Part shown: in pieces, positions 1-64,000 of the stretch | Layout of the letters: the number at the start of each line of letters is the position of its first letter | Position numbering within the stretch: position 1 is the first letter of the stretch | Assembly: GCA_045594645.1 (NCBI GenBank) | Contig: JAZNYY010000043.1 | Span: forward strand, 3,562-67,561 | Origin: Candidatus Fimenecus sp. | GTDB taxonomy: Bacteria > Bacillota > Clostridia > Oscillospirales > Acutalibacteraceae | Reading direction: 5' to 3' | DNA: 64,000 nucleotides | Translations under genes and position numbers: made by a program | The notes under the pieces: model-generated | The model's input: the letters and a program-made list of their open reading frames with translations, nothing else | Database searches by the model: none | What the model was told of the DNA's origin: nothing

Positions 1-12
1 GGAAGAAAAATA

Positions 13-324
13 ATGGAAGATATTATTACTGTATTCCGAGTTCTTCTTCTCATTTCACTTATAATCTGTGCAATTGCTACTGCTCTTTCAAAAAGAGTTA
101 TGACTGCGGTTATTGTTTTCACATCTTACAGTATTGTAATGGCAGTTGTTTGGCTTTTGCTTCGTTCACCCGACCTTGCAATTACAGAGGCGGCAGTTGG
201 TGCGGGTGTTAACGGCGTGCTTTTCTTTCTTACACTTCGCAAGCTTCATCTTATCGACAAGGATTTTAAGGACGATGAAGCTGCAAAGAAATCTGCGGAG
301 GTGAATGAAAATGAAGAAAACTAA
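13..324 (+). CDS. Mrp/Mbh-type antiporter small membrane subunit (DUF4040, MbhD / MrpA-C-terminal-like)
   Basis: 103 aa with about 3 TM helices. The motif PDLAITEAAVGAGVNG is the DUF4040 signature. The ATG at 13-15 overlaps a TAA at 11-13 in another frame, so the gene is probably coupled to an upstream gene outside the window. Confidence 0.7.
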   Translation: MEDIITVFRVLLLISLIICAIATALSKRVMTAVIVFTSYSIVMAVVWLLLRSPDLAITEAAVGAGVNGVLFFLTLRKLHLIDKDFKDDEAAKKSAEVNENEEN

Positions 325-1231
325 ATTCACCGAAAATTTCAAGCAGTGGTATGAAGGAAATTTAAGCTTTGACGAAAAGCTTTCACAGGCTATTGAAAAA
401 ATCCCCGTTGAGCACACTCCCGACGAGCCTCATCACATAAGAAAGAAAATCCGCACAGTCCAAAAGCTTGAAAATGAAGAAATTAAGGTTTCAAAAGCAG
501 GCTACAGATTTTTCTCTGTAATTTTCTGCATTGTTATTTTTGCTGTTCTTGTGGGAACAGTTGCGTTTTTGCCCGGCTTTGCTGATGAAAATGCACCTAC
601 TGCAAACGAGGTTTACGAGCATTATGTTGGCGAGGGCAGAGACCAGACGGGCGCAGTAAACACAGTTGCAGGTATGATTCTTGACTACCGTGCATTTGAT
701 ACCCTTGGCGAGTCATTTGTTCTCTTTACCGCTACCTGTGCGGTGCTTCTGCTTCTTGAAAAGGCAAAAAATGCACCAATCAAGAAAAAAGAAACCTTTA
801 CCTTCACAAATGACCCCATAATTTGTCTTGTTGTAAAAATAATTGTACCGATTATCATTGTTTTCGGTATTTATGTACTCTTTAACGGTCACCTCTCCCC
901 CGGCGGCGGTTTCTCGGGCGGTGCAATTCTCGGCACAGGCTTTATTCTTTTTGCAATGGCATTCGGCGAGGATGTTGCGGCAAGAGTGATTTCTGCAAAG
1001 GCAGTTAAGATTATTACAATCTGCGCACTTTCATTCTATTGCCTTTCAAAAAGCTATTCATTCTTTACGGGCAACGAATTCAACGGAATTCATTCGATTA
1101 TAGGTCCCGGCACACCCGGTGACTTTCTTTCGGGCGGGCTTATTCTGCCACTCAATTTAGCTGTTGGTCTTGTTGTTTGTTGTACAATGTACAGCTTCTA
1201 TATGATTTTCAAAAGGGGGCGCCTTGATTGA
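305..1231 (+). CDS. Mrp antiporter subunit B-like (MnhB/MrpB domain) with N-terminal extension
   Basis: GAVNTVAGMILDYRAFDTLGESFVLFTA is the MnhB signature, and the protein is polytopic. GGAGG lies at 297-301; the start is ATG 305 or, more likely, ATG 311. Confidence 0.75.
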   Translation: MKMKKTKFTENFKQWYEGNLSFDEKLSQAIEKIPVEHTPDEPHHIRKKIRTVQKLENEEIKVSKAGYRFFSVIFCIVIFAVLVGTVAFLPGFADENAPTANEVYEHYVGEGRDQTGAVNTVAGMILDYRAFDTLGESFVLFTATCAVLLLLEKAKNAPIKKKETFTFTNDPIICLVVKIIVPIIIVFGIYVLFNGHLSPGGGFSGGAILGTGFILFAMAFGEDVAARVISAKAVKIITICALSFYCLSKSYSFFTGNEFNGIHSIIGPGTPGDFLSGGLILPLNLAVGLVVCCTMYSFYMIFKRGRLD

Positions 1232-1605
1232 ATTTTCTGATTAACTATGAAGAAGTAACTTCAATGGTCCTCTTCGCAATCGGCTTCACAATGCTTGTTT
1301 TCTCAAAAAACATAATGAAGAAAATTCTCGGTCTTAACATTATGGACACGGGCGTTTATCTCTTTTTGGCGTCAATGGGCTACATTGAAAACAAGCTTAC
1401 CCCCATTGTGCCCTCAACGGGTGAAGTCAATGCGCTTGACTATATCAACCCAATCCCTGCCGGTCTTGTTCTTACGGGAATTGTTGTGTCAGTCAGTTTT
1501 TCGGCGCTTATGCTTGCCCTCACCGTGCGTCTTTACAAAAAATACCGCACATTAAATCTTGATGAGATTTACGAAAAGTGCAGTAAGGAGGATGAGGACG
1601 AATAA
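1228..1605 (+). CDS. Mrp antiporter subunit C (NuoK-like)
   Basis: 125 aa with 3 TM helices and the motif LGLNIMDTGVYLFLASMGY. The TTG start overlaps the upstream stop; an alternative ATG is at 1264. Confidence 0.7.
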   Translation: MNFLINYEEVTSMVLFAIGFTMLVFSKNIMKKILGLNIMDTGVYLFLASMGYIENKLTPIVPSTGEVNALDYINPIPAGLVLTGIVVSVSFSALMLALTVRLYKKYRTLNLDEIYEKCSKEDEDE

Positions 1606-3113
1606 TGGAATTTATTAAGAATTTTCCTTTTATTACAATCGTTTTATCCTTATTCTGCGCGGTTATCTGCTATGCTTTTAAAGATAAAAAAGCCCGTTTT
1701 GTTTCATATTTTCTGCTGACCTCATCAGGAGTTATGTCATTAAGCGTTCTTTTCTATAACCTTTTCTCTGAAACTGGTTATTTCGCTTACAGAATGGGGC
1801 ATTACGACGCACCAATCGGCAACGAAATCTCAGCAGGTCTTTTAGAGCCATTCTTCGCCCTTTTGTTTGAGGTTGTTATGTTGCTCTCGATTACAGGCGG
1901 ATACAACAGAATGCAAAAAGATATTGAAGAAACAAAGCAAAGATTTTTCTATATTATGGTGAACCTTACTCACGCGGCTTTGATGTCACTTTGCTATACA
2001 AACGACATTTACACCGCCTATGTTTTCATTGAGATTTGCACAATTGCATCTTGTGCACTTCTTATGTCAAGCAAAAGAGACCGTTCACTTGTTGCGGCTA
2101 CACGCTACACAATCTTCAGTCTTATCGGCTCAAGCCTTGTGCTTATAGGCATTGTGCTTGTTTACTCTGTAACGGGGCACCTTTTGTTTCCGCAGATTTT
2201 TGAAACTATTCAGACACTCTGGGCAACAGGACAGTACACAGCCCCACTTACAATTGCACTTGGTCTTGTAATTTCAGGACTTGCAATTAAAAGCGGTATG
2301 TTCCCGTTCCATTGGTGGATGCCCGACACCTACGGCACCGCAACGCCCTCGGCATCAGGTATTCTTTCGGGTGTTGTTTCAAAGGGATACATCTTCTTGC
2401 TTCTTAAAATGATTTACCGTGTTATCGGCGTTGAGGTTTATATGGAATCGGGAATTAACAACATTCTCTTTGTATTCGGCATATGCGGAATGATTGTAGG
2501 CTCTGTTTCGGCAATCAGAACCTCAAACATCACCTTTATGACCGCCTATTCCTCTGCCGCTCAAATCGGTTACATTTATATGGGAATCGGCCTTGGTACA
2601 AAAGAAGCACTTTTAGCCTCACTTTTCCAGATTGTTGCCCACGCCCTTACAAAGCCAATGCTTTTCCTCGCGGTTGGCGGACTTTCAGACACAGTTGGCG
2701 GTAAACAGGATTTCGACTCGCTTCGTTCCTCTGCCCACTACAACAAGCCCGCAGGCATTGCTTTTGCGGCGGGTGCACTCTCAATGGTTGGTATTCCCAT
2801 ATTTGCAGGCTTTGTGCCAAAGCTTCTTTACTCAATTTCAGCCTTTGGGCACAGCGGGAAAACCTATGTAGTGCTCATAGCACTTGCATTAAGCACAATT
2901 CTTAATGTTATCTATTTCTTGCGTACGCTTATAAACATTTACAGCCCCGCAATTGTAACACTTGAGCGCAAAAGGGTTGAAATTAAAGCAATTAAAGGCT
3001 TCTCGGTTGTTGTAATTGTTATGGCAGTTATAAATATTTTAGCAGGACTTCGTTCACAACCGTTTATTTCTCTTTTTGAAAAAGGAATAGACATTTTTAT
3101 GAACATACACTAA
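1605..3113 (+). CDS. Mrp subunit D-like / NuoN-M-type proton-conducting antiporter subunit (copy 1)
   Basis: 502 aa, polytopic. The core FPFHWWMPDTYGTATPSASGILSGVVSKG belongs to the proton_antipo_M family. The start abuts the previous stop. Confidence 0.8.
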   Translation: MEFIKNFPFITIVLSLFCAVICYAFKDKKARFVSYFLLTSSGVMSLSVLFYNLFSETGYFAYRMGHYDAPIGNEISAGLLEPFFALLFEVVMLLSITGGYNRMQKDIEETKQRFFYIMVNLTHAALMSLCYTNDIYTAYVFIEICTIASCALLMSSKRDRSLVAATRYTIFSLIGSSLVLIGIVLVYSVTGHLLFPQIFETIQTLWATGQYTAPLTIALGLVISGLAIKSGMFPFHWWMPDTYGTATPSASGILSGVVSKGYIFLLLKMIYRVIGVEVYMESGINNILFVFGICGMIVGSVSAIRTSNITFMTAYSSAAQIGYIYMGIGLGTKEALLASLFQIVAHALTKPMLFLAVGGLSDTVGGKQDFDSLRSSAHYNKPAGIAFAAGALSMVGIPIFAGFVPKLLYSISAFGHSGKTYVVLIALALSTILNVIYFLRTLINIYSPAIVTLERKRVEIKAIKGFSVVVIVMAVINILAGLRSQPFISLFEKGIDIFMNIH

Positions 3114-3128
3114 GGGAGGTAAAAGAAT

Positions 3129-4577
3129 ATGTTTTCTATGATTTTTACAATTACATTTCCGTTGATTTGCGGACTTCTTATGCCTCTTTTAAAGAAGCTT
3201 GATAACCGCAAGGTTAAAATGGCAGTTACAATTTCTTTGCAGGCAATCACAACACTTTTTGGTTTGATTACAGTTTTCGGCGATAATGCATCAACAAAAA
3301 GCTTTGTTTTTACCGGTAATCTTACGCTTGGCTTTACCGCTGATTTAGTTGCAAAAACATTTTGTGCAATCGTAACTGTTGCGTGGCTTCTTGTAACAAT
3401 TTACGCCACGGTGTATATGAAGCACGAAAAAAGCGAGGAAAGATTTTTCCTTTTCTCGTTCTTGACAGAGAGTGCAATGCTCGGTGCGTCATTCTCAAAC
3501 AGTCTTGTTTCAATGTATGTATTCTATGAGCTTGTAACATTATTCTCAATGCCCTTGGTGCTTCATTCACTTTCAAGGGAGTCTGTTTCTGCGGCTAAAA
3601 AATACCTTTATTATTCAATCGCGGGTGCATTTATGGCACTTTTCGGCATTTTTGTAATAGGAACAAGTGCGGATACACTCGGTTTTGTAGCAGGCGGTAC
3701 ATTCACAAATGTTACTCCCCTTGTGCTTGTGGCGGTATTCGTAATGTGCTTGGGATTTGGTGCAAAGGCAGGTCTTTTTCCGCTTCACGGTTGGTTGCCA
3801 ACGGCTCACCCCGTTGCCCCCGCGCCAGCGAGTGCTCTGCTTTCAGGTATCATTGCAAAAGCGGGTGTGCTTGCGGTTATCCGCACAGTATTTTTCACAG
3901 TCGGTGCTGACAATATTGCGGGCACTTGGGTGCAAACCTCTTTACTTGTTCTTGCGCTTCTTACAGTTCTTATGGGCTCAATGATGGCTTATCGCGAAAA
4001 GGTATTCAAAAAGCGTCTTGCCTATTCAACGGTCAGTCAGATTTCTTATGTATTCTGCGGTCTTTTTCTCTTTAACGAAGCAGGTGTAGACGGTGCATTA
4101 TGGCAGATTGTGTTCCACGCGGTTGTTAAAGTGGGCTTGTTCCTTTGCGCAGGTGCAGTAATATTCCTTTACGGCAAAACAAAAATTGAAGAGCTTAACG
4201 GTATCGGCAAAAAAATGCCCGTTACCTTTGCGTGCTTTACAATCCTCTCACTTTCACTTATCGGAATTCCTCCAACGGGCGGATTTTTCAGCAAGTGGGA
4301 GCTTGCTACCGCTTCACTTGAAACGGCAGGAATTGGCGCACTCACATGGATTATTCCCGTAATTCTTCTCGTTTCGGCTCTTCTTACTGCAGGATATCTT
4401 CTTGACATCTCAATACGAGCTTTCTTCAAAAATGAAGAAAACGAGGTAAAAGCCGTTAAAGAGCCCAAGCCTATGTGTGCAGTAATCATTGTACTTACAC
4501 TCATTTCTTTGCTCGGCGGTGTGTTCTCGGCACAGACCGAAGCTATTATTTCAACTATTGTTTCTTCACTTTTTTAG
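3129..4577 (+). CDS. Mrp subunit D-like antiporter subunit (copy 2)
   Basis: 482 aa with the core GLFPLHGWLPTAHPVAPAPASALLSGIIAKAG. An RBS (GGGAGG) lies upstream. Confidence 0.8.
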   Translation: MFSMIFTITFPLICGLLMPLLKKLDNRKVKMAVTISLQAITTLFGLITVFGDNASTKSFVFTGNLTLGFTADLVAKTFCAIVTVAWLLVTIYATVYMKHEKSEERFFLFSFLTESAMLGASFSNSLVSMYVFYELVTLFSMPLVLHSLSRESVSAAKKYLYYSIAGAFMALFGIFVIGTSADTLGFVAGGTFTNVTPLVLVAVFVMCLGFGAKAGLFPLHGWLPTAHPVAPAPASALLSGIIAKAGVLAVIRTVFFTVGADNIAGTWVQTSLLVLALLTVLMGSMMAYREKVFKKRLAYSTVSQISYVFCGLFLFNEAGVDGALWQIVFHAVVKVGLFLCAGAVIFLYGKTKIEELNGIGKKMPVTFACFTILSLSLIGIPPTGGFFSKWELATASLETAGIGALTWIIPVILLVSALLTAGYLLDISIRAFFKNEENEVKAVKEPKPMCAVIIVLTLISLLGGVFSAQTEAIISTIVSSLF

Positions 4578-4589
4578 AGGTAGTTTGAT

Positions 4590-6044
4590 ATGAATGAATT
4601 ATTTTTAATTATTCCTGTTTTTCTGCCAATAATTTCAGGAGCAATACTATATTTTATCCCCTTTAAAAATCAAAGGCAGAGAAACACTTATGTTATATCA
4701 ACCTTGCTTGTATCTGCTGTTGCGGTGTGGCTTTCGGCATTTTTGGTGCCCGAGAAGACTTTTACTCTTCTTCACTTTACTGATGACCTCACATTCTCAT
4801 TAAGACTTGACGGTGCGGGTAAAATATTCTCTTGCCTTTCGGCAACACTCTGGCCTATCACCGCAGTTTATGCTTTTGATTATATGAAGCACGAGGAACA
4901 CCACCAAATGTTCTATTGCTTCTTTGTAATGGCATTCGGTACAACAATGGGTATTGCAATGGCTGAAAACATACTCACAATGTATCTTTTCTATGAAATG
5001 CTCACTCTCACCACAATTCCCCTTGTTGCTCACGGTATGACCAAAAAGCATAACAGAGCTGCAAGAAAATATATGACATATTCAATCGGCGGTGCGGCAT
5101 TTGCCTTTGCGGGAGTAATATTTCTTATAATCAACGGTGCAGGCACATTTCGTCTTGGCGGAAATCTTATTACTGTTGAAAATGAAACTCTCGCCCTTGT
5201 GCTTTATCTTTTAGCATTTATGGGCTTTGGTGTTAAAGCTGCCATTTCCCCTTTGCACCGTTGGTTACCCACGGCGTCGGTTGCTCCCACTCCCGTTACC
5301 GCGCTTCTTCACGCGGTTGCAGTTGTTAAGGCAGGTGCATTCGCACTAATTCGTCTTACTTATTACGCTTATGGCACAGAATTTTTAAAGGGCAGTTGGG
5401 TGCAATATGCAGTAATGGCATTGTCAATTTTCACAATCCTTTACGGCTCAGTAAATGCACTTCGACAGAAGCATTTCAAACGCCGACTCGCCTATTCAAC
5501 GGTTTCAAACCTTTCATATATCGTCTTTGCAACCACGCTTATGACACCCGCGGGGCTTATTGCCGCATTCTGTCACTTGATTTTCCATTCTGTAATCAAA
5601 ATCGGGGCTTTCTTCGCGGCGGGCTCGGTGCTTCACAACAGTGAGCGCGAATATGTGCCTCAGCTTGAGGGAATAGGCAAAAAAATGCCTTGGACCTTCG
5701 GTTTTTTCACCGTTTCGGCATTGGCTCTTACGGGCATTCCCCCATTTTGCGGATTTTTCAGTAAATGGTATATTTCAACCGCCGCCCTTGAAACCGCAGG
5801 CGTGCTTGAAATTATCGGCGTTGTGGTATTGCTTATTTCTGCATTGCTCACAGCAATTTATATGCTCTCACCAATCGTCAAGGCATTCTTCCCCCGCGAA
5901 AATGCTGAAATCGAACTTGAAAATGTTCACGAAGCAAAGCCTGCAATGCTTGTTCCGATGGGAATTTGCGTTGTGCTTTGCATTCTGCTGGGAATATTCG
6001 TTAACATTCCCGTTGCACTCATCGGGGAGGTGCTTGGATTATGA
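4590..6044 (+). CDS. Mrp subunit D-like antiporter subunit (copy 3)
   Basis: 484 aa with the core ISPLHRWLPTASVAPTPVTALLHAVAVVKAG. Confidence 0.8.
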   Translation: MNELFLIIPVFLPIISGAILYFIPFKNQRQRNTYVISTLLVSAVAVWLSAFLVPEKTFTLLHFTDDLTFSLRLDGAGKIFSCLSATLWPITAVYAFDYMKHEEHHQMFYCFFVMAFGTTMGIAMAENILTMYLFYEMLTLTTIPLVAHGMTKKHNRAARKYMTYSIGGAAFAFAGVIFLIINGAGTFRLGGNLITVENETLALVLYLLAFMGFGVKAAISPLHRWLPTASVAPTPVTALLHAVAVVKAGAFALIRLTYYAYGTEFLKGSWVQYAVMALSIFTILYGSVNALRQKHFKRRLAYSTVSNLSYIVFATTLMTPAGLIAAFCHLIFHSVIKIGAFFAAGSVLHNSEREYVPQLEGIGKKMPWTFGFFTVSALALTGIPPFCGFFSKWYISTAALETAGVLEIIGVVVLLISALLTAIYMLSPIVKAFFPRENAEIELENVHEAKPAMLVPMGICVVLCILLGIFVNIPVALIGEVLGL

Positions 6045-8086
6045 GTATTTTAACAAGTCTTTGCGTATTCTTCCCCGTGCTTGCCGCAATTGTGGCTTAT
6101 CCGCTGAATAAAAAGAGCAAAAAAATATGTGACGCAGTTGTTATCATTTCAACCCTTGCAGTTCTTGTATCAGCGGGAATTATGGCTTTTATAGGTGACG
6201 AAAATACCGTTTCAATACTCTCAATGAACTTTCAGCAAAGCGGTTTTCAATGTGTTTACGCAGTAGTTACCGCATTTATGTGGTTTTGCGCAGCACTTCT
6301 CTCACCGCAATATTTCAAAGGTCACCACAATATCGGCAGATATTATTTCTTCTTCCTTTTAACTCTCGGTGCGACAATGGGCGTGTTCTTATCTGCCGAC
6401 CTTATTACAACCTTTATCTTCTTTGAGATTATGTCCTTTGCCTCATATATGTGGGTTGTTCATGAGCAGGATAAAGAGGCTATGGCAGCGGGTAAAACCT
6501 ACTTGACCATTGCGGTACTTGGCGGTATGGTCTTACTTATGGGACTTTTTCTCCTATACAGCATTACAGGAACTCTTGTAATTTCAGAGCTTTATGACGC
6601 AGTAGTTAAAGCAGGCAGCAGCACCAAGCTTTATGTCGCGGTATTCTGTATGCTTTTCGGCTTCGGTGCAAAAGCGGGTCTTTTCCCAATGCATATATGG
6701 TTGCCAAAGGCTCACCCCGTAGCCCCCGCCCCTGCAAGCGCACTTCTTTCAGGTGTGCTCACAAAATCGGGTATTTTCGGAATGCTTATTATCACCGCAA
6801 ATATTATGCGTGGTGACAAGCTGTGGGGCTACACAATACTCATACTCGGTGCAATCACAATGGTGCTTGGTGCAGTTATTGCAGTGTTCTCAACTAATCT
6901 TAAAAGGACTCTCGCCTGCTCTTCACTTTCACAGATTGGCTTTATTACAGTAGGTGTGTCAATGCTTTGTCTTTTAGGCGAAGAAAATGCCCTCGCCGCC
7001 AACGGAACTGTACTTTATATGCTCAACCACTCAATTGTGAAATTGACACTTTTCCTTTGCGCAGGCGCAATTTACGCGGGTGCACACACTCTTGACATAA
7101 ACAAGCTCAAGGGATATGGCAGAAACAAGCCTGAGATATTAGTTCCGTTCCTTTTTGGTGCTTGCAGTCTTGCGGGTATTCCGGGCTTTGCAGGTTATCT
7201 TTCAAAAACGCTTGTACACGAGGCAATTGTGGAATATGCTCATCACGGTGGCATAATTATCACTGTAATCGAATGGTTGTTCCTTTTCTCAGGCGGACTT
7301 ACTGTAGCATATGTGCTCAAGCTTTTTGTCACAATCTTTGTTCAGAAGCCCACAGACGAAACTCCCGTTGCTCACGGCAAAACCTCACTATTAAGTGCTT
7401 TGTCACTTGTTCTCTCATCAGTAATGTTACTCGTGGTAGGTGTGCTACCCCACACACTTGCAGAAAAGATTTCGGGTGTTATGCTACCCTTTGTTGACGG
7501 TCACGAGGGTCATCATCAGGTTGAATATTTCTCACTTGTAAATCTTAAGGGAATATTCATTTCACTCGGCATAGGTATTGCAGTTTATCTGCTTGTAATC
7601 TGCAAGGGACTTATGAGAAATGAAAACGGCAAAAAGGTTCATTACAACCCACTTACCGACAAATTCTCACTTGAAAACAATATTTATCTTCCGCTTTCAA
7701 ATACAGTTATTACCGTAACGGGTGCAATCTGCAGTTTCTTTGACAAGCTTCCCGAAGCTCTTATAAATGCGGGAATGGTAGTTCTTACGGTAATACTTCG
7801 TGCTTGCTGTGATATTACTGATATTATTCTTCTTGTTCTTGACAGAACCGTATTTAAAATGGCAAAAGAGCCCACAGAGCCCCACGAAAGAAGATACGCT
7901 TATGCTGTTGGCTCAATTTACGGCAGACTCACAAGGAAGGGCAAAGAGGTGCAGGCAGAACGCTTTGTGAGAGCCTCTGAAACCATTGACAAGACAACAA
8001 CAAGACTTTCAAAGAATTTCTCGTTTGCCTTGTTTATGACCTGCCTCGGTATCACCATAATTCTGTTGTTCCTCATATTAAAATAA
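6041..8086 (+). CDS. NuoL/MrpA-like antiporter subunit with long C-terminal extension
   Basis: 681 aa with the core GLFPMHIWLPKAHPVAPAPASALLSGVLTKSG. A C-terminal extension of about 230 aa ends in a charged helical stretch followed by a final TM helix. The ATGA start/stop overlaps the previous gene. Confidence 0.75.
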   Translation: MSILTSLCVFFPVLAAIVAYPLNKKSKKICDAVVIISTLAVLVSAGIMAFIGDENTVSILSMNFQQSGFQCVYAVVTAFMWFCAALLSPQYFKGHHNIGRYYFFFLLTLGATMGVFLSADLITTFIFFEIMSFASYMWVVHEQDKEAMAAGKTYLTIAVLGGMVLLMGLFLLYSITGTLVISELYDAVVKAGSSTKLYVAVFCMLFGFGAKAGLFPMHIWLPKAHPVAPAPASALLSGVLTKSGIFGMLIITANIMRGDKLWGYTILILGAITMVLGAVIAVFSTNLKRTLACSSLSQIGFITVGVSMLCLLGEENALAANGTVLYMLNHSIVKLTLFLCAGAIYAGAHTLDINKLKGYGRNKPEILVPFLFGACSLAGIPGFAGYLSKTLVHEAIVEYAHHGGIIITVIEWLFLFSGGLTVAYVLKLFVTIFVQKPTDETPVAHGKTSLLSALSLVLSSVMLLVVGVLPHTLAEKISGVMLPFVDGHEGHHQVEYFSLVNLKGIFISLGIGIAVYLLVICKGLMRNENGKKVHYNPLTDKFSLENNIYLPLSNTVITVTGAICSFFDKLPEALINAGMVVLTVILRACCDITDIILLVLDRTVFKMAKEPTEPHERRYAYAVGSIYGRLTRKGKEVQAERFVRASETIDKTTTRLSKNFSFALFMTCLGITIILLFLILK

Positions 8087-8132
8087 GAATAAAAAAGATT
8101 TTAAATCCATATTTTATTACGGGGTGATAAAT

Positions 8133-8606
8133 ATGGATAAAAGCAAGTGGAAAACCTATGGTCTTGCAATTCTGTTGACTGAAATAGTCGGCGGAATTGC
8201 AGGACTTTTTACATCAATGGGAATGGATGAATATAAGTTGGCAGAAAAACCGCCTTTGACTCCGCCCGCAATTGTATTCCCGATTGTGTGGACAATTCTC
8301 TATGCCTTAATGGGCATAGGTGTAGCACGAATTTGGCTTGCGCCCGCAACAAAAGAGCGAAATCACGGGCTTATAATTTATGCCGTGCAATTGTTCTTTA
8401 ATTTCTTTTGGAGTATTATTTTCTTCAATTTACAGGCTTACGGCTTTGCATTTTTCTGGCTTATAGCATTGTGGGCACTTATACTCGGTATGATAATTAT
8501 TTTCAACAAAACCGACCGCCTTGCCGCCATTTTGCAAATACCCTATTTAATATGGGTAACCTTTGCGGGATATTTAAATCTTATGGTGTGGTTGTTGAAC
8601 AGATAA
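8133..8606 (+). CDS. tspO: TspO/MBR family tryptophan-rich sensory protein
   Basis: About 157 aa with 5 TM helices. The Trp-rich motifs PIVWTILYALMGIGVARIW and FFWSIIFFNLQ are present. ATG 8133 is preferred over GTG 8124. Confidence 0.8.
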   Translation: MDKSKWKTYGLAILLTEIVGGIAGLFTSMGMDEYKLAEKPPLTPPAIVFPIVWTILYALMGIGVARIWLAPATKERNHGLIIYAVQLFFNFFWSIIFFNLQAYGFAFFWLIALWALILGMIIIFNKTDRLAAILQIPYLIWVTFAGYLNLMVWLLNR

Positions 8607-8635
8607 CGAATCCCTCCACCGCCTGCAGCGGTCTC

Positions 8636-8662
8636 CCTCCCAATGACCTTGGGAGGTTTTTT
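8636..8662 (+). terminator. Intrinsic terminator after tspO
   Basis: The stem pairs cctccca (8636-8642) with tgggagg (8650-8656) and is followed by TTTTTT. Confidence 0.7.
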
Positions 8663-8720
8663 GTTTGTTGTATTTTTATTTTATCTGTGCTACAATATTT
8701 GGTATAAAGGGGGACGCTTT

Positions 8721-10157
8721 ATGAAAACAAAAACTTTAAGCCCTGAAAAGCTCGAAAAAAAACAGCTTCGCAAGGCAAAAGAGCTTAAGTATTGGGAAAG
8801 GCAAAAAGCAAGGCCAAAAAGCAAGACATATTTCTGGTATCTTGTGCTTATTATTGCACTGATTTATGCCGTTGACGAAATTGCATCCCAAATAAATTCA
8901 CTTATGCAAACTGAAATCGCCAACGAATTTTTCAAAAGCGAAAGTGCAGTTACAATTCTCAATCTTTTGAATGTTGTTGCAATACCATTTCAGATTTTAG
9001 GTATTCTTTACAGACCGCTCGCCGACCGTTTCGGCAGAAAAACCTTTCTTATTATAAACACCTTTGGAATGGCACTTGCATTGTTTGTTATCTTCCTTTC
9101 AGGCAATGTGATAATGTACTTTATCGGGGCTTGTATGATATTGTTTTTCGTGCCCCACGATATGCATGTTGTGTATATTATGGAAACTGCGCCAAGCAAA
9201 AGCCGTGCTATTACATATTCAGTAGTTAAATTCTTTGCTAATATGGCAGTAATGCTTGTACCGCTTCTTCGTAACTGGTTAATGGAAAATGCAGGTCAAT
9301 GGCGCAGAGTATATATGATTCCTGCAATAGTTGGTATTGTTGTCAGCCTTGTGGCACTTCTTTGTGCAAGAGAAACTGACGCGTTTATTGAATCCCGTAT
9401 CCGATACCTCAAAATGACTGAAGAAGAATTACAAGCAGAAGAGGCGAAGAAAAAAGCACAAAATTCACAAGGCGGACTTATTGATGCACTTAAATTCGGT
9501 ATGTCGCACAAACAGCTTCGCTGGGTATTCATTTGTTTTGCTCTTGCAGGTATCGGCGTTATAGGCAGTATGAATTATCAAGCTATTCTTACTCACGGTT
9601 ATGCACAGAGTATTTATGGCGGTAATACAAAAGAATTTTTGGACCTTGTAAGTGTTAATCAAGTCAGCCAAGCACTCACCTTATACCCCATCGGTATGGC
9701 TCTTTCACAGGTGATTATGGGCTTTATATCTGACAAAAAAGGCAGAAAAGCAGCCGCAATTACCGTTGCTGCAAACTGTGTTGTATGCTTTGTTGCATTT
9801 ACACTTGGCGCAAAGATGAACTTTAACCCTTATGTTGTAGGCTTTCTTTGCGGTGCATTTGTAGGCAGTTATTATTCAACAAATGATGTGCTTATTATGA
9901 TGGCAAGCGAATCGGCACCGACAAATCTTCGCTCATCTGCCACATCGGCACAAACGGTTGTGGGCTTTGTAGGATATGCCATAGGCTTTATTATTAACAC
10001 TATTCTCGCGTTAATTTTTGGCGATGGTATAATCGGCACAGTTGCACTTTGTCTTCTCGTACCAAGCTTTGTAATCACACTTGTTGCCCTTGTCAAGAAA
10101 ACTCACGATACAAAAGGCATTGACCTTGACACAGTTACGGGCACGGAGTGGGATTAA
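8721..10157 (+). CDS. MFS transporter
   Basis: About 478 aa arranged as 6+6 TM helices around a charged central loop (EEELQAEEAKKKAQ). The loop motif RPLADRFGRK is MFS-like. ATG 8721 has the RBS AAGGGGGA; the 8643 extension lies over the terminator and is unlikely to be coding. Confidence 0.75.
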   Translation: MKTKTLSPEKLEKKQLRKAKELKYWERQKARPKSKTYFWYLVLIIALIYAVDEIASQINSLMQTEIANEFFKSESAVTILNLLNVVAIPFQILGILYRPLADRFGRKTFLIINTFGMALALFVIFLSGNVIMYFIGACMILFFVPHDMHVVYIMETAPSKSRAITYSVVKFFANMAVMLVPLLRNWLMENAGQWRRVYMIPAIVGIVVSLVALLCARETDAFIESRIRYLKMTEEELQAEEAKKKAQNSQGGLIDALKFGMSHKQLRWVFICFALAGIGVIGSMNYQAILTHGYAQSIYGGNTKEFLDLVSVNQVSQALTLYPIGMALSQVIMGFISDKKGRKAAAITVAANCVVCFVAFTLGAKMNFNPYVVGFLCGAFVGSYYSTNDVLIMMASESAPTNLRSSATSAQTVVGFVGYAIGFIINTILALIFGDGIIGTVALCLLVPSFVITLVALVKKTHDTKGIDLDTVTGTEWD

Positions 10158-10180
10158 TAAACACCAATTGAATTGATAAC

Positions 10181-10216
10181 AAAAAAAGCCTCCCTCTGAC
10201 GAGGGAGGCTTTTTTA
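10181..10216. terminator. Bidirectional intrinsic terminator (MFS / galT convergent)
   Basis: aaaaaaa-gcctccctc-tgac-gagggaggc-tttttt. The stem is flanked by an A-run on one side and a T-run on the other. Confidence 0.8.
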
Positions 10217-11710
10217 TTTTACGCTATTCAAGAATTTTCTAAACTGTGCTCTGCCTTCTTCTGTTCTGTCGAACACACCGCATTGACCGAGAATTGCTGT
10301 AAATACAAGTCCGATTTCGTCGCGGAGGATTTTATCGCAGTTATCTGCATTGATATCGCTATAATTATTCTTAATCATTTCTGCCCATTCAGCGTGCTTT
10401 GCAATTCGCTCGTCTGCCGTAATATCCTTATTCTCGAGAATGGCATCACGAAGAAGTGCCATTTCTGTTTTAAGACGAGCAGGAAGAACTGCAAGTCCCA
10501 TAACCTCAATAAGACCGATATTTTCTTTCTTGATATGGTGATGCTCGGGGTGTGGGTGATAAAAGCCGTCGGGATATTCTTTAGTAGTGATATTGTTACG
10601 AAGCACTAAATCAAGCTCATAGTGACCGTCGGTATAACGGGCAATTGGTGTGATTGTGTTGTGAATTTCGCCGTCGGTTACTGCATAGATAAATGCATCT
10701 TCGTCGGTGTAACCACGCCAAGTTGCAAGGATTTTGCCCGCAAGAGTGCAAATTCTGTCAGTATCCTGCCCCTGAAGTCTGATAACGCTCATTGGCCATT
10801 TTACGATACCCGCTTTGACATCCTCAAATCCCTCAAATGCGAACTCCTCTTCATACTGAGCCTTTGCCATTGCAAATGTGTAATTACCGCCCTGAAAATG
10901 CTCGTGAGTGAGAATTGAACCGCCTGCAATTGGCAAGTCAGAGTTTGAGCCCAAGAAATAATGGGGGAATTTTTTAACAAAGTCGAAAAGTCTTCTGAAT
11001 TTGTGTTCAGAAATCTTCATTGGTGTGTGTGCCTCGTCAAACACGATACAATGCTCGTTGTAATAAACATATGGTGAATACTGAAGATAAGCGTTTACAC
11101 CGTCAAGGCAGATTGGAATTATACGATGGCTCTGGCGTGCAGGATGATTAACGCGACCTGCATAGCCCTCGTTTTCTTTACAGAGCATACAAGTAGGATA
11201 TGAGCTTTGCTCCATTTTTGTTGCCGCCGCAATAGCCTTGGGGTCTTTTTCGGGCTTGGCAAGGTTGATTGTAATGTCAACATCACCAAATTCTGTATGA
11301 GTAATCCACTTAACATCATTCTTAATTCTGTATTCGCGGATATAGTCGCTCTTGAGAGCAAGGTTATAGTAATAATCAGTTGCGTCTTTGGGTGACTTTT
11401 CATATTCTGCGTGGAATTTTTTGATTACCTCTGATGGACGAGGTGTAATGGCACCCATAACCTTTGTATCAAATAAATCTTTATATACAACAGAATCCTC
11501 GCAAAGCCCCTTTTCAACGGCATAATCGAGAATAACTTTGAGCATTGCTTCAAGCTCTGCGGTTTCATTTATTTCTACCTCGGCAGGAATGCTATCCATA
11601 GCGAGAATTTCAAGAATTCTGTTCACAGCCCAGATTTCATCTTCTTTTTCAATTAATTCTTCTCTTATTGCATAAGCCACAAGAGATTTGATTGCCTCAT
11701 AAATATTCAT
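10214..11710 (-). CDS. galT: Galactose-1-phosphate uridylyltransferase, type 2 (Firmicute ~500-aa form)
   Basis: 498 aa. The His-x-His region SILTHEHFQGG and the overall length match family-2 GalT. Confidence 0.85.
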   Translation of the reverse strand: MNIYEAIKSLVAYAIREELIEKEDEIWAVNRILEILAMDSIPAEVEINETAELEAMLKVILDYAVEKGLCEDSVVYKDLFDTKVMGAITPRPSEVIKKFHAEYEKSPKDATDYYYNLALKSDYIREYRIKNDVKWITHTEFGDVDITINLAKPEKDPKAIAAATKMEQSSYPTCMLCKENEGYAGRVNHPARQSHRIIPICLDGVNAYLQYSPYVYYNEHCIVFDEAHTPMKISEHKFRRLFDFVKKFPHYFLGSNSDLPIAGGSILTHEHFQGGNYTFAMAKAQYEEEFAFEGFEDVKAGIVKWPMSVIRLQGQDTDRICTLAGKILATWRGYTDEDAFIYAVTDGEIHNTITPIARYTDGHYELDLVLRNNITTKEYPDGFYHPHPEHHHIKKENIGLIEVMGLAVLPARLKTEMALLRDAILENKDITADERIAKHAEWAEMIKNNYSDINADNCDKILRDEIGLVFTAILGQCGVFDRTEEGRAQFRKFLNSVK

Positions 11711-11805
11711 AGAAAAACCTCCGAAATTGGTCTATTATAATTATATTTATATTCGGCTTTATTTTCAAGATGTTTTGAAGAAAAATTTAATACAATATCA
11801 AAAAT

Positions 11806-11970
11806 AGACTTCCCCCGCCGAGGGGAAGGTGGCACGAGCAACGCGAGTGACGGAAGGGGGGGGATTTAAAACCGCTTTGTCTCTTCGTGACAGCTATCCT
11901 TTTAGGGGAGATGAGTCCCCCCTCAGTCATTTTCTGCGAAAATGACAGCTCCCCCTCAAGGGTGGAGCCC
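11806..11970. repeat. Degenerate copy of the multi-hairpin 'ccttcccc..ggggaagg' intergenic repeat family
   Basis: It shares cttcccc-N-aggggaaggtg, cttcgtgacagct and cctcaagg-gagc blocks with the copies at 38368-38491 and 58534-58665. The 61-aa ORF at 11787-11972 is a translation artefact of this repeat. Confidence 0.6.
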
Positions 11971-12020
11971 AAGAAAAACGGCGGAGACTATGCCCCGCCA
12001 TACCGTTACATTACTTAATT

Positions 12021-13757
12021 TTATTCTTCAATTCTTCTTTTGAAAATTACAAGCATTGATACTGCCAATGCCACAACTGCGACAAATACAAAGGGAATGA
12101 AATAATATGAAGAATTTGTATTTGGTATTTCTTCATTCGGTGCATTCTGCGAGCCGTTGTTTTCTTCGTTATCCTCGTTGTTTGTGTTATTGCCGTCATT
12201 GTTTTCGGTGTCGGTGTTTTCACCATCACCGCCAATTTCTGTACCTTCGTTTTCATCGGGATTTGGAGTTACTGTACCTTCGTCCTCGTTACCCGAATTG
12301 TCCTCTTCGCCACCGTCAAAGGTCATAAGCATTGGAACTTCTGTATCATAATACATAAACTGCGGGTAAGCTTCATTACTCTCAACTGTATACTGCTCGT
12401 CTGCAGTTAAAAGCCACACATAAAAATTGCCCGTGCCGTCATCTGTTCTGTATGAAATGTGACCTAAATTCTTAATAAACCAAGTCTGCATTGGTGCTTG
12501 ACAAGTTGACGCGTCAATTACATTGTCGGGCGAAATCATATTTTTGTCGGTATAATCTGCCTGAACATAATCATCGCCGAGAGTTTCGCCCATTTCAGCA
12601 ACAGTTGCAAATCCGCTTGTGTTGTAGGTTTCAATTACGCCGTCGCTATTCCACTTTGCTGATGGAGTTACGGGCGCAATATATCTGTTATAGTTTGAAA
12701 CATTGAAATAATTTACATCTTCGCTTGCAACCATTTCGTCAACTCTTGCATCTGTTCCGCTTGCAACCACATCATAGTATGAAGAAACAAAATTCTTTAA
12801 ATTGTCCCCCGCATTACCAAGCATATAGTCCATTGCTTCAAGATAATTGTATTCGGGAAGCAAGCACCAGAATGACGGAATATAAGCGAAAATGGGGATA
12901 AGGACTTCTGCATACAGTCTGTCGCCCGCCATAGCAAAAATATCATTTGCCATATGTGCTAACTGTTCAAATATAGGAAGATATGCTAAAAGTGACTCAT
13001 ACTCTGCGTTACCGCGGATACTCTGTGAAATAAGTCGAGCGAGTGCATCGCCGTCGATTTCGGGGTTACCCGTGAACAACTGACCAAGCATTTCGAGTCC
13101 GTTGAATGCAGAGTTTGACATTACAACCGTTTCAACATCGTCATAGCCATAAATTGCGAGATATGTATTGGTAATTGAGCCACCCATACTCTCGGCGCAA
13201 AGAGCAACCTTATCGTGACCCGACTTCTCTTTTACAGTTTGAATGAAATCATTAAGGTCATCGGCAATATCAAAGGGGTTTCCCGTCCAATCGTAAACAA
13301 AAAGATATGAGTGATTTTCACCCAATTCTTCATAAAGCATAAAGGCAAGAGTTTCTTCACTGCCCATATCTTCAAAATCCATATATGCTTCAACGGGCTC
13401 ATTTGAACAATCAACCGTTACCTCGCTGTCGCGGTTCATATCATTATCATAAGCTACGGGTCCGAAAATTGAATTTACCGCATTTGAAACTGCAGCAACA
13501 AAAGCGTCAATATTCTGTGTCAGCAAGAAATCTGCAAGCTTTGGAATTTCGGGCAGAATACCGTTGATAATATTATCAGTTGAGAAAATCACATTGCCGT
13601 TTTCGTCATAAAGAGTTTCACCGATTCCGCGCACCTGAACTACGGGTGTATTACCGCAGTCGCAGGTGTCAACCGCTAAAGCAGGCACAAGCATCGCAAA
13701 AACCAATGAAAGTGAAAGAATTACGCTTAATAATGTTTTTAAAAATCCCTTTTTCAT
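12021..13757 (-). CDS. Secreted alpha/beta-hydrolase (lipase/esterase-like) with acidic low-complexity tail and C-terminal membrane/sorting anchor
   Basis: ATG 13757 follows a GGAGG RBS. The signal peptide is MKKGFLKTLLSVILSLSLVFAMLVPALA. The nucleophile elbow is CAESMGG (A-x-S-x-G). The D/E/N-rich tail is followed by IPNTNS, then a TM helix, then KRRIEE. Confidence 0.6.
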   Translation of the reverse strand: MKKGFLKTLLSVILSLSLVFAMLVPALAVDTCDCGNTPVVQVRGIGETLYDENGNVIFSTDNIINGILPEIPKLADFLLTQNIDAFVAAVSNAVNSIFGPVAYDNDMNRDSEVTVDCSNEPVEAYMDFEDMGSEETLAFMLYEELGENHSYLFVYDWTGNPFDIADDLNDFIQTVKEKSGHDKVALCAESMGGSITNTYLAIYGYDDVETVVMSNSAFNGLEMLGQLFTGNPEIDGDALARLISQSIRGNAEYESLLAYLPIFEQLAHMANDIFAMAGDRLYAEVLIPIFAYIPSFWCLLPEYNYLEAMDYMLGNAGDNLKNFVSSYYDVVASGTDARVDEMVASEDVNYFNVSNYNRYIAPVTPSAKWNSDGVIETYNTSGFATVAEMGETLGDDYVQADYTDKNMISPDNVIDASTCQAPMQTWFIKNLGHISYRTDDGTGNFYVWLLTADEQYTVESNEAYPQFMYYDTEVPMLMTFDGGEEDNSGNEDEGTVTPNPDENEGTEIGGDGENTDTENNDGNNTNNEDNEENNGSQNAPNEEIPNTNSSYYFIPFVFVAVVALAVSMLVIFKRRIEE

Positions 13758-13823
13758 AAAAACATCCTCCAACTTATTAGATATTTTCATTGTATCACAA
13801 GGATTTTTACTTTGCAATGCTTT

Positions 13824-14747
13824 TTAAAATACCGTTTCAATAAGTTTTTCTGAAACATCGGGTGAATACTGCCACCTGTCTATATGGTCATCGGTACAAT
13901 AATACTTTATATTCTGTGGGGGATAATCAGCAGGAAAGCTGTCAACAATTGCAAGCTTGATTTTCATTTTTTCGGGATTTATGCTCTTTATATAGACGCT
14001 TGCGCACTCGCCCTCTTGCACATCGGGGGTAAATTCTGCCAAGCCCGCAAGGTTGGGGGCGAGTTCTATAAAAACGCCGTATTTTTCGATTGAACGGACA
14101 ATTCCGCCCACCGTTTGCCCTGCTTTGAAGTTTTCGGCATTCTCTCGCCAAGTGCCCAAGAGTTCTTTATGAGAAAGCGTAACTCTGCCCATTTCATCAA
14201 TACTTTTCACAACGGCTTTTATCATTGTATTCACCGAAAATCGCACATCGGGGTGCGGAATTCGCGAAACAGAAATGCTGTCGATTGGCAGTAATGCTGA
14301 AATGCCACAACCGATGTCACAGAATGAGCCGAAGCTCTCGTTGTGAGTAACGCGGGTTTCAATCACATCACCCGACTTAAGATTATTTATGTAATCCGCC
14401 ATAAATTCCTCTTGCACAAGTCGACGGCTTAAAATTGCTGTGCGAATGCCCGCATCGTCCATAAAATCAATTATTTTAAAGGTTACGGGCTTATTCACCC
14501 TTGAAATTATGGCAATATCACGCACACTGCCGTCAGCAATTCCCATTGCACATTCCTCGCGGGGAATTATGCCGTGCACATCGCCCAAATCCACATGAAG
14601 ATTATGCTCGCGGTCACAGAGGGTTGCTCTCGCTTCAAGAATTCTGTTCTCAAAAAAGCACTCACGCAATGAGGCTGGGGACTCAATAGATTTTTTGTTC
14701 TGTTTTGTTTCAAATAAAACACCCTCGGGGTAGTATTTTGTCATCAT
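13824..14747 (-). CDS. S1 RNA-binding domain protein (multi-S1)
   Basis: Repeated S1/OB-like segments are present (GDVIETRVTHNESFGSFCDIG, GQTVGGIVRSIEKYGVFIELAPNLAGL). The start at M7 has the RBS AAGGTGA. Confidence 0.65.
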   Translation of the reverse strand: MMTKYYPEGVLFETKQNKKSIESPASLRECFFENRILEARATLCDREHNLHVDLGDVHGIIPREECAMGIADGSVRDIAIISRVNKPVTFKIIDFMDDAGIRTAILSRRLVQEEFMADYINNLKSGDVIETRVTHNESFGSFCDIGCGISALLPIDSISVSRIPHPDVRFSVNTMIKAVVKSIDEMGRVTLSHKELLGTWRENAENFKAGQTVGGIVRSIEKYGVFIELAPNLAGLAEFTPDVQEGECASVYIKSINPEKMKIKLAIVDSFPADYPPQNIKYYCTDDHIDRWQYSPDVSEKLIETVF

Positions 14748-14874
14748 TATCACCTTTATTTTCAAATTAATACAATGATATGTGTGAAAAAGTGAAATAA
14801 GAATTAAAATAAGGTATTTTATTTTTATAATATTTATGGTATTATTTAATGTAATATGTTTTGAGGTAATTTTT

Positions 14875-15072
14875 ATGGATATTAAGGTTAATGATATTCT
14901 TGAAATGAAAAAAGAACACCCCTGCGGTGAAAAGCGTTTTTTAGTGCTTCGCGCGGGTATGGATTTTCGTGTGCGTTGTACAAAATGCGACCGTGAGGTT
15001 ATGGTACCCCGCGTAAAAATCGAAAAGAATATAAAAAAAGTATTTAGAGACGGAGAACAGGTTAATGTTTGA
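14875..15072 (+). CDS. DUF951 family small protein (YyzM-like)
   Basis: 65 aa reading [46 protein letters not shown], with a zinc-ribbon-like pattern. A GAGGT RBS lies at 14863. Confidence 0.7.
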
Positions 15073-16135
15073 TAAATTACTTGGCATTGAAGAAAGATTT
15101 GAAAAGGTCAACGAACAGCTTTGCGACCCCGCAACTGTCAGCGACCAGCAGTTATACACAAAATTAATGAAAGAGTTAAAGCAGTTAGCTCCCGTAGTTG
15201 AGAAATTCCGCGAATACAAGGGCTATAAAGACACCTTCGAGGAGTCAAAAATGTTACTTGACGAGGGCGGTATGGACAAGGATTTCAAAGAAATGGTGCA
15301 GGAGGAATTTGAAACTGCAAAAGAACAGCTTGATGTTACTTGGGAAGAGCTTAAAATTCTTCTTCTGCCCCGCGACCCCAATGATGACAAGAATGTTATT
15401 ATTGAAATTCGTGGCGGTGCAGGCGGTGAAGAGGCCGCCCTCTTTGCAAATTCACTTTTCAGAATGTACACAATGTATGCTGAGGCTCGCGGTTGGAAGA
15501 TGGAAATTCTTTCCGAGAATCCCACAGAATTAGGCGGATATAAAGAAGTTATTTTCAGCGTTGACGGTGACGGCGCATATTCACGCTTTAAGTTTGAAAG
15601 CGGTGTTCACAGAGTTCAGCGTGTGCCCGAAACTGAAAGTCAGGGCAGAATTCAGACTTCAACCGTTACTGTTGCGGTTCTTCCCGAGGCAGAGGATGTT
15701 GACTTTGAATTAAACCCCGCAGAACTTCAAATTGATGTGTTCCGTTCAAGCGGTGCGGGTGGTCAAAAGGTTAATAAGACCTCATCGGCAATCCGCGTTA
15801 CTCACCTGCCAACAGGTATGGTAGTTGAGTGTCAGGACGAAAGAAGTCAGCACAAAAATAAAGATAAAGCACTCAAAGTTCTTCGCTCTCGTCTTTTAGA
15901 AATCGAACAGGCAAAGCACGACGCTGAAATTGCAGGTCAACGCAAGAGTCAGGTCGGCACAGGTGACAGAAGTGAGCGAATTCGCACATACAACTTCCCG
16001 CAAGGTCGAGTAAGCGACCACAGAATCGGTCTTACTCTTTATAAGATTGAGCAGATTATGAACGGCGATATTGACGAAATCATCGACGCACTCATCACGG
16101 CAGATACTGCAGAAAAATTAAAGGCAGAGGAATAA
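15065..16135 (+). CDS. prfA: Peptide chain release factor 1
   Basis: The GGQ motif ([16 protein letters not shown]) is present, and the tripeptide anticodon is P-x-T type ([13 protein letters not shown]), which indicates RF1. Confidence 0.95.
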
Positions 16136-16136
16136 T

Positions 16137-17009
16137 ATGAACTTCAAGCTTAACGGATTTGAGAAATTTATAATAAAACACAATAAGCTAATATGTATCG
16201 TTGCCATTATCGCAGTTATAATATCCGTAACTCTTTCAATTATATTTGAAGATTACAGTCTTTTTACTTCGTTGACCATGTTGATTTATTGGTTGGTTTT
16301 CCTTTTCACCCTCCGCATTCCATTGGATAAGGTAAATCAAATTACAAAACTTTGCAATGAACAATGCGATATGTATGCGTGCCTTGACGCTTGCAATCAA
16401 ATGATAGAGGTATATAACCCCAAAAGCATTACTCAACTTTCAAATCTCTGCATAAATCGTATTGCATGTCTTATTAACATAGGTGATTATGAGCTTGCCG
16501 AAAAAGAGCTTAATCTTTTCTGGCAAAGCTTCAACCTTAAAAAGCTTAATGGGTTAGACCTTGCGAGCACTCATATTCTTATGGCTAACATTGCTCTTGG
16601 AAAAGAAAACCCCACATTATTCAATGAGCAAATGGCAATTGTGAGAGAATATGCCAACAACTCAACAATTGTTGGACCATTAAGACACAGTTATGAGTAT
16701 AATGTTGCGAGCATAAGTCTTATGGCAGAGGCAATGAACGCCAATGAAAACAGTAATGCTTATGATTTTGAAATGAGGGTTCTTTCTCATCTTAACACCA
16801 ACCCTATGACAGGCAAGCCAAGAAAGAAAGTGGCTGAACGCTTATTTTATTTTTCAGCAAATAACAAACTTTTTGAATTTTATAAAAATGCAGGCAATAC
16901 AGAAAAAGCTACATACCACGCTTATCAACTCTTAAATTTAGGTAACGAACAATTTGAAGACTATCGCAAAGCAAAGGAATATCTTGAAAATGCAAACAGA
17001 AGTAATTAA
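16137..17009 (+). CDS. Hypothetical membrane protein with helical-repeat (TPR-like) C-terminal domain
   Basis: 290 aa with 2 N-terminal TM helices followed by a helical domain. No family was recognised. Codon usage is AT-rich relative to the neighbouring genes. Confidence 0.4.
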   Translation: MNFKLNGFEKFIIKHNKLICIVAIIAVIISVTLSIIFEDYSLFTSLTMLIYWLVFLFTLRIPLDKVNQITKLCNEQCDMYACLDACNQMIEVYNPKSITQLSNLCINRIACLINIGDYELAEKELNLFWQSFNLKKLNGLDLASTHILMANIALGKENPTLFNEQMAIVREYANNSTIVGPLRHSYEYNVASISLMAEAMNANENSNAYDFEMRVLSHLNTNPMTGKPRKKVAERLFYFSANNKLFEFYKNAGNTEKATYHAYQLLNLGNEQFEDYRKAKEYLENANRSN

Positions 17010-18009
17010 CATTACAACTGAATATGAAAAAGCGTTAGAGAAATCTGCCGAGTTGCTCAAAAACGGCGAGGTTGTGGGCATTCCCACCGAAACCGTTTAC
17101 GGTCTTGCGGCGAATGCCTTTGACAAAAATGCTGTGCGAAAGATTTTTGAGGCAAAGGGCAGACCCAGTGACAATCCATTAATTGTTCACATTGCAAAAT
17201 TTGAGGATTTAGCACCGTTGGTTGAAGAAATTCCCGAAAAAGTCAAGATTATGGCTGAAAAATTTTGGCCCGCTCCTCTTACTATGATTATGAAAAAGAG
17301 CGAGCGTATTTCAAATGTTGTTTCGGGAAATCTCGACACCGTTGCCGTAAGAATGCCCAAAAGCGAATACGCAAGGGCAATTATTGAGAATTGCAAACTC
17401 CCCCTCGCCGCTCCGTCGGCAAACCTTTCGGGTAGCCCAAGCCCCACAAATGCAAAATATGTTTTTGACGATATGAACGGCAGAATTCCGCTGATTATTG
17501 ACGGCGGTGCTTGTGAAATCGGTGTAGAGTCAACCGTAATTACCTTTGCAGAAGAGCCCCCAAGACTTCTTCGCCCCGGTGGTGTCACTCTTGAAGAAAT
17601 GACGGCGTTAATCGGTGAAATTGTGGTTGACGACGCGGTGCTTAATAAGTTGGAAGAGGGTGCCGTTGCATCTTCACCGGGTATGAAATACAAGCATTAT
17701 GCGCCAAAGGCAGACATAACTCTCATAAAAAGTAATTTTGAAGATTTTAAAGCCCTTTGCGATGGTGAAAATAATATTACCGCGTTGGTATTTGACGGCG
17801 AGGGCGAAAAAATAAGTTGCCCAAGTGTTGAATACGGCAAAGAAAACGACGGGTATAGTCAAAGTGCAAGGTTATTCGACGCATTACGCGAGCTCGACGA
17901 AATGGGTGCTCATAAAGTTTATGCCCGTTGCCCAGATACAAAGGGTATGGGTTTAGCGGTGTATAATAGGCTCATAAGGTCAGCAGGGTTTAAAATAAAG
18001 GTGATATAA
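16990..18009 (+). CDS. tsaC: L-threonylcarbamoyladenylate synthase (Sua5/YwlC type)
   Basis: The YrdC-domain motifs VGIPTETVYGLAANA and KGRPSDNPLIVH are present, together with a C-terminal Sua5 domain. Confidence 0.9.
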   Translation: MQTEVINITTEYEKALEKSAELLKNGEVVGIPTETVYGLAANAFDKNAVRKIFEAKGRPSDNPLIVHIAKFEDLAPLVEEIPEKVKIMAEKFWPAPLTMIMKKSERISNVVSGNLDTVAVRMPKSEYARAIIENCKLPLAAPSANLSGSPSPTNAKYVFDDMNGRIPLIIDGGACEIGVESTVITFAEEPPRLLRPGGVTLEEMTALIGEIVVDDAVLNKLEEGAVASSPGMKYKHYAPKADITLIKSNFEDFKALCDGENNITALVFDGEGEKISCPSVEYGKENDGYSQSARLFDALRELDEMGAHKVYARCPDTKGMGLAVYNRLIRSAGFKIKVI

Positions 18010-18596
18010 TGAAAATTATCGGTATTACGGGGCTTACGGGTGCGGGCAAGGGCACAGTGGCACAAAGACTTGTGGCATACGGTTGCTATCATATTGACGC
18101 AGATAAAGTTGCCCGCAAGGTAATAAACAACAGCGAAACTGTAAAAAAGCAATTGCAAAATCGTTTCGGTGAGGATATAATAGACAAAGACGGCAAAATC
18201 TGTCGTCCTGTTCTCGCTCAAAGGGCGTTTGCTGACAATGACAGCACAAACGCATTAAACGAAATCACTCACCCTGCGGTGACCGAAAAAATCAAAGAAA
18301 TCATCGCCGAAAAAGAAAAAGAGGGTTACAAGGCAGTAATAATTGATGCAATTGCACTTTTTGAAAGTGGCGAAGACAAGCTTTGTGATTTCACGGTGGC
18401 GGTTGTAGCACCTATGGAAATTCGTCTTGAACGAATTATAAATCGCGACAATCTCACTCTTGAAAAGGCAATGGAGCGAATAAATGCACAAAAGAGTGAG
18501 GATTTTTTCACTCGTCAAGCCGATTTTATTCTTTGGAATTATCCGCCCTATGACTTAAATAAAGAAATTCTGCCCATTGTGGCACAAATAAAGTAA
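18009..18596 (+). CDS. coaE: Dephospho-CoA kinase
   Basis: 195 aa with the P-loop GITGLTGAGKGTV and the expected family length. Confidence 0.85.
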   Translation: MKIIGITGLTGAGKGTVAQRLVAYGCYHIDADKVARKVINNSETVKKQLQNRFGEDIIDKDGKICRPVLAQRAFADNDSTNALNEITHPAVTEKIKEIIAEKEKEGYKAVIIDAIALFESGEDKLCDFTVAVVAPMEIRLERIINRDNLTLEKAMERINAQKSEDFFTRQADFILWNYPPYDLNKEILPIVAQIK

Positions 18597-18620
18597 AAAA
18601 TCCCGAAAGGAGTTATATAT

Positions 18621-20012
18621 ATGGAATTAAATGATATTAAAAAGGAACTTTTTTATGAGCCAAAGCACGCTATGGAAATTGTTGACGATGCAGTAGTAAA
18701 GGCAGCTGACGATTTCTGCGAGGGCTATAAAAAGTATCTTGATGAAGCTAAAATTGAGCGTGAAACAGTTGATTTCTTCGTGAAAGAGGCTGAGGCAAAG
18801 GGCTACACAGAGTTTGACCGCACAAAGAAATACAATGCAGGCGACAAGGTTTATTACAACAACCGCGGTAAAGCAATTATTCTTTGCGTATTCGGTAAAA
18901 AGAGTATCAGCGAGGGTGTTAAAATCTCTGCCGCTCACATTGACTCACCCCGCCTTGACTTAAAGCCCAACCCACTTTATGAAGATTCTTCTCTTGCATT
19001 CTTCAAGACACATTACTACGGTGGTATTAAAAAGTATCAGTGGACAGCTATCCCCCTTGCTCTTCACGGCGTAGTTGTGAAAGCAAACGGCGAAAGTGTT
19101 AAGGTTTGCATTGGTGAAGACGACAACGACCCACAGTTTGTTATTACTGACCTTCTCCCCCACCTTGCAGGTGACCAGATGAAGCAGACAATGAACGACG
19201 GCATTAAGGGTGAACAGCTCAATATTCTTATCGGTAGCCGTCCATTCTCAAAGGACGAGGGTGCTGACAAGGTTAAGCTTAACATTATGAAAATTCTCAA
19301 TGAGAAATACGGCATTGTTGAGGGCGATTTCTTGAGTGCAGAGCTTGAGCTTGTACCCGCATTCAAGGCACGCGACATCGGTCTTGACAGAAGTCTTATC
19401 GGCGCTTACGGTCACGACGATAAGGTTTGCGCATACCCCGCTGCTCAGGCAATTTTTGATGTAGTTGACCCCGAATATACCTGCCTTACAGTTCTTGCTG
19501 ACAAGGAAGAAACAGGCTCTGACGGTAACACGGGTCTTCATTCATCATATATGAAATACTTTATTTCTGACCTTGCGGTTATGGAAGGCGTTGAGCCCTG
19601 GAGAGTTATGTCAGCATCAGAATGTCTTTCTGCTGATGTTAACGCGGCTTATGACCCCAACTTCCCCGAAGTAAGTGAGAGAAAGAACTCATCTTTCGTT
19701 AACAACGGCGTTGTTATTACAAAGTACACAGGTGCTCGCGGTAAGGGTGGCACTTCTGACGCGTCTGCAGAATATATGGGTAAAATCCGCAGAATGTTAA
19801 ATGCTAACGATGTTGTATGGCAGATTGGCGAGCTCGGTAAGGTTGACGCAGGCGGCGGCGGAACAGTTGCTATGTATGTTGCTAACCTTGACATTGATAC
19901 AATCGACCTTGGTGTGCCCGTACTTTCAATGCACGCACCCTTGGAAGTTGTTTCAAAGCTTGATGTTTATATGGCATATAAAGCATTTAAGGTTTTCTTT
20001 GAGCAGAAATAA
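18621..20012 (+). CDS. M18-family aminopeptidase
   Basis: 463 aa with AAHIDSPRLDLKPNP and GHDDKVCAY motifs typical of clostridial 'aminopeptidase 1'. Confidence 0.8.
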   Translation: MELNDIKKELFYEPKHAMEIVDDAVVKAADDFCEGYKKYLDEAKIERETVDFFVKEAEAKGYTEFDRTKKYNAGDKVYYNNRGKAIILCVFGKKSISEGVKISAAHIDSPRLDLKPNPLYEDSSLAFFKTHYYGGIKKYQWTAIPLALHGVVVKANGESVKVCIGEDDNDPQFVITDLLPHLAGDQMKQTMNDGIKGEQLNILIGSRPFSKDEGADKVKLNIMKILNEKYGIVEGDFLSAELELVPAFKARDIGLDRSLIGAYGHDDKVCAYPAAQAIFDVVDPEYTCLTVLADKEETGSDGNTGLHSSYMKYFISDLAVMEGVEPWRVMSASECLSADVNAAYDPNFPEVSERKNSSFVNNGVVITKYTGARGKGGTSDASAEYMGKIRRMLNANDVVWQIGELGKVDAGGGGTVAMYVANLDIDTIDLGVPVLSMHAPLEVVSKLDVYMAYKAFKVFFEQK

Positions 20013-20030
20013 AATAAAGTGCAAAGTTAA

Positions 20031-20056
20031 GGCAGTCCTTATGGACTGCCTTTTTT
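20031..20056 (+). terminator. Intrinsic terminator after aminopeptidase
   Basis: ggcagtcc-ttat-ggactgcc followed by TTTTTT. Confidence 0.8.
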
Positions 20057-20090
20057 ATGGGTCGTCGAGGACGCCGACCCCTACAATAAT
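20057..20090. repeat. REP-like short GC hairpin (gggtcg..cgacccctaca)
   Basis: tatgggtcgtcgaggacgccgacccctacaata has the same frame as ttacgggcgattcgtgaatcgcccctacataat at 27606-27640. The dpaB stop codon lies inside the 'ccctac' tail. Confidence 0.55.
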
Positions 20091-20653
20091 ATTGGTTGTG
20101 GTTGCTTATTATTTAAAACCGAATTTACTGTTTCGGGTATCAAATCAAAATTCGCTACGATTGAGTTTGGTTTATTAATGCAGTCATCTTGTGACATCGG
20201 TACAAAGTAAATATTTTTACTATTCATTAAAAGTCCTATGTTTTTTGCGGCGGCACCCAAGGCATCATTGGTAGAAACAGCGATAATTACGGGGCGGGCA
20301 TTGCGAAGATGTGCTTTTGCCGCAAGAGTTACCGAGGTATCGGTAATTCCGTTTGCCATTTTGCCGATTGTGTTGCCCGTACAAGGTGCAATTACAAGGA
20401 TATCGAGAAGCTTTTTAGGGCCTATGGGCTCTGCACCGCTGATTGTATATATTATTCTCTCTTTGCAGATATTCTCAATTTCATCTATAAACTCACGGCT
20501 TTTACCAAATCGGGTGTCCGTTGTGTATGCAGTATGTGACATAATAGGGATTACGCGGTATCCCTCATCTATAAGCTTTTTCATTTGTGGGATTGCTTTT
20601 TTAAAGGTACAAAATGAACCGCAAAGGGCAAATCCCACAGTTTCATTACTCAT
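20081..20653 (-). CDS. dpaB: Dipicolinate synthase subunit B (flavoprotein)
   Basis: 190 aa. The N-terminus GFALCGSFCTF is typical of SpoVFB, and the gene overlaps dpaA. Confidence 0.9.
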   Translation of the reverse strand: MSNETVGFALCGSFCTFKKAIPQMKKLIDEGYRVIPIMSHTAYTTDTRFGKSREFIDEIENICKERIIYTISGAEPIGPKKLLDILVIAPCTGNTIGKMANGITDTSVTLAAKAHLRNARPVIIAVSTNDALGAAAKNIGLLMNSKNIYFVPMSQDDCINKPNSIVANFDLIPETVNSVLNNKQPQPILL

Positions 20654-21503
20654 TACTATCCTCCCTTTGCAAAATTCTTTTTCCTATGATTTCTCCCGCA
20701 GTTTTGGGAGTATATTTTCCGGGTAAGCCAAAGGCTTTAATAACATCAATGCCGAATTTTCGAGCCTCGTCAAAGTCCACACCATAGGGTGCAGATGCAA
20801 GCTCAATAATCTTACCGTCCTTTCTCATTTTTGAAAGTGTATCCGTACCGATAATCTTTGCGGGAACAGTATTTATTATTATATCAAATCGGTCGGCACA
20901 CTCTGAAATCTGTGAAAGTGGCAAGGCTTCACATCCCTTGATTGACGCATCTTCTCTTTGCGACGGATTGCGTGCAAATACAGTAACACCACAAGAAAGT
21001 GAAGTAAGCACCGCGGCGGTTTCTCTTGCTACTCTGCCATAACCGGTTATCGCAAACTTACCCAATGGCAACGCAAAATCAATATGCTCAAGCAAAATTT
21101 TAAGTGTACCAAAGGCGGTAAGCACCGCGTTTTTCTCAATAAACTCGGTATCGTAATAATCCACAAAGGGTATTTCTGTTTCGCGAAGTCGTGAAAGTAA
21201 TTCGCCCTTGATTATACCGCCGAAAACAAGATTTTCTTTACCCAAGAATGAGATAAGCCTCTCAATTGAGGTTTCTTTTTTTGAAAAGGGCATATTTATG
21301 GTTTTGTCATTTCTTGTGGCGGGCAAAGGCAGAACAATTACCGAATTTGGCAAAATTGCAGATTTAAGCCTTTCGGTATCGTCATCCCAATCGAAAAGTC
21401 CGTAGGAATAAACCTCACCGCCCTGCGCCTCAAGATAACTTTTAAGATATTTTTGTCTTTTATCGCCACCGATAATTACTATATTTCTATTTTTCATATA
21501 CAC
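20646..21503 (-). CDS. dpaA: Dipicolinate synthase subunit A
   Basis: 285 aa with Rossmann folds (IIGGDKRQ and ITGYGRVARE). It lies directly upstream of dpaB. Confidence 0.85.
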   Translation of the reverse strand: MYMKNRNIVIIGGDKRQKYLKSYLEAQGGEVYSYGLFDWDDDTERLKSAILPNSVIVLPLPATRNDKTINMPFSKKETSIERLISFLGKENLVFGGIIKGELLSRLRETEIPFVDYYDTEFIEKNAVLTAFGTLKILLEHIDFALPLGKFAITGYGRVARETAAVLTSLSCGVTVFARNPSQREDASIKGCEALPLSQISECADRFDIIINTVPAKIIGTDTLSKMRKDGKIIELASAPYGVDFDEARKFGIDVIKAFGLPGKYTPKTAGEIIGKRILQREDSNE

Positions 21504-21623
21504 TTCACCTTACCCTTACAGTAATAGAATATGTTTTTTGTAAAAAATAGTGATTAGGGGTTTAAATTTTTATAAAAATGAAATATAATGAATGTAGAAT
21601 TTGTTTCCGAAAGGATTTTTAAT

Positions 21624-23009
21624 ATGAGTGAAATTACAAAAGTGCTCGAAACTGCAAAAAGAATACATTTTATAGGCATTGGCGGTAGCGGTATGTGTCC
21701 CCTTGCTGAAATTCTTCATAGTAGAGGTTACTCTTTGCAGGGCTCTGACAACAATGAAAGCTCAATCGTTGACAGAATTCGCAAAATGGGTATTCCCGTT
21801 ATGATGGGTCAGCGTGCAGAGAATATTAAGGGTGCGGATATGATTGTTTATTCCGCTGCCATTTCAAAGGAAAACCCCGAATTAAAAGCGGCATTAGAGA
21901 GTGGTATTCCCACATTTCAGCGTGCAGAGTTATTGGGCGAGATTTCTCGTCAGTTTGAAAACTGCATTGGTATTTGCGGAACTCACGGCAAGACAACCGT
22001 TACATCAATGACAGTTCAGACAATGCTGGGTGCAGGGCTTGACCCCTCGGCAGTAATCGGCGGTAAATTACCTCTTACCGACAGCTACGGCAGGGTTGGT
22101 GAAACTCAGAATGTTGTAATTGAGAGTTGCGAATATCAAGACACATTTTTGCACATAAGCCCCAATGTTGCGGTAATTTTAAATGTTGACGAGGACCATC
22201 TTGAATATTTCAAGACAATGGACAATCTTATTTTAAGCTTTCATAAATTCGCAAGCTCTGCAAAAAGTGCAGTAATTTACAATGGTGACGATGAAAACAC
22301 CCTCAAGGCAATAGACGGCATTGAGGGTAAGGATATGATTTCATTCGGTTTTGATAGCAAAAATGATTATTATGCTGAAAACATCTGCGAGCACAAGGGT
22401 GCATTCACACAGTTTGATATTATTCACAAGGGCAAAAAACTCGGCAGAGTAACACTTTCCGTTCCCGGAATTCATAATGTTCTCAACACTCTTGCAACAG
22501 TTGCAACGGCAATTTATTCGGGTGCAAAATTCCCCGATTGTGTTAAAGGAATTGAAGAATTTCGCGGTGCAGGTCGTCGTTTTGAGGATTTGGGCACATA
22601 TAACGGCATTACATTCGTTGACGATTACGCTCACCACCCCGCCGAGCTCAAGGTTACACTTGACGCGGCTATGAAAATGGGCTACAACACAGTTTGGGCA
22701 GTATTCCAGCCCTTTACCTATTCAAGAACTGCAATGCATTTTGACGAGTTTGTAGATGTGCTTAAAATCCCCGACCGTTGCGTTATGACCGAGATTATGG
22801 GCTCACGAGAAGTAAATACTTATGATATTTACACCTCACAGTTAGCAGAAAAAATCCCGAATTCAGTTTGGTTTAACACTCAACCTGAGGTTTGCGACTA
22901 TGTTCTCGCAAACGCAAAAGAGGGCGATTTGGTGCTGACAATGGGTTGCGGTGACATTTACAAATCTGCATTTATGATGATTGAGAGACTTAAAAATGAT
23001 ACAGTTTAA
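21624..23009 (+). CDS. murC: UDP-N-acetylmuramate--L-alanine ligase
   Basis: The motifs [24 protein letters not shown] and DDYAHHP are present. Confidence 0.95.
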
Positions 23010-23664
23010 TAATTCTTGGGATATTCTCTTAAAAGACGAATTTGAGAAGCCCTATTATCTCAATTTGAGAAAATTTCTTGCACAAGAATACAAAACGCAG
23101 ACTATATACCCTCATATGAACGATATTTTCAATGCGTTAAAATATACGGATTATCAAAATGTTAAGGTTGTAATCTTGGGGCAGGACCCTTATCATCAGC
23201 CCAATCAGGCACACGGGCTTTGCTTTTCGGTGAAAAAAGGAGTTAATCCCCCACCCTCGCTACAGAATATGTATAAGGAAATTCACGCGGAATACGGCTA
23301 TCCCATACCCGACCACGGTGAGCTTACATATTGGGCAGAGCAAGGTGTTTTAATGCTCAACACGGTACTAACCGTTCGTGAAAGTCAGCCAAACAGCCAC
23401 AAGGGAATGGGTTGGGAAATCTTCACTGACGACATAATTAGTCTTTTAAATCAACGCCCCGAGCCAATGGTGTTTTTACTTTGGGGTGCAAACGCAAGGG
23501 CAAAGACAAAGCTTATTACAAACCCTGCGCATTTGGTGCTCACATCGGCACACCCAAGCCCACTTTCAGCATATAACGGATTTTTCGGCAATAATCACTT
23601 CAAAAAAGCCAATGAATTTTTAAAATCAAACGGAATGACAGAAATTGATTGGCAAATAAGATAA
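22996..23664 (+). CDS. ung: Uracil-DNA glycosylase
   Basis: The motifs GQDPYH, LLLNTVLTV-like and HPSPLS are present. The start at MIQFNNSW overlaps the end of murC. Confidence 0.95.
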
Positions 23665-23700
23665 AAAATTAACGGCGAGAAAAATTCTCGCCGTTTTTAT
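23665..23700. terminator. Bidirectional terminator (ung / MFS convergent)
   Basis: acggcgaga-aaaat-tctcgccgt followed by TTTTT, with an A-run upstream. Confidence 0.75.
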
Positions 23701-23708
23701 GTTGTTTT

Positions 23709-25064
23709 TTACTGTGCATTCTTCTTTTCTTTTTTTAAGAGTGCAATCATAGGAATAAACACAAAGAGCGCTACAACGGCTGCGTAAAGGAAGATAGCCT
23801 TTGTAGGAAGCACATCTTCGGCGCCTGTAGTATTCTTTGTTGCAATATTACCGAGTGTAGGACCAACTACCATTGGAATGAGAACCGCAAACACCATTCT
23901 TATACCTTGGAATAAGCCAACCTTGTCTTGCGGTGTGTAGTCGCGTGTTGAAGCACCAAGCTGAATTGTAAGAACAAGATATCCGATAAGTACAGGTGCA
24001 ATGCCAATAATAATTGCCATAATATGCGTTGATGTTGAAAGTATGAAAAGTCCTGCAACAAGAAGTGCCGAGCTTGTTAAGAAAGCAACGGGCTTACTCT
24101 TTTCAGCAACCTTCATAAGAATTACAATACCTGCAATAATTGTTGCAACTGAAATAACTGCGGGGATGATAATTCCTGCTGAAAGGAAGTTTACATCTGC
24201 ATTGGCAGGAAGTATAACTGAGCCAAGATAAATAAACAAATATGGGAAGAACACTTGGAACGCGCAATTGAAAATGCAAAGAGCAGAAAGAACTAAATAA
24301 AGTCCGCTATTCTTTTTAATAACACTTGGACGGAAGCCATAGAAAAGGTCTGCCCAGTAGCTTGTTTTTTCAGCTTTTGGCTCTGCGTTTTTGAACTTGT
24401 CGGGATTATCAATAAGGAACACACCTGCAACACCGACAATGGCAACAACCGCACCCATACCAATAAAGAACACACTATATGGAATTGTACCGCTTTGTGC
24501 CAATGAGCCAACAACCATAATTACACCCATTGCAATAAAGCCCATAAATGTAAACGCAGTTTCAACTTTTGGACGGGATTCGGGAGTTGTAACATCAGTT
24601 ACCCAAGCATTAAACGCAGAGTCGTTACTTGTTGAGCCCATAAATGTCATAACCATGTCCATAATTACTACAATCCAAGCGGTTACAGTAACAATTTGTG
24701 CACTATCAGTAAGGTTAAATATATTTGCAACATTCTCTTTTGTGATAAAGCCAAAAAGTGCTGTTACAATACCCCAAGCGATATAACCGAAAGATATAAA
24801 CGCTTTTCGGTTTTTCATTTTTTCACTGAGAGTACCCATAATAAATGTGGTCACAACCGCAGTGATTGCAGAAAGCGTAACCATAATATTTACGGCATCA
24901 GTAAGTGTGAGTGATGCTCCAAAAGCACCTTCATTATAAACACAGTCGTTCAAGAATGTGTTAAAATACATATTCTCGACATTCCACGCAAGTGAACCCA
25001 TAAACATAAAGAGAAGTATGCCGGTCCACACGCGTTTAGAAAGCTTTCCGTTATTATTACTCAT
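23709..25064 (-). CDS. MFS-type sugar transporter (probable oligosaccharide/glycoside importer)
   Basis: 451 aa with about 12 TM helices. The GH13 stop lies 13 nt upstream of its start, so the two genes probably form an operon. Confidence 0.65.
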   Translation of the reverse strand: MSNNNGKLSKRVWTGILLFMFMGSLAWNVENMYFNTFLNDCVYNEGAFGASLTLTDAVNIMVTLSAITAVVTTFIMGTLSEKMKNRKAFISFGYIAWGIVTALFGFITKENVANIFNLTDSAQIVTVTAWIVVIMDMVMTFMGSTSNDSAFNAWVTDVTTPESRPKVETAFTFMGFIAMGVIMVVGSLAQSGTIPYSVFFIGMGAVVAIVGVAGVFLIDNPDKFKNAEPKAEKTSYWADLFYGFRPSVIKKNSGLYLVLSALCIFNCAFQVFFPYLFIYLGSVILPANADVNFLSAGIIIPAVISVATIIAGIVILMKVAEKSKPVAFLTSSALLVAGLFILSTSTHIMAIIIGIAPVLIGYLVLTIQLGASTRDYTPQDKVGLFQGIRMVFAVLIPMVVGPTLGNIATKNTTGAEDVLPTKAIFLYAAVVALFVFIPMIALLKKEKKNAQ

Positions 25065-25076
25065 TTATCATACCTC

Positions 25077-26750
25077 TTATTTAAAGTAGTAAACCCTGCA
25101 CTCGTAAGGTCTTGTTACGAATGAGTTGTCAGTTACAGGGTTGAGACGGTAATTGTTGAGCACAAGCTCGCCGTCTGCAAGGTTAAAGCCCTCAGGAGCC
25201 TTGAACTGAACACATTTTTCTGTGAATGAGCAAACAACCAAAAGTCTTTCGCCGTCAAGATTTCTCTCGTAAACAAAGAGTTTATCGCTATTCTCATAAT
25301 ACTGTTTGAAATCACCATAGATTGCAACTTCGTGTTCCTTACGGAATTTAAGAAGCTTACGGTAGTAGTTGAGAATTGAGTTTTCATCAGCCTCAGCAGC
25401 GGCAACATTGATTTCTGTGTAGTTGGGGTTGAGGTTAAACCAAGGCTTTGCAGTTGAGAAGCCTGCATATTCGCTGTCATCCCATTGAACAGGAGTTCTT
25501 GAGTTTTCACGAGAGCCCGCATTAGCCATTTTAACAAATTTATCGCCCTTAATACCAAGCTTGTTGAACATAATCTGGTTATTAAAGGTAATCATATCCT
25601 TGAATTCATCAACAGAATGAAGCTCGATATTTGTCATACCGATTTCCTGTCCCTGATAAATAAACGGAGTACCTTTTTGTAAATAACACATTGTTGCAAG
25701 CATTTTACCACTTTCAACTCTGTATTTAAGTGAGCCGTAACGGTCGATAATTCTTGGATGGTCGTGATTTTCAAGATAAAGTGTGTGCCAACCTTTACCG
25801 TTCATAGCATCATACCATTTCTGATAGCACTTCTTCATCTTTTTAAGGCTGAAAGGAGTTTTAATCCAGTCAGTCATAAAGCAGTCTGCTTCAAGGTGGT
25901 CAAAGCTGAACATTGTTTTAAGAACCTGAGTTTCGTCTTCTGTAACAAATCTGAGAACTTTTTCAGGTGTTATAAGCGGACCTTCGCCGACAGTAAAGCA
26001 ATCATACTTTGAAAGCACATCATCGTGGAATTCTTTAAGATATTCATAGAGATGAGGACCGCAGTTGTAATGCTCCATACCGCAAGCAACGGGAATCGGC
26101 ACGCCGTTGGGAAGTCCCTCTTTTTTTGAAATGTATGTAATAACATCTTCGCGGAAGCCGTCAACGCCCATATCGAGCCAGAATTTCATAATATTCTTAA
26201 CTTCTTCACGAACTTTAGGGTTATCCATATTCAAATCGGGCTGACCCTTTGTGAATACATGGAGATAATACTCGTCAACGGACTCAACATACTCCCAAGC
26301 ACCGCCTTCAAATGTTGAAAGCCAGTTGTTAGGTGGTTTTTTACCATTTTTACCTTTACCTTTCCTCCAGATATAATAATCGTGGTAAGGATTGTCAACA
26401 CTCTTGCAAGCCTCTTTAAACCATTTGTGCTCAGTTGAAGTATGATTTACAACCAAATCCATAAACACTTTCATTCCACGCTCATGAGCACCTGCGAGCA
26501 CCTTTTTAAAGGTTTCCATATCGCCGTACTCAGGATTAATGTCCATATAATCGGCAATATCATAACCATAGTCAGCATTTGGTGATGGGAAAAGTGGTGA
26601 GAACCAGATTGCATCTACACCGATGGACTTAACATAGTCAAGCTTTGAGTAAATACCCTCAAGGTCGCCTATACCGTCACCATTTGAGTCTTTAAAGCTT
26701 CTTGGCCAAATCTGATAAACAGCCATTTCCTTATACCAAGTTTTGTTCAT
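25077..26750 (-). CDS. GH13 alpha-glucosidase / oligo-1,6-glucosidase
   Basis: The motifs are WYKEMAVYQIWPRSFKDSNGDGIGD, DLVVNHTS, GVDGFREDV, the acid/base region VGEG, and LENHDHPR. ATG 26750 is preferred over 26819. Confidence 0.9.
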   Translation of the reverse strand: MNKTWYKEMAVYQIWPRSFKDSNGDGIGDLEGIYSKLDYVKSIGVDAIWFSPLFPSPNADYGYDIADYMDINPEYGDMETFKKVLAGAHERGMKVFMDLVVNHTSTEHKWFKEACKSVDNPYHDYYIWRKGKGKNGKKPPNNWLSTFEGGAWEYVESVDEYYLHVFTKGQPDLNMDNPKVREEVKNIMKFWLDMGVDGFREDVITYISKKEGLPNGVPIPVACGMEHYNCGPHLYEYLKEFHDDVLSKYDCFTVGEGPLITPEKVLRFVTEDETQVLKTMFSFDHLEADCFMTDWIKTPFSLKKMKKCYQKWYDAMNGKGWHTLYLENHDHPRIIDRYGSLKYRVESGKMLATMCYLQKGTPFIYQGQEIGMTNIELHSVDEFKDMITFNNQIMFNKLGIKGDKFVKMANAGSRENSRTPVQWDDSEYAGFSTAKPWFNLNPNYTEINVAAAEADENSILNYYRKLLKFRKEHEVAIYGDFKQYYENSDKLFVYERNLDGERLLVVCSFTEKCVQFKAPEGFNLADGELVLNNYRLNPVTDNSFVTRPYECRVYYFK

Positions 26751-26840
26751 AAATAACACCCCTATTGTTATTAAGATTATATACAAAATAAGTATATCAC
26801 ATATTAAATTCAAAAACAATTAAAATATAATAAAAACCAT

Positions 26841-26870
26841 AAAAAATCGGCGGAGTACAAGACTCCGCCG
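26841..26870 (-). terminator. Intrinsic terminator after eda
   Basis: The minus strand reads cggcggagtc-ttgt-actccgccg followed by ATTTTTT. Confidence 0.7.
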
Positions 26871-26918
26871 AACAGTAAACAAATATGAAAATTATAAATA
26901 GATTTTTTTGCAAGACAA

Positions 26919-27575
26919 TTATTTGCCGGCAAGTTCTGCACGGGCAAGTTTGATGTTTTCTACAAATCTCTTACCTGTTTCAGTAATCTTCTTGTAGTCG
27001 CCTGTCTTTGCGCCTGCTGTAAGTGATGAGCCTGCACCAACTGCAACAGCACCTGCTTTAATCCATTCACCAACATTGTCAGCATCAACGCCACCTGTGG
27101 GCATCATCTTTGCATATGGAATAGGTCCTTTGATGTCTTTAATAATCTTAGGTCCGAAAAGGTCTGCGGGGAATACTTTAAGGATATCTGCGCCGTTTTC
27201 CATAGCGAGAAGGCCTTCGCGAACTGTCATAATACCGGGCATCATTGGAACTCTGTAACGGTTGCAAAGCTTGAGAGTTTCAAGGTCAAGCGCGGGGCTT
27301 ACGATATACTCTGCACCTGAAAGCATAGCAATTCTTGCAGTTGCAGCATCAAGAACTGTACCTGCACCGAGAATGATTTCTTCGGGAGTGTATCTCTTTG
27401 CAAGCTCTTCAATAACCTTGTCAGCGTGAGGAACTGTGAATGTAAGCTCGATAGCGGCAACGCCACCCTCGATACAAGCATCAGTAATTCTGATAGCCTG
27501 GTCAACTGTTTCTGCACGAACAACGGCTACAATACCGCAGTCTTGAATTCGGGTAATAATTTTTTCTTTATCCAT
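26919..27575 (-). CDS. eda: 2-dehydro-3-deoxyphosphogluconate (KDPG) aldolase
   Basis: 218 aa. The segments GVAAIELTF, GAGTVLD and the Schiff-base Lys context ILKVFPA are present. Confidence 0.9.
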   Translation of the reverse strand: MDKEKIITRIQDCGIVAVVRAETVDQAIRITDACIEGGVAAIELTFTVPHADKVIEELAKRYTPEEIILGAGTVLDAATARIAMLSGAEYIVSPALDLETLKLCNRYRVPMMPGIMTVREGLLAMENGADILKVFPADLFGPKIIKDIKGPIPYAKMMPTGGVDADNVGEWIKAGAVAVGAGSSLTAGAKTGDYKKITETGKRFVENIKLARAELAGK

Positions 27576-27605
27576 AATTACATCTCCAATAGGAAAATAT
27601 TTTTA

Positions 27606-27758
27606 TTTTACGGGCGATTCGTGAATCGCCCCTACATAATTTTATTTCTTTATGGGAGATAGATTTATTTTTTCGCAAGACAATGTGGCGGAGGCGAAGC
27701 TGTATCAGGTATACCGCGAGCCGAAAGCCACGAAGTATTGCGGGAAAAAAACTATCTC
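27606..27758. repeat. Intra-operon repeat block: REP-like GC hairpin (27606-27640) plus ~100-nt long imperfect hairpin (27656-27758)
   Basis: The REP-like unit is gggcgattcgtgaatcgcccctaca. In the long hairpin, gagatag..ttttttcgcaa..gtggc pairs with gccac..ttgcgggaaaaaa..ctatctc. The 75-aa ORF at 27568-27795 is an artefact. Confidence 0.6.
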
Positions 27759-28849
27759 TGCACTCTGGCACCTGAGCCCTTAACGATATTTTCAACCTCT
27801 TTAAGTGATGCCATTGATGTATCGCCGGGAGTTGTCATTGCAAGTGCACCATGAGCAACACCGTAGTTAACTGCAGTCTGTGCGTCCTCTGTAGTCATAA
27901 GACCATAGATAAGACCTGATGCGAATGAGTCGCCACCGCCTACGCGGTCAAGAATTTCAAGACCGGGAAGCTCAAGGCCCTTATGAACCTTGCCGTCTGC
28001 ATAGCAGATTGCTGACCAATCGTTAACTGTTGCAGTTTTAACTGTGCGAAGAGTTGTTGCAATAACCTTGAAGTTGGGATAAACCTTAACAACCTCTTCG
28101 AGCATCTTATAATAGCCCTCAATGTTGAGCTCTTTAAGATTTTCGTCGTTACCCTCAATTTCAAAGCCAAGACAAGCTGTGAAATCTTCTTCGTTACCAA
28201 TCATAACATCGATATACTTTGCGATTTCTTTGTTAACTTCCTGTGCCTTTGCCTTGCCGCCAATGTCATTCCAAAGAGATGGACGGTAGTTGAGGTCATA
28301 TGACACGATTGTGCCGTATTTTTTAGCCGCTTTAACTGCTTCAATTGCTACCTCTGCAGTTGTTTCTGAAAGAGCAGCAAAAATACCGCCTGTATGTAAC
28401 CAACGAACGCCGAGAGTACCGAAAATATAGTCCCAATCAATGTCGCCGGGTTTAAGCTGTGCAACAGCAGTGTTACCACGGTCAGAAACACCAACTGCGC
28501 CACGGATACCGTATCCGCGCTCTGTGAAGTTCAAGCCGTTACGAACTGTTCTGCCGATACCGTCATATTTTGCCCATTTGATGAGTGATGTATCAACGCC
28601 ACCCTGCATAATGAAGTCTTCAAGAAGTCTGCCTACCTCGTTATCTGCAAAAGCAGTAACTACTGCGGTTTTCATACCGAAGCAACGGCGAAGTCCGCGG
28701 GCAACATTATATTCGCCGCCACCTTCCCATGCTCTGAATGAGCGGGCAGTTTTAATTCTGCCCTCACCCGGGTCAAGGCGAAGCATAATCTCGCCCAATG
28801 AAATCATATCAAATGTACAATCTTCTTTTTTTCTGAGATTTAAATTCAT
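27752..28849 (-). CDS. kdgK: 2-dehydro-3-deoxygluconokinase (PfkB family)
   Basis: 365 aa with the PfkB C-terminal motif DRVGGGDSFASGLIYG. The gene sits between uxuB and eda. Confidence 0.8.
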   Translation of the reverse strand: MNLNLRKKEDCTFDMISLGEIMLRLDPGEGRIKTARSFRAWEGGGEYNVARGLRRCFGMKTAVVTAFADNEVGRLLEDFIMQGGVDTSLIKWAKYDGIGRTVRNGLNFTERGYGIRGAVGVSDRGNTAVAQLKPGDIDWDYIFGTLGVRWLHTGGIFAALSETTAEVAIEAVKAAKKYGTIVSYDLNYRPSLWNDIGGKAKAQEVNKEIAKYIDVMIGNEEDFTACLGFEIEGNDENLKELNIEGYYKMLEEVVKVYPNFKVIATTLRTVKTATVNDWSAICYADGKVHKGLELPGLEILDRVGGGDSFASGLIYGLMTTEDAQTAVNYGVAHGALAMTTPGDTSMASLKEVENIVKGSGARVQR

Positions 28850-28864
28850 ATTTTTATCCTCCGA

Positions 28865-29713
28865 TTAGACACCGCTGTAAGCTGAAAAGCCACCGTCAAC
28901 GCAAATGCTAGTTCCGGTTATGAAGCTTGAATATGCTTCGTCGCAAAGGAAGAGAAGTGCACCTGTGAGCTCTGCTGACTCACCGAAACGCTTCATAGGA
29001 GTTGCGTTGAGAATTTTATTTGTTCTTGCAGTTGGCGTGCCGTCTTCATTCCAAAGAAGTGCTTTATTCTGATTTGTTGAGAAGAAGCCGGGTGCGATTG
29101 CGTTTACGCGGATACCAACATCTGCAAAGTGAACTGCCATAAACTCTGTAAAGTTCTTAACCGCTGCCTTTGCCGCTGAATATGCGGGAATTTTTGTAAG
29201 AGGACGGTATGCATTCATTGATGTAACATTGATAATGCAGGTATTCTCTTTTTCAGCCATATCGCGTGCAAAAACCTGTGTGGGAATAAGTGTGCCAAGG
29301 AAGTTAAGATTGAATACGAATGAAATTCCGTTTGCATCAAGGTCAAAGAATGTCTTGATGTTTTCGTCTTTTTCAATAAGGTCAATCTTTTCAAGAGTTT
29401 CTTTTGTTGTTGTGCCCTTGGGGTTATTTCCGCCTGCGCCGTTGAGAAGAATATCGCAAGTACCGAGCTTTTCAGCAATAATATTGCGAGCATTTTCCAT
29501 ACTCTCTTTTTCAAGAACATTACAACCAACTGCGATAGCAACACCGCCGTCAGCGTTGATTTCATCAGCAACCTTTTGTGCTGCTGCTTCGTTAAGGTCA
29601 AGAATTGCAACCTTAACACCCTGCTTAGCAAGTGACTTTGCGAAATCTGCGCAGAGAACTCCGCCGCCACCTGTTACAACAGCTACTCTGCCCTTTAAGT
29701 TTTCGTGTACCAT
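28865..29713 (-). CDS. uxuB: SDR-family oxidoreductase, probable D-mannonate oxidoreductase
   Basis: The SDR motifs TGGGGVLC (TGxxxGxG) and YSAAKAAV (YxxxK) are present. The start lies 1 nt after the uxuA stop. The functional assignment comes from gene context. Confidence 0.7.
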   Translation of the reverse strand: MVHENLKGRVAVVTGGGGVLCADFAKSLAKQGVKVAILDLNEAAAQKVADEINADGGVAIAVGCNVLEKESMENARNIIAEKLGTCDILLNGAGGNNPKGTTTKETLEKIDLIEKDENIKTFFDLDANGISFVFNLNFLGTLIPTQVFARDMAEKENTCIINVTSMNAYRPLTKIPAYSAAKAAVKNFTEFMAVHFADVGIRVNAIAPGFFSTNQNKALLWNEDGTPTARTNKILNATPMKRFGESAELTGALLFLCDEAYSSFITGTSICVDGGFSAYSGV

Positions 29714-29714
29714 A

Positions 29715-30761
29715 TTATTTGTTTCCTTTCTCAACTGCTTCAAACAAGCCGTTTATATATGTTGCACCAAGTGCTCTGTCGTAAAGACCGTAACCGGGTT
29801 TTCCTGTTTCGCCCCAAATCATTCTGCCGTGGTCAGGACGAACATATCCGTCAAAGCCTGTATCCACAAGCGCCTTAACAACCTCATACATATCAAGACT
29901 ACCGCAATTTGAAATATGGCCGCTTTCTTCAAAGCTTCCGTCTTCCATAATCAAAATATTTCTGATATGCATAAATGCAATTCGATTCATTGCACTGTAT
30001 TTTCTAATCATTTTTACCACATCATTTGATTTTGCACAACCTAATGAGCCGGTACAAAGGCAAAGACAATTTGCCTCACTATCAACAAGCTTTAACATTC
30101 TGTCAATGTTTTCTTCGCAAGTGATAATTCTCGGAATACCAAAAATCGGATATGGCGGGTCGTCAGGATGAATTGCCATTTTAACGCCACACTCTTCAGC
30201 CACAGGAATAACTTTTTTAAGGAATTTTTCAAGATTTTTCCAAAGTCCCTCTTCACCGAGTTCACCGTAAGCTGAAATTAATTCTCTGACTTCTTCTTGG
30301 CTATAGCTTGAATCCCAACCCGGAAGATGAATATCATCCTTAAGCGGGTCAAGGCCCTTCATCTGTTCCCAATACATAACAAGACTTGTTGAGCCATCCT
30401 CTGCCTCTTTATCGAGCTGTGTACGAGTCCAGTCAAAAACAGGCATAAAGTTATATGTTACGCATTTAATACCGTATTTTGCGCAACGACGAATATTTTC
30501 ACAATAAACCTCTAAAAGCTCATCAACATTATCTCTGCCAAGCTTAATGTTTTCGTGCACGGGAATTGATTCAACAACATCAAAAATAAGACCATTGTCT
30601 TCGCATTGTTTTACCATTTTCTCAATTGACGCCTCCGGCCAAACCTCACCCGGTTTTACATCATAAACAGCGCTAACAATGCTTTTCATATTTGGAATCT
30701 GACGAATATATTGCAATGATATCGGGTCGCTTTCGCCATACCAACGGAATGACATTTTCAT
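29715..30761 (-). CDS. uxuA: Mannonate dehydratase
   Basis: 348 aa. The N-terminus MKMSFRWYGESDPISLQYIRQIP is the UxuA hallmark. Confidence 0.9.
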   Translation of the reverse strand: MKMSFRWYGESDPISLQYIRQIPNMKSIVSAVYDVKPGEVWPEASIEKMVKQCEDNGLIFDVVESIPVHENIKLGRDNVDELLEVYCENIRRCAKYGIKCVTYNFMPVFDWTRTQLDKEAEDGSTSLVMYWEQMKGLDPLKDDIHLPGWDSSYSQEEVRELISAYGELGEEGLWKNLEKFLKKVIPVAEECGVKMAIHPDDPPYPIFGIPRIITCEENIDRMLKLVDSEANCLCLCTGSLGCAKSNDVVKMIRKYSAMNRIAFMHIRNILIMEDGSFEESGHISNCGSLDMYEVVKALVDTGFDGYVRPDHGRMIWGETGKPGYGLYDRALGATYINGLFEAVEKGNK

Positions 30762-30851
30762 AAGTTTTACCTCCCTATTTTTTTACATTAATATTCTATC
30801 ATTGAACTTTTTGTCATTCAATGTATTTTTTATAGTTATTTTGGGAATTTT

Positions 30852-31574
30852 TTATTGCTCATCAGTAAAGTTTGAGTCATCTTCCCAATAAGCCACATCA
30901 AAGGGGTCTTTGTCGGGGTCATAAACATCCCATAATTCGTGTTCGAATTCTGCGGGCTGTGTAGGGCACTCTGCGATTGCCTCAACCTTCATTCCTCTTG
31001 ACCAGATTGACGGGTCAATGCGGATTGTATAACCACAGCAAGAGGGCGTTAACCACTCATGCATTGGGGCTTCAGGGAGTGCGTAAGTCTGCATAAGCGA
31101 CATAATTACACCGCCGTGTGTAATAACCGCAGTATTTTTAACGCCTGCCTCAATTACACCGTCAACAATCTTTTCAAAGCAAGCACAAATTCTGTAATTA
31201 AAACGCACTTGACTATCACCAAAGGGTGCGGCTTTGTTGGGGTTTGTGCCTGCAAGCCACTCGGCAAAATCCTCGTCGTCCTGTAATTCTTCGGCAGTTT
31301 TCCCCTCGAATTCACCGAAATCGTATTCACGCAAATCGTCAAGAATTATCGGGTTTTTATCGGGATAAATCGCATTTGCGGTTTCGATACATCTTTTTAA
31401 AGGGCTTGAAAATACCGCGTCGACCTCGGGGTAATCGCCGTAATTTTCCATTATATCGTGAAGCTGCGCCATACCCTCTTCACATACGGGCTCGTCGGTA
31501 TGTCCGATATATCTGCCCTCAAGATTACCCTTTGTAACAGCGTGGCGGATTAAATGAATTTGGTAAGTTTTCAT
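30852..31574 (-). CDS. Histidine phosphatase family protein (phosphoglycerate-mutase-like)
   Basis: The start is at MKTYQIHLIRHAVTKGN (RH-x motif). Later ITHGGVI supplies the second catalytic His. Confidence 0.75.
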   Translation of the reverse strand: MKTYQIHLIRHAVTKGNLEGRYIGHTDEPVCEEGMAQLHDIMENYGDYPEVDAVFSSPLKRCIETANAIYPDKNPIILDDLREYDFGEFEGKTAEELQDDEDFAEWLAGTNPNKAAPFGDSQVRFNYRICACFEKIVDGVIEAGVKNTAVITHGGVIMSLMQTYALPEAPMHEWLTPSCCGYTIRIDPSIWSRGMKVEAIAECPTQPAEFEHELWDVYDPDKDPFDVAYWEDDSNFTDEQ

Positions 31575-31668
31575 ACTTTGACTCCTGAAAATTTGTGAAT
31601 TCGCACAATATACAAATTGTTGAATTCGGTATATAATTTTAATACTATTTGTATAAAAAGGTGATTTT

Positions 31669-32292
31669 ATGAGTACACCCATTTCAACAAGACTTGTAAC
31701 CTTGAGAAAAGATAAAAATTTAAGTCAGAAAGAAGCCGCGGCGGCTCTTGGCGTTTCGCAGGGACTTTTATCGCACTACGAAAAAGGTATTCGCGAATGC
31801 GGACTTGATTTTTTGTGCCGTGCCGCAACCTTTTATGATGTAAGCTCGGACTACCTTTTAGGCCTTTCTGACACAAAAATGATGTCTGACGCGCTTTTTG
31901 CCGAAGATGAAATCCCGCAAGACAGCGAAATGAGAATGAGTACAATTTTCCGTTCATCAGTTTATCTGCTTGACCGTTTGGGCTCATTCGGCAGAAATTA
32001 CGGAAGCAAAATCAGAGCAATTTATATTCTGACCATTTACAAGGTTTATCTTGCGGCACTCTCGCAAGGCGCATTGCCCAATCACGAGCTGGCTAAAAAG
32101 GATTTATCGCCCTACCTTTCAACCATAACCATTGACAATATTATCAACAGTTTAACCTTTGAAGGTGACGCGAAACCAAAAAGAAGCGAGCACCTGCCAA
32201 AGACAATGGACACAATTATTAAAGAAGCCACAAAAATTATTGAAAAAGAAGTTGCAAGAGTTAACAGAATTGTAAACAGACAATCAAAGTAA
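31669..32292 (+). CDS. XRE-family HTH transcriptional regulator with C-terminal helical domain
   Basis: The HTH is LRKDKNLSQKEAAAALGVSQGLLSHYEKG. The gene is divergent from the phosphatase gene. Confidence 0.75.
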   Translation: MSTPISTRLVTLRKDKNLSQKEAAAALGVSQGLLSHYEKGIRECGLDFLCRAATFYDVSSDYLLGLSDTKMMSDALFAEDEIPQDSEMRMSTIFRSSVYLLDRLGSFGRNYGSKIRAIYILTIYKVYLAALSQGALPNHELAKKDLSPYLSTITIDNIINSLTFEGDAKPKRSEHLPKTMDTIIKEATKIIEKEVARVNRIVNRQSK

Positions 32293-33108
32293 CTCTTTAT
32301 AAATCACGCTTTTCTTAAAGCCCGTTTCGGCAGCAATGGTTTTTGACGCCTCGTTTACGCTGACGCCTTTATTTACAAGCTCTTTTGCCAAGCTTACAGC
32401 CTCTTCTAAAGTGAGGGGCTGTTTTTCTTTTTGCTTTTCTGCACCCGCCAAAATCAACACATATTCACCGCGGGGATTTTCAATTTCATAATGTTCAATA
32501 GCTTTTTTAAGGCTTGTCCTAAAAACCGTTTCGTGAATTTTTGTAAGCTCACGCACTAAGGCAATCTGGCGGTCACCAAAATATGCATACATATCGTTAA
32601 GTGTCGCTTTTAACTTATGAGGAGCTTCATAAAAAATCATTGTGCGGGTTTCGTTCTTTAATTCTTCAAGATGCTCTTTTCGGCTTGGCTTATTTGTACT
32701 TAAAAAGCCCTCAAAAGTAAATCGACCGCTTTCCATTCCGCTAACTGCAAGTGCCGTTGCAAATGCGGTAGGACCCGGCACGGACTCAACGGGAATATTA
32801 TTCTCGTGGCACAAATACACCAAATCTTGTCCGGGGTCAGAAATACAGGGCATACCCGCATCGGTAACAATTGCGCAGGTTTCACCCTCAAGAATTCTTT
32901 TTACAATTATTTCGCCTTTTTCACGGCGGTTATGCTCAAAATAGCTGATTAATGGCTTTTTTATATCAAAGTAATTAAGTAATTTTGAAGTAACGCGAGT
33001 ATCCTCGGCAGCGATAAAATCAACACTTTCCAAGGTTTCTTTCGCTCTCGGAGAAAAATCGGACAAGTTGCCGATGGGTGTTCCTACAACATAAAGCTTA
33101 CCACTCAT
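32284..33108 (-). CDS. rsmI: 16S rRNA (cytidine1402-2'-O)-methyltransferase
   Basis: The N-terminus GKLYVVGTPIGNLSDFSPRA and the tetrapyrrole-methylase fold length (274 aa) match. Confidence 0.9.
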   Translation of the reverse strand: MSGKLYVVGTPIGNLSDFSPRAKETLESVDFIAAEDTRVTSKLLNYFDIKKPLISYFEHNRREKGEIIVKRILEGETCAIVTDAGMPCISDPGQDLVYLCHENNIPVESVPGPTAFATALAVSGMESGRFTFEGFLSTNKPSRKEHLEELKNETRTMIFYEAPHKLKATLNDMYAYFGDRQIALVRELTKIHETVFRTSLKKAIEHYEIENPRGEYVLILAGAEKQKEKQPLTLEEAVSLAKELVNKGVSVNEASKTIAAETGFKKSVIYKELL

Positions 33109-33120
33109 TGTTTTTCTCCT

Positions 33121-33864
33121 TTACTTTCTGTATTTTTCGGTGATTTCGAGCATTTCATCGCTCAAAGTTCCGTCTTGATTATATGCAACCAACTGTGCCT
33201 CGACCTTTAAGCCGTTTTTAGCACCGCGTTTACCCTCTATTAGCACAAGCCACGGCTGAGTGTCACCTTTTTTCGACACAAATCGAAGTCTTTTCGGCTC
33301 AATTCCGTTATTGTGCATTGCTGTCATTGCGTCAAAAACTCGTTCAGGGCGGTGACAAATGCAGAACTTACCGCCAAATTTTAACAATCTTGAAGCACTT
33401 TTTGCAATATCTTCCATATTACAAGCAGTTTCGTGACGGGCAAGACAAGCTCCCTCGTCCATATTTTTTATTCCGCCACCCGCAATTTTATATGGTGGGT
33501 TCATCGTTACCAAATCATAAGAGCCGACCTCAAAATCGCTGATGTTTTTCAAATCTATATTATGTACTTTGATTTTATCTGTATTATTCAGAGCAAGTGA
33601 ACGGTACATCTGCTCACAAGCATTAGCCTGAATTTCAACAGCATCAATGCTTTTACATTTGCCGTCGCGAAGCCACAAAAACGGGATAATTCCGCACCCC
33701 GAACCGAAATCACAGGCAATATCATATTTTTTAGGGCTTGCAAAAGAGGCTAAAAGCATAGCATCTGTACCAAAAGTGTGTTGCTTTGAAACGATTAAGC
33801 CGACGCCCTCGCCCAAGTCCTCAATATGCTCGCCGTCGAAAAGCCCGATATTATCAGTCAACAT
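33121..33864 (-). CDS. tRNA (adenine-N6)-methyltransferase, YabB/TrmN6-like
   Basis: A SAM motif (ACDFGSGCGI) and an N6-MTase motif (NPPY, in VTMNPPYKI) are present. ATG 33864 has a better-spaced RBS than 33879. Confidence 0.75.
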   Translation of the reverse strand: MLTDNIGLFDGEHIEDLGEGVGLIVSKQHTFGTDAMLLASFASPKKYDIACDFGSGCGIIPFLWLRDGKCKSIDAVEIQANACEQMYRSLALNNTDKIKVHNIDLKNISDFEVGSYDLVTMNPPYKIAGGGIKNMDEGACLARHETACNMEDIAKSASRLLKFGGKFCICHRPERVFDAMTAMHNNGIEPKRLRFVSKKGDTQPWLVLIEGKRGAKNGLKVEAQLVAYNQDGTLSDEMLEITEKYRK

Positions 33865-34588
33865 AAATATCCTCAACATCCTCCATACTTCTTACGGTAG
33901 TGACCATAAGAGCAAGCGAATCGTCATTTTTAGGGAACACAAGCACCTTAATCACCGAAGTATCCTTACGGCGCTTGAATTTCACATCTTTAGCCTCGGT
34001 GTAAACAACCTCCATTGAGTGAATTGTTCCACCGCATTGCTTGATAGTTTTTGTAATCAAAGGGATTTGAGTTCCCACATCTTTAATCTCAATAAAAAGA
34101 AGCTTACCCGCTGAACCACGCACAATAAATCTTTTAAGGGAATTAAGTGTAAGATAAATTACAACGGTTGCCACAAGTCCGCCCACAATAAAGCCCGAGC
34201 CCACGGCAATACCGATACACGAAACTGCCCAGAGCGATGCGGCGGTAGTAAGTCCCTTAACGGAAAAGCCTTCACGAAGAATTGTACCCGCGCCCAAGAA
34301 ACCGATACCGCTTAAGACCTGCGCACTCATTCGGGTAACATCGGTAGTAAGCCCTTGCTCTTTTGCAATATAAACTGAAGTGAGCATTACAAGTGCAGAG
34401 CCCACGGACACAAGAATATGAGTTCTAAAGCCTGCAGGACGATGTGAATGCTCACGCTCAAAGCCGATAATACCGCTAAGTAGTGCCGCAAGCCCGATTT
34501 TAACGATTGCATCAACTGTATAACGCACCTCGTCAAAAGACCAGCACCACAAAGCCGCATCCTTTAACCATTCCCAAACTTCTGCCAA
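33854..34588 (-). CDS. MgtC/SapB family membrane protein
   Basis: GFEREHSHRPAGFRTHILVSVGSALV is the MgtC signature. The protein has 4-5 TM helices and a soluble ACT-like C-terminal domain. Confidence 0.85.
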   Translation of the reverse strand: MAEVWEWLKDAALWCWSFDEVRYTVDAIVKIGLAALLSGIIGFEREHSHRPAGFRTHILVSVGSALVMLTSVYIAKEQGLTTDVTRMSAQVLSGIGFLGAGTILREGFSVKGLTTAASLWAVSCIGIAVGSGFIVGGLVATVVIYLTLNSLKRFIVRGSAGKLLFIEIKDVGTQIPLITKTIKQCGGTIHSMEVVYTEAKDVKFKRRKDTSVIKVLVFPKNDDSLALMVTTVRSMEDVEDIYVD

Positions 34589-34605
34589 CAGAACTCAACT
34601 CCTAA

Positions 34606-37395
34606 TTAAATCTTTTTGATGAAAGGTAGTATTGACAAAACAACTGTCCATACTAACTGATACACTATAATCTGCCATACACCAATTTGTGCAAGTCCTG
34701 AAAGGAATGCAAGTAAAACTACACCTGCAACACCTAAAAATGCTGCAACGAATTGAATAACTCTTGATACATTAACAAAATTATTTATTTCAAATGAGGC
34801 GTGAAGTGACATTAACATAGTCTTAATTCCACCGCGGTGGATAATCTTTGCATCGGCACGCTCTGCCTCGTTATTTTTAACCTTTGTGAACATCTCGCCT
34901 GCAACGGGGTTAATTATTTTAACCACATTTGACGGAAGCCCGAATTCCTGCTCTAAAAACTGCTCGGTAATATTTGCGTCAGAGGTTCTGAAGAAGATTG
35001 TAAGACCATCTTTTTCAAGCTCACGCATATATTTTGCAGTTTCTTCGTTTGCCTTATACACAACAACAAACATTGCAGAAATTTTACCCTCAATTGCAAG
35101 ATAAATCACATTTCTGCCGTCCTGCTTGAATTTTTCTTCCAAATCCTTATCGGGCACTTCAACATTGTGATGAACAAGCAATTCACGATTACCCACTAAT
35201 ACGCGGTGATTGTGAATCCAGCAAGAGCAACCGAGCTTTTCTTCATAAGAGAGTGACTCAACGGGGAACAAAAGCTGACGCTTGCCGTCAATTACGCCCT
35301 CAAAGATTTCTGCCATTACTCCGCCAGATGCGATAACAACTGATGCAGTATAAAGAATTGCCTCGTCAATACGCATTTTGTGGTAAATCTTCATACCCTC
35401 AATGTTGCAACCGCCCTTTTGGAAGGCATCACAAGCGTCAATTACAACACCGTTGGAGTTAACTGCATCTTCAACTGCGCTATAGCCGTTGATTACTGCA
35501 CCCTCAACATTCAACTTCTTGTTTACTGCACGAAGATTTACTGCCGCTGAAAGACCTGCCGTCATAGGAAGTCCCATAAGCACAACACCCGCGAAGGTGC
35601 TAAAGCCCGCAAAGGCATTTTTTGACACAAAGCCGTAAATTACACCAGCAAGCAACGCCACAATTGCCACCGCGGGAACTGCGATATTAAGAAGGGGCCC
35701 TGTAACCTCTGCCGAGCGGGAAAGCTCAACGAAGCGTGCGGGGAAGCCTATTCTTGCGGAATATTTAATATCGGGGTCACCAAGCATAAGACCGCGTGCG
35801 ATTTCGTTTGCGGTATCCTCATGACCTATGTTTTCAACACTATGTGGCTCATCGTTTTCGGCGAGAACTTCAAAATTCTCGGCATCGGTTTTACAACGCA
35901 CAAGCTCGCTGACCGCCTTTAAAATCATCGGTACAACCGACGCACCCGCAATAAGATGCGCTGTGGACTCAACATTATCAGTAAAAGCAAAACCTGCAAC
36001 ACATTGAATAATGCCCGCAATTGCTGAAACTGCAATTACGGTATCTGCATCAGCAGTTTTATTTTTAAGCCCTGCAATTGCATTTTTAAAGCTTGAGAAG
36101 TTAACTACGCAAGCGCAAAGCAAAAGCAATAACTGAACTGCAACATAAACAAATTCGTTATTACCGTAGATTTCAAAATTACCGTTTTCTGCTCCTGCTA
36201 CGGCGGCTAAAACACACATTGCAAATGCGATAAACGAGAGAACTGCAAGCTTTACAATAATACTCTTTTTCTCGGTTTCAAAAACCTTGCGTACTGCTTT
36301 TTTATCTTTAGGGCCGAAGTATTCGCGGGCTACATTCACCTTTCTTCTTTCGAAGCGACGCTTACGGCGAACCGGCTCTGCCTCTGTTTCAAATTCTTCT
36401 TCGGGCTCATCAACCTCTTGCTTAAAGATAAGCCCACTCTTTACGAATTCGTCAACAACACCCTTTCGTGTTTCGCGAAGCTGTGCCTCTGCCTCTTCTT
36501 CGGACTGTTGCATTACGGGCTCGTCATCAACAAAGCCCTCAAACATAATCTGATTATCTTCTTCTCTTGAAGACGATGAAATCTCTTCTTTTTCGAGCAT
36601 ATCCTCTGCGGGAACAATTGTCGGCAATGGTTCAAAGCCGTCAGTATTTGAAGATGCTGCTCTTTTTACCACAACGCCGGGGGTTTCAATGGTCTTCTGT
36701 GGCAATGAAGCGACAAGTGCGCGGTGTTCCTGAGTTTTCTCAAGATTCTGCACGGGCTTATTCATAAAATGCTTTCTGTATTTTTCTTCGCCGATGGCAG
36801 AGCTTGAAAGTGCTTCGCCGTCACCGGTTGTGGTGCGAACAACCTTATTTCCTAAATTATGAGAGATATTCGGATTATATGCACCGCGAATGTCAACCTC
36901 GTTGAACATTCTTGTTTTTTCAATTGAAATCTGACTGTCAGCAGTTTTGATTTCGGGCTTTTTTTCTTCTGCGGGCAATTCTTCGGGGATTTCTTCTGCC
37001 TCTACGCTGATTAAAGCACCGTCATCGGTAAGCCCAATCTGACCGTCATCTGTAACAGATACAGCCACCTTTGTTTCCTCGGTCTCATCCTTATGAAGCT
37101 CAGGAATATTAATTTCAAATTTCTTCTCTTTCTTTTGCGGTGCGGGAACAACGGGCTTTATTGCCACGGTTTTCTCCTCTGCTTTTTGCACCTTTACAGG
37201 CTCTGACTTTGGCTTTTCAGTAGTCTTGGGCAACGCAACCTTGATAGGTTCTTCATCTTCAGGTTCTTCGCCCATAATATCTGCGAGAAGTGCGTCAATC
37301 CGTGCGAAAGAATATTCCTCTACCGCGTCGTCACCGTTATATTTTTTTGCTGATTCAAGAATATCGTCAATTAACGATTCAGGTATTTTTGCCAT
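34606..37395 (-). CDS. Degenerate (catalytically dead) P1B-type ATPase-like membrane protein with ~370-aa acidic disordered N-terminus
   Basis: The protein is colinear with heavy-metal P-type ATPases, but every catalytic motif is changed. DKTGT becomes DACDAF (35422-35439), CPC becomes LPM, TGDN becomes TSDAN, GDGIND becomes HRGGIK, and no TGES is present. Confidence 0.6.
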   Translation of the reverse strand: MAKIPESLIDDILESAKKYNGDDAVEEYSFARIDALLADIMGEEPEDEEPIKVALPKTTEKPKSEPVKVQKAEEKTVAIKPVVPAPQKKEKKFEINIPELHKDETEETKVAVSVTDDGQIGLTDDGALISVEAEEIPEELPAEEKKPEIKTADSQISIEKTRMFNEVDIRGAYNPNISHNLGNKVVRTTTGDGEALSSSAIGEEKYRKHFMNKPVQNLEKTQEHRALVASLPQKTIETPGVVVKRAASSNTDGFEPLPTIVPAEDMLEKEEISSSSREEDNQIMFEGFVDDEPVMQQSEEEAEAQLRETRKGVVDEFVKSGLIFKQEVDEPEEEFETEAEPVRRKRRFERRKVNVAREYFGPKDKKAVRKVFETEKKSIIVKLAVLSFIAFAMCVLAAVAGAENGNFEIYGNNEFVYVAVQLLLLLCACVVNFSSFKNAIAGLKNKTADADTVIAVSAIAGIIQCVAGFAFTDNVESTAHLIAGASVVPMILKAVSELVRCKTDAENFEVLAENDEPHSVENIGHEDTANEIARGLMLGDPDIKYSARIGFPARFVELSRSAEVTGPLLNIAVPAVAIVALLAGVIYGFVSKNAFAGFSTFAGVVLMGLPMTAGLSAAVNLRAVNKKLNVEGAVINGYSAVEDAVNSNGVVIDACDAFQKGGCNIEGMKIYHKMRIDEAILYTASVVIASGGVMAEIFEGVIDGKRQLLFPVESLSYEEKLGCSCWIHNHRVLVGNRELLVHHNVEVPDKDLEEKFKQDGRNVIYLAIEGKISAMFVVVYKANEETAKYMRELEKDGLTIFFRTSDANITEQFLEQEFGLPSNVVKIINPVAGEMFTKVKNNEAERADAKIIHRGGIKTMLMSLHASFEINNFVNVSRVIQFVAAFLGVAGVVLLAFLSGLAQIGVWQIIVYQLVWTVVLSILPFIKKI

Positions 37396-37436
37396 AATAA
37401 AATTCCCCCGAATTATTTATTATAGTTTAATTCTAA

Positions 37437-38210
37437 TTATTTTCTTCTGTACGAGAACTCATACATTAATATTCCGCCTGCCACGGACGCGTTTAATGAA
37501 TTGATTTGACCTTTCATTTTAAGCGAGATAATAAAATCACACTTTTCGCGGACAATACGGCTCATTCCGTCGCCCTCTGAGCCGATTACGAGCACCGCCG
37601 CACCGTCAAGGTTAACCGAGCGAACATCTTCACCGCCCATATCAGCGCCGTAAACCCACATTCCTTTTTCTTTGAGGTCATCAAGAGTTGCCGAGAGATT
37701 TGAAACGCGGGCAACCTTCATATACTCAAGAGCGCCTGCACTTGTTTTGCCGACAGTGTAGTTAAGCGATGCACTTCTGCGTTTCGGAATGATTATTCCG
37801 TGAACACCCGCTGCCTCGGCAGTACGGATTATCGCACCGAGGTTATGCGGGTCTTCAATTCCGTCACACACAACTATGAACGGTGCTTCGCCTCGCTCTT
37901 CAGCAACGGCTAAAATCTCATCAACAGTTGAATAATCGTGAGCCGCACAAATTGCAGCAACGCCCTGATGATTGGCTTGTCCGCACATAAAATCGAGCTT
38001 CTTGCGGTCAACCTCTTTAACGACCGCACCTTTTTCACGGCATTCGCCGATAATCTTGCCTACAGAACCGCCCTTTTCACCACGAACAACATACAAGGTG
38101 TCAATTTCGCGGCCCGATTTTATAAGCTCGGTCACGGCATTTCTGCCGATTATTAAATCCTTTTGTCTTTCTTCTTGGAATTTATCAAATTTTTCTGTTC
38201 TTTTATCCAT
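37437..38210 (-). CDS. rlmB: 23S rRNA (guanosine-2'-O)-methyltransferase, TrmH/SpoU family
   Basis: A SpoU substrate-binding N-terminal domain is followed by a SpoU MTase domain (DPHNLGAIIRTAEAAG, LVIGSEGDGM, SLNASVAGGI). ATG 38210 has a GGAGG RBS. Confidence 0.85.
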   Translation of the reverse strand: MDKRTEKFDKFQEERQKDLIIGRNAVTELIKSGREIDTLYVVRGEKGGSVGKIIGECREKGAVVKEVDRKKLDFMCGQANHQGVAAICAAHDYSTVDEILAVAEERGEAPFIVVCDGIEDPHNLGAIIRTAEAAGVHGIIIPKRRSASLNYTVGKTSAGALEYMKVARVSNLSATLDDLKEKGMWVYGADMGGEDVRSVNLDGAAVLVIGSEGDGMSRIVREKCDFIISLKMKGQINSLNASVAGGILMYEFSYRRK

Positions 38211-38258
38211 TTGAAGCCTCCGTATAGGCATAATTCTGCATATTATTTTTAATAATTC

Positions 38259-38287
38259 ATTATAACAAAAAATCCCTTGTATTACAA
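38259..38287 (-). promoter_or_regulatory. Putative sigma-A promoter for rlmB (TTGTAA-17-TGtTATAAT)
   Basis: The minus strand has a -35 TTGTAA at 38287-38282 and an extended -10 TGTTATAAT at 38267-38259. The promoter overlaps the upstream terminator hairpin. Confidence 0.4.
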
Positions 38288-38298
38288 GAGATTTTTAA
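38268..38298 (-). terminator. Intrinsic terminator downstream of murT-gatD
   Basis: The minus strand reads aaatctcttg-taata-caagggattt followed by a T-run. Confidence 0.5.
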
Positions 38299-38367
38299 CA
38301 ATATATTGTGTCCTGAGGCTTGTTTTTTCTATAATTTTTGATATATTTTGTATTTTGAAAAGAAAAA

Positions 38368-38491
38368 GCCTTCCCCTTGAGGGGAAGGTGCCGAGGAACG
38401 AGGCGGATGAGGTGTAAAACATTTTAACGGATACTCCGTATCCTACACCTCATCAGTCGCTTCGCGACAGCTTCTCCTCAAGGAGAAGCCC
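38368..38491. repeat. Multi-hairpin intergenic repeat (gene-less copy)
   Basis: gccttccccttgaggggaaggtg..ggatgaggtg..ggatactccgtatcc..cacctcatc..gtcgcttcgcgac..gcttctcctcaaggagaagc. It closely resembles the copy at 58534-58665. Confidence 0.8.
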
Positions 38492-38495
38492 ATTT

Positions 38496-39200
38496 TTATA
38501 ATAATTCTTTTATTCTGCTTTCATATGCCTTTGCTTCATATGTCAAGGGCACATTAACATAATCACTATCTATAAGCTTTATTAAATATTCTGAAAATTT
38601 TGGATTAAGGGGTAAAATTGGTCCTGTGTGATAGGTCGCGAAAAGGTTATTCTTATGCACACCCTCAATATTTGTATCCTTATTCATTCCTGCGCCCTTT
38701 TTCATTTTAAGGAATGGTGCAGGATTTTCACCGTAGGAATGGCTTAAAAGATTTTTAAAGCCCGTGATTTCCATTCCGTCAAACTCGCCCACGCTACAAT
38801 CGTTATAACGAAGTCGCGAAAACTGCTTTGCGTAATATGGAAAAAAATTAAGACATTCGTGCTTTTCACCCTTTGCATCTTCAATATATTCGCCAAAGAT
38901 TTCAAAAGCATTGCCCGTGGCTAAAATTACTCCGCCGTTTTCAATACGATTTTCAATTGCTTCGCGGTATTTTTTAAGGGCTTCAATCTCTATGAGCTGA
39001 TGCTTTTCTTGGCAAGGACCAATAAGAAGAATATCAACCTGACCATTTGCAAAGCGGGGCTCGTCAAAAAGATTAGTTTCAACCAAGTCAACCTCATAGC
39101 CCGCCAAATTCAATTTCTTCGCAAGATATTCAGCGTTTCCGCGATCACCGTAAAGGTTGTTATATTCGGGGTAAAGCACTTCAATTACAAACTTTTTCAT
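38496..39200 (-). CDS. gatD: GatD-like (CobQ-type glutamine amidotransferase partner of MurT), apparently lacking the Cys nucleophile
   Basis: The N-terminus YPEYNNLYGDRGN and the overall sequence are colinear with GatD, and the gene lies 2 nt downstream of murT. The position of the ..CGGYQ.. nucleophile reads ATGNAF (38904-38921). Confidence 0.7.
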   Translation of the reverse strand: MKKFVIEVLYPEYNNLYGDRGNAEYLAKKLNLAGYEVDLVETNLFDEPRFANGQVDILLIGPCQEKHQLIEIEALKKYREAIENRIENGGVILATGNAFEIFGEYIEDAKGEKHECLNFFPYYAKQFSRLRYNDCSVGEFDGMEITGFKNLLSHSYGENPAPFLKMKKGAGMNKDTNIEGVHKNNLFATYHTGPILPLNPKFSEYLIKLIDSDYVNVPLTYEAKAYESRIKELL

Positions 39201-39202
39201 AA

Positions 39203-40579
39203 TCAGTTCTCCCCCTTTGATTTTAAAGCATTTTTGATTTTCGCAACAACACTTGTGGCATAAAGTTCAAAATAAATTACGATATTTCGGCTCTTGTCTG
39301 CATTTTTGCTGACCGCATTTGCCAACTCGTCATAATTCTCAAATAAAATGAATTTTGATGTGTCGAGCCCCTTGATTTCAAGACACTGTGCCAAGTCATA
39401 GCAACGGGAGCCGCCAATATAGATACTCTTGATTTTTTCACTCTCAAGAGGTGCAAAATCGGTATCGTAAAGCCAAGAAATATCCTCGTGACCGTGCACC
39501 TTATCGTTGCTGTCTGTGATAAGCAAAACCACATCTTTTTCGGTTTCTGTACTGTTAAGATATTTAAGACTTTGCGAGCAGGATATGGGGTTTTGGTTCT
39601 TTGAAAGCATTGAAACTACTTGGGCACCGCCGAATTTATTCTCTTGAAAACGACCTGTTTTTGACGATAAATCCTCAATACTTGAAGCGATTATGTCAAT
39701 GTCAATGCCTAAAAGTCGGCAGATTGCAACTGCTCCCGTAATGTTGAAAACATTAAAGAAATTGCCCTTTTGGAATGGTAAAACAAGGCTTTCGCCCTTG
39801 TCACCATTGAATACAAATGTGCCGTTTTCAAAATCAACATCGGACGCGAAATAACGGCTTTCGGGCATAGAAAATCCACAATGAGAGCATTTTGGCACAC
39901 CGATATGATTATAATGGAAAAATTCATAATCAAGAATATGATTGCATTTTGGGCAAGCGATTAAATCACAAACTGTATCCTCACACTTTTCGGTGCTTCT
40001 TTCAGTTCTATTTACAGTGAAAAATACGCGGTTGCATTTTTCTTCACCCAAAAGTCCCGAAATTGCATCATTTCCGTTGAGAACAAGAGTTGTTTTATCA
40101 CTTAAATAATCATTAATTTTATCAAAAATAAACCCACTGTGACCGTTGCGCATAATGGAGTCGCGGAACAAGTTTGTGCAAAGAATATAGTCAGGTACGA
40201 ACTTTGTATAAATAAACTGTGATGAACGCTCGTCCACCTCTAAAACGGCAACATCAGCAGTAACCTTACCGCCAAGAGTACATTGAGTAACAAGCGCCGA
40301 GGCAAGACCGGGCGCCATATTTGAGCCCTTTGAGTTATTCACAACAGTTTTACCGCTGTTGCGGATAATATGAGTAAGTAAATTTGATGTACCCGTTTTA
40401 CCGTTTGTACCCGTTACGCACACTGTAGTTTCGGGCATAACAAAACGAGCCAATGCATCGGGGCAAATTTTAAGCATAATTATACCCGGTGTGTTTGTAC
40501 CGCGTTTAAATATTTTATCAAGCAAAAATGCTGAAAGCTTACCCACTATAACGGCAATTAAAAATCTGATTTTTCCCAT
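39203..40579 (-). CDS. murT: Lipid II isoglutaminyl synthase, Mur-ligase subunit MurT
   Basis: The Mur-ligase P-loop VTGTNGKTGTS, the Cys4 ribbon CPKCN..CSHCG, and a DUF1727-like C-terminus (DISWLYDTDF) are present. The ATG at 40579 lies 1 nt after the upstream stop. Confidence 0.85.
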   Translation of the reverse strand: MGKIRFLIAVIVGKLSAFLLDKIFKRGTNTPGIIMLKICPDALARFVMPETTVCVTGTNGKTGTSNLLTHIIRNSGKTVVNNSKGSNMAPGLASALVTQCTLGGKVTADVAVLEVDERSSQFIYTKFVPDYILCTNLFRDSIMRNGHSGFIFDKINDYLSDKTTLVLNGNDAISGLLGEEKCNRVFFTVNRTERSTEKCEDTVCDLIACPKCNHILDYEFFHYNHIGVPKCSHCGFSMPESRYFASDVDFENGTFVFNGDKGESLVLPFQKGNFFNVFNITGAVAICRLLGIDIDIIASSIEDLSSKTGRFQENKFGGAQVVSMLSKNQNPISCSQSLKYLNSTETEKDVVLLITDSNDKVHGHEDISWLYDTDFAPLESEKIKSIYIGGSRCYDLAQCLEIKGLDTSKFILFENYDELANAVSKNADKSRNIVIYFELYATSVVAKIKNALKSKGEN

Positions 40580-40580
40580 T

Positions 40581-41117
40581 TTATTCTTCCTTTTCTTCTT
40601 GCTTTTTAACAAGCCTTGAAAGATAATATATATTTTTCTGCGAGTTATTTATAAGCTCAGCAAAACCTTTTATTGCGAGCGATAAGGCAACTCCCAATCC
40701 CGCAATTGCTAATCCGCCGACTACACCAACAATATCCCTGCCCATAGGGAACATCATATAAACAGCAAAAGCAATACCACCTGCAACACCTGAAGCCAAC
40801 AGTATAACTGACGCTAAAAGTATCGTATTAGCAACCGGTGATGAGGGCATCTCATTATTATTTATTTCAGTTGTTTCTTCATCATCAACGGTGTTATTTT
40901 TATCTTTTAAATCTTGTTCTTCAATCTGCTGATTTTGTGCTTCAAGCTCTTTCTGTGCCTGCACCATTTCATAAATGGGATTATATTTTCTGCATGTCAC
41001 GCAGTTTTCAGTATCTTCCCAACATTCTTTATGATAGATTTCCCAGCAATGAGGGCACTCAACCAAATCGGCTTCATTTATTTTTTCATTACATTTAGCG
41101 CATATAAGATTATCCAT
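40581..41117 (-). CDS. Membrane-anchored zinc-finger protein (four CxxC/HxxC knuckles, RING/PHD-like)
   Basis: The N-terminus is CAKC-x13-CPHC-x5-HKEC-x7-CVTC. It is followed by a coiled/acidic linker, 2-3 TM helices, and a KKQEEKEE tail. Confidence 0.5.
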   Translation of the reverse strand: MDNLICAKCNEKINEADLVECPHCWEIYHKECWEDTENCVTCRKYNPIYEMVQAQKELEAQNQQIEEQDLKDKNNTVDDEETTEINNNEMPSSPVANTILLASVILLASGVAGGIAFAVYMMFPMGRDIVGVVGGLAIAGLGVALSLAIKGFAELINNSQKNIYYLSRLVKKQEEKEE

Positions 41118-41189
41118 ATTATCGCCCCTTTATATGAATAATTATAAAATTTGCAGAGTTTAAAGTCAATATGAAAATAAAAAAGAAAA

Positions 41190-41257
41190 GTCATTCTGAG
41201 AAACGAAGTGACGAAGAATCTCAAAAGCACGAAATTCTTCGCTTCGCTCAGAATGAC
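41190..41257 (-). terminator. Palindromic 'gtcattctgag...ctcagaatgac' repeat acting as hppA terminator
   Basis: This is a 68-nt imperfect hairpin. On the minus strand it is followed by a TTTTCTTTTTT run, immediately downstream of the hppA stop. Confidence 0.6.
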
Positions 41258-41272
41258 AAAACAATACTTTAA

Positions 41273-43357
41273 TTAAAGAATACTGAAATTCACAACAAGT
41301 GCCGCGAATACGATTGAAACCATTGAAAGAAGCTTGATGAGGATATTGATTGCGGGGCCCGATGTATCTTTGAACGGGTCGCCTACTGTATCGCCCACAA
41401 CCGCTGCCTTATGCTGTTCACTACCCTTACCGCCGTGAACACCTGATTCAATATATTTCTTTGCATTATCCCAAGCACCGCCTGAGTTTGACATATAAAC
41501 CGCCATTAAGAAGCCTGTAACGGTTGCGCCTGCAAGCATACCCACAACGCCCTTATAGCCAAGCACAATACCTACAACAATCGGAACTGCGATTGCAATA
41601 ACTGTTGGGAGCACCATTTCACGAAGGCTTGCCCTTGTGCAAAGGTCAACGCAAGAAGCGTAGTCGGGCTCTGCTTCACCCTCCATAAGACCTGTGATTT
41701 CTTTAAACTGACGGCGAACCTCTTTAACAACGCTCTGTGCCGCTTTGCCCACAGAATCCATTGTAAGTGCCGCAAACACAAAGGGAAGGCACGCACCCAC
41801 GAAAAGTCCGATAAGAACTACGGGATTGATAATATCAAAGCTTAAATCTGCATTGGGATTAATTGACTTAACCTTGTCAACATAAGATGCAATAAGAGCT
41901 AAAGCTGTGAGAGCCGCTGAACCGATTGCAAATCCCTTGCCCGTTGCGGCAGTTGTATTGCCGAGAGCGTCAAGAGCGTCTGTGCGTTCTCTTACCTCAG
42001 GCTCAAGCCCTGCCATTTCGGCAATACCGCCCGCGTTATCAGCAACGGGGCCGTAAGCATCTGTAGCCAAAGTAATGCCGAGAGTTGAAAGCATACCAAC
42101 CGCAGAAAGTGCAATACCGTAAAGTCCCATTGAAGCACTCTCGCCACCGCCCGATACAAAGTAAGAAACAAGAACACTGACTGCAACAATCACGATTGGC
42201 ATTGCAGTTGATTTCATACCGAGACCAAGTCCGCCAATAATGATTGTGGCTGAGCCTGTTTCAGAAGTTGAAGCCAATTTTTTTGTGGGCTTGTAGCTGT
42301 CAGATGTATAGTATTCAGTCGATTTACCGATAAGCACGCCCGCTAAAAGTCCCGAAACAATAGCAACATAAAGACCAAGATTTTCTTTTCCGAGTACAAG
42401 CCATACAACAGGCAGAGCAATAATTGCAATTGCAATTGCACTCAAATTCGTACCACGGCTGAGTGCTTTAAGAAGCTGTTTCTGGTCAATGCTTTCGCCT
42501 GTACGCACAAAGAATGTACCCACAATTGACATTACAATACCGAGCGCCGCCAAAAGCATTGGCACTGCCATTGCATTAAAGCTACCGTGGAATGCAGAAA
42601 CACCAAGGGCTGCCGCTGAAATTACCGAGCTTACATACGATTCATAAAGGTCTGCACCCATACCTGCAACATCGCCAACATTGTCGCCAACATTATCGGC
42701 AATAACGGCGGGGTTACGGGGGTCATCCTCGGGAATTCCTGCCTCAACCTTACCAACAAGGTCCGCACCTACATCTGCCGCCTTGGTGAAGATACCGCCA
42801 CCTACACGAGCAAAAAGCGCCATTGAAGACGCACCCATACCGAATGTGAGCATTGTGCTTGTGATTGTTGCGGGGTCATTAATACCGAAAACAAATCTTA
42901 AAAGCAAGAACCAGATTGAAATATCAAGAAGTCCGAGTCCTACAACGGTAAAGCCCATAACGGAGCCTGCAGAGAATGCCACACGCAAGCCTCTGTTCAA
43001 GCCCTCGCGACAAGCGTTTGCTGTTCTCGCATTTGAGAACGTTGCAATTTTCATACCTACAAAGCCTGAAAGTCCTGAAAAAAATCCGCCCGTGATAAAG
43101 GCAAAGGGCACATACCAAGTGAGAAGCCCCGCCAATGCCATACCGCAGAGAATTAGGAACATTCCGCCAAATAATATTGAAACCACCGTATACTGACGCT
43201 TTAAATACGCATTTGCACCTTTACGGATTGACTGCGAGATTTTTTGCATTTTTTCTGTACCCTCTGAAAATTTTAGCACCTTTTTTGCAGTGAACAACGC
43301 AAATAAAAGTGCCAATACCGAGCCTACGAATGTGAGCAAAACAAGATATTTTTCCAC
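41273..43357 (-). CDS. hppA: Membrane-bound cation-translocating pyrophosphatase (K+-dependent type)
   Basis: 694 aa with about 16 TM helices. The motifs GGGIFTKAADVGADLVGK, DNVGDNVGD and GNTTAATGKGFAIGSA are present; Ala rather than Lys in GNTTAA marks the K+-dependent clade. Confidence 0.95.
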   Translation of the reverse strand: MEKYLVLLTFVGSVLALLFALFTAKKVLKFSEGTEKMQKISQSIRKGANAYLKRQYTVVSILFGGMFLILCGMALAGLLTWYVPFAFITGGFFSGLSGFVGMKIATFSNARTANACREGLNRGLRVAFSAGSVMGFTVVGLGLLDISIWFLLLRFVFGINDPATITSTMLTFGMGASSMALFARVGGGIFTKAADVGADLVGKVEAGIPEDDPRNPAVIADNVGDNVGDVAGMGADLYESYVSSVISAAALGVSAFHGSFNAMAVPMLLAALGIVMSIVGTFFVRTGESIDQKQLLKALSRGTNLSAIAIAIIALPVVWLVLGKENLGLYVAIVSGLLAGVLIGKSTEYYTSDSYKPTKKLASTSETGSATIIIGGLGLGMKSTAMPIVIVAVSVLVSYFVSGGGESASMGLYGIALSAVGMLSTLGITLATDAYGPVADNAGGIAEMAGLEPEVRERTDALDALGNTTAATGKGFAIGSAALTALALIASYVDKVKSINPNADLSFDIINPVVLIGLFVGACLPFVFAALTMDSVGKAAQSVVKEVRRQFKEITGLMEGEAEPDYASCVDLCTRASLREMVLPTVIAIAVPIVVGIVLGYKGVVGMLAGATVTGFLMAVYMSNSGGAWDNAKKYIESGVHGGKGSEQHKAAVVGDTVGDPFKDTSGPAINILIKLLSMVSIVFAALVVNFSIL

Positions 43358-43553
43358 ACTACTATCTCCTTTAATTAAAATGTATAGGTATAATTATATA
43401 CTTTGCCGAAAGATTGTCAACCATTTAACAATTATTTTACGCAAGTTTGTGAAATTTAAACAAATAAAAATTGCACTACTCCCCTAATAATGTGTCAAAT
43501 TTTAGCGAAAAATGAAGTTTTGTCATGTGTTTCCTGCATTTTATATAAAAACA

Positions 43554-43590
43554 GTTAGTGTGCCTCATTTGTTTAAAGAGGCACACTAAC
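43554..43590 (-). terminator. Intrinsic terminator after the repeat-protein gene
   Basis: A 13-bp stem pairs gttagtgtgcctc with gaggcacactaac. On the minus strand it is followed by TGTTTTTA. Confidence 0.7.
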
Positions 43591-43613
43591 TATACATCGC
43601 AAATAGTAACACC

Positions 43614-44003
43614 CTATTTTGTTTTCTGTAACTTCTTCTTTCTATAATATTCTTTATAGTATTGCTTTCGTTTTTCGTGAATATCAGGGTTTTCTTCATA
43701 ATATCTTTTCTGATATTCTGCCAGTTTTTCTTTGTTTTCAGCTTGATATACCTTTTGATACTCTGCAAGCTCCGCTTTGTGCTCACTGCGGTATTTTTTC
43801 TGATATTCTCTCACCTTTTGAGGTGCTTCGCTATTTTCTGCAAGGTATTTTTTACCTCTCTTTGCGTATTCCTCTTTATGCTCGGCATAATACTTTTGCT
43901 TGTACTTTTTCACTTGCTCACGATGCTCTGAATACCATTTTCTTTGATACTCCCGCCGTTTTTCTTTAAGCTGCAATTCGGTTCCTGCAATTTTCTGTGG
44001 CAC
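43614..44003 (-). CDS. Highly basic tandem-repeat protein (about seven ~15-aa Y-x3-Y-x-E-[HN]-K-E repeats)
   Basis: A GTG start at 44003 lies 8 nt after the RBS GGTGGAG. The ORF-track N-terminal extension (44004-44105) covers the promoter and operators. Repeats include YQRKWYSEHREQ, YKQKYYAEHKEE, YQKKYRSEHKAE, YQKVYQAENKEK and YQKRYYEENPD. Confidence 0.6.
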   Translation of the reverse strand: MPQKIAGTELQLKEKRREYQRKWYSEHREQVKKYKQKYYAEHKEEYAKRGKKYLAENSEAPQKVREYQKKYRSEHKAELAEYQKVYQAENKEKLAEYQKRYYEENPDIHEKRKQYYKEYYRKKKLQKTK

Positions 44004-44037
44004 AATTACCACTCCACCTATAGATACATACAAATTG

Positions 44038-44114
44038 GTAAACAAATTGTTTACTTTGATAATTATAGTAAACAGATTGTTTATTGTCAAGTAGAAAGTA
44101 AACATTTTGTTGTA
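44038..44114. promoter_or_regulatory. Three 17-bp operator repeats with exact 30-bp phasing
   Basis: O1 at 44038-44054 is gtaaacaaattgtttac, a perfect palindrome. O2 at 44068-44084 is gtaaacagattgtttat. O3 at 44098-44114 is gtaaacattttgttgta. Confidence 0.75.
44062..44090 (-). promoter_or_regulatory. Consensus sigma-A promoter for the repeat-protein gene (TTGACA-17-TATAAT)
   Basis: On the minus strand the -35 is at 44090-44085 and the -10 at 44067-44062. The 17-nt spacer is exactly operator O2, and O1 covers the expected +1 region. Confidence 0.7.
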
Positions 44115-44139
44115 TGATTGAAACAGAGGAGGGAGCGTT

Positions 44140-44355
44140 ATGGATTACACAAAAAGACTTTATGATTTAAGAACTGACAACGATTACCGGCAAGAAGACA
44201 TTGCCGAATATCTGCAGATAACCAAGCAAGCATATGGAATGTATGAAAACGGCAAAAGAAATCTTTCAATTGATTATCTTATAAAACTGAGCAAATTTTA
44301 CGGTGTTTCTACTGATTTCATCTTGTGCCTCACTGACAATCCTGAAATAAAATAA
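44140..44355 (+). CDS. Small XRE-family (Cro/CI-type) HTH repressor
   Basis: 71 aa reading LRTDNDYRQEDIAEYLQITKQAYGMYENGKR, with no peptidase or dimerisation extension. The RBS GAGGAGGGAG lies upstream. Confidence 0.85.
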   Translation: MDYTKRLYDLRTDNDYRQEDIAEYLQITKQAYGMYENGKRNLSIDYLIKLSKFYGVSTDFILCLTDNPEIK

Positions 44356-44394
44356 AAAACTGACCTGTGAACACACGCAGGTCAGTTCTCTTTT
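44354..44394. terminator. Bidirectional terminator (XRE / holin convergent)
   Basis: aaaaaa-ctgacctg-N10-caggtcag-ttctctttt. Confidence 0.75.
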
Positions 44395-44402
44395 ATATTG
44401 TA

Positions 44403-44648
44403 TTATTCACTTTTTTTAATCTGCTTAACCACCTGATTACCGTAAACCGCCGTACCTGTTACAAGTACACCCTGCACAACACTTTCAGGTGAAAATCCCA
44501 TAATGGCAACAGCCCCAATTATTCCAAAGCCTAAAAGTATAAGCGGAATATATTTATGGGGAATCTTCTCGGTATTTTTAATTATCATACCAATCACATT
44601 AAGCACGGGAATAAGCAAAAGTGCATTTTCTGTTATATATTCAAGCAT
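44403..44648 (-). CDS. Phage holin (2-TM, Hol118/phage_holin_5-like)
   Basis: 81 aa from MLEYITENALLLIPVLNVIGMIIKNTEKIPHKYIPLILLGFGIIGAV.. to a charged C-terminus KQIKKSE. The RBS is GGAGGAA. Confidence 0.75.
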   Translation of the reverse strand: MLEYITENALLLIPVLNVIGMIIKNTEKIPHKYIPLILLGFGIIGAVAIMGFSPESVVQGVLVTGTAVYGNQVVKQIKKSE

Positions 44649-44662
44649 TTTGTTCCTCCAAA

Positions 44663-44920
44663 TTATGACACGAGAGAACTCACAAGCACACCGCAAAGAG
44701 CCGCTATAAGTGCCACAACAGCCTTATCCCAAAGCCAGCCCGGACGCTTTTTCAAAGTCTCAATGCTCTCTTTGAGTTCCCCCAAGGTAACAAGCATACT
44801 GTCAAGCTTGGTAGTGCTTGTAACCTGTTCAAGTGTCACATCATTCACTTTTTTATAAAGAATTTTCACATCGGCTTCAATGGCATCAACGCGATGATTA
44901 AGAATTTCGTTTTCAGTCAT
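44663..44920 (-). CDS. xhlA: XhlA-family phage lysis accessory protein
   Basis: 85 aa with an N-terminal coiled coil (HRVDAIEADVKILYKKVNDV), RPGWLWDK, and a single C-terminal TM helix, matching the PBSX XhlA architecture. It overlaps the lysin stop by 8 nt. Confidence 0.75.
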   Translation of the reverse strand: MTENEILNHRVDAIEADVKILYKKVNDVTLEQVTSTTKLDSMLVTLGELKESIETLKKRPGWLWDKAVVALIAALCGVLVSSLVS

Positions 44921-45794
44921 TAACTACACCCTTTTTAATATCATCACGATGAACAAACCCCGTTACATATTTGCCGATGGGCTTGCGCTCAACATTTTTG
45001 AGAGAATTTGTAACTCTGTATCTTGCCTCAAAATAAATTCCGTCATAAATATAATAAGTACCGCTGATATAGTTTGAGACCTTGTCGGTATAAGCACTTG
45101 AATAAAGTCTTGCATTTTTAAGCACGACCTTCTGCCCTGCCGCAAAGCCTCTCTTGGGCGGTGTTGCCTCAATCTCAGCACCATAGCCGTTAAGACCGTT
45201 ATATTTCATAATTGCAGGGTAATTTTTGTATGACTCATCAAGGTCAACGCGACCTTCAATGCCGTCCACATTACCCTTTGAGGATTTCTGCCATATTCCG
45301 TAAGGCTTTTGGAATGTTGGTTTATCGCTCCACTGAGCAAGCCAGATATCGTATTTTTCAAAAATCTCGTCGGTGAAATAATTTTCAAGCCAATGCTTGT
45401 TAGCATAAATGCACACGTAGTAGCCATAAGACTCCATTTTTTCACAAAATGCCTTTGCTATTGCCGAAATCTTCTCCTTACCCAGCTCAGCAATTTTGCT
45501 ATATTCCATATCATAAGCAATTGGGTATTCAAACTTTTTACCCTTAAGCTTTGAGTGACAATGCTCTGCCTCTGCAACAGCCTCTTCGGGTGTTAAAGCA
45601 TATGCAAAATGATAGGCACCAACGGCGATACCCACCTTGCGAGCCGCAGGATAATTCGTTCTGAAATACAAATCAAACCCCTTTGTACCATAAGTTGCAC
45701 GAAGCATTGCAAACTGAATTCCCGCATTGCGTACAAGCGACCAGTTAATATCGCCCTGCCAGCGAGATACATCTATTCCTTTATATACAGCCAT
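44913..45794 (-). CDS. GH25 muramidase endolysin with C-terminal SH3b-like wall-binding domain
   Basis: It starts MAVYKGIDVSRWQGDINW, has the D-x-E region IAYDMEYS, and carries a C-terminal SH3b-like segment (GQKVVLKNARLYSSAY..YYIYDG). There is no signal peptide. Confidence 0.9.
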   Translation of the reverse strand: MAVYKGIDVSRWQGDINWSLVRNAGIQFAMLRATYGTKGFDLYFRTNYPAARKVGIAVGAYHFAYALTPEEAVAEAEHCHSKLKGKKFEYPIAYDMEYSKIAELGKEKISAIAKAFCEKMESYGYYVCIYANKHWLENYFTDEIFEKYDIWLAQWSDKPTFQKPYGIWQKSSKGNVDGIEGRVDLDESYKNYPAIMKYNGLNGYGAEIEATPPKRGFAAGQKVVLKNARLYSSAYTDKVSNYISGTYYIYDGIYFEARYRVTNSLKNVERKPIGKYVTGFVHRDDIKKGVVND

Positions 45795-45816
45795 AATATC
45801 AACTCCTTTATTTTTA

Positions 45817-47517
45817 TCAATTCTGTCCATACAATGCAGTGACAATTGTATCCTTGATAACAGTCATTCCGGCTTTATTTGGGTGCGAGCCACTTTGCTC
45901 AACATCATTAGCTTCTAAATAACGAATTGGAATATACAGCAACCCATAATGTTCACAAATGGTTGATATCATATTTTTTATATTGTTGTAACAATTATAT
46001 GCCGACACGCAAACAATTTGAGCATGTGGGTTATATGTCAATAAATAATCAATAAGATAACAATATGCCGGCGCAAACGATTGCAAATCTTCTTCTGTCC
46101 ACTCAGAATATTTAGGCTCACCAATATCAACTGAGGCATTATAATCATTGACTCCGCCGAATATAAAAATCAAATCGGGCTTTATTCCAACGGCATTACC
46201 TTCTCCAAGATGTACTTTTGCACGATTTACAAACGATGTCGCGTCACCCCTCGGTGCATTTGGGCTATTGCAAACACAAGAGCCACTATAGCTCTCATTG
46301 CAAAGCAGTGAAAGTTGCTTTTCTTTGGAAAATTGCCACCACCATGTATCTTTTACGGACTCTACATCATTTGATTTACTTTGAGTTTCACTGTTCCCAT
46401 ACCAAGTCGCATTGTTTTCAGGCAACCAGCCCTCATAAGTTGAAAATGAGTCACCGATTACGGCAAAAGAAGAAATAACCTTTCTGCTTTTTATCTCGGA
46501 TATATTCTCTTTTATCTCGGTGATTTCTTTGTCTTGCAAGTCTGCACGGGGAGTTCTGACTGTGAATTCTCCACCGTAAGAGTTACCCCAATCAAAACCT
46601 GTGAATGTCGCTTCCATTCCCGCACCGGAATTGGCGATTATCTGTCTTAAATATCTCGCTTTTACAACTGCGTTGTCATACTTACATTGCATAACACGAT
46701 TTGTTGTGTCCGTAGTATAGAAAACCAAGCCTACTGTATTGCTCAATTCTCTATTAATTGGAATAGGCTCACCACAATTAAGTGTGCCGTCTTTCAAATA
46801 TGTTATTGTTGGAAATACACCCTCTGCAACTGCTGTATCAAGAGAAATTATCGCATAATAGAATGTGTCATCCTCGATTTGAAATTTTGGTGTAAATGTT
46901 CCAATATAGGTTGGCTCATCAAAAAACAATGCTGTTTTCGCATAAGCCAAGTCATACCGATATTCTTCATTAGACTTATTCTCAAACATAAAAGTTGCAT
47001 CGTAAAACTCGGCAGGCATCTCACCCTTTTCTCCTTGTATTCCTTGCTCTCCTTTATCTCCCTTGTCACCTTTATCCCCCTTGAATGTGCCAAGTCGGAT
47101 TGCTTCAAGCAAGGCATTGATTGAAAAATCATTGACTTTACAAAGTGTATTGTCAGTGTCGGGTGAGTAATCAAAAGTAAGACAAAACTTTCGGGGTTTG
47201 ATTATCTGAATAGTGTTGCCGTCTGCATCAATTGCTACAATATTAAAATAACATTCAGTTCCTTTAAGAGAACTCATTGAAACAGGAATTGCGTATGTGA
47301 TAGTATTATCTGCCGTATTCAGTTCAAGATATTCTGTTCGCACCTTATTGCCCATAAGTGAACGGTATTCAATATAATAACGATAATCGCCCAGATAAGC
47401 CTCGTCAATTTTAAATTTCAACACTGTTGCGTTGTGTTCCCACATTACCCCCGCGTTTTCAACATATTCCGTATTGTTATCGGGGGTTATATCAATAGAA
47501 ATAATTTTATTCTCCAT
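45817..47517 (-). CDS. Phage tail-fibre/baseplate-like protein: N-terminal beta domain + collagen triplets + C-terminal SGNH/GDSL esterase
   Basis: GDKGDKGDKGEQGIQGEKGE supplies the Gly-X-Y repeats. SGNH blocks are present: I AVIGDSFSTYEGW, III FIFGGVNDYN, V GSHPNKAGM. The N-terminus has no hydrophobic leader. The BppU-like assignment of the N-terminal domain is tentative. Confidence 0.7.
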   Translation of the reverse strand: MENKIISIDITPDNNTEYVENAGVMWEHNATVLKFKIDEAYLGDYRYYIEYRSLMGNKVRTEYLELNTADNTITYAIPVSMSSLKGTECYFNIVAIDADGNTIQIIKPRKFCLTFDYSPDTDNTLCKVNDFSINALLEAIRLGTFKGDKGDKGDKGEQGIQGEKGEMPAEFYDATFMFENKSNEEYRYDLAYAKTALFFDEPTYIGTFTPKFQIEDDTFYYAIISLDTAVAEGVFPTITYLKDGTLNCGEPIPINRELSNTVGLVFYTTDTTNRVMQCKYDNAVVKARYLRQIIANSGAGMEATFTGFDWGNSYGGEFTVRTPRADLQDKEITEIKENISEIKSRKVISSFAVIGDSFSTYEGWLPENNATWYGNSETQSKSNDVESVKDTWWWQFSKEKQLSLLCNESYSGSCVCNSPNAPRGDATSFVNRAKVHLGEGNAVGIKPDLIFIFGGVNDYNASVDIGEPKYSEWTEEDLQSFAPAYCYLIDYLLTYNPHAQIVCVSAYNCYNNIKNMISTICEHYGLLYIPIRYLEANDVEQSGSHPNKAGMTVIKDTIVTALYGQN

Positions 47518-47761
47518 ACTTTTCTCCTTTATAATAGGTTTTTAAAAGCGATGCGGTTTGTTTAAGCTCCCGTTTGATTTCGTAGAACTTACGAAGCTCC
47601 CCTTCAAGCTTGATAACCGCATCTGTGTCCCCCGAGTTTTTAGCCTTTTTGATTGAATTTTTGCAGTTGTTGATAAACAAATCCTGCAATTCAGCGTGAG
47701 ACTCATATTCTTTTCCCAAATCAAAAAGAGACATATTTTTAGTTTTTGAATTTTCTGACAT
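47507..47761 (-). CDS. Hypothetical small helical protein (phage-island)
   Basis: 84 aa, predicted all-helical and charged. It overlaps both neighbouring genes, which suggests coupling. No family was recognised. Confidence 0.45.
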   Translation of the reverse strand: MSENSKTKNMSLFDLGKEYESHAELQDLFINNCKNSIKKAKNSGDTDAVIKLEGELRKFYEIKRELKQTASLLKTYYKGEKYGE

Positions 47762-48128
47762 ATTCCAGTAATTCCTCCGTTGATTGTGGAAGCAAAATTT
47801 TATCGTACATCAAAACATATTTCAGTGCCATTTCGAGTTTCTTGCGAATATTTTCAAGATTTCTGTAAATGCTTATGTGCGACACATCATATTTTTTTGC
47901 CAGCTCCCTTAACGGAACTTCATTGTACCAATGTGCCGTTGCAAGATTGCGTTCATATTCCGTGAGTTCATTCTGCATCACACTTTTGACGATTTCAATC
48001 AGTTTTTTCTGTCTGTTGTAAATAAGATATTTTGTTCCGTCTTTGACTTGCCCGCCCGACAAGTCAACATAGTCAGTAAGAAAATCAAATTCCTCAACTG
48101 AAAATTCAGATACCTGAACATTCTGCAT
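47739..48128 (-). CDS. Sigma-70 region-4-like / ArpU-Xpf-type phage late-gene transcription factor
   Basis: 129 aa. LTEYERNLATAHWYNEVPLRELAKKYDVSHISIYRNLENIRKKL resembles a sigma region 4.2 HTH. Confidence 0.6.
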   Translation of the reverse strand: MQNVQVSEFSVEEFDFLTDYVDLSGGQVKDGTKYLIYNRQKKLIEIVKSVMQNELTEYERNLATAHWYNEVPLRELAKKYDVSHISIYRNLENIRKKLEMALKYVLMYDKILLPQSTEELLEYVRKFKN

Positions 48129-48172
48129 AGTATAAATCCGCCCCTTTCAAAAATCTTGTTCATCAAAAAAAT

Positions 48173-48200
48173 AAAACGCAGATGAAAAATCGTGCGTTTT
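48173..48200 (-). promoter_or_regulatory. Leader hairpin + U-tract (possible attenuator) between promoter and sigma-like gene
   Basis: The minus strand reads aaaacgca-cgatttttcatc-tgcgtttt followed by ATTTTTTTG. Confidence 0.45.
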
Positions 48201-48212
48201 CAAATTATTTAT

Positions 48213-48226
48213 CGAACATTTGTTCG
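48213..48226. promoter_or_regulatory. LexA operator (Cheo box) CGAAC-N4-GTTCG
   Basis: The sequence cgaacatttgttcg has perfect arms. It lies 13 nt downstream of the -10 hexamer. Confidence 0.7.
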
Positions 48227-48239
48227 CCTCGCATTTATT

Positions 48240-48268
48240 ATTGTAGCAACATATTTTAATGTTGTCAA
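48240..48268 (-). promoter_or_regulatory. Consensus-like sigma-A promoter of the island operon (TTGACA-17-TACAAT)
   Basis: On the minus strand the -35 is at 48268-48263 and the -10 at 48245-48240. Confidence 0.7.
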
Positions 48269-48342
48269 GAAAAAAGTAAAATTATCTATATACTAAAAGA
48301 AAAAATAATTACTGATAAGATTGTAAAATCGCAGTCAGTATA

Positions 48343-48373
48343 TAAAAAAACGGAAGCCCTTTCGGACTTCCGT
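48343..48373 (-). terminator. Intrinsic terminator after the surface-protein gene
   Basis: The minus strand reads acggaagtcc-gaaag-ggcttccgt followed by TTTTTTT. Confidence 0.7.
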
Positions 48374-48405
48374 CAAAATATCAATTATGAAATTATGTAA
48401 AAGAA

Positions 48406-49206
48406 TTATTCAGCGTCTTCGCTCTTTTTTCTTGTCATAACAAGTGCTGCACCTGCTGCAAGAGCTACTGCTGCAACTGCAAATACTGTTGTATCGCCTG
48501 TGTCGGGAATTGTTGAACCTTCACCGTCAGTGCCCCATGGGTCTTCTTCGTCCCAAAGGTTATCTTCCTCTCCGGGGTCTGTGGGGTCACTTGGAGTAGG
48601 GTCATCACTTGGGAAAAGGCTACCGATAATACCGCCAAGGATACCGAGAATTGTATCAAGCAATCCGCCGATATCAAAGCCACCGCCTGCATTACCCTCG
48701 TCTTCTTCGGGAAGCTGACCGTCTTCAATGCTGCCGTCGGGCTTACCAACATAACCGTCAGAGTTAAGGTCTGTTGAAAGAAGCTCTTCAACGCCCCAAA
48801 CAATCTGGTTAACAACATCGCCGCCAACTGTCTTTGCAGCCTCTGGGAATGCTGATGTAAATGTATCCATATCAATTTCATTGTTTGTTACATTACCTGC
48901 AATTTCAGGCACAACAGTAATAACTGCTGTGGGGTTTGTTGCAGCTTCACCGAGAATAACTACATAATATGCAGTCCAACCCTCAACATCTGTGGGGTCA
49001 GCAGGCTTTGAACCATCGGGCTCACTGCTTTCGTCTTCATTAACATCGTCGCCCTCAACAACATCACCTTCGGTAATATCGCCACCAGCTAAAGTATCAT
49101 CAATTACTGTATCGCCACTTCCAACTGTTTCGTCTGCTGCGAAGCCGACAACTGTCATGCTGAGAATCATTGCAAGAGAAAGAACAACTGCAAGAATCTT
49201 TTTCAT
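48406..49206 (-). CDS. Acidic secreted protein with LPXTG-like (IPDTG) cell-wall sorting signal
   Basis: The signal peptide is MKKILAVVLSLAMILSMTVVGFA. The protein is D/E/G-rich. Its C-terminus is IPDTGD, a hydrophobic helix, then RKKSEDAE. Confidence 0.65.
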   Translation of the reverse strand: MKKILAVVLSLAMILSMTVVGFAADETVGSGDTVIDDTLAGGDITEGDVVEGDDVNEDESSEPDGSKPADPTDVEGWTAYYVVILGEAATNPTAVITVVPEIAGNVTNNEIDMDTFTSAFPEAAKTVGGDVVNQIVWGVEELLSTDLNSDGYVGKPDGSIEDGQLPEEDEGNAGGGFDIGGLLDTILGILGGIIGSLFPSDDPTPSDPTDPGEEDNLWDEEDPWGTDGEGSTIPDTGDTTVFAVAAVALAAGAALVMTRKKSEDAE

Positions 49207-49353
49207 AATAATCATTTCCTTTCGTTATAAGTAGAAAAAATTAGAATATTCCACTTCTATTCTCGCCCATTATACAACAATAGCCAAAAAAAGTCAACTG
49301 CGTTTTAAAATTTTTTTGTGTATATTGCAGATAATATACATGGAGGTGAATTT

Positions 49354-49542
49354 ATGTTTTTTAAAAAGAGAAATTCCGAAGAAAAAGCCGCCCGCACAAG
49401 ACGAAAGCTACGCAAAATGAACGAAGAAATCAGCGAAATCTGGAACGGTGAAGAAAACGCAAAGCAATTTGATGCAAACGGTTGGTACACGGGCAATCCA
49501 AAGGGGTTTGAAGTGCCCGAGCAAGACCCTGATGACCTATAA
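49354..49542 (+). CDS. Hypothetical small protein
   Basis: 62 aa starting at the ATG after the RBS GGAGGTG. It is charged and has no recognised family. Confidence 0.35.
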   Translation: MFFKKRNSEEKAARTRRKLRKMNEEISEIWNGEENAKQFDANGWYTGNPKGFEVPEQDPDDL

Positions 49543-49606
49543 AGTGCAAAATTATAAACAAAAGACGCTTTTTTATATATTATTGTATATAATTTTAAGA
49601 AAATAC

Positions 49607-49635
49607 TTGATTTTATATTAATTGTATGCTATTAT
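49607..49635 (+). promoter_or_regulatory. Putative sigma-A promoter of the rimP-nusA-infB operon (TTGATT-17-TATTAT)
   Basis: The -35 is at 49607-49612 and the -10 at 49630-49635. It lies about 110 nt upstream of rimP. Confidence 0.5.
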
Positions 49636-49743
49636 TCTTTATGGTAAGAATATTCGTTTTGTCAAGAGAGTGGGGCGACCCGCTCTCTTGAGTTTATAAG
49701 GACATTTTTATTATTACAATTTAATATTTTACAGGAGGTTTTT

Positions 49744-50223
49744 ATGAAGAAAAACACCGCCGCAGTTGTGTGGGATATCGCAAAGCCCATTGCAGACGAA
49801 TTAGGTCTTATTCTTTGGGATGTTAAGTTCTTAAAAGAGGGCACACGCTGGTATCTTCGCATTACTATTGACAAAGAAGATGGCGTCGGCATTGACGATT
49901 GTGTAGCAATGCACCACGCTATTGACAAGCCCTTGGACGAAGCGGACCCCATTGAGCAGGCATACAACCTGCAGGTTCAGTCACCGGGTATCGAAAGAGA
50001 ATTATGCCGTGATTTTCATTATGAGGCATATCTCGGCGAAAAAATTCAAATCAGACTTATCAAAGCATTCGAGGGTCAGCGTGAATACAAGGGTATTCTC
50101 ACAGACTACGACAAAGAAGGCGTAACTATCGCTCTGAATGATGAAACAGAGCTTAATGTTAAATATAAAGAAGCGTCTTGGATAAAGGCGGACGATTTTG
50201 GAGGTTTTACGGAAAATGAATAA
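49744..50223 (+). CDS. rimP: Ribosome maturation factor RimP
   Basis: 159 aa. Its position directly upstream of nusA and the core LRITIDKEDGVGIDDC / QVQSPGIEREL match RimP. Confidence 0.9.
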   Translation: MKKNTAAVVWDIAKPIADELGLILWDVKFLKEGTRWYLRITIDKEDGVGIDDCVAMHHAIDKPLDEADPIEQAYNLQVQSPGIERELCRDFHYEAYLGEKIQIRLIKAFEGQREYKGILTDYDKEGVTIALNDETELNVKYKEASWIKADDFGGFTENE

Positions 50224-51265
50224 AGAATTTTTTGAAGCAGTTGCGCTGATGGAAAAAGAAAAAGGTATTCAAGCTGAATATCTTTATGACAAAATCAGCG
50301 AAGCAATTATTAAGGCAGTAAGAAAAGACTATAATAATAAGGATGTTGTTGCCTGCGAAATCAACGCAGAAAAACAGACAATGCGTGTTTATCTTCACCT
50401 TAATATTGTTGATGAGATTACAGACTGGGATGAGGACATTCTTCTCATCGACGCACAGGAATACCGCCCCGACGCAAAGGTTGGCGAAACACTTGAAATC
50501 GACCTTGACACAATGAAGTTTGGCAGAATTGCCGCACAGACAGCAAAGCATGTTATCCGTCAGGGCATTAAAGATGCAGAGCGTGGTCAGGTAATTCGCG
50601 ACTTCCAGTCAAAGACACAGGACTTAGTTACTGCAAAGGTTAGCAGAATTGACCCCATCAATGGTAATGTTACTCTTGAAATCGGCAAGGGCACTGCAGT
50701 TCTTCCCAAAGGTGAGCAGGTTCCCGGCGAAACATTCACAGAGGGCGAGCTTACAAAGGTTTACATCAGCGATGTTAAAGAAACCGAAAAAGGCCCCCGC
50801 ATTATGATTTCAAGAACTCATTCAGGTCTTGTTAAGAGACTTTTCGAGCAGGAAGTTCCCGAAATTTATGACGGTATTGTTTCAATTCATTCAGTATCCC
50901 GCGAGGCAGGTATCCGCACAAAGATGGCTGTAAGCTCAAAGGATGCAGATGTTGACCCAATCGGTGCTTGTATCGGTCAGCGCGGTGCTCGTGTTAACAA
51001 CATTGTTGAGACTCTCGGCGGTGAAAAAATTGACATTGTTAAATACAGCGAAGACCCCGCAGAGTTCATTGCCGCATCACTCGCTCCCGCAAATGTATTA
51101 GAAGTTGAAATTATAGATGCAGACGCAAAGTCTTGTCAGGTTACAGTTCCCGACCATCAGCTTTCTCTTGCAATCGGCAACAAGGGCTTAAACGCAAAGC
51201 TTGCCGCAAAGCTTACAGGCTGGAAAATCGACATCAAGCCCGAAAGTGGCTTCTATGAGGGCTAA
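50216..51265 (+). CDS. nusA: Transcription termination/antitermination factor NusA
   Basis: The N-terminus is MNKEFFEAVALMEKEKGI. An S1 domain and two KH domains (ACIGQRGARV, LAIGNKGLNAKLA) are present. Confidence 0.95.
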   Translation: MNKEFFEAVALMEKEKGIQAEYLYDKISEAIIKAVRKDYNNKDVVACEINAEKQTMRVYLHLNIVDEITDWDEDILLIDAQEYRPDAKVGETLEIDLDTMKFGRIAAQTAKHVIRQGIKDAERGQVIRDFQSKTQDLVTAKVSRIDPINGNVTLEIGKGTAVLPKGEQVPGETFTEGELTKVYISDVKETEKGPRIMISRTHSGLVKRLFEQEVPEIYDGIVSIHSVSREAGIRTKMAVSSKDADVDPIGACIGQRGARVNNIVETLGGEKIDIVKYSEDPAEFIAASLAPANVLEVEIIDADAKSCQVTVPDHQLSLAIGNKGLNAKLAAKLTGWKIDIKPESGFYEG

Positions 51266-51292
51266 TTCAAAAATACTTAGAGGTGAAAAGGT

Positions 51293-51556
51293 TTGAAACA
51301 GAAGAAAATTCCTATGCGACGCTGTTGCGGTTGCAACGAACAAAAGCCGAAAAAAGAGCTGATAAGAGTTGTCCGCAGTGCTGAGGGCGAAATAAGCCTT
51401 GACCTTACAGGAAAAGCTTCGGGCAGGGGCGCATATATCTGTAACAGCCTTGAGTGTCTCAAAAAAGCCAGAAAATCCAAGAGAATCGACCGCACCTTTG
51501 AAGTAACGATTCCCGACGGGATTTACGACAAAATGGAGGAAGAAATCAGTAAATGA
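51293..51556 (+). CDS. ylxR: YlxR/RnpM family (DUF448) RNA-binding protein
   Basis: The motifs RRCCGCNEQKPKKELIRVV and GRGAYIC are present. A TTG start follows the RBS GAGGTGA; an alternative ATG is at 51314. Confidence 0.85.
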   Translation: MKQKKIPMRRCCGCNEQKPKKELIRVVRSAEGEISLDLTGKASGRGAYICNSLECLKKARKSKRIDRTFEVTIPDGIYDKMEEEISK

Positions 51557-51870
51557 TGACAGATAATTTAAAAGGCATTTTAGGTCTTTGTCGTAGGGCA
51601 GGTAAAATGTCAATCGGCCACGACGCCGTAGTTTCTTCCATAAAAAAACGCAAAGCATTTTTAAGTATCACCTGTTGTGACTCGTCAAAGAGGCTCAAAA
51701 AAGAAATCGCAGACGAATGTGAATTTGATAATCGCAAAATTCCTTATGTTAACGCAGATTTCAATATGAAGGAATTATCTCTCTGCATAGGCACAAAGGC
51801 AGGCGTTATTTCAATAGATGACCGCGGATTTGCAAATAAGCTTATTACGATTTTAAGTCAAGAGAACTGA
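51553..51870 (+). CDS. ylxQ: L7Ae-family RNA-binding protein YlxQ
   Basis: 105 aa with [17 protein letters not shown]. The gene occupies the conserved position between ylxR and infB. Confidence 0.8.
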
Positions 51871-51886
51871 AACGGAGGTTATGAAT

Positions 51887-54226
51887 ATGGCGAAAAAATA
51901 TAAAATTCACGAGCTGGCAAAGGATTTTAACATTTCCAGCAAAATCATTATAGAAAAACTTACAGGCAAGTTTGAGGGCGAAAAGAAATCACAAACTACA
52001 CTTGAAGACCGTGAGCTTGATTTCATTTTTGATGTAATCACAAGCGAGAATTCTGTTAAGAGCTTTGATGACTATTTCAATGCAGCTCCCAAAGAAAAGC
52101 CCAAGGCAGAGCCTAAAAAAGAGGCAAAGAAAGAGCAAAAAGGTGCTGACAACAAGAAACAGCAGAACACTCCTGCTCCACAGAAAAATGATAATCAACC
52201 CAAAAAGAAAGAGAAAGACCAGAACAAGCCCATGCAGGCTCGTACAAAGGGCGAAATGCGTCACATTGACACAAGAGCAAACTCTTTCGATGCTGAAAAA
52301 TACAATGAAAAATATGAAAACATTGCTCCTGCAAACTCACACCAGAGCGATAATATGGTTAAGAAGCAGAAGCTTAAGCAGAAGAGCCAGCAGTATCGCA
52401 AGCAGGGTATGAGAAGCGGTAAGAAAGAGACAGAGGCAGAACGCTTAAAGAGAATTGCCGCCGAAAGAGCAAAGAAGCCCCCTGTAATCACAGTTGGTGA
52501 CGAAATCACAGTCGGTGAACTCGCATCTCGTCTTAAGATGACAGCGGCTGAGGTTATCAAAAAGCTTTTCGCACTTGGTATGATGGCAACTGTTAACGAG
52601 GTTATCGACTACGATACCGCTGAAATCGTTGCAACAGAACTCGGTGCAAAGGTTAACCGCGAGGTAGTTGTTACTATTGAAGAAAGAATTATCGACGACC
52701 ACGAGGATGACGAGGCAGACCTTATCACTCGCGACCCCGTTGTAGTTGTTATGGGTCATGTTGACCACGGTAAGACTTCACTTCTTGACGCAATCAAGAA
52801 TACAAATGTTACTGCAACAGAGGCAGGCGGTATTACTCAGCACATCGGTGCTTACAGAGTAAACCTTAACGGTCAGTACATCACATTCCTTGACACACCC
52901 GGTCACGCGGCATTCACTTCAATGCGTGCTCGCGGTGCTCAGGCTACTGATGTTGCAATTCTTGTTGTTGCCGCTGACGACGGTATTATGCCACAGACTA
53001 TTGAGGCTATTAACCACGCAAAAGCCGCCGAGGTTGACATTATTGTTGCAATCAACAAAATGGATAAGCCCGGCACAACAGTTGATAAAATTATGCAGCA
53101 GCTCACAGAGCACGGTCTTGTTCCTGAAGAATGGGGCGGTGACATTATCTGTGTTCCTGTTTCTGCAAAGACACATATGAATATTGACAAGCTTCTTGAA
53201 AATGTACTTCTCACCGCTGAAATGCGTGAGCTTAAGGCTAACCCCAACCGTGCGGCAAAGGGTATCGTTATTGAAGCTCGTCTTGACAAGGGCAAGGGTC
53301 CCGTTGCAACTCTTCTTGTTCAAAACGGTACACTCCACGCAGGCGACATCGTTGTTGCAGGTACTGCAGTTGGTAGAGTTCGTGTTATGCTTGACGACAA
53401 GGGCCGCAAGCTTAAGGAGGCAGGTCCTTCAGTTCCCGTTGAGATTATGGGTCTTGACGAAGTTCCGCAGTCAGGCGATGTGTTCAACGCAGTTTCTGAC
53501 GAAAAGCTTGCTCGTGAGCTTGTTGAACAGAGAAAGCAAGAGCAGAAGGAAGAACAGTTCAAGCAGTTCCAGAAGGTTACTCTTGACAACCTGTTCTCAT
53601 CAATCAACGCAGGTAAGATTAAAACACTCAACATCATCGTTAAGGCTGATGTTCAGGGCTCAGTTGAAGCAGTTAAGCAGAACCTTGAGAAGCTTTCAAA
53701 CGAAGAGGTTGCAGTTAAGGTTATTCACGGCGGTGTTGGTGCAGTTAGCGAATCAGATATTATGCTTGCAAACGCATCAAACGCAATTATTGTAGGCTTC
53801 AATGTTCGTCCCGACCCAGTTGCTACTGAAATGGCAGAGCGTGACGGCGTTGATATGAGAATGTACCGCATTATCTATGACTGTATCGAAGAAATTGAAG
53901 ATGCTATGAAGGGTATGCTCGCACCTAAATTCCGTGAGGTTATGCTCGGTCGTATTGAAGTTCGTAATGTATTCAAGCTTTCTTCTGCAGGCACAATTGC
54001 TGGTAGCTATGTGCAGAACGGTAAGGTTACAAGAAATGCACAAATCCGCGTTGTTCGTGACGGTATTGTTATTGCTGAGGATTCAATTTCATCACTTAAG
54101 AGATTTAAGGATGATGTCAAAGAAGTTGCTTCAGGCTATGAATGTGGTATTGGTCTTAATAAATTCAACGATGTTAAAGAGGGCGATATTTTTGAAGCCT
54201 TCATTATGGAGGAATACAGAGACTAA
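51887..54226 (+). CDS. infB: Translation initiation factor IF-2
   Basis: The G-domain motifs [19 protein letters not shown] and NKMD are present, with a basic low-complexity N-terminus. ATG 51887 is better spaced from the GGAGG than 51881. Confidence 0.95.
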
Positions 54227-54594
54227 TGGCAGGATACAGAACAGGCAGAGTTTCAGAGGATATCAAGCGTGAAATTGTGGCTATTATCCGCGAATTAAAG
54301 GACCCCAGAGTAAGAGACAAAATTCTTACTGTTGTGCGTGTTGAGGTAAGCTCTGATTTATCTTATGCAAAGGTTTATGTAAGCTCAATGAGTGGCATTG
54401 ACGATGCAAAAGAGGCAGTTAAGGGACTCACCTCTGCAACGGGACTTATCCGCAGAGAAGTAGGAAACAAGCTTCATCTTCGCAAAACTCCCGAACTTAA
54501 ATTTATTGCTGACGATTCAGTTGAGCACGGTATGGAAATCTTTAAAAAGATTGAAAGCACCGTAATCACTGACGAAGAGGACGAAAATGAATAA
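54226..54594 (+). CDS. rbfA: Ribosome-binding factor A
   Basis: 122 aa with RVSEDIKREIVAIIRELKDPRV and LRKTPELKF. Confidence 0.9.
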   Translation: MAGYRTGRVSEDIKREIVAIIRELKDPRVRDKILTVVRVEVSSDLSYAKVYVSSMSGIDDAKEAVKGLTSATGLIRREVGNKLHLRKTPELKFIADDSVEHGMEIFKKIESTVITDEEDENE

Positions 54595-55537
54595 AATTGG
54601 TGTTAAAGAGTGTGCTTCACTCTTAAAAGAATTTGATAATTATCTTATTCTTTCACATCGCAACCCCGACGGCGACACACTCGGCAGTGCTTTTGCACTT
54701 AAGCGTGCGCTTGCCCTCTTGGGTAAAAAATCAATGGTACGCTGTATTGACGAAATCCACCCTAAATTTTCATATTTGTGGGCAAACCTCGACAATACAG
54801 ACATTGAATTCGACAAAATAATAGCAGTTGATGTTGCCGATAATAAGCTTTTGGGCGAAGAATTCCAAAAGCTTTACGGCGACCGCGTATGGCTTTGCAT
54901 TGACCACCATATGTCAAACCGCGAATACGCAGAAAATCTTCTTTTAGAGGACAGAGCTGCGGCGGCTGTTGTAATTTATGAGGTTATTTGTGAATTGGGC
55001 GTTGAAATCACACCCGAAATTGCAAATTGCGTTTACACAGGTCTTGCAACTGACACAGGCTGTTTTATGTTTTCAAACACCACCCCCACAGTTCACAGAA
55101 TTGCGGCTGAAATGATGGAAAAAGGCGCAGATTACACTTTGGTCAACCGTCTTATGTTTGAAACAAAAACTCTCTCATATTTAAAATTAGAGCAGTTGGC
55201 AGTAGCTTCAATTGAAAGCTATTTTGATGGTAAATGTGCAGTTATGACAATCACCCGCAAAATGTTTGAGGAAAGTGGCTCAAGCTCGTCAGAATGTGAC
55301 GGAATTGCCTCTCTCCCCCGCAAAATCGAGGGTGTTCAGGTTGGCGTTACAATCCGTGAGCGTCACGACGGCACTTACAAGGTGTCACTTCGCACAGTTG
55401 AGCCTATCGACGCGTCAAAAATCTGCGGTAAACTCGGCGGTGGCGGTCATAACCGTGCCGCAGGCTGTGAATTCGACTGTTCTTTAGAAGAAGCAAAACA
55501 GACTTTACTTGAAATTATAGAGGCGGAGCTTAAATGA
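54587..55537 (+). CDS. nrnA: DHH/DHHA1 phosphoesterase (NrnA-type oligoribonuclease/pAp phosphatase)
   Basis: The motifs SHRNPDGDTLGS, CIDHH and GGGGHNRAAG are present. Confidence 0.85.
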   Translation: MNKIGVKECASLLKEFDNYLILSHRNPDGDTLGSAFALKRALALLGKKSMVRCIDEIHPKFSYLWANLDNTDIEFDKIIAVDVADNKLLGEEFQKLYGDRVWLCIDHHMSNREYAENLLLEDRAAAAVVIYEVICELGVEITPEIANCVYTGLATDTGCFMFSNTTPTVHRIAAEMMEKGADYTLVNRLMFETKTLSYLKLEQLAVASIESYFDGKCAVMTITRKMFEESGSSSSECDGIASLPRKIEGVQVGVTIRERHDGTYKVSLRTVEPIDASKICGKLGGGGHNRAAGCEFDCSLEEAKQTLLEIIEAELK

Positions 55538-56424
55538 CAGGCATAATTTGTCTTGACAAACCGCGTGATATGTCATCATTTATGGCAGTAAAGCGTGCAT
55601 CGCGAATTCTCGGCGTAAAAAAGGCGGGGCATACGGGAACTCTCGACCCAATGGCTACGGGAGTGCTCGTAATTATGCTCGGTCACTGCACACGCTTTAT
55701 TGAGCTTTTGCCTGAGCATCGCAAATCTTACACCGCAAGGGTAAAACTAGGTATTACAACCGATACTCTTGACATTACGGGTGAGGTTTTATCGACAAAT
55801 GATGTTAATGTGACAAAAGAGCAGTTGTTATTTGCCGGTGCACAGTTCAAGGGTGAGATTTTGCAGACTCCCCCAATGTATTCGGCGCTGAAAAAAGACG
55901 GTGAACGCCTTTATGATTTGGCGCGAAAGGGAATTGAAGTCGCCCGAGAGCAGAGAAAAATCACAATAGAAAAATTAGAAATCTATGATTTTGACGGCGT
56001 TGAATTTTCAATGGATGTTACCTGCTCGGCGGGTACATATATCCGTTCACTTTGTGACGACATCGGTAAAGTGCTCGGTTGCGGTGCTATTATGACAGAG
56101 CTTCGCAGAACAGAGGCAAACGGGTTTTCAATTGATAATTCCGTTACTTTGGAAAAGCTTGAAAAGCTTGTCAGTGAAAACAAGACTGAAGGTATAATCA
56201 CATCAGTTGAAAAAGCACTTATGAGCTACCCCGAAATCATGGTAACAAAGCCTCAGGCAAACCGTTTTCACAACGGCGGTGCGTTAGATTATGAGCGCTT
56301 GCACGGTGACTACCCCACTGGAATTTACCGTGTTTATTCCCCCGAAAAAGTTCTTTTGGGACTTGGCGAAATCAACACAGACAAAGGCAACCTTGAAGTC
56401 AGGAGGGTGCTTATAAATGAATAA
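55534..56424 (+). CDS. truB: tRNA pseudouridine(55) synthase
   Basis: KKAGHTGTLDPMATGVL contains the catalytic Asp. A PUA-like C-terminus is present. Confidence 0.95.
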   Translation: MTGIICLDKPRDMSSFMAVKRASRILGVKKAGHTGTLDPMATGVLVIMLGHCTRFIELLPEHRKSYTARVKLGITTDTLDITGEVLSTNDVNVTKEQLLFAGAQFKGEILQTPPMYSALKKDGERLYDLARKGIEVAREQRKITIEKLEIYDFDGVEFSMDVTCSAGTYIRSLCDDIGKVLGCGAIMTELRRTEANGFSIDNSVTLEKLEKLVSENKTEGIITSVEKALMSYPEIMVTKPQANRFHNGGALDYERLHGDYPTGIYRVYSPEKVLLGLGEINTDKGNLEVRRVLINE

Positions 56425-57304
56425 ACTCGCATTGGCACTTGGCACCTTTGACGGCTTACATAAAGGTCATTTGCAGGTGCTTGAGGTCACACAAAAATTC
56501 GCATTGCAAGGACTTGTGCCCGCAATATTGATGTTCGATTGTCATCCATTAAAAGCAGTCAAGGGTATTTCTCCCCCGCTACTTATAACGCAAGAGGACA
56601 AAGAGGACTTTGTTAAGAAAATGGGACTTTTACCCGTGCCCGTAAGCTTTAATGAAATCCGTCAGCTTTCTCCCGAAGAATTCGTGACAGAAATTCTCAT
56701 TAAAAGATTTAACGCAGGGGCAGTTATAAGCGGAGAGAATTTTCATTTTGGAAAATGCGGTGCAGGTAACAGTAAAATACTCGCTGAGCTTTGCGATAAG
56801 TATGATATAATATACAAGCAGGCTGAAAATATTTATTACGATGACGAGCTTGTAAGCTCAACGCGTATCCGCCAAGCACTCGAAAACGGTGAAATCGAAA
56901 AGGCTAATGAAATGCTCGGTCGCAATTTTTCATACGATTTTCTTGTGGTTGAGGGTAACAAAATCGGCAAAAAATATTTCGGATTTCCAACAATCAATCA
57001 GCATTTCCCCGCTGATTTTGTAGAGCTTAAGCACGGCGTTTACGCATCACAAACCAAGGTTGACGGCGAAATTTATCCGTCAGTTACAAACTTTGGTTGC
57101 CACCCCACAATCGGCGGTGATAAAGTCTTAAGTGAAACCTGTATTTTAGGCTTTGACGGTAATCTTTACAACCGAAGAATTAAGGTTGAGCTTCTTAAAT
57201 TTTTAAGAGGCGAAAAAAAGTTTAATTCTAAAGAAGAATTAAAAGAGCAAATTGATAAAGACAGTAAATTAGCTATCAAGATTTTTGATAGTAAAAATAA
57301 ATAA
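56417..57304 (+). CDS. ribF: Bifunctional riboflavin kinase / FMN adenylyltransferase
   Basis: ALGTFDGLHKGH marks the FAD-synthetase domain and PTINQ / GVYA / ETCILGFDGNLY mark the kinase domain. Confidence 0.9.
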   Translation: MNKLALALGTFDGLHKGHLQVLEVTQKFALQGLVPAILMFDCHPLKAVKGISPPLLITQEDKEDFVKKMGLLPVPVSFNEIRQLSPEEFVTEILIKRFNAGAVISGENFHFGKCGAGNSKILAELCDKYDIIYKQAENIYYDDELVSSTRIRQALENGEIEKANEMLGRNFSYDFLVVEGNKIGKKYFGFPTINQHFPADFVELKHGVYASQTKVDGEIYPSVTNFGCHPTIGGDKVLSETCILGFDGNLYNRRIKVELLKFLRGEKKFNSKEELKEQIDKDSKLAIKIFDSKNK

Positions 57305-57320
57305 TGAAAGGGAAATTTTT

Positions 57321-58529
57321 ATGACACAATTTTACAAGGCATATTGCAGAGTATTCCAGAAAGTAATGTTTGTTATGGAGTGCTTCTTACCCTGGGGCGA
57401 GCCATTTATGCTCACAGGACCCGGAAGTATCCGCAAGCTCCCAAATCTTATTAAAGAAAAGGGACTCAAGAAAGTGCTTATCGTAACAGATAAGGGACTT
57501 ACTTCTCTTGGACTTTTGAACTCTCTCTATGAAGAGATGGACAACGCAGGCGTTGAGTATGTTGTTTATGACGGCACTCAGCCCAACCCCACAATTGAAA
57601 ACATTGAAGAAGCAAAGGATATGTATCTTCAGAACAATTGTCAGGGTATTATCGCATTCGGTGGCGGCTCACCAATGGACTGTGCAAAGATTGCAGCAGC
57701 AAGAGTTGTTAAACCCCGTCAGCCCGTTGAGAAAATGCGCGGACTTATGAAAATTCTTCATCCGCTGCCCCCATTCTTCGCAGTTCCCACAACTGCAGGT
57801 ACAGGTTCAGAATGCACACTTGCAGCGGTTGTTTCAAACTCAAAAACACACGAAAAGAATGCTTGTAATGACCCATTCCTTCGTCCCCGTTATGCAGTAT
57901 TTGACCCTGAGCTTACAGTGGGGCTTCCTCCTCATATCACATCAACAACAGGTATGGACGCTCTTACTCATGCGGTTGAAGCATACATAGGCAAGAGCAA
58001 TGTGAAATCAACTGCAAACTATGCTGAAAAGGCAACAAAGATGATTTTTGAAAATCTTGAAGTTGCATACACAGACGGCAAGAACATTGAAGCAAGAAAT
58101 CAAATGCTCCTCGCTTCTTTCTATGCAGGTATGGCATTTACTCGCGCTTATGTTGGTTATGTTCACGCAATTGCTCATAACCTTGGTGGTCAGTACGGAA
58201 TCCCCCACGGTCTTGCAAATGCAGTTATTCTCCCCGTAGTTCTCGAAAGCTATGGCGAGGCAGTTTATGACAGACTTGCTCGTCTTGCTGACATCGTTGG
58301 TCTTGAGGGTAATTCAAACGAAGAAAAAGCAAAGAAATTCATTGCTGAAATCTACGCAATGAATGAGAGAATGGGAATTCCCAAGGGCTTTGCACAGATT
58401 CAGGAAAAGGATATTCCGATTATCGTTGAGCGCGCGCTTAAAGAGGGCAACCCACTCTACCCCGTTCCCGTAATCTACGGCGAAGAAGAAATGACAGCAA
58501 TTGTTAAATCATTGATGATTAAGGAATAA
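57321..58529 (+). CDS. Iron-containing (group III) alcohol dehydrogenase
   Basis: The motifs GGGSPMDCAK, AVPTTAGTGSE and HAIAHNLGGQYGIPHG (metal-binding His residues) are present. Confidence 0.85.
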   Translation: MTQFYKAYCRVFQKVMFVMECFLPWGEPFMLTGPGSIRKLPNLIKEKGLKKVLIVTDKGLTSLGLLNSLYEEMDNAGVEYVVYDGTQPNPTIENIEEAKDMYLQNNCQGIIAFGGGSPMDCAKIAAARVVKPRQPVEKMRGLMKILHPLPPFFAVPTTAGTGSECTLAAVVSNSKTHEKNACNDPFLRPRYAVFDPELTVGLPPHITSTTGMDALTHAVEAYIGKSNVKSTANYAEKATKMIFENLEVAYTDGKNIEARNQMLLASFYAGMAFTRAYVGYVHAIAHNLGGQYGIPHGLANAVILPVVLESYGEAVYDRLARLADIVGLEGNSNEEKAKKFIAEIYAMNERMGIPKGFAQIQEKDIPIIVERALKEGNPLYPVPVIYGEEEMTAIVKSLMIKE

Positions 58530-58533
58530 AAAA

Positions 58534-58665
58534 GCCTTCCCCTTGAGGGGAAGGTGGATTTGCCACAAGGCAAAGACGGATGAGGTGGAAAAGCAATTAT
58601 AACGGATACTTCGTATCCTACACCTCATCAGTCACTTCGTGACAGCTTCTCCTCAAGGAGAAGCC
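58534..58665. repeat. Multi-hairpin intergenic repeat (complete copy; 3' hairpin + T-run terminates the ADH gene)
   Basis: Five stems are present: ccttcccc/ggggaagg, tttgcc/ggcaaa, gatgaggtg/cacctcatc enclosing ggatac/gtatcc, gtcac/gtgac, and gcttctcc/ggagaagc followed by TTTTTT. Confidence 0.8.
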
Positions 58666-58669
58666 TTTT

Positions 58670-59023
58670 TTATTGCAAATTAAGATGTCTCATTATATCA
58701 GTACACACACCGTAGAAATTTGTATTCACATCATAATTTGAATATCTTAAAACTGTTAATCCTAACGACTTTAAGAATTCATCTCGTTTAGCATCATTTT
58801 TTTTGCCTTGTTCTTCAAAATGTTGCGAACCGTCAAGTTCAATTATGATTTTTGCTTCTGCACAATAAAAATCTACAATATAATTACCTATCACTTTCTG
58901 TCTGTTGATTGTGATAGGTAATTCTTTTAAGAAGTTATACCAAAGATGCCTTTCCTCTTTAGTCATATTCTTTCGTAATTCCTGTGCATTAGCGGTTAAT
59001 TTTGGATTGTTGGTTTTATTCAC
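58670..59023 (-). CDS. DUF559 (Vsr-like / PD-(D/E)xK fold) endonuclease-domain protein
   Basis: 117 aa. The DUF559 pattern is TKEERHLWYNFLK..RQKVIGNYIVDFYCAEAKIIIELDGSQH...D..RDEFLKSLGLTVLRY. The GTG start lies 5 nt after GAGGTG, which belongs to the repeat arm. Confidence 0.8.
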   Translation of the reverse strand: MNKTNNPKLTANAQELRKNMTKEERHLWYNFLKELPITINRQKVIGNYIVDFYCAEAKIIIELDGSQHFEEQGKKNDAKRDEFLKSLGLTVLRYSNYDVNTNFYGVCTDIMRHLNLQ

Positions 59024-59028
59024 AATAA

Positions 59029-59075
59029 CACCTCATCCGTCACCTACGGTGACACCTTCCCCTCAAGGGGAAGGC
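59029..59075. repeat. Inverted half-copy (L-arm) of the multi-hairpin repeat
   Basis: The reverse complement reads gccttccccttgaggggaaggtg-tcaccgtaggtga-cggatgaggtg. This matches 58534-58590 except for the small variable hairpin. Confidence 0.8.
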
Positions 59076-59090
59076 ATTTCCGCATTGATT

Positions 59091-61793
59091 TTACTTACTA
59101 CTTATCTTACTAATACTCTCTTCAAGCATTGCAAGTTTTTCGTTGTATTTTGCCAGCTTTTCGCGTTGCTCGTTAACAACTGCTTCGGGGGCTTTTGCTA
59201 CGAAGCCTGCATTGTTGAGCTTACCTGAAACGAACGCGATTTCTTTCTCAACTGCTTTCTTTTCTTTCTGAAGTCTTTCGAGCTCTGCCTTGAAGTCAAC
59301 AAGCTCATCCATTGGGATAAAGAGTCTTGCGTCTTCTGTGATAATCGCAACAGCCTCATCATTTTCATAGCCCTTAACGATTTCAACTTCAGAAGCAGAA
59401 GCGAGTCTTACAAAGAAGTTTGCACCTTCACTGAAGGTCTTTTCGTAGGCAGTTTCAATGAAAATCTTTGCTTTCTTTGATGGCGGAACATTCATTTCTG
59501 CACGGCGATTACGAACTGCCTTAATTGCGGTCATAACTCTTTCCATTTCATTTTCTTCAGCCTTGAATGAGAGTTCATCGCTGAATACGGGCCACTGAGA
59601 AATCATAATTGAGTCGCCATCGTGAGGTAATGTCTGCCAAATTTCTTCTGTGATAAATGGCATAAATGGGTGAAGAAGCTTGAGCGTATTTGACATTACA
59701 TAAACAAGAACTGCTTTAACAGTTGCCTTTGCAGTTGCGCATTCACCATTAAGACGGATTTTTGCAATTTCGATATACCAATCGCAGAATACATCCCAAA
59801 TAAAGTCATAAAGCTTCTGTACAGCAAGACCGAGTTCAAACTTTTCAAGTGAGTCTGTAACATCTTTTACAAGGTCATTATATTTTGACAAAATCCACTT
59901 ATCTTCAATAGCAAGATTCTTTGGCACATAAGGTGCATATTCGTTTTCATCAAGGTTCATAAGGATGAAACGAGCAGCATTCCAAATCTTGTTAGCAAAG
60001 TTTCTACTTGCCTCAACCTTTTCGTCAGAGAAACGCATATCGTTTCCGGGGCTGTTACCTGTTGCAAGAGTAAAGCGGAGTGCGTCAGCACCGTACTGGT
60101 CGATAATCTCAAGTGGGTCAATACCGTTACCGAGAGATTTTGACATCTTTCTACCTTGAGCATCACGAACAAGACCGTGAATAAGAACAGTGACAAAAGG
60201 AACTTTTCCTGTGTACTCAAGAGCAGAGAAAATCATACGAGATACCCAGAAGCCGATAATATCATAGCCTGTTACAAGGGTATTTGTTGGGTAATAATGC
60301 TTCAAATCCTCTGTCTGCTCAGGCCAACCAAGTGTTGAGAATGGCCAGAGTGCTGATGAGAACCAAGTATCAAGTGTGTCTTCATCTTGACGGATATTCG
60401 CACTGTTACATTTTGGACAAGCTGTCAAATGCTCTTTTGTAACAATTGTTTCACCACAATCATCACAATACCAAGCGGGAATTCTGTGTCCCCACCAAAG
60501 CTGACGAGAAATACACCAGTCGCGAGTACCGTTCATCCAGTTAAGGTAATTCTTTGTAAATCTTTCGGGAATAAACTTTGTTTCGCCTTTTTCAACGGCT
60601 TCAATAGCGGGCTTTGCAAGGGGAACCATACGAACAAACCACTGCTTTGAAACCATTGGCTCAATTGTGTTATGACAACGATAGCAAGTGCCAACCTCGT
60701 GCTTGCGGGGCTCAACCTCTTTAAGATATCCGCCTGCTTTAAGGTCTTCGAGGATTGCTTTTCTTGCCTCTTTTGTGGTCATACCTGCATATTTACCGCA
60801 GTCAAGAACCTCGGGCTCATTTTCTGTTGCACGACCGCTTGCGATAAGCTCGTCGGCAATTCTCTTATCCTCTGCACCTGTGAGGTGACCATCATAAGTG
60901 AATGTACGAACAATGCGAAGATTATTTCTTTGACCAACCTCAAAGTCATTGGGGTCATGAGCAGGAGTGATTTTAACAACACCCGTACCCTTTGTCATAT
61001 CTGCGTGCTCGTCACATACAATCGGGATTTCTTTATTGAGAAGTGGCAAAATTACATGGCAACCGTGAAGATGCTTATATCTTTCATCCTCTGCATTGAT
61101 TGCAACTGCAGTATCACCGAGCATTGTTTCGGGACGAGTAGTAGCAAGCTCAAGCTTTTCGCCCGTTTCTTTAACTGTATAAAGAAGATGCCAGAAGCTA
61201 CCGTCCTGCTCTTCATATTCAACCTCTGCATCAGAAATTGATGTGTTACAGCAAGGGCACCAGTTAACCATACGGTTACCGCGATAAATCAAATCCTTTT
61301 CATAAAGACGGCAGAAAACCTCGTTAACAGCCTTACTGCAGCCCTCATCAAGAGTGAAACGCTCTCTGTCCCAGTCACAAGATGAACCTAATTTCTTTAA
61401 CTGTTCAATAATTCTGCCACCGTACTGCTTTTTCCAGTCCCAAGCGCGCTCTAAGAAGCCGTCACGGCCTAAATCCTCTTTGCTGATGCCTTCTTTTCTC
61501 ATAGCCTCAACGATTTTTGCCTCAGTTGCAATTGAAGCGTGGTCAGTACCTGGAAGCCAAAGTGTGTCATACCCCGCCATTCTGTGATAACGGATAAGAA
61601 TATCCTGCAATGTGTTATCAAGAGCATGGCCCATATGAAGCTGGCCTGTGATGTTTGGGGGCGGAATTACGATTGTGTAAGTCTTTTTGCCCTCTTCACG
61701 CTTTGCGTGAAAATATTTGTTGTCGAGCCAGTCTTTATATATTCTGTCTTCAACATTTTTCGGATTATACTGTTTTTCAAGTTCCTTGGACAT
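59091..61793 (-). CDS. valS: Valine--tRNA ligase
   Basis: HIGH (LHMGHAL), KMSKS (KMSKSLGN), an editing domain, and a C-terminal coiled coil are present. ATG 61793 (MSKELEKQYNP) is preferred over 61877, which lies in the leader. Confidence 0.95.
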   Translation of the reverse strand: MSKELEKQYNPKNVEDRIYKDWLDNKYFHAKREEGKKTYTIVIPPPNITGQLHMGHALDNTLQDILIRYHRMAGYDTLWLPGTDHASIATEAKIVEAMRKEGISKEDLGRDGFLERAWDWKKQYGGRIIEQLKKLGSSCDWDRERFTLDEGCSKAVNEVFCRLYEKDLIYRGNRMVNWCPCCNTSISDAEVEYEEQDGSFWHLLYTVKETGEKLELATTRPETMLGDTAVAINAEDERYKHLHGCHVILPLLNKEIPIVCDEHADMTKGTGVVKITPAHDPNDFEVGQRNNLRIVRTFTYDGHLTGAEDKRIADELIASGRATENEPEVLDCGKYAGMTTKEARKAILEDLKAGGYLKEVEPRKHEVGTCYRCHNTIEPMVSKQWFVRMVPLAKPAIEAVEKGETKFIPERFTKNYLNWMNGTRDWCISRQLWWGHRIPAWYCDDCGETIVTKEHLTACPKCNSANIRQDEDTLDTWFSSALWPFSTLGWPEQTEDLKHYYPTNTLVTGYDIIGFWVSRMIFSALEYTGKVPFVTVLIHGLVRDAQGRKMSKSLGNGIDPLEIIDQYGADALRFTLATGNSPGNDMRFSDEKVEASRNFANKIWNAARFILMNLDENEYAPYVPKNLAIEDKWILSKYNDLVKDVTDSLEKFELGLAVQKLYDFIWDVFCDWYIEIAKIRLNGECATAKATVKAVLVYVMSNTLKLLHPFMPFITEEIWQTLPHDGDSIMISQWPVFSDELSFKAEENEMERVMTAIKAVRNRRAEMNVPPSKKAKIFIETAYEKTFSEGANFFVRLASASEVEIVKGYENDEAVAIITEDARLFIPMDELVDFKAELERLQKEKKAVEKEIAFVSGKLNNAGFVAKAPEAVVNEQREKLAKYNEKLAMLEESISKISSK

Positions 61794-61821
61794 ATATATC
61801 ATTCCTTTCGGTTTGTTTATT

Positions 61822-62050
61822 AAAATAAAACGCCCCATACATAAAAGTATGAGGCGAAATAAATTCCGTGGTACCACTCAAATTGCTAATGTTATACAAA
61901 AGCCACTTAAAATTCTTAACGGGAATTACGCGTTTTTACTTAACGGCAATTATTTGCTTTAGGCAAAACCACTCGAAAGCTACATATCAATTTAAAGGCT
62001 GTATTGTCTTGCACCAAACGACAACTCTCTGAAAGCGAGCTCAATAAATC
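61822..62050 (-). promoter_or_regulatory. T-box riboswitch leader of valS
   Basis: The minus strand shows an AGAGAG box, a GGTGCAAG distal-loop motif, the T-box sequence AATTTGAGTGGTACCACGG (61884-61866), and the terminator cgcctcatac-ttttat-gtatggggcg followed by TTTTATTTT. The candidate specifier is GUA (61983-61981). Confidence 0.8.
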
Positions 62051-62103
62051 TTACTCTTTGTCATAGTGTTTGTTTTATTCAATTCCAAGATATTTTATCA
62101 ATA

Positions 62104-63027
62104 TTAGTCCTTGTTGTCAAGGTCTAACGGGTCTTTTGTTTCAACTGACGCAGGCTTAACCGGTGTATAAGGTGCGTAAGTGTTATTCTGCGGATTATAC
62201 GCATTATACTGATTATTATTCATCGGTGGCTGCTGACCATAAGGATTATACTGCATATTGGGATTGTAGCCGTAAGGATTATACTGCTGTGCAGCTCTCT
62301 GTGCCTTTTTCTTCTTTGAAGATTTTACAACAGCAACAATAATCACAATTACAACAATAGCAATAATTACAAACACGCCGATAATTACAGCACCGATAAT
62401 TGCAAAAACCTTTGCACTCTCTGCTTGATTTGCAAGAATTGCCTCTTCATTGTATGAAATTGAGCCCATAAATGTTTCGACTGTTTTATTTCTATAAGCC
62501 ACAAGGTCCTCAGCGTCAACAACATCTATGTACATATCAATTACACAATTGTTGGTAATGATATAAACCTCTGAATAAAGACATTCATCAGTTACTCTCA
62601 AATTACTTTCATAATCTTCATAAGTATAATACATTTCATAAATAAGGGCATCATATCCGCCGATTTTTTCATATTTAATCTCGGCAGAGTTCTTTGTACC
62701 GCTGATAAACCATTCTAACTGGTCCAAATACTCTTCGCCAAAATCGTAATCTTCAAGAACTTCGTCTTCAAGGGCAACATTTATATACAAATCCACATTG
62801 TTGCCTGTGTAGTATTCATTACCGTCTTCTGAAGTATACCATTCGTCATACCAAAGGTTTACATAAAAATCGTCGCTTTCACTTTCGCTGAGGTCCTCAA
62901 CATCATAGTTTTCAGGACATTCAACAGTTACATAATCATTTGAAAACGCAAATGCACTTACTGTGAAAATAGATACAAGCATTAAAATTGCAAGTGCCAA
63001 TGATAATAATTTACCTAATCTCTTCAT
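62104..63027 (-). CDS. Hypothetical single-pass membrane protein: acidic ectodomain, Ile/Val TM, Q/N/Y/P-rich cytoplasmic tail
   Basis: The signal peptide is MKRLGKLLSLALAILMLVSIFTVSAFA and the TM helix is FAIIGAVIIGVFVIIAIVVIVIIVAVV. The tail reads QQYNPYGYNPNMQYNPYGQQPPMNNNQYNAYNPQNNTYAPYTP. Confidence 0.5.
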   Translation of the reverse strand: MKRLGKLLSLALAILMLVSIFTVSAFAFSNDYVTVECPENYDVEDLSESESDDFYVNLWYDEWYTSEDGNEYYTGNNVDLYINVALEDEVLEDYDFGEEYLDQLEWFISGTKNSAEIKYEKIGGYDALIYEMYYTYEDYESNLRVTDECLYSEVYIITNNCVIDMYIDVVDAEDLVAYRNKTVETFMGSISYNEEAILANQAESAKVFAIIGAVIIGVFVIIAIVVIVIIVAVVKSSKKKKAQRAAQQYNPYGYNPNMQYNPYGQQPPMNNNQYNAYNPQNNTYAPYTPVKPASVETKDPLDLDNKD

Positions 63028-63055
63028 ATTATATCCCCTTATATTCACCCCGAAT

Positions 63056-63610
63056 TTATACCGATAATGATGTGATTATCGTTGAATAAACTTTAACGGG
63101 GTCGTTTATGAAATTCTGCTTAACCTGTTCAAGCTGTAAGCTGTCGCTTACATAAACAGACAATTTCATAAGCTCTGTATCGCGGTCGAAAAGAGTAAAT
63201 GTAATGGTGTAACCGCCGTTTTCCTCTTTTTTAACCTCAATTTTATTCTCACGCTCAATTTTAGCCCTTGTTGTAAGTCTTATCGCAGAATTTACTGCCT
63301 TTTCACGCACTGTACGAGGAAGGCTTGTCTGCAAAAGCTCTGCTGCCTCTCTGCCTTTAGCAGTGACAGAAATCACTTCGTCCTCGTCAAGAATATCGGC
63401 AGTAATGTTGCCTGTTTTAAGAAGCTCCTCAATTGCTTGACCAACCTCAAAATAATTGGCAAGTCCGTCCTCCTGCATTGCTTCGTTGAGCATCTGTCTT
63501 GTCATTGGTGCGTCAACGCTTTTAAGAAGATAGCAAACGAGAAGTCGAATATCATCACGGTTGCGAAGACCGCCCATTTCAATTCCTGCGTCAAATGCGT
63601 CAAAATCCAT
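63056..63610 (-). CDS. DUF4364-like winged-helix protein
   Basis: 184 aa with a wHTH-like N-terminus (IRLLVCYLLKSVDAPMTRQMLNEAM). The family assignment is from memory only. Confidence 0.45.
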   Translation of the reverse strand: MDFDAFDAGIEMGGLRNRDDIRLLVCYLLKSVDAPMTRQMLNEAMQEDGLANYFEVGQAIEELLKTGNITADILDEDEVISVTAKGREAAELLQTSLPRTVREKAVNSAIRLTTRAKIERENKIEVKKEENGGYTITFTLFDRDTELMKLSVYVSDSLQLEQVKQNFINDPVKVYSTIITSLSV

Positions 63611-63613
63611 AAT

Positions 63614-64000
63614 TTATTCCTGCAATTCTTTTAAAATCTCTTTAATATCTTGTCGAACATAAGTCGGCTTAATTTCACTGTTTTCAATATCCTCAAGTGT
63701 GCTTTCACCGCTTAATACGCAGATTGTATCAACCCCTGCGTTAACACCCGAAGCAATATCGGTATAAAGTCTGTCACCGATAACAACAGTTTCTTCCTTT
63801 GTAAACGGTGAACGCTCAACAGAAAAATCAATCATAAAGCCGTCGGGCTTGCCGATATAAAGCGGTCTGCGGTTTGTGGCGTAATTTATCGCCTCGCACA
63901 TTGCAAAGCAATCGGGCACAAGACCGAATTCCGTTGGGCAACCTCTGTCGGGATTTGTTGCGATGTACGGGATATCCCTTTTAGTCTGCAACAAATATGA
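63614..64000 (-). CDS. HAD-IIA family hydrolase (NagD-like), 5'-truncated by window edge
   Basis: The motifs IGKPDGFMIDF and VIGDRLYTDIASGVNAGVDTICVLSGEST are present. The ORF runs off the end of the window. Confidence 0.75.
   Translation of the reverse strand, partial: SYLLQTKRDIPYIATNPDRGCPTEFGLVPDCFAMCEAINYATNRRPLYIGKPDGFMIDFSVERSPFTKEETVVIGDRLYTDIASGVNAGVDTICVLSGESTLEDIENSEIKPTYVRQDIKEILKELQE

Follow-up and report, generated by a model that had tools for sequence, protein, structure and literature searches.

Gene Content of the Locus

We analyzed a 64,000-nt stretch of DNA (the window) from Candidatus Fimenecus sp. (GCA_045594645.1, contig JAZNYY010000043.1, positions 3,562 to 67,561), one of a group of organisms known from metagenome-assembled genomes alone. 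The window contains an operon of six intact genes, all on the minus strand and encoding, in order, an HTH protein (sig129), a small helical protein (p84), a fibre (p566), a GH25 lysin, an XhlA-like protein, and a Hol44-type holin (Table 1). The operon and its neighbours were read as sequence, covering gene content, intactness, synteny, selection, regulatory DNA, anchor fold, and fibre mosaicism. A previous sequence-only reading of this DNA had described a compact, undisrupted operon ending at a bidirectional terminator, and both descriptions stand: all eight reported ORFs are present at their positions, the six genes are intact, and sig129 and p84 overlap by 23 nt, p84 and p566 by 11 nt, and the lysin and XhlA-like genes by 8 nt. 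The terminator closes both the operon and a convergent XRE gene.

Table 1. Features of the operon and its neighbour unit (positions in the window)
Feature	Position	Strand	Remarks
Sigma-70-type promoter, TTGACA-17-(TG)C-TACAAT	48240..48268	-	11/12 matches
LexA (Cheo) box, CGAACAAATGTTCG	48213..48226	-	Perfect; 13 nt downstream of -10
Leader hairpin and T-run, intrinsic-terminator-like	48165..48200	-	Between LexA box and RBS of first gene
sig129, 129-aa HTH protein of sigma region 4/YlxM (UPF0122) type	47739..48128	-	Sub-cut-off NCBIfam matches and AF2 model
p84, small helical protein	47507..47761	-	ORF; no recognised relative
p566, whole ORF, 566 aa	45817..47517	-	
p566 residues 1-146, BppU-type baseplate-anchor domain	47080..47517	-	AF2 model and Foldseek
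p566 residues 147-566, variable part	45817..47079	-	Collagen triplets, unassigned middle part, SGNH/GDSL esterase
GH25 muramidase (endolysin)	44913..45845	-	Pfam 5e-37, phrog_291 4.5e-50
XhlA-like protein	44663..44920	-	N-terminal coiled coil, C-terminal membrane helix; phrog_937 5.5e-6
Hol44-family holin	44403..44696	-	Pfam Phage_holin_5_2 9e-20, phrog_1129 3e-26
Bidirectional terminator	44358..44387	both	12-bp stem, 6 GC pairs, A/T runs either side
XRE-containing neighbour unit, not conserved	43554..44355	mixed	Repressor, operators, repeat protein, terminator
XRE repressor gene	44140-44355	+	HTH_3 1e-15
Three XRE operators	44038, 44068, 44098 (span 44038-44114)		
Divergent Lys/Glu-rich repeat protein	43614 to ~44003	-	Terminator 43554-43592

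The first gene product, sig129, matches the NCBIfam models sigma70-ECF (2.6e-6) and YlxM (1e-4), both below cut-off, and the top match of its profile in the PDB is the UPF0122 protein 1s7o (2.4e-4). The core of its AF2 model (residues 40 to 106) superposes on region 4 of sigma-E with an rmsd of 1.1 Å over 64 to 67 aa, and one homologue weakly matches the Xpf model PRK06930 (E 0.006). No region 2 match was found in Pfam or NCBIfam, all scores lying under the family cut-offs, and the stretch N-terminal to the HTH domain is only ~40 residues long and poorly modelled. UviA of C. perfringens BCN5 is a TcdR-family sigma factor (PMC10467148). For sig129, which has a region-4-like HTH only and no room for region 2, we rejected classification as a TcdR/UviA-type sigma factor; the earlier term "sigma-like factor" holds for that domain and not for a true sigma factor. 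The sig129 family comprises 218 clusters of mostly ~139 aa (range 128 to 208 aa), and that of p84, for which no Pfam, PHROG, or PDB relative was found, 273 clusters, all of 72 to 93 aa and unannotated.

The lysin gene probably starts at the ATG at 45794. Its earlier assignment as GH25 plus SH3b is correct for the former domain; residues 200 to 310 have no Pfam or PDB sequence match, leaving the C-terminal 100 aa without assignment. The XhlA-like protein has no Pfam match and was identified through phrog_937 only, and the holin probably starts at the ATG at 44648, giving 81 aa, the length also called in loci L032 and L033. Together, the holin, the XhlA-like protein, and the intact GH25 enzyme make up a complete lysis cassette with predicted lytic activity.

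Conservation across Fimenecus and Beyond

The six-gene operon adjoins p74-rimP-nusA-infB, in the same gene order, in 27/27 species representatives; these are all the related species found, and the count reads as at least 27 Fimenecus species. The dN/dS ratios, rough values as dS is near saturation (~1), were 0.09 to 0.27 for all six genes (sig129, 0.27; p84, 0.19; lysin, 0.095; XhlA-like, 0.087) vs. 0.04 to 0.10 for rimP, nusA, and infB. Distances between modules correlate with those of rimP+nusA (Mantel r 0.62, p 0.0002, 13 loci), and the module is under purifying selection and diverges in parallel with its housekeeping neighbours. As sig129 is only 35 to 47% identical between loci, recent transfer of one element among the 27 loci is excluded. 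The XhlA-like protein is kept in all loci, and p84 is found in every Fimenecus locus. Two further lineages show the same design of promoter, LexA box, hairpin, regulator, fibre, and lysis genes at other chromosomal sites; the second lineage adjoins wall-polysaccharide genes and is missing p84.

An operon that stays intact at one site in at least 27 species behind a DNA-damage switch points to the bacterium's own use and not to decaying junk. The sequence-only reading had likewise argued for a domesticated module over a randomly decaying prophage, and the comparison of relatives supports it: the same module without particle genes, with dN/dS <1, recurs across the 27 species in conserved synteny, with housekeeping-like divergence and with its promoter and LexA box retained.

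Promoter, LexA Box, and Leader Hairpin

Both promoter hexamers and the TGC are invariant across 26 related loci while the spacer sequence drifts. Just downstream lies a perfect match to the LexA box pattern tested, CGAAC-N4-GTTCG, and this is the sole match within the 64-kb window. One such box alone is not above chance (~1.3 expected), and its significance comes from its constant position relative to the promoter in 26/26 related loci: the box is unchanged in 23/26 Fimenecus loci and carries a single mismatch in the other three, with the spacing fixed and the flanking bases varying. In the second lineage, the box is present with one mismatch. The near-consensus promoter and perfect box reported earlier are confirmed, and the presence and conservation of the box suggest that the operon belongs to the Firmicutes LexA (SOS) regulon and is predicted to be induced accordingly.

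The leader of the operon, downstream of the LexA box and ahead of sig129, contains a conserved terminator-like hairpin that had been overlooked in the earlier reading. Defined as a stem of ≥7 bp followed by ≥5 T in 8, such a hairpin is found in 24 of 28 loci, in comparison with 0.54 expected in shuffles (shuffle maximum 3). The hairpins comprise 20 distinct sequences with several Watson–Crick pair types per stem position, as in compensated stems, and none matched an Rfam family. The distant lineages L028, L029, and L036 also have a leader hairpin, with an unrelated stem.

A Baseplate-Type Fibre with Exchanged Tips

The N terminus of p566 (MENKIISIDITPDNN) reads without a hydrophobic leader. 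GXY collagen triplets at residues 147 to 167 follow the N-terminal domain, and residues 350 to 558 match the Pfam family Lipase_GDSL_lke (1e-38). The AF2 model of the N-terminal domain (pLDDT 82) matched in the PDB the baseplates of NF5 (2e-8) and 80alpha (3e-7) and the BppU chains of TP901-1 (4e-7) by Foldseek, and in BFVD it gave 148 matches at E up to 1e-3, including BppU-domain proteins (at 3e-9), tailspikes, and neck-passage proteins. The Pfam sequence model of BppU did not reach E 0.1, and the modelled fold equals that of BppU.

The anchor has a mean column identity of 82% across the 27 species and a dN/dS of 0.13 (0.05 to 0.10 in short fibre forms), a conservation similar to that of the XhlA-like protein and the holin. 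The C terminus falls into at least seven unrelated classes among related species, with ~100 aa remaining in some, and the tips in other species include GDSL domains of other types, a NAGPA phosphodiester glycosidase, and unrecognised domains; none of the 27 species has a C terminus corresponding to that of p566 in the window. Locus L025 shares its backbone with L002, L006, and L008 and its fibre tip with L007, an exchange of tips between loci with the anchor kept. The gene at the fibre position is a single intact ORF of 245 to 861 aa in 25/25 complete cases, the gene is split in one lineage, and one contig is without any fibre gene. The earlier claim of a leaderless fibre-esterase cargo holds as regards the missing leader, the collagen, and the esterase; the esterase is not the conserved cargo, and only the BppU-type anchor is. 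No immunity-type gene accompanies the fibre: counting extra ORFs of ≥30 aa, we found only the one ORF between p84 and the lysin in 25/25 complete loci. The distant relatives P0106 and P0112 (loci L037 and L038) are encoded in genuine tail modules, following the tape-measure gene.

Particle and Mobility Genes

No tail-tube, tape-measure, baseplate-hub, capsid, or terminase genes were found within 10 kb of the operon in the 27 species, nor particle genes within 10 kb of the loci of the two further lineages (L028, L029, L036, and L034). Among the window ORFs examined, there were no particle genes either; we read all ORFs of ≥40 aa at 40000 to 52000, and outside this interval ten large ORFs were housekeeping genes or had no family, the rest being judged by size and layout. 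The locus has no integrase ORF, no tRNA, and no att-like flanking repeats. These results agree with the earlier statement that integrase and particle genes are absent, and they led us to reject an integrated prophage or satellite, as the operon is also not patchy but present at one site in 27/27 related species.

A scan of metagenomes for the same arrangement of -10 and LexA box, a weak test, returned 11 modules and no tail operon. We also rejected a tailocin or PBSX/GTA-type particle locus in the form of a contiguous cluster, as tube, tape-measure, and hub genes were missing within 10 kb. One tailocin-like trait is present, a receptor-binding-type fibre with conserved anchor and variable tip followed by a lysis cassette. 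Neither in the 27 species loci nor in the second lineage does the fibre gene lie inside a tail module next to Dit/Tal, as those of P0106 and P0112 do.

Comparison with Known Systems

Holin/endolysin cassettes are known to release leaderless cargo (PMC9527704, PMC10847048, PMC12485765), and type 10 secretion examples include C. difficile TcdR-TcdE-TcdL with TcdA/B, the Tc-toxin lysis cassette of Yersinia entomophaga, and the chitinase systems of Serratia and Salmonella (PMC9527704, PMC10847048, PMC12485765, PMC10109510). The Fimenecus operon resembles these in that genes for a holin and a peptidoglycan hydrolase of phage origin adjoin those for a large protein lacking a signal peptide, p566, and for a dedicated transcription factor, and release of p566 is predicted. 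Release in type 10 systems is thought to be limited to a subpopulation, as it would be here under the mechanism that we propose below. The Fimenecus cargo is, however, a homologue of a baseplate fibre with an exchangeable tip and not a toxin; its cassette is complete with holin, XhlA-like protein, and intact GH25; its control is a direct LexA box with a leader terminator; and its regulator is a region-4-only HTH protein, whereas TcdR is a sigma factor.

Listeria monocins are F-type tail-like bacteriocins related to TP901-1 (PMC6872733). Like them, the Fimenecus operon is domesticated, derived from a siphophage, without capsid or integrase, predicted to be stress-induced, equipped with a BppU-type protein, and ends with holin and lysin. 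Monocin loci have the tail-tube, tape-measure, Dit, and Tal genes all in one cluster, whereas none of these occurs within 10 kb in ~40 loci of the Fimenecus type. With colicins, S-pyocins, and BCN5 of C. perfringens, whose uviA is under LexA control, the operon shares a LexA-gated promoter followed by a released protein and a lysis function, release being suicidal (predicted here), and a conserved N-terminal and polymorphic C-terminal part of that protein. In contrast to them, it is without an immunity gene, its tips are carbohydrate esterases and glycosidases and not nucleases or pore formers, and lysis would be by a full phage cassette.

The PBSX element of B. subtilis (Xre, Xpf, XhlA-XhlB-XlyA) makes particles and retains all head and tail genes. 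Like the Fimenecus operon, for which an SOS response is predicted, it is a defective, SOS-responsive, phage-derived element that opens with a small, sigma-like positive factor and has an XhlA-type protein in its lysis cassette, but its repressor is Xre and its lysin an amidase, while the Fimenecus operon is predicted to be under direct LexA control, has a GH25 muramidase, and is not accompanied by a conserved XRE gene. The comparison with PBSX made earlier is sound as an analogy of parts and not as homology of the element. TP901-1 BppU, lactococcal neck-passage proteins, and Bacillus tailspikes share this architecture, in which a BppU_N anchor is followed by a trimeric stalk and a tip that binds or acts on carbohydrates (BFVD); the genes for such virion-bound fibres with enzymatic tips lie inside the tail modules of complete phages (L037, L038), unlike the Fimenecus fibre, which has no particle nearby. 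The new observations are the leader hairpin, the swapped, shortened, or (once) absent fibre C termini, and the two further lineages with the design elsewhere in the chromosome.

Interpretation and Alternative Explanations

The best explanation that we have, and one that could go either way, is a domesticated, SOS-gated lysis operon liberating a cell-surface-targeting fibre. The evidence is about evenly balanced on its companion claim, that the operon belongs to the host and descends vertically from the late region of a siphophage, of which a regulator, a baseplate-type fibre, and a full lysis cassette are left. LexA would occupy the box just downstream of the promoter, and DNA damage would lead to its cleavage and the start of transcription, with most transcripts ending at the leader hairpin and T-run. 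The operon would be read through only on strong or lasting induction or by an unspecified antiterminator, for which sig129 is a candidate and could form a feedback loop; the hairpin gate might then confine firing to a fraction of the cells. There, the holin, XhlA-like protein, and muramidase would lyse the cell and release the trimeric fibre without signal peptide, whose exchangeable tips (esterases, phosphodiester glycosidase, and others) would act on the glycopolymers in the walls of neighbouring cells. The target of the fibre and each of these steps (induction, attenuation, lysis, and release) are predictions from the gene and regulatory sequences. Against cargo release, it is not evident what purpose a baseplate anchor would serve in a free protein, or that esterases and glycosidases would kill target cells. 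The strong selection on the anchor in enzyme-less fibres and the one contig without a fibre imply that cargo release is not the whole story.

The anchor is the best-conserved part of the fibre, is constrained even without an enzyme domain, and has a fold matching the Dit-binding proteins of the TP901-1 and 80alpha baseplates, and a fixed anchor with swapped tip is the classic pattern of a particle-bound receptor-binding protein. The operon could on this account be the fibre, lysis, and regulator locus of a tailocin- or GTA-like particle with its structural genes elsewhere in the genome, the HTH protein switching on these distant genes and the anchor docking the fibre on a Dit ring. A regulator without evident target in a single-promoter operon also suggests targets elsewhere, and in the Rhodobacter RcGTA the fibre, lysis, and regulator genes are reportedly apart from the main cluster. 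We nevertheless consider such a split particle unlikely: we found no tail gene within 10 kb in the 27 species or the two further lineages, none among the ORFs examined in the window, and no tail operon in the metagenome scan, weak as that test is; the tail-like bacteriocin loci known to us are all contiguous; and the conservation of the anchor is unexceptional within the operon. Accessory function in lysis is a poorer candidate, to which we give a small chance. The fibre would pass the holin lesion and strip the wall of decorations such as O-acetyl groups and phosphodiester-linked glycopolymers so that the muramidase works, much as its analogue, mycobacteriophage LysB, and the purpose of the operon would be autolysis yielding eDNA, vesicles, or public goods. 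The fibre gene always directly precedes the lysin, its tips (esterases or a phosphodiester glycosidase) differ between species in the manner of wall polymers, the operon of the second lineage adjoins wall-polysaccharide genes, and the one natural variant without fibre either works without it or has lost it. The BppU anchor and collagen stalk, however, are typical of virions and not known to take part in lysis, the fibre is reduced to the anchor in some species, and several tips have no recognisable enzyme.

SOS gating of a full lysis cassette, host-level conservation without mobility genes, and anchor-only short fibres that are under selection and look like dominant-negative decoys would also suit a defence in which phage replication leads to RecA/LexA cleavage and early lysis aborts the infection, the anchor competing for fibre sites on the invader's baseplate and rendering progeny non-infectious. 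This is entirely speculative and in our view improbable, as the diverse, recombining enzymatic tips would have no role and a search of 2.9 million viral contigs, with two peptide patterns that reach close relatives only, returned no member of the anchor's close family. A functionless prophage remnant kept by chance in this genome is scarcely credible. The phage-type gene content without integrase or particle genes, the fibre-less contig, and the split fibre gene fit decay, but the operon is intact at one site in 27 species, dN/dS is well under 1 in every gene, and the regulatory DNA is retained base for base, with compensated hairpin stems and divergence paralleling that of housekeeping neighbours.

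Returning to the lysis operon with a liberated fibre, we tentatively entertain a bolder version, a particle-free, SOS-gated suicide operon that makes a baseplate fibre without a baseplate, either a trimer acting on neighbours or an anchor spoiling phage baseplates, with the leader terminator as a second gate. If true, the operon would represent a new class of phage derivative, one owned by the host and working without a particle. As a released trimer, the fibre would destroy receptors or strip walls on neighbouring cells; as a dominant-negative anchor, it would spoil the baseplates of infecting phages while lysis aborts the infection. The second gate would limit firing to few cells.

The Neighbouring XRE Unit

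The XRE switch had earlier been described as sitting alongside the operon, and its repressor had been listed among the parts. Its three operators are confirmed, but none is near the operon promoter, and the unit does not adjoin the module in any of the 27 species loci; it is a lineage-specific neighbour outside the conserved unit. An identical XRE gene is found at the equivalent place in L032 and L033, and L012 has a homologue elsewhere, near rimP. A perfect promoter (44090..44062) falls inside the p163 ORF, and the equivalent gene of L032 is called as 129 aa, so that p163 probably starts internally and is ~129 aa long.

The Operon and Its Gene Products

A six-frame reading of window positions 40–52 kb confirmed six consecutive ORFs on the minus strand, joined by overlaps or short gaps, as had been proposed from the sequence (see table). 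The collagen triplets and C-terminal esterase ascribed to the p566 fibre were also found, and the protein has no signal peptide; the SH3b domain ascribed to the lysin was not detectable in family searches. The GC content of the block is not distinct from that of its surroundings, and neither a tRNA nor an att-like repeat was found in the window. The large ORFs of the window include no tail genes and belong to families such as Mrp antiporter, transporters, RF-1, amylase, and ValRS. One 929-aa ORF without a Pfam match at 1e-5 was considered as a tape measure and rejected: Its translation reads as a membrane protein, acidic and of low complexity in its N-terminal half, with a C-terminal half that is embedded in the membrane and resembles a degenerate P-type ATPase.

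Features of the module and its surroundings. Median dN/dS values (NG86) are rough, as dS is ~1.
Feature	Window position	Strand	Match or basis	Median dN/dS
929-aa ORF	34606-37395	-	
Prok-RING_1 protein	40581-41117	-	Zinc finger	
Lys/Glu-rich repeat protein	43614-44105	-	EYQKKY-like repeats	
Three XRE operators	44038-44114		30-bp phasing	
XRE71	44140-44355		Family match	
Terminator	44358-44387		Consensus scan	
Holin	44403-44696	-	Phage_holin_5_2 9e-20	0.13
XhlA-like protein	44663-44920	-	Sole family match, PHROG "hemolysin" 5.5e-6	0.087
GH25 lysin	44913-45845	-	Glyco_hydro_25 5e-37	0.095
p566 fibre	45817-47517	-	Lipase_GDSL_lke 1e-38 at residues 350-558; collagen triplets 147-167	0.13 (anchor)
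p84	47507-47761	-	Six-frame ORF	0.19
sig129	47739-48128	-	Six-frame ORF	0.27
Leader hairpin	48165-48200	-	Flanking A-run and T-run	
LexA box CGAACAAATGTTCG	48213-48226	-	Sole match in 64 kb	
Interval between -10 and LexA box	48227-48239		Consensus AATAATTGCAAGG	
Promoter TTGACA-17-TACAAT	48268..48240	-	Consensus scan	
LPXTG surface protein	48406-49215	-		
p74	49318-49542	+		0.33
rimP, nusA, infB				0.035-0.096

The family of sig129, the first gene product, comprises 218 clusters, mostly of ~139 aa and annotated as sigma-70 family or YlxM. Its matches to sigma70-ECF (2.6e-6) and YlxM (1e-4) lie below the curated cut-offs, as does that of one homologue to the Xpf model (0.006); the best PDB relative is 1s7o (2.4e-4). 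In the structural model, residues 40–106 alone are confident and superpose on sigma-E region 4 at 1.1 A, and there is no space for a region 2. As modelled, sig129 is an HTH regulator of the region-4 type rather than a sigma factor; the likeness to sigma region 4 noted in the sequence-only reading holds at the level of the fold, but the idea of a sigma factor of the operon's own falls with the missing region 2. The helical protein p84 gave no structural or family lead and has no relatives of known function.

Conservation across Species

A search with p566 against one genome per species (185,579 species) gave 27 loci, with record titles mostly naming Candidatus Fimenecus or uncultured Clostridia and with animal and human guts as sources. 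When the window proteins were mapped to these, the gene order sig129, p84, fibre, lysin, XhlA, and holin was identical in every locus. The upstream flank consists of p74 and rimP-nusA-infB wherever the contig reaches and the flank is recognisable, and the downstream flank, unless rearranged, of hppA, the RING-finger protein, or murT; divergent downstream neighbours are still housekeeping genes (ABC transporter, Wzy, EF-G paralogue, Mur ligase, SulP, and ribosomal proteins). Particle genes were absent within 10 kb of the module in all 27 loci, and the three loci with a differing downstream neighbour (L004, L007, and L017) have only housekeeping genes, and no tail genes, beside the module. One intact ORF of 245–861 aa fills the interval from p84 to the lysin in 25/25 complete cases, with no space for a further gene, and no immunity gene was found.

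Selection was summarised as the medians of pairwise dN/dS for pairs with dS < 1.5; although the values are rough, no module gene comes near neutrality (see table). The distances of the module proteins correlate with those of rimP and nusA (Mantel r 0.62, p 0.0002; 13 loci), and the module has therefore diverged jointly with its chromosomal neighbourhood. Domestication, for which this comparison had been set as the test beforehand, is thus borne out by an operon recurring without particle genes, dN/dS far from neutral, and divergence parallel to the neighbours. That the block is a decaying remnant is scarcely credible in the light of the synteny, the intactness of the genes, the dN/dS, and the footprinting.

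The immediate neighbours differ in their constancy. The small ORF p74 adjoins rimP in nearly all loci as the constant upstream border and is fast evolving (46–70% identity). The acidic, LPXTG-anchored surface protein directly upstream of the module is hypervariable, with a between-species identity of only 26–34% and no copy in several species. The Prok-RING_1 protein between murT and hppA has a C-terminal membrane segment and is kept in several Fimenecus loci.

Promoter, LexA Box, and Leader Hairpin

The SOS promoter claimed for the operon is upheld at the sequence level: TTGACA, a 17-nt spacer ending in TGC, TACAAT, 13 nt, and the LexA box were found in 26/26 loci with an upstream region, the box being identical in 23 and having one mismatch in 3, with variable spacer and flanks. 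Such a footprint supports the predicted SOS control far better than a single box. The 13 nt between the -10 element and the box show nearly box-level conservation across the aligned loci and may form a second binding site, as this conservation exceeds the need of a transcription start site.

The alignment of the loci also exposed a feature new to the analysis, an intrinsic-terminator-like leader hairpin downstream of the LexA box and ahead of the sig129 ribosome-binding site. In 24/28 loci, its stem has 7 bp or more and is followed by 5 or more T in 8; shuffled leaders gave a mean of 0.54 such loci and a maximum of 3. The hairpins represent 20 different sequences, with several Watson–Crick pair types at most stem positions, and no known RNA family was found for the leader. 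We read the hairpin as a putative attenuator, giving a second threshold after LexA cleavage. A LexA box combined with a compensated leader terminator would give lethal operons two gates by simple means, and such an arrangement may occur more widely.

The XRE switch that had been noted alongside is real in its gene and three operators but does not belong to the conserved module. No copy of the unit adjoins the module in any of the 27 species loci, and two close relatives (L032 and L033) are the only ones with an identical XRE in this position. No operators were found near the operon promoter, and they occur only at the XRE's own divergent promoter; XRE71 was rejected as the controller of the operon on both grounds and is a lineage-specific neighbour, not the module's switch. 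The Lys/Glu-rich protein divergent from XRE71, paired with it also in the two relatives, has a sole family match to phrog_36724 (1.4e-5). Its true product is probably ~129 aa, because a perfect 12/12 promoter (44090..44062) lies within the annotated ORF.

A Conserved Fibre Anchor with Exchangeable Tips

The first 146 residues of the fibre have a mean identity of 82% across the 27 species, with ENAGVMWEHNAT invariant. Their AlphaFold model (pLDDT 82) matches baseplate chains of NF5 (2e-8) and 80alpha (3e-7) and BppU chains of TP901-1 (4e-7) in the PDB and, among viral models, BppU-domain proteins, tailspikes, baseplate components, and lactococcal neck-passage proteins. Because of these matches, we assign the modelled segment to the type of anchor that seats accessory fibres on siphophage particles. 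Among 1.84 billion cluster representatives searched exhaustively by HMM, 66 are close relatives (E up to 1e-30); each begins at residue 1, and their lengths are 97–859 aa. The more distant relatives are collagen/tail-fibre proteins. Two of these come right after genes sized like those for tape measure, Dit, and Tal in genuine tail modules, a position that, judged by gene order, shows the origin of the fibre gene. Active phages carrying parts of the module were sought in IMG/VR with profiles of the anchor, sig129, and p84 and rejected, as there was no match to these short exact peptide patterns, which miss distant relatives.

Beyond the collagen triplets, the fibre is a mosaic. The 27 C-termini fall into at least 7 unrelated classes, including GDSL esterases of several types, a NAGPA phosphodiester glycosidase, unassigned domains, and short tails of ~100 aa; in the short, enzyme-less forms, the anchor has a dN/dS of 0.05–0.10. 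The window's tip esterase resembles PDB 4nrd/4m8k and has no counterpart among the 27 loci. Look-ups by exact sequence retrieved no record of the window's p566 or lysin. One locus, L025, shares its backbone with L002, L006, and L008 (lysin 84–86%, sig129 69–72%) but its tip with L007 (62% over 530 aa), to which its lysin and sig129 are only 62% and 37% identical; tips have therefore been exchanged by recombination. In a metagenomic locus (L052, RHMF01049199.1, 240-2209), the fibre gene is cleanly missing and 8 nt separate p84 from the lysin gene; all other elements, from the promoter and LexA box through sig129, p84, and the lysin to XhlA and the holin, are kept.

Possible Functions

The sequences thus describe a host-fixed, selected operon with a conserved LexA box, a conserved leader hairpin, a complete lysis cassette, and a leaderless fibre of predicted baseplate origin with exchangeable, putatively carbohydrate-active tips. 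By sequence, the operon is a putative member of the LexA regulon, its fibre is of the BppU type, and its genes are arranged as in a holin/endolysin release system. The locus has no tail or head genes and is not a tailocin, PBSX, or gene transfer agent locus; without an immunity gene, it is not a colicin-type operon, and with no integrase, no att sites, and a distribution that is not patchy, it is not a prophage or satellite. In the mechanism that we propose, DNA damage would take LexA off the operon promoter, and the leader terminator would limit read-through such that few cells fire; the holin, XhlA, and muramidase would then lyse the firing cells, and the freed fibre would act on the cell-wall glycopolymers of other cells. 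We give this chain an even chance of being correct. It would work like that of colicin operons and of holin/endolysin-dependent release systems (PMC9527704, PMC10847048, PMC12485765).

The main doubt about release comes from the anchor, which is the conserved core of the fibre, is retained without an enzyme tip, and has baseplate binding as its known job. The same properties favour a split tail-like particle, with the anchor's partner encoded elsewhere in the genome, a decoy role against infecting phages, and a role of the fibre within lysis itself. We consider the split particle unlikely. In a weak test of it, a metagenome scan for the same -10/LexA arrangement recovered, besides 11 modules, only two chance matches and an unrelated phage replication operon, and a second, nonmodule operon under this arrangement was rejected. 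The decoy and the within-lysis role share the support of the anchor, and we hold each of them to be quite improbable.

The domestication of defective prophages is already well known (e.g., PMC8987985). The module offers no new principle and is an unusually well-supported, minimal, and puzzling example; literature searches found no description of it and, on Fimenecus biology, nothing beyond abundance surveys. It is a clean case of domestication, with a minimal phage fragment fixed throughout a gut genus and base-level conservation of its regulatory DNA, and it makes the purpose of a domesticated lysis module directly testable. The puzzle is a baseplate anchor under strong selection, yet with no baseplate encoded nearby, which points either to a split tail-like particle system in Clostridia or to a second life of the BppU anchor. 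To our knowledge, no split system exists outside alphaproteobacterial gene transfer agents, and a Clostridial one, if true, would be the first. If DNA-damaging drugs or diet do trigger lysis and the release of wall-active enzymes, community dynamics, DNA release, and phage–host interactions would be affected, and the abundance of this uncultured gut genus would give SOS-triggered lysis ecological reach.

The Same Design beyond Fimenecus

The only match in the phage collection, MT835647.1 (L028, 1-23196; titled "UNVERIFIED Bacteriophage sp."), was rejected as a phage, being a bacterial chromosome fragment with the module beside wall-polysaccharide genes; this GenBank record exemplifies how readily such loci are mislabelled. 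Its five genes encode a regulator, a fibre (442 aa), GH25, an XhlA-like protein, and a holin and are followed by acyltransferase, AMP-ligase, AraC, LytR-CpsA-Psr, UDP-galactopyranose mutase, and glycosyltransferase (GT2) genes. This version without p84 was also found on a 71-kb contig (L036) and in L029–L031, there between nrdR/transglutaminase and Rrf2/ispE, and has TTGACA-17-TAATAT, CGAACAAATGTTCT, and a long hairpin unrelated in sequence upstream. A third, more distant version (L034 and L035) consists of an HTH protein, a 75-aa protein, an 816-aa fibre, and a holin, preceded by a promoter, a degenerate LexA-like box, and a terminator-like hairpin. The design thus predates Fimenecus and is found again at other chromosomal sites, in no case with particle genes close by.

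Within the five-gene lineage, the fibre is one ORF of 442–445 aa in L028 and L036 and is called as two ORFs, of 230 aa and 193 or 207 aa, in L029 (3376-4703) and L030 (97-1424); this is a frameshift or else a true split, and the 230-aa product represents 41 member sequences. The phage replication operon met in the metagenome scan (Ga0326511_10001983, 1896-8595, minus strand) stands behind TACAAT-N12/13-CGAACAAATGTTCG and encodes ERF, SSB, a PD-(D/E)XK nuclease, DnaB, primase, and Pol III alpha; it may belong to a phage of related hosts with early genes under direct LexA control.

Follow-up and report, generated by a model that had tools for sequence, protein, structure and literature searches.

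ImmR, the repressor of ICEBs1, and Xre of PBSX are B. subtilis proteins that act on multiple palindromic sites lying between the repressor gene and a repressed divergent promoter, and both are autoregulated. The locus described here, in a 64,000-nucleotide stretch of a Candidatus Fimenecus genome (the window), shows the same arrangement: multiple palindromes separate the gene for a 71-aa XRE protein from a divergent promoter that it would repress, and autoregulation is presumed here as well. The DNA-binding domain of ImmR (7t8i) is also the closest solved structure to the XRE protein. The C-terminal domain of ImmR is cut by the ImmA protease and ImmR controls the excision genes of its element, whereas the XRE protein of the window has neither attribute; here the target is a single gene that varies between loci, referred to as the cargo gene, and the locus is chromosomal.

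The OR1-3 operators of lambda, 434 and P22 are three sites of about 17 bp and graded symmetry between back-to-back promoters, and the locus is reminiscent of them in this respect, in the fold and recognition-helix register of its regulator and in the placement of the weakest site over the regulator's own promoter. The phage operators are spaced by 23-24 bp, those of the window by 30 bp, and O2 fills the promoter spacer exactly instead of overlapping a hexamer. Of the attributes of a lambdoid switch the locus has the three tandem operators, but there is no Cro or other antagonist regulator, no C-terminal domain and no phage or prophage immunity region, and O1 is dispensable in many loci. RstR, the CTXphi repressor, is a further regulator with three operators between divergent genes. 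The RstR family (NF041951) is the best NCBIfam match of the XRE protein (E 9e-13), but the score of 48.4 bits falls below the cutoff of 80, so that the protein is not assigned to the family, and there is no filamentous-phage context at this locus.

CylR2 of E. faecalis and the controller proteins C.AhdI, C.BclI and C.Csp231I are single-domain XRE proteins of 66-80 aa that bind promoter palindromes as dimers. The XRE protein resembles them in size and organisation, yet no cytolysin, CylR1 or restriction-modification genes accompany it; controller proteins are moreover usually encoded upstream of and co-directionally with their target and act first as activators, whereas the cargo gene here is divergent. 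Rco of the plasmid pLS20 is an XRE-type regulator that acts through one set of operators both to repress a strong divergent promoter and to control the weak promoter of its own gene; the two promoters overlap, an Rco tetramer bridges two distant operators by looping the DNA, and repression is lifted by an anti-repressor together with peptide signalling (PMC4207663). The locus shares with Rco the combination of a strong divergent promoter and a weak promoter of the regulator's own, but its promoters are back-to-back and the anti-repressor and signalling partners of pLS20 are not seen. The mechanism is thus of a well-known kind, represented by Xre of PBSX, ImmR, RstR, CylR2, Rco and the C proteins. 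A full-text literature search found no description of the cassette itself; papers on C. thermocellum DAP-seq and T. denticola TrtA were considered and set aside, their content being unrelated.

Table 1. Features of the locus in window coordinates, followed by the paralogous XRE genes of the same genome in contig coordinates
Feature	Position	Strand	Description
Probable intrinsic terminator of cargo gene	43554..43590	-	13-bp stem (43554-43566 / 43578-43590), 11-nt loop
Cargo gene	43614..44003	-	129 aa; GTG start 44003; RBS AGGTGGAG at 44019-44012
O1	44038-44054		GTAAACAAATTGTTTAC; perfect palindrome, 8-bp arms; about +1 to +17 of cargo transcript
-10 box of cargo promoter	44067-44062 (44062..44067)	-	TATAAT; consensus scan; TATAAT in 43/56 loci
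O2	44068-44084		GTAAACAGATTGTTTAT; core operator, base for base the 17-nt spacer of the cargo promoter
-35 box of cargo promoter	44090-44085 (44085..44090)	-	TTGACA; consensus scan; TTGACA in 47/56 loci
O3	44098-44114		GTAAACATTTTGTTGTA; perfect left half, degenerate right half; centre about -19 of inferred XRE promoter
Inferred -10 box of XRE promoter	44113-44118	+	TATGAT; TAnnnT at fixed position in 55/56 loci
RBS of XRE gene	44126..44135	+	GAGGAGGGAG; read from sequence
XRE/HTH_3 gene	44140..44355	+	71 aa, single domain; PF01381 (HTH_3), 58 bits against cutoff of 23, residues 7-60
Bidirectional terminator of XRE gene and convergent holin gene	44358..44387		12-bp stem, plus-strand T-run
XRE paralogue L086	C61:2707-2907		64% identity, R34; same geometry on GTAACC..GGTTAC
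XRE paralogue L087	C44:20485-20676		more distant; geometry clearly same, unrelated palindrome
XRE paralogue L088	C36:5067-5261		more distant; geometry clearly same, unrelated palindrome
XRE paralogue L089	C66:3754-3948		CCCCnnnnGGAG-like repeats; similar look, geometry less clear
XRE paralogue L090	C43:78370-78549, outside window		more distant; geometry clearly same, unrelated palindrome

The features of the locus are collected in Table 1. One genome per species was scanned, which gave 80 XRE loci, nearly all of them from Acutalibacteraceae, Oscillospiraceae and related uncultured Clostridia, and 55 homologous loci together with the window make up the comparison set of 56. The first-pass annotation of this DNA had described three 17-bp operators of declining symmetry, and their coordinates and sequences proved exact; O1 is the perfect palindrome it was said to be, laid out as GTAAACAA-A-TTGTTTAC with no mismatch between the arms, and O3 is always the least symmetric of the sites. 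The operators start 30 bp apart in the window. The exact 30-bp phasing that had been read from this stands up between O2 and O3, which start 30-31 bp apart across the comparison set, and breaks down between O1 and O2, since O1 is offset by 27-32 bp in the 40 loci that have it and is missing from the other 16. The interval between the end of O3 and the ATG of the XRE gene at 44140, previously given as 26 nt, is 25 nt.

When the whole 64-kb window was scanned on both strands, 12 matches to the operator were found at up to three mismatches against 3.8 expected, and O1-O3 were the only copies with none or one. Given this background rate, the occurrence of O2 and O3 at exact offsets of +30 and +60 from O1 is not due to chance, and the trio is found at the equivalent place in homologous loci of other species. 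A scan of the 1.84-Mb genome (G000) located two further, isolated sites with at most one mismatch. The first lies within a 373-aa ORF. The second, GTAAAAAGTTTGTTTAC, at positions 31017-31033 of contig C59 (1501-1517 of locus L004), reaches into the beginning of a gene whose product is longer than 500 aa, in a divergent intergenic region, and lacks the invariant C6 of the half-site. Both look like chance occurrences rather than extra members of a regulon, and for the C59 site this is probable.

The promoter of the cargo gene, TTGACA-17-TATAAT, scores 12/12 and is the sole match of this quality in a consensus promoter scan of positions 43400-44800. As had been proposed, O2 is identical to the 17-nt spacer of this textbook minus-strand promoter and O1 covers the expected start of the cargo transcript, which would fall at about 44054-44056, 6-8 nt past the -10 box and on the first bases of O1. 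The same account could define no good promoter on the plus strand, and here it needs amending, as a conserved TAnnnT -10 element, TATGAT in the window, overlaps the right end of O3; its accompanying suggestion that the XRE promoter may be weak agrees with the lack of a usable -35 box, the hexamer at 17 nt being AGTAGA (44090-44095). Two other plus-strand candidates were rejected: TTGGTA-17-GATAAT (44035-44063, 9/12), with O1 as its spacer, has a -35 that is not kept even in 94% relatives, and TTGTCA (44084-44089) would be separated from TATGAT by a 23-nt spacer. Where the two transcripts start, and in which direction the genes are regulated, is deduced from position alone. Flanked by its own promoter and the terminator at 44358-44387, the XRE gene is monocistronic; at this terminator, an A-run on the plus strand before the stem supplies a T-run on the minus strand. 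The terminator of the cargo gene, whose loop exceeds the 8-nt limit of the terminator scan, was read from the sequence; its stem is followed by TGTTTTTAT on the minus strand.

Wherever the XRE protein is at least about 64% identical, the upstream 130 nt superimposes nearly base for base on the window. The spacer of the cargo promoter is 17 nt long and is itself an operator-like near-perfect palindrome in all 56 loci, and in 37 of these the promoter scores 12/12. O3 has a good left half throughout, a perfect right half in none of the 56 loci, and a plus-strand TAnnnT fused to that right half in 55 (TATAAT in 20, TATCAT in 15, TATGAT in 10); in one clade O3 is degenerate or lost and the cassette persists. 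Five relatives with 86-100% XRE identity keep the half-sites, both hexamers of the cargo promoter, the whole of O3 and the plus-strand -10 invariant, with free variation in the linkers and in the central bases of O1 and O2. These patterns of conservation suggest that the core of the design is O2 within the promoter, with O3 as a frequent addition and O1 as an option. Obligatory cooperativity on one face of the helix fits badly, because the spacing of O1 differs by half a helical turn between loci. Sampling of 200 genomes from the family turned up a close homologue of the XRE gene in only 6, which makes the cassette accessory and patchy in its distribution. A separate clade (L066-L083), with an XRE protein about 50% identical and the helix CNRQVYARYERG, carries the operator GTACCATATGGTAC in a TTGACA/TATAAT spacer. 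There the RBS of the XRE gene directly abuts the -35, and for this reason the XRE promoter must lie upstream and overlap the cargo promoter face to face.

The operator half-site is a 6-bp element, GTAAAC in the window, and is followed by a variable centre. All operators within the locus of one genome share one half-site, and half-sites differ by lineage, falling into the classes GTAAAC, TGAAAC, TCAAAC, TTAAAC and GTAACC, which are sorted by residues 29 and 34 of the XRE protein. They occupy the first and the sixth position of the recognition helix that AlphaFold2 predicts (residues 29-36, KQAYGMYE). Lys at residue 29 goes with ..GTTTAC, that is with outer ..AC, in 29 of 32 cases, Ser with GTTTCA in 7 of 7, Gly with GTTTGA/GG/GC in 8 of 8 and Thr with GTTTAA in 6 of 7, the seventh having one half-site of each kind; the single Pro is paired with GTTTAG. 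At residue 34, Arg is found with GGTTAC (8/8) and Met or Leu with GTTTAC-type sites (46/47). Residue 29 thus tracks the outer operator bases and residue 34 tracks base 5. In the complex of the 434 repressor with its operator, Gln28 and Gln33 contact the outermost and inner operator base pairs. A gap-free alignment places K29, Q30 and M34 on what we take to be Gln28, Gln29 and Gln33 of the 434 repressor, using a 434 sequence whose 28% identity equals the Foldseek value for 2or1, and Arg34 would stand opposite the G of the new C:G pair, as one would expect.

On the protein tree residue 29 changes four times and residue 34 twice, so that the independent events are few, and an independent-pairs sign test on the covariation has just one or two independent pairs and hence no power. 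The case therefore consists of a multi-state, structurally sensible and exception-poor pattern with no significance value behind it. This covariation of half-site bases with recognition-helix residues argues strongly that O1-O3 are binding sites of the adjacent 71-aa XRE protein, which is how the repeats had been interpreted from the outset. Further support comes from the C61 paralogue of the same genome, which has Arg34 and is found with GTAACC..GGTTAC operators. The repeats might instead be bound by another factor or be structural features of the promoter, with the XRE gene merely adjacent. Such an explanation would have to accommodate operator bases that covary with two recognition-helix residues of the XRE protein and a linkage of gene and site that is invariant in 56 loci, and it is regarded as extremely improbable.

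The AlphaFold2 model of the XRE protein (pLDDT 92) comprises helices at residues 3-13, 18-25, 29-36, 44-54 and 58-61, of which the second and third are predicted to form the helix-turn-helix. The protein amounts to a DNA-binding domain only, ending 10 residues past helix 5; neither Pfam nor the model gives a C-terminal oligomerisation or self-cleavage domain, and there is no sensor domain. The best Foldseek match is the DNA-binding domain of ImmR (40% identity, TM 0.82-0.89), and others are DdrO, P22 c2, the 434 repressor (2or1, 28% identity), SinR, CylR2, C.AhdI, C.BclI and C.Csp231I. NCBIfam antitoxin models score far under their cutoffs, and with no toxin co-transcribed with the XRE gene the locus does not have the make-up of a HigA/HipB system. 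Restriction or modification genes do not adjoin the XRE gene, here or in the loci examined, nor does a gene for an ImmA-type metalloprotease, the neighbours in the window being the cargo gene and a holin gene. Hundreds of relatives of the protein are found in metagenomes. Elsewhere in the window, at 31669-32292, a 207-aa ORF encodes an N-terminal XRE domain that is 34% identical to the 71-aa protein.

It is proposed that the locus is a tight, self-limiting XRE repressor cassette on a very strong promoter, a reading that we consider likely since O2 in the promoter spacer and O1 at +1 to +17 occupy positions of steric repression and O3 a position of autorepression. XRE dimers would bind the 17-bp palindromes, and a dimer on O2 would exclude RNA polymerase from the consensus sigma-A promoter. 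O1 could strengthen the repression by blocking or by cooperative binding, and with O1 and O2 occupied the very strong cargo promoter would be silenced. The XRE gene itself would be read from a weak promoter without a -35, back-to-back with that of the cargo gene, and at high concentration the protein would stop its own synthesis through O3, settling at a low and steady level. Autorepression is the simplest role for O3, because the conserved -10 overlaps its right end in 55 of the 56 loci, and its conserved weakness fits a site that is filled last. Overall, the XRE protein most likely keeps the cargo promoter shut. Since it has no sensor domain, relief may come about by an anti-repressor, by proteolysis, by dilution or by rare stochastic escape. 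O2, with its centre at about -49 of the XRE promoter, might possibly also activate that promoter, by analogy with Rco of pLS20.

The first-pass annotation had gone further and seen in the locus an OR1-3-style bistable switch. In a switch like that of lambda or 434, XRE bound at O1 and O2 would repress the leftward promoter and activate its own PRM-like promoter, which O3 would then shut at high levels of the protein, with two stable states as the outcome. The three operators do lie between back-to-back divergent promoters, and O3, always the weakest, sits at about -19 of the XRE promoter, a position comparable to that of OR3 at PRM in lambda. The XRE promoter has no -35 and could need an activator, and Rco of pLS20 both activates and represses its own weak promoter while repressing a strong divergent one (PMC4207663). 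However, the opposing promoter encodes no second regulator that could act as an antagonist, as the cargo protein has no HTH and its counterparts elsewhere are unrelated and mostly secreted proteins. A 71-aa repressor with neither a cooperativity nor a cleavage domain, the loss of O1 from 16 of the 56 loci and the persistence of the cassette in the clade with a degenerate or missing O3 are likewise at odds with such a switch, and negative autoregulation alone would lead to one stable state. With a Cro-like antagonist, a sensor domain and a phage immunity setting all missing, the claim of bistability is not supported, and this alternative is judged improbable beside the proposed repressor cassette.

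The cargo gene of the window encodes a very basic, K/E/Y-rich and all-helical repeat protein for which AlphaFold2 predicts five long helices (pLDDT 87, pTM 0.35). It belongs to no Pfam, NCBIfam or PADLOC family. It has a weak match to phrog_36724 (E 9.5e-6), to which no function is assigned, and tblastn aligns it at 37-43% identity to unannotated hypothetical proteins of phages, the matches being of a low-complexity-like nature; a word-indexed protein search gave one partial relative. Orthologues of the cargo protein are confined to loci whose XRE protein is 92% identical or more. The pyrophosphatase gene hppA (41273-43357) separates the cargo gene from the murT-gatD operon, as in loci L005 and L096; it is absent from that place in L095. 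In an empty-site comparison G131, the only other genome of the genus searched, had no hppA and no DNA match to the flank. On the other side of the cassette, at 44403-48270, a phage-type lysis block without virion genes encodes a holin, an XhlA-like protein, a GH25 lysin, a protein with collagen repeats and a GDSL esterase, and a small sigma-like protein, and it is kept beside the cassette in close relatives.

Given this neighbourhood, the XRE protein might serve the phage-derived lysis island beside it as an immunity or maintenance repressor, in which case the cassette would be what is left of a lysogeny or moron module. The window and loci L005, L095 and L096 have the order cargo-XRE-holin-GH25-fibre in common, also where the flank lacks hppA; the closest solved relative is the repressor of ICEBs1, relatives at 45-52% identity occur in phages and plasmids, including YonR of SPbeta, and the cargo has the weak phage relatives described above. 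Yet no relative of the XRE protein was found in an IMG/VR scan, and, the two isolated chance-like sites apart, no copy of the operator exists in the rest of the island, the window or the genome. The lysis operon runs toward the XRE gene on the strand of the cargo gene, and the cassette is insulated from it by the bidirectional terminator; read-through past 44358-44387, a possibility, would give RNA that is antisense at the XRE gene but has the sense orientation of the cargo gene. XRE proteins of 64-86% identity with the same promoter design moreover have no phage genes nearby, their genes adjoining those for rpoC, citrate synthase, DAHP synthase, a P-type ATPase or Band_7/NfeD proteins, and the 86% relative has Band_7/NfeD neighbours and a different cargo. 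A repressor of the island is accordingly rated as quite unlikely.

The divergent gene is not conserved between loci. Elsewhere the cargo encodes BspA-type LRR proteins, LRR proteins with choline-binding or dockerin domains, GH25 with fn3, NlpC/P60 with ricin lectin and Flg_new, DUF6273 with Big_2, TM2, DUF6809, an ABC ATPase and several small proteins of no assigned kind, and a crude check assigns a signal- or membrane-like N-terminal segment to 25 of the 38 cargo proteins that reach 80 aa. Downstream neighbours vary across loci as well, GH38 being another of them. Where related species have both the XRE gene and its downstream neighbour in common, homology breaks off at the cargo -10 or a few bases away from it, and the cargo sides are unrelated (L012 against L013 and L007, L014 against L015, L044 against L046 and L053). 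In these alignments the edge of the cargo promoter behaves as a recurrent exchange boundary. The O2-promoter-O3-XRE block would accordingly form the conserved cassette, behind which different cargo genes are placed with the break at the -10 box; judged by sequence, dozens of uncultured gut Clostridia carry it as a reusable repressor module ahead of differing genes, most of which encode cell-surface proteins.

Patchiness of this kind (6/200 genomes of the family) suggests gain and loss, and could be reconciled with an establishment timer like that of the controller proteins, in which entry of the cassette into a naive cell would give one burst of cargo expression until the slowly made XRE protein has accumulated. 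The protein matches the restriction-modification controllers C.AhdI and C.BclI in size and fold, as well as the PADLOC Control_protein model (E 1e-7), and a weak autoregulated promoter is paired with a strong target promoter. The loci, however, carry no restriction-modification or toxic genes, a single burst would be of no obvious use for cargo that consists mostly of surface proteins, and in related species the cassette stays while the cargo is swapped. The timer is very unlikely beside the proposed repressor cassette.

Five paralogous small XRE genes are present in the same genome, and the geometry that four of them share, C66 being the less clear case, consists of a -10, a 17-nt palindromic spacer, a -35, a second copy of the palindrome about 30 bp further on and then another -10. 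The operators of the C61, C44, C36 and C43 paralogues are GTAACC..GGTTAC (C61), ATCTGTAATACAGAT, ACTCAAnnnTTGAGT and TAGAACAAnnTAAnCTA, and the cargo genes encode small membrane, zinc-ribbon or unassigned proteins. The paralogues, compared in sequence and layout, look like orthogonal copies of one design. At the C61 locus (L086:1250-1400) the cargo leader is about 100 nt long and contains a long GC-rich hairpin of the GTCTATCC...GGATAGGC type between operator and RBS. A second cassette also occurs in L095, the 94% relative, 3.3 kb from the first (1106-1694), where a 75-aa XRE protein is encoded divergently from a DUF6809 protein, the cargo type of the Fimenecus-like loci L022-L028.

Taken by itself the locus is ordinary, an XRE repressor, probably autorepressing, on a divergent promoter. 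At the level of the family the features of interest are the identity of operator and promoter spacer, the two-residue code, the several copies per genome and the exchangeable, mostly surface-directed cargo. The set constitutes a natural series of repressors and operators, with particular operator bases following one or two helix residues, and such pairs could supply orthogonal, compact and tight promoters for genetically difficult gut Clostridia. Setting the cassette apart from the neighbouring lysis island also allows a sharper reading of that island. Tentatively, and with considerable doubt, these elements may be joined into a single picture: gut Clostridia would have a large and so far undescribed family of self-contained 'gatekeeper' cassettes, in each of which a single-domain XRE protein is combined with one operator that doubles as the spacer of a consensus promoter and another that merges with the XRE -10. 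The cassettes would have diversified into mutually orthogonal pairs, several per genome, set by a code of residue 29 for the outer dinucleotide and residue 34 for base 5, and would serve as fixed docking points for exchanged surface and accessory genes. If this holds, the surface variants behind them would be tightly silenced and perhaps expressed rarely and stochastically. The findings suggest that in uncultured Oscillospirales many surface proteins, among them BspA-type and choline-binding proteins and cell-wall hydrolases, lie behind consensus promoters that are held off by a sensor-less repressor.

Follow-up and report, generated by a model that had tools for sequence, protein, structure and literature searches.

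The analysis revealed that a fibre gene and the lysis genes behind it belong to an operon which is a fixed, selected chromosomal part in most Candidatus Fimenecus species. In our estimation there is about an even chance (probability of roughly 0.5) that this operon provides attachment and release for a two-locus, tail-less GTA-like particle system, i.e. is an analogue of operon II of the FpGTA of Faecalibacterium prausnitzii. New here are (i) the docking fold of the N-terminal domain of the fibre, (ii) the six-gene operon with its promoter and LexA box, (iii) the genus-wide conservation of the locus, and (iv) the swapping of fibre heads between species.

The fibre ORF occupies positions 45817-47517 (minus strand) of the 64-kb window, i.e. 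of the whole stretch of DNA analysed, and encodes a protein of 566 aa from an ATG start codon with GGAG ahead of it. An initial annotation, made from the sequence alone, had described a 566-aa ORF with seven Gly-X-Y triplets, and this description was borne out: the minus-strand frame is open, and a regular-expression count found seven uninterrupted triplets (GDKGDKGDKGEQGIQGEKGEM) in a collagen-like linker at 47017..47079 (minus strand, residues 147-167). Such a tract implies a putative trimer. The predicted domain order is a BppU/NPS-type N-terminal domain, a short helical neck, the collagen linker, a middle beta domain and an SGNH head, and the fibre is probably a modular, phage-derived receptor-binding protein, a chimera of the trimeric type. 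The collagen linker and the intact SGNH blocks lend support to the trimerising chimeric fibre with an esterase tip that the initial annotation had proposed. The middle domain (46483..47016, minus strand, residues 168-345) is beta-rich, with an AF2 pLDDT below 50; it gave neither a Pfam match nor a confident AF2 model, and the middle domain and SGNH head together have a sole relative (P0002, 56% identity).

Judging by its first 60 residues, in which the longest hydrophobic run is 3 and a twin-arginine motif is absent, the fibre is a leaderless protein, which agrees with the earlier remark that a Sec or Tat leader is missing. As there is no secretion signal, lysis by the holin and lysin is the obvious exit, as had also been suggested.

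The N-terminal domain (47158..47517, minus strand, residues 1-120) was identified by its predicted structure. Residues 1-130 gave no sequence match to Pfam (including BppU_N) or PHROG families, and the PHROG matches of the fibre cover the collagen tract or the SGNH segment only. In the AF2 models, which are monomers, the block-mean pLDDT over residues 1-120 was mostly 66-93, and Foldseek matched the domain to the baseplates of TP901-1 (4v96) and 80alpha (6v8i), to NF5 (9m8o), and to lactococcal NPS proteins and BppU-domain proteins; among viral folds the NPS of phage ASCC191 matched best. Two independent models agree, and on this structural modelling the N-terminal domain of approximately 120-130 aa has the BppU/NPS (neck passage structure) docking fold, a beta-sandwich. 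In phages, domains of the BppU fold form a ring by which fibres dock on the baseplate or on a portal/connector collar, the NPS collars of this fold bind at the portal/connector, and NPS proteins are conserved in their first ~170-180 aa and variable in the remainder, some of them having terminal carbohydrate-esterase-like modules (PMC6669499). Receptor-binding proteins (RBPs) built from a BppU N-terminus, a linker and an esterase exist in phages of S. thermophilus (PMC7533335).

This domain was detected as a single copy per genome in 89 of the 112 Candidatus Fimenecus species, with an open frame in all 89, and each of the 43 loci examined sits at a fixed chromosomal site flanked by housekeeping genes. 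Thirteen of its columns are invariant across 42 species, and its dN/dS of about 0.04-0.09 points to strong purifying selection. Since over 100 relatives of it (65-85% identity) were found as well, the sequence comparison indicates that the fibre ORF is a real gene and not a chance frame. When the genome contigs were searched with the fibre, the best 80 matches were all from Fimenecus-type MAGs. The flanks of the clade-B loci had been suspected, because of their conservation, of being hidden tail genes; this was rejected, as Pfam assigned them to Rnf, CtsR-McsB-ClpC and oxidoreductases. Within the genus the relatives of the N-terminal domain were never found in tail clusters, so this half of the protein escapes the objection, raised in the initial annotation, that homologues might always be parts of complete tail gene clusters. 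Relatives of the SGNH half do lie in true phage tail modules.

The SGNH head (45820..46482, minus strand, residues 346-566), a predicted carbohydrate esterase, matched the Pfam family PF16255 (Lipase_GDSL_lke) over residues 350-558 (E 1e-38). Its blocks, of which I, III and V had been recognised previously, were found as GDS (355-357), SGS (411-413), GGVND (454-458) and SHPN (544-547). Block I (G355-D356-S357) holds the nucleophile Ser (S357, codon 46447-46449, minus strand), and G412 and N457 are the oxyanion-hole residues of blocks II and III. These three residues, H545 (codon 45883-45885, minus strand) and P546 are invariant in 12 homologues, which also answers the earlier call for a check on the conservation of the catalytic Ser and His. 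The Asp position of the block V DxxH motif is Ser542 in the fibre and D, E, T, S or A among the relatives, and the head is compatible with a putative Ser-His dyad. The AF2 model of the head has block means of pLDDT of 74-97 for most of residues 381-566, dipping to 61 at 531-540, and Foldseek matched it to 4m8k/4nrd (TM 0.81-0.85) as well as to CE2 and CE3 esterases and the fibre esterase gp63.1 of phage G7C. By motif and by its modelled alpha/beta/alpha fold the head is catalytically intact, and esterase activity is predicted. The phage relatives of the head (39-47% identity) that lie in true phage tail modules are tail fibres encoded directly ahead of a holin and a lysin (L108, L106); the fibre of the L108 myophage (P0122) is within a complete tail module (Baseplate_J, gp48 and others).

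Between species, the whole of the fibre distal to the collagen tract is exchanged, and at least 10 unrelated head types were distinguished. A recognisable enzyme head was present in only 7 of 42 species (6 SGNH and 1 beta-helix), and 5 of the 6 SGNH-headed species have a different SGNH subfamily. Cell-surface enzymes carried by other alleles are an M14 peptidase, NAGPA and a beta-helix. In most alleles no enzyme can be recognised, and their heads resemble simple binding modules. Gly-X-Y tracts of 4-29 triplets occur in the fibres of 31 of 42 other species (PF01391 matches in 9 of 42). The DNA similarity of the fibre gene to its nearest relative stops at 47021, within the collagen tract, and from the sequences compared this tract is the apparent recombination breakpoint for head exchange. 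Exchange at this point is what would be expected of a specificity determinant.

The fibre gene is the third of six genes, the order being a sigma-r4-like regulator, an 84-aa protein, the fibre, a GH25 lysin, an XhlA-like protein and a Hol44 holin. The sigma-70 operon promoter (TTGACA-17-TGcTACAAT, 48240..48268, minus strand) has 11 of 12 consensus positions and an extended -10 TG, and the same promoter is present in another locus (L002). Directly 3' of the -10 element lies a LexA (Cheo) box (CGAACAAATGTTCG, 48213..48226), the sole exact match in the 64-kb window. When no more than 1 mismatch was allowed, all 20 clade-A species had this box, ~700 nt ahead of the fibre start, and 9 of the 20 clade-B species had it ~500 nt ahead; overall it is kept in 29 of 41 loci, the copy in L002 being degenerate. 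These positions suggest that the operon would be under LexA control in vivo. Ahead of the first gene there is a leader hairpin (AAAACGCA...TGCGTTTT, 48165..48200, minus strand) followed by a T-run, and L002 has a comparable hairpin behind its promoter.

The first gene (47739..48128, minus strand) encodes a small HTH regulator of 129 aa (sigma-70 region-4/YlxM-like), with weak matches to UPF0122, Sigma70_r4, DUF1492, Mor and PHROGs named sigma factor and Q-like; a phmmer search against PDB sequences gave only a marginal UPF0122 match (E 0.18). Its identity between species, near relatives included, is merely 31-65%. The 84-aa helical protein (47507..47761, minus strand), whose gene overlaps the genes on either side, has no Pfam or PHROG family match and was found in clade A only (52-67% identity). 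Behind the fibre come the GH25 endolysin (44913..45845, minus strand, 310 aa; PF01183, E 5e-37; phrog_291 endolysin), the start of which is overlapped by the fibre gene, the XhlA-like lysis accessory protein (44663..44920, minus strand, 85 aa; phrog_937 'hemolysin', E 5.5e-6, and weakly phrog_689 holin), and the Hol44-family holin (44403..44696, minus strand; PF16079, E 9e-20; phrog_1129), with a hairpin directly 3' of the holin gene (44358-44387). The placing of the fibre gene immediately upstream of the lysis genes in the initial annotation was therefore correct. The lysin (dN/dS 0.03-0.08) is kept in all 42 species and a holin match was obtained in all but one of them, and the XhlA-like gene occurs in most clade-A and some clade-B species.

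Neither the fibre-lysis island nor the remainder of the 64-kb window contains virion genes, and in this respect the earlier statement that there is no virion to carry the fibre holds. It does not hold for the chromosome, on which a terS-terL-portal-capsid-connector operon lies ~41 kb away. This head-only operon, which starts at that distance from the fibre, at the end of contig C43 and on C17, was detected only via a sub-threshold portal match and comprises genes for TerS, TerL, a portal, a 318-aa protein, a major head protein and 3 small proteins, the last of which (155 aa) had no match in a phmmer search against PDB sequences. It is flanked by housekeeping genes (MFS, MarR-ABC, GlgB), as it also is in three other genomes examined (G368, G334, G327), and fits a chromosomally fixed head/packaging locus without replication or integration genes. 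The capsid gene was present in 102 of the 112 species (52-96% identity); in the capsid homologue search, the matches listed were near-identical. A Pfam search of the genome gave no matches to Sipho_tail, Prophage_tail, Phage_TTP_1, PhageMin_Tail, HK97 capsid or TerL_ATPase, and no tail, Dit, Tal, tape-measure or tail-tube genes were detected in it with Pfam models, so that the Dit ring, the classical partner of BppU, is missing.

Fibre and head genes were found together in 81 species, the fibre only in 8, the head only in 21 and neither in 2, counts that include many incomplete MAGs and reflect a strict cut-off for the fibre search. No LexA box was found upstream of terS. The conserved inverted repeat ahead of terS, which lies ~18 nt 5' of a TATTTAT element, is not present in the fibre loci, and it showed no clean covariation with the regulator alleles.

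According to the reading that we favour, DNA damage would remove LexA, and the regulator, the fibre and the lysis genes would be expressed. Capsids produced from the terS-terL-portal-capsid-connector operon would acquire a fibre collar, the holin and lysin would burst the producer cell, and the esterase head would attach to a glycan on the surface of recipients and deacetylate it, the species-specific exchange of heads setting which cells can be targeted. That the fibre docks on the connector of the capsid is suggested by analogy with NPS collars, and co-regulation of the fibre and head loci, particle formation and the substrate of the esterase are likewise presumed. By its sequence, the product of the first gene appears to be of the sigma-r4-like type that switches on terS-led operons, and we have counted this for the particle, along with the conserved LexA box and an operon layout like that in which phage late operons end. 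A more specific proposal, rather speculative and offered tentatively, is that an SOS-induced gene-transfer capsid without a tail would adhere and penetrate by means of the fibre alone; an enzyme-tipped whisker collar on the portal/connector would replace the tail, and head swaps at the collagen hinge would define the DNA exchange partners of Fimenecus. It is worth mentioning that the heads of such whiskers would be an esterase in this strain and, in sister species, an M14 peptidase, a beta-helix or a module for binding only.

It is possible, although on balance rather unlikely, that the fibre is instead a free, soluble trimeric esterase, released by the damage-induced lysis of some cells and deacetylating, or simply binding, surface polymers of kin or competitors; it might then be a bacteriocin-like agent, destroy or mask receptors, or serve in adhesion like PblA/PblB. 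The intact catalytic residues of the SGNH head and the cell-surface enzymes of other alleles (M14 peptidase, NAGPA, beta-helix) fit such a protein, but the majority of alleles have no recognisable enzyme. A leaderless protein behind an SOS box and beside lysis genes recalls colicin-type release, yet family searches with the operon genes revealed neither an immunity gene nor a toxin domain. Virion genes are absent from the island and the window, and the tail genes that usually provide the docking partners of BppU were not found; against this stands the conserved capsid operon 41 kb off, and a free enzyme would leave the virion-docking domain, kept at a dN/dS below 0.1, without an obvious role. 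The 8 species with a fibre and no capsid match are also in line with a free enzyme, whereas the locus II proteins of the published two-locus system belong to particles.

It seems improbable that tailed phages which infect the cell or reside in it, and whose baseplates accept BppU, receive the fibre in trans for their virions, resulting in their retargeting or in the poisoning of their assembly (decoy/defence), with the SOS-timed lysis shortening the phage cycle. The BppU_N fold usually docks on the Dit rings of siphophages, the SOS timing is that of prophage induction, and L255, the only siphophage looked at, has at its RBP position a protein with a distantly related N-terminal domain (25% identity). 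However, a scan of the 2.9 million viral contigs of IMG/VR revealed no close relative of this domain, and a tblastn search of 50,697 phage records gave a single match (MT835647.1, 37% identity), so that no matching phage partner is known. The record matched is itself an unverified scaffold with the same regulator-fibre-lysin trio, and three further ORFs of it that were tested had no PHROG family.

There is very little likelihood that the fibre is a lysis helper whose esterase de-O-acetylates the peptidoglycan of the producer from within for the GH25 muramidase. O-acetylation of peptidoglycan blocks muramidases, and the fibre gene is directly upstream of the GH25 gene and overlaps it; however, the SGNH head is found in only 6 of 42 species, in 5 of them as another subfamily, and the docking domain and collagen linker would be superfluous. 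The priming of the producer wall envisaged in the initial annotation is thus unlikely, because a recognisable enzyme head is present in only 7 of 42 species and the lysin in all. Equally improbable is a decaying, functionless prophage remnant, which would account for the GC of the island, lower than that of its flanks, and for a gene order equal to that with which late operons of Firmicute phages end, but is already contradicted by the single-copy, open frames at fixed housekeeping sites, by purifying selection on the fibre, lysin and holin (dN/dS 0.03-0.14), and by the conserved promoter and LexA box.

Recent work has shown GTA-like capsid transfer of bacterial DNA to be widespread among gut Clostridia (PMC12946183). 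The fibre locus would be a concrete candidate for the specificity device by which tail-less particles find and enter recipients, composed of a genus-constant docking domain, a collagen hinge and heads that can be exchanged, and DNA damage would activate it along with lysis. If the fibre were a free enzyme, the locus would represent a genus-wide, SOS-triggered altruistic lysis that frees polymorphic surface-modifying proteins, which would be new for gut anaerobes. Under either reading, the fibre heads would constitute a natural library of glycan-binding or glycan-modifying modules for uncultured gut bacteria.

In the FpGTA of F. prausnitzii, operon I (head/packaging) and operon II (baseplate, fibre, RBP, holin and endolysin) are 125 kb apart, and tail-less particles were found to contain proteins of operon II (Borodovich et al., Nat Commun 2026, PMC12946183). 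The Fimenecus operon resembles operon II in joining a fibre/RBP with a holin and an endolysin within a few kb of the chromosome, in lying apart from its head operon (~41 kb, compared with 125 kb) and in residing in a host from the gut Clostridia; the FpGTA particles have no visible tail, and those of Fimenecus are predicted from its genes. The two are likened by locus layout, and they differ in that the Fimenecus locus has no baseplate gene, opens with a sigma-r4-like regulator of its own that a LexA box precedes, and encodes a fibre with a BppU/NPS N-terminal domain and hypervariable heads.

The fibre itself shares with the NPS proteins of lactococcal 936/P335 phages and the BppU proteins of TP901-1/Tuc2009 an N-terminal beta-sandwich of ~130 aa of the BppU fold (PMC6669499; 4v96), a linker of the trimeric type, putatively so in Fimenecus, and variable distal modules that are carbohydrate-binding or esterase-like. 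The linker is a coiled coil in those proteins and collagen here, and their genes lie by the head/tail genes within complete phage genomes, in contrast to the virion-less SOS operon of Fimenecus. Similarly, SGNH-bearing phage fibres and spikes (G7C gp63.1, 4qnl; the RBPs of the S. thermophilus 5093 group, PMC7533335; P0122) have a distal SGNH head on a trimeric fibre, a gene directly ahead of lysis genes, and an expected role in receptor binding and deacetylation, but they belong to complete tail modules.

PBSX, the SOS-inducible defective prophage of Bacillus subtilis, is comparable in its induction by DNA damage, its small sigma-like positive factor (Xpf), its combination of an XhlA-like protein, holin and lysin (XhlA-XhlB-XlyA), and its nature as a chromosomally fixed, phage-derived element. 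Unlike the Fimenecus system, PBSX forms a single contiguous cluster that includes a contractile tail, is controlled via Xre with no operon LexA box, and lacks a BppU/collagen/esterase fibre. Operons of the colicin type also combine a LexA operator with a leaderless protein that needs co-encoded lysis for its exit, and differ from the Fimenecus operon, in which no family of a toxin/immunity pair was found in any gene. Finally, PblA and PblB of S. mitis phage SM1 are phage fibre proteins that act outside the virion after lysis (PMC2920869); they are encoded in a complete phage, whereas the Fimenecus fibre retains a virion-docking domain.

The fibre is encoded on the minus strand (45817-47517) by an open frame of 566 aa, whose ATG is preceded by a GGAG ribosome-binding site. 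All the features listed in the initial annotation, which gave no strand, are present, i.e. the frame, the collagen triplets, the SGNH blocks and the lysis genes alongside. Residues 147-167 form seven uninterrupted Gly-X-Y triplets and residues 350-558 match the Pfam family PF16255 (Lipase_GDSL_lke; E 1e-38). Within the first 60 residues, hydrophobic runs do not exceed 3 and a twin-arginine motif is absent, so the protein lacks a Sec or Tat leader, as had been proposed. Alignment of the SGNH domain with 11 relatives showed S357, G412, N457 and H545 to be invariant, and these include the catalytic Ser and His whose conservation was in question; the Asp of the classical DxxH motif was not conserved (Ser542 in the fibre).

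An AlphaFold2 model of the protein (input of 48 sequences) was confident at residues 1-118 and about 345-566, and poor at 146-324. The modelled C-terminal domain has the fold of the SGNH proteins 4m8k and 4nrd (TM 0.81-0.85 on superposition), with further fold matches to CE2 and CE3 carbohydrate esterases and to gp63.1, the O-antigen-deacetylating tail fibre of phage G7C. The N-terminal beta-sandwich resembles BppU of the TP901-1 baseplate (4v96) and baseplate components of 80alpha and NF5; among predicted viral structures it matched lactococcal neck passage structure (NPS) proteins and many BppU-domain tail proteins. A second model, of a common non-enzymatic allele, gave the same N-domain fold matches. 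At the sequence level the N-domain matched no Pfam or PHROG family. In lactococcal NPS proteins the first ~130 residues have the BppU fold and form a collar at the portal/connector; conservation extends over the first ~180 residues, and the remainder falls into seven groups, two of which end in modules resembling those of carbohydrate esterases (PMC6669499). RBPs built of BppU-Nt, a linker and an esterase head have been described in S. thermophilus phages (PMC7533335). In the light of these parallels, the modelled architecture is that of an already known kind of phage fibre.

The fibre gene is part of an operon of six minus-strand genes that overlap or lie close together (from 48128 to 44403), and which encode, in this order, a 129-aa HTH protein, an 84-aa helical protein, the fibre, a GH25 lysin, an XhlA-like protein and a Hol44 holin; the fibre gene overlaps the start of the endolysin gene. 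Upstream lies the promoter TTGACA-17-TGcTACAAT (48268-48240), directly followed by a perfect Gram-positive LexA box, CGAACAAATGTTCG (48226-48213), and then by a hairpin and its T-run. Matches of the HTH protein and of its relatives to UPF0122/YlxM, Sigma70_r4, DUF1492 and Mor, and to PHROGs named sigma factor and Q-like, were weak. This regulator (47739-48128) is only 37-38% identical to its counterparts in the related loci L064 and L002, despite 99% identity of NusA and 95% of the lysin, and its alleles across the genus form at least five groups of 31-65% mutual identity.

The operon has housekeeping genes as neighbours: on one side it is flanked by an H+-pyrophosphatase gene, and on the other by the gene of a small sortase-anchored protein, followed by rimP-nusA-infB-rbfA-truB-ribF. 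An acidic protein of 269 aa (48406-49215, between the operon promoter and rimP) has a weak LPXTG-type anchor match, and its homologues in sister species are 26-81% identical or absent. A 163-aa gene (43614-44105), with its own consensus promoter (44090-44062), is missing from the nearest relatives. The DNA alignments of L064, L002 and L071 skip the stretch 43544-44353, which is thus a lineage-specific insertion between the holin and H+-pyrophosphatase genes; another related locus, L067, aligns there and carries a homologue of the gene (73% identity).

Searches at a cut-off of E ≤ 1e-10 revealed exactly one N-domain (residues 1-166) per genome in 89 of the 112 species of the genus Candidatus Fimenecus, and the domain is present in 52 of 64 high-quality genomes. 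The frames contain no internal stops (open frames of 251-864 aa), and the MAGs come from the guts of ruminants, chickens, rabbits and humans. A family-wide sample of 301 genomes gave few matches, mainly to the collagen tract alone. Forty loci, 20 from each of two clades differing in N-domain and chromosomal site, were fetched for comparison. Clade A (N-domain 58-83% identical to that of the window) has the same six-gene operon, adjoined by rimP-nusA in 18 loci, while the remaining two gave no rimP/nusA match; three MAGs found via a protein database share this arrangement. Clade B (39-46% identical) carries a regulator-fibre-lysin-holin operon at a different site, where Rnf, CtsR-McsB-ClpC or oxidoreductase genes border it on one side and other core genes on the other. 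All 20 clade-A representatives have a LexA box (≤1 mismatch) ~700 nt upstream of the fibre gene's start, and 9 of the 20 from clade B have one ~500 nt upstream; L002 has a degenerate copy at the equivalent position. The N-domain gave dN/dS ratios of 0.04-0.09, the lysin 0.03-0.08 and the holin 0.05-0.14; with synonymous sites near saturation, these values are approximate.

The same trio of regulator (128 aa), fibre (442 aa) and GH25 (293 aa) genes also occurs in a 23-kb GenBank entry of the phage collection, named 'Bacteriophage sp.' (MT835647.1, unverified). Three other ORFs tested matched no PHROG family and several ORFs have 30-45% homologues in the genome of the window; this entry is probably a bacterial contig rather than a phage.

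Beyond the collagen tract the fibres of 43 species sort into at least 10 unrelated clusters, and the middle-plus-SGNH module of the window is a singleton. Pfam analysis of 42 fibres identified SGNH domains in six (five from a different SGNH subfamily), a beta-helix in one and long collagen in nine, the others having no match; a wider protein search added M14 peptidase and NAGPA heads. Compared with the nearest relative, whose flanks are 90-93% identical, DNA similarity is lost at 45799-47020 (fibre residues ~166-566), 47828-48166 (the regulator gene) and 43544-44353 (the stretch with the 163-aa gene). This pattern indicates cassette exchange of the head module, one breakpoint lying at the collagen tract. 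As for membership of tail gene clusters, the two halves of the protein differ: none of the fetched N-domain loci has room for virion genes, whereas the SGNH half has its closest relatives among true phage fibres. One of these, P0122, is encoded in a myophage after Baseplate_J and gp48 genes and before holin and amidase genes; another, P0002, shares 56% identity in the middle and SGNH domains, differs at the N-terminus, and its gene follows a tail-fibre gene.

The earlier statement that there is no virion holds locally, but not for the chromosome. A genome-wide screen gave no matches to HK97 capsid, TerL_ATPase, tape-measure, Dit, Tal or tail-tube families, and a portal match below threshold on a second contig, C17. 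There (C17:3287-8925) we found genes for TerL, portal, a 318-aa protein, a major head protein (phrog_3922, PF25209) and three small proteins, followed by an MFS transporter gene; MarR-ABC genes lie on the other side of the operon. A Terminase_2-type terS (C43:92366-92855) stands at the very end of the contig with the window. Since synteny in three other genomes places C17 as the continuation of C43, this head operon starts ~41 kb from the fibre gene (~25 kb past the right end of the window). No tail genes adjoin it on C17 or in the loci of two other genomes (G334 and G327); in a third, G368, about a dozen unannotated ORFs without a homologue in the genome of the window lie past the connector genes. 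Of the 112 species, 102 carry the major head protein (as do 59 of the 64 high-quality genomes), nearly always in single copy, and its identity drops with relatedness from 96% to 52%.

Fibre and head operon co-occur in 81 species; eight have only the fibre, 21 only the head and two neither. Most of the head-only species are the lineages that diverge furthest (capsid identity ≤71%) or are incomplete MAGs, which, given the cut-off of the fibre search, makes the table compatible with joint ancestry, though no proof of it. In one clade-B species (G327:C11:8000-27000) both operons share one strand, and the mere ~8.6 kb between them holds glgB and a small number of further genes.

A regulatory link between the operons was sought through the LexA box, the inverted repeat and the regulator alleles, and none was found. 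No LexA box precedes terS. The terS upstream regions of related loci (L118, L200-L209) share an inverted repeat, GTCCCRC-N5-GYGGGAC, ~18 nt before a conserved TATTTAT element (TATTTATGGAGAG); its arms change in a compensatory way across genomes, and the variant TTGTTAC-N9-GTAACAA (arms GTTAC/GTAAC) occurs at C43:92270-92300. This repeat is a candidate operator or activator site for a late activator; it is absent from the fibre loci and does not cleanly track the regulator alleles.

The best-supported reading, which we rate at about 50%, connects the two operons in a single particle. DNA damage would relieve LexA repression, and the regulator, fibre and lysis proteins would be produced. Through the conserved N-domain, fibre trimers would form a collar on the capsids of the head operon, on the model of NPS at lactococcal phage connectors, and holin and lysin would burst the cell. 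The esterase head may then bind and deacetylate a surface glycan of the target, specificity changing with the swapped heads.

A soluble esterase set free by lysis is a possible but less probable explanation. It would fit the lack of a tail or Dit partner and the several heads that are surface-acting enzymes, and SOS-driven lysis could release any cytoplasmic protein. However, the majority of heads are non-enzymatic, a toxin/immunity pair is absent, and the strongly constrained docking domain would have no obvious role. Donation of the fibre to other phages is improbable, as no partner phage is known. Still less credible are a dead remnant, contradicted by conservation and selection, and the proposed priming of the wall for the GH25 lysin, contradicted by the rarity of esterase heads (SGNH in 6 of 42 fibres).

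Detached fibre-plus-lysis loci of GTA-like systems are already known, as in RcGTA and in FpGTA, the two-locus GTA of Faecalibacterium prausnitzii. The latter species produces ~40-nm particles with no visible tails that package ~9 kb of host DNA; operon I encodes terS, terL, portal, scaffold and capsid, while operon II, 125 kb away, encodes baseplate, tail fibre, RBP, holin and endolysin, and its structural proteins were detected within the particles (PMC12946183, Borodovich et al. 2026). The arrangement of the Fimenecus loci follows the same two-locus logic. In contrast to FpGTA, their second locus is equipped with a regulator and LexA box of its own, lacks a baseplate gene, and encodes a fibre of the BppU/NPS type. 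What is new is (i) a genus-wide, predicted LexA-controlled operon carrying its own regulator, (ii) a BppU/NPS-type fibre with interchangeable collagen-hinged heads, including a PF16255 esterase, and (iii) the pairing of this operon with a tail-less head operon in an uncultured gut genus.
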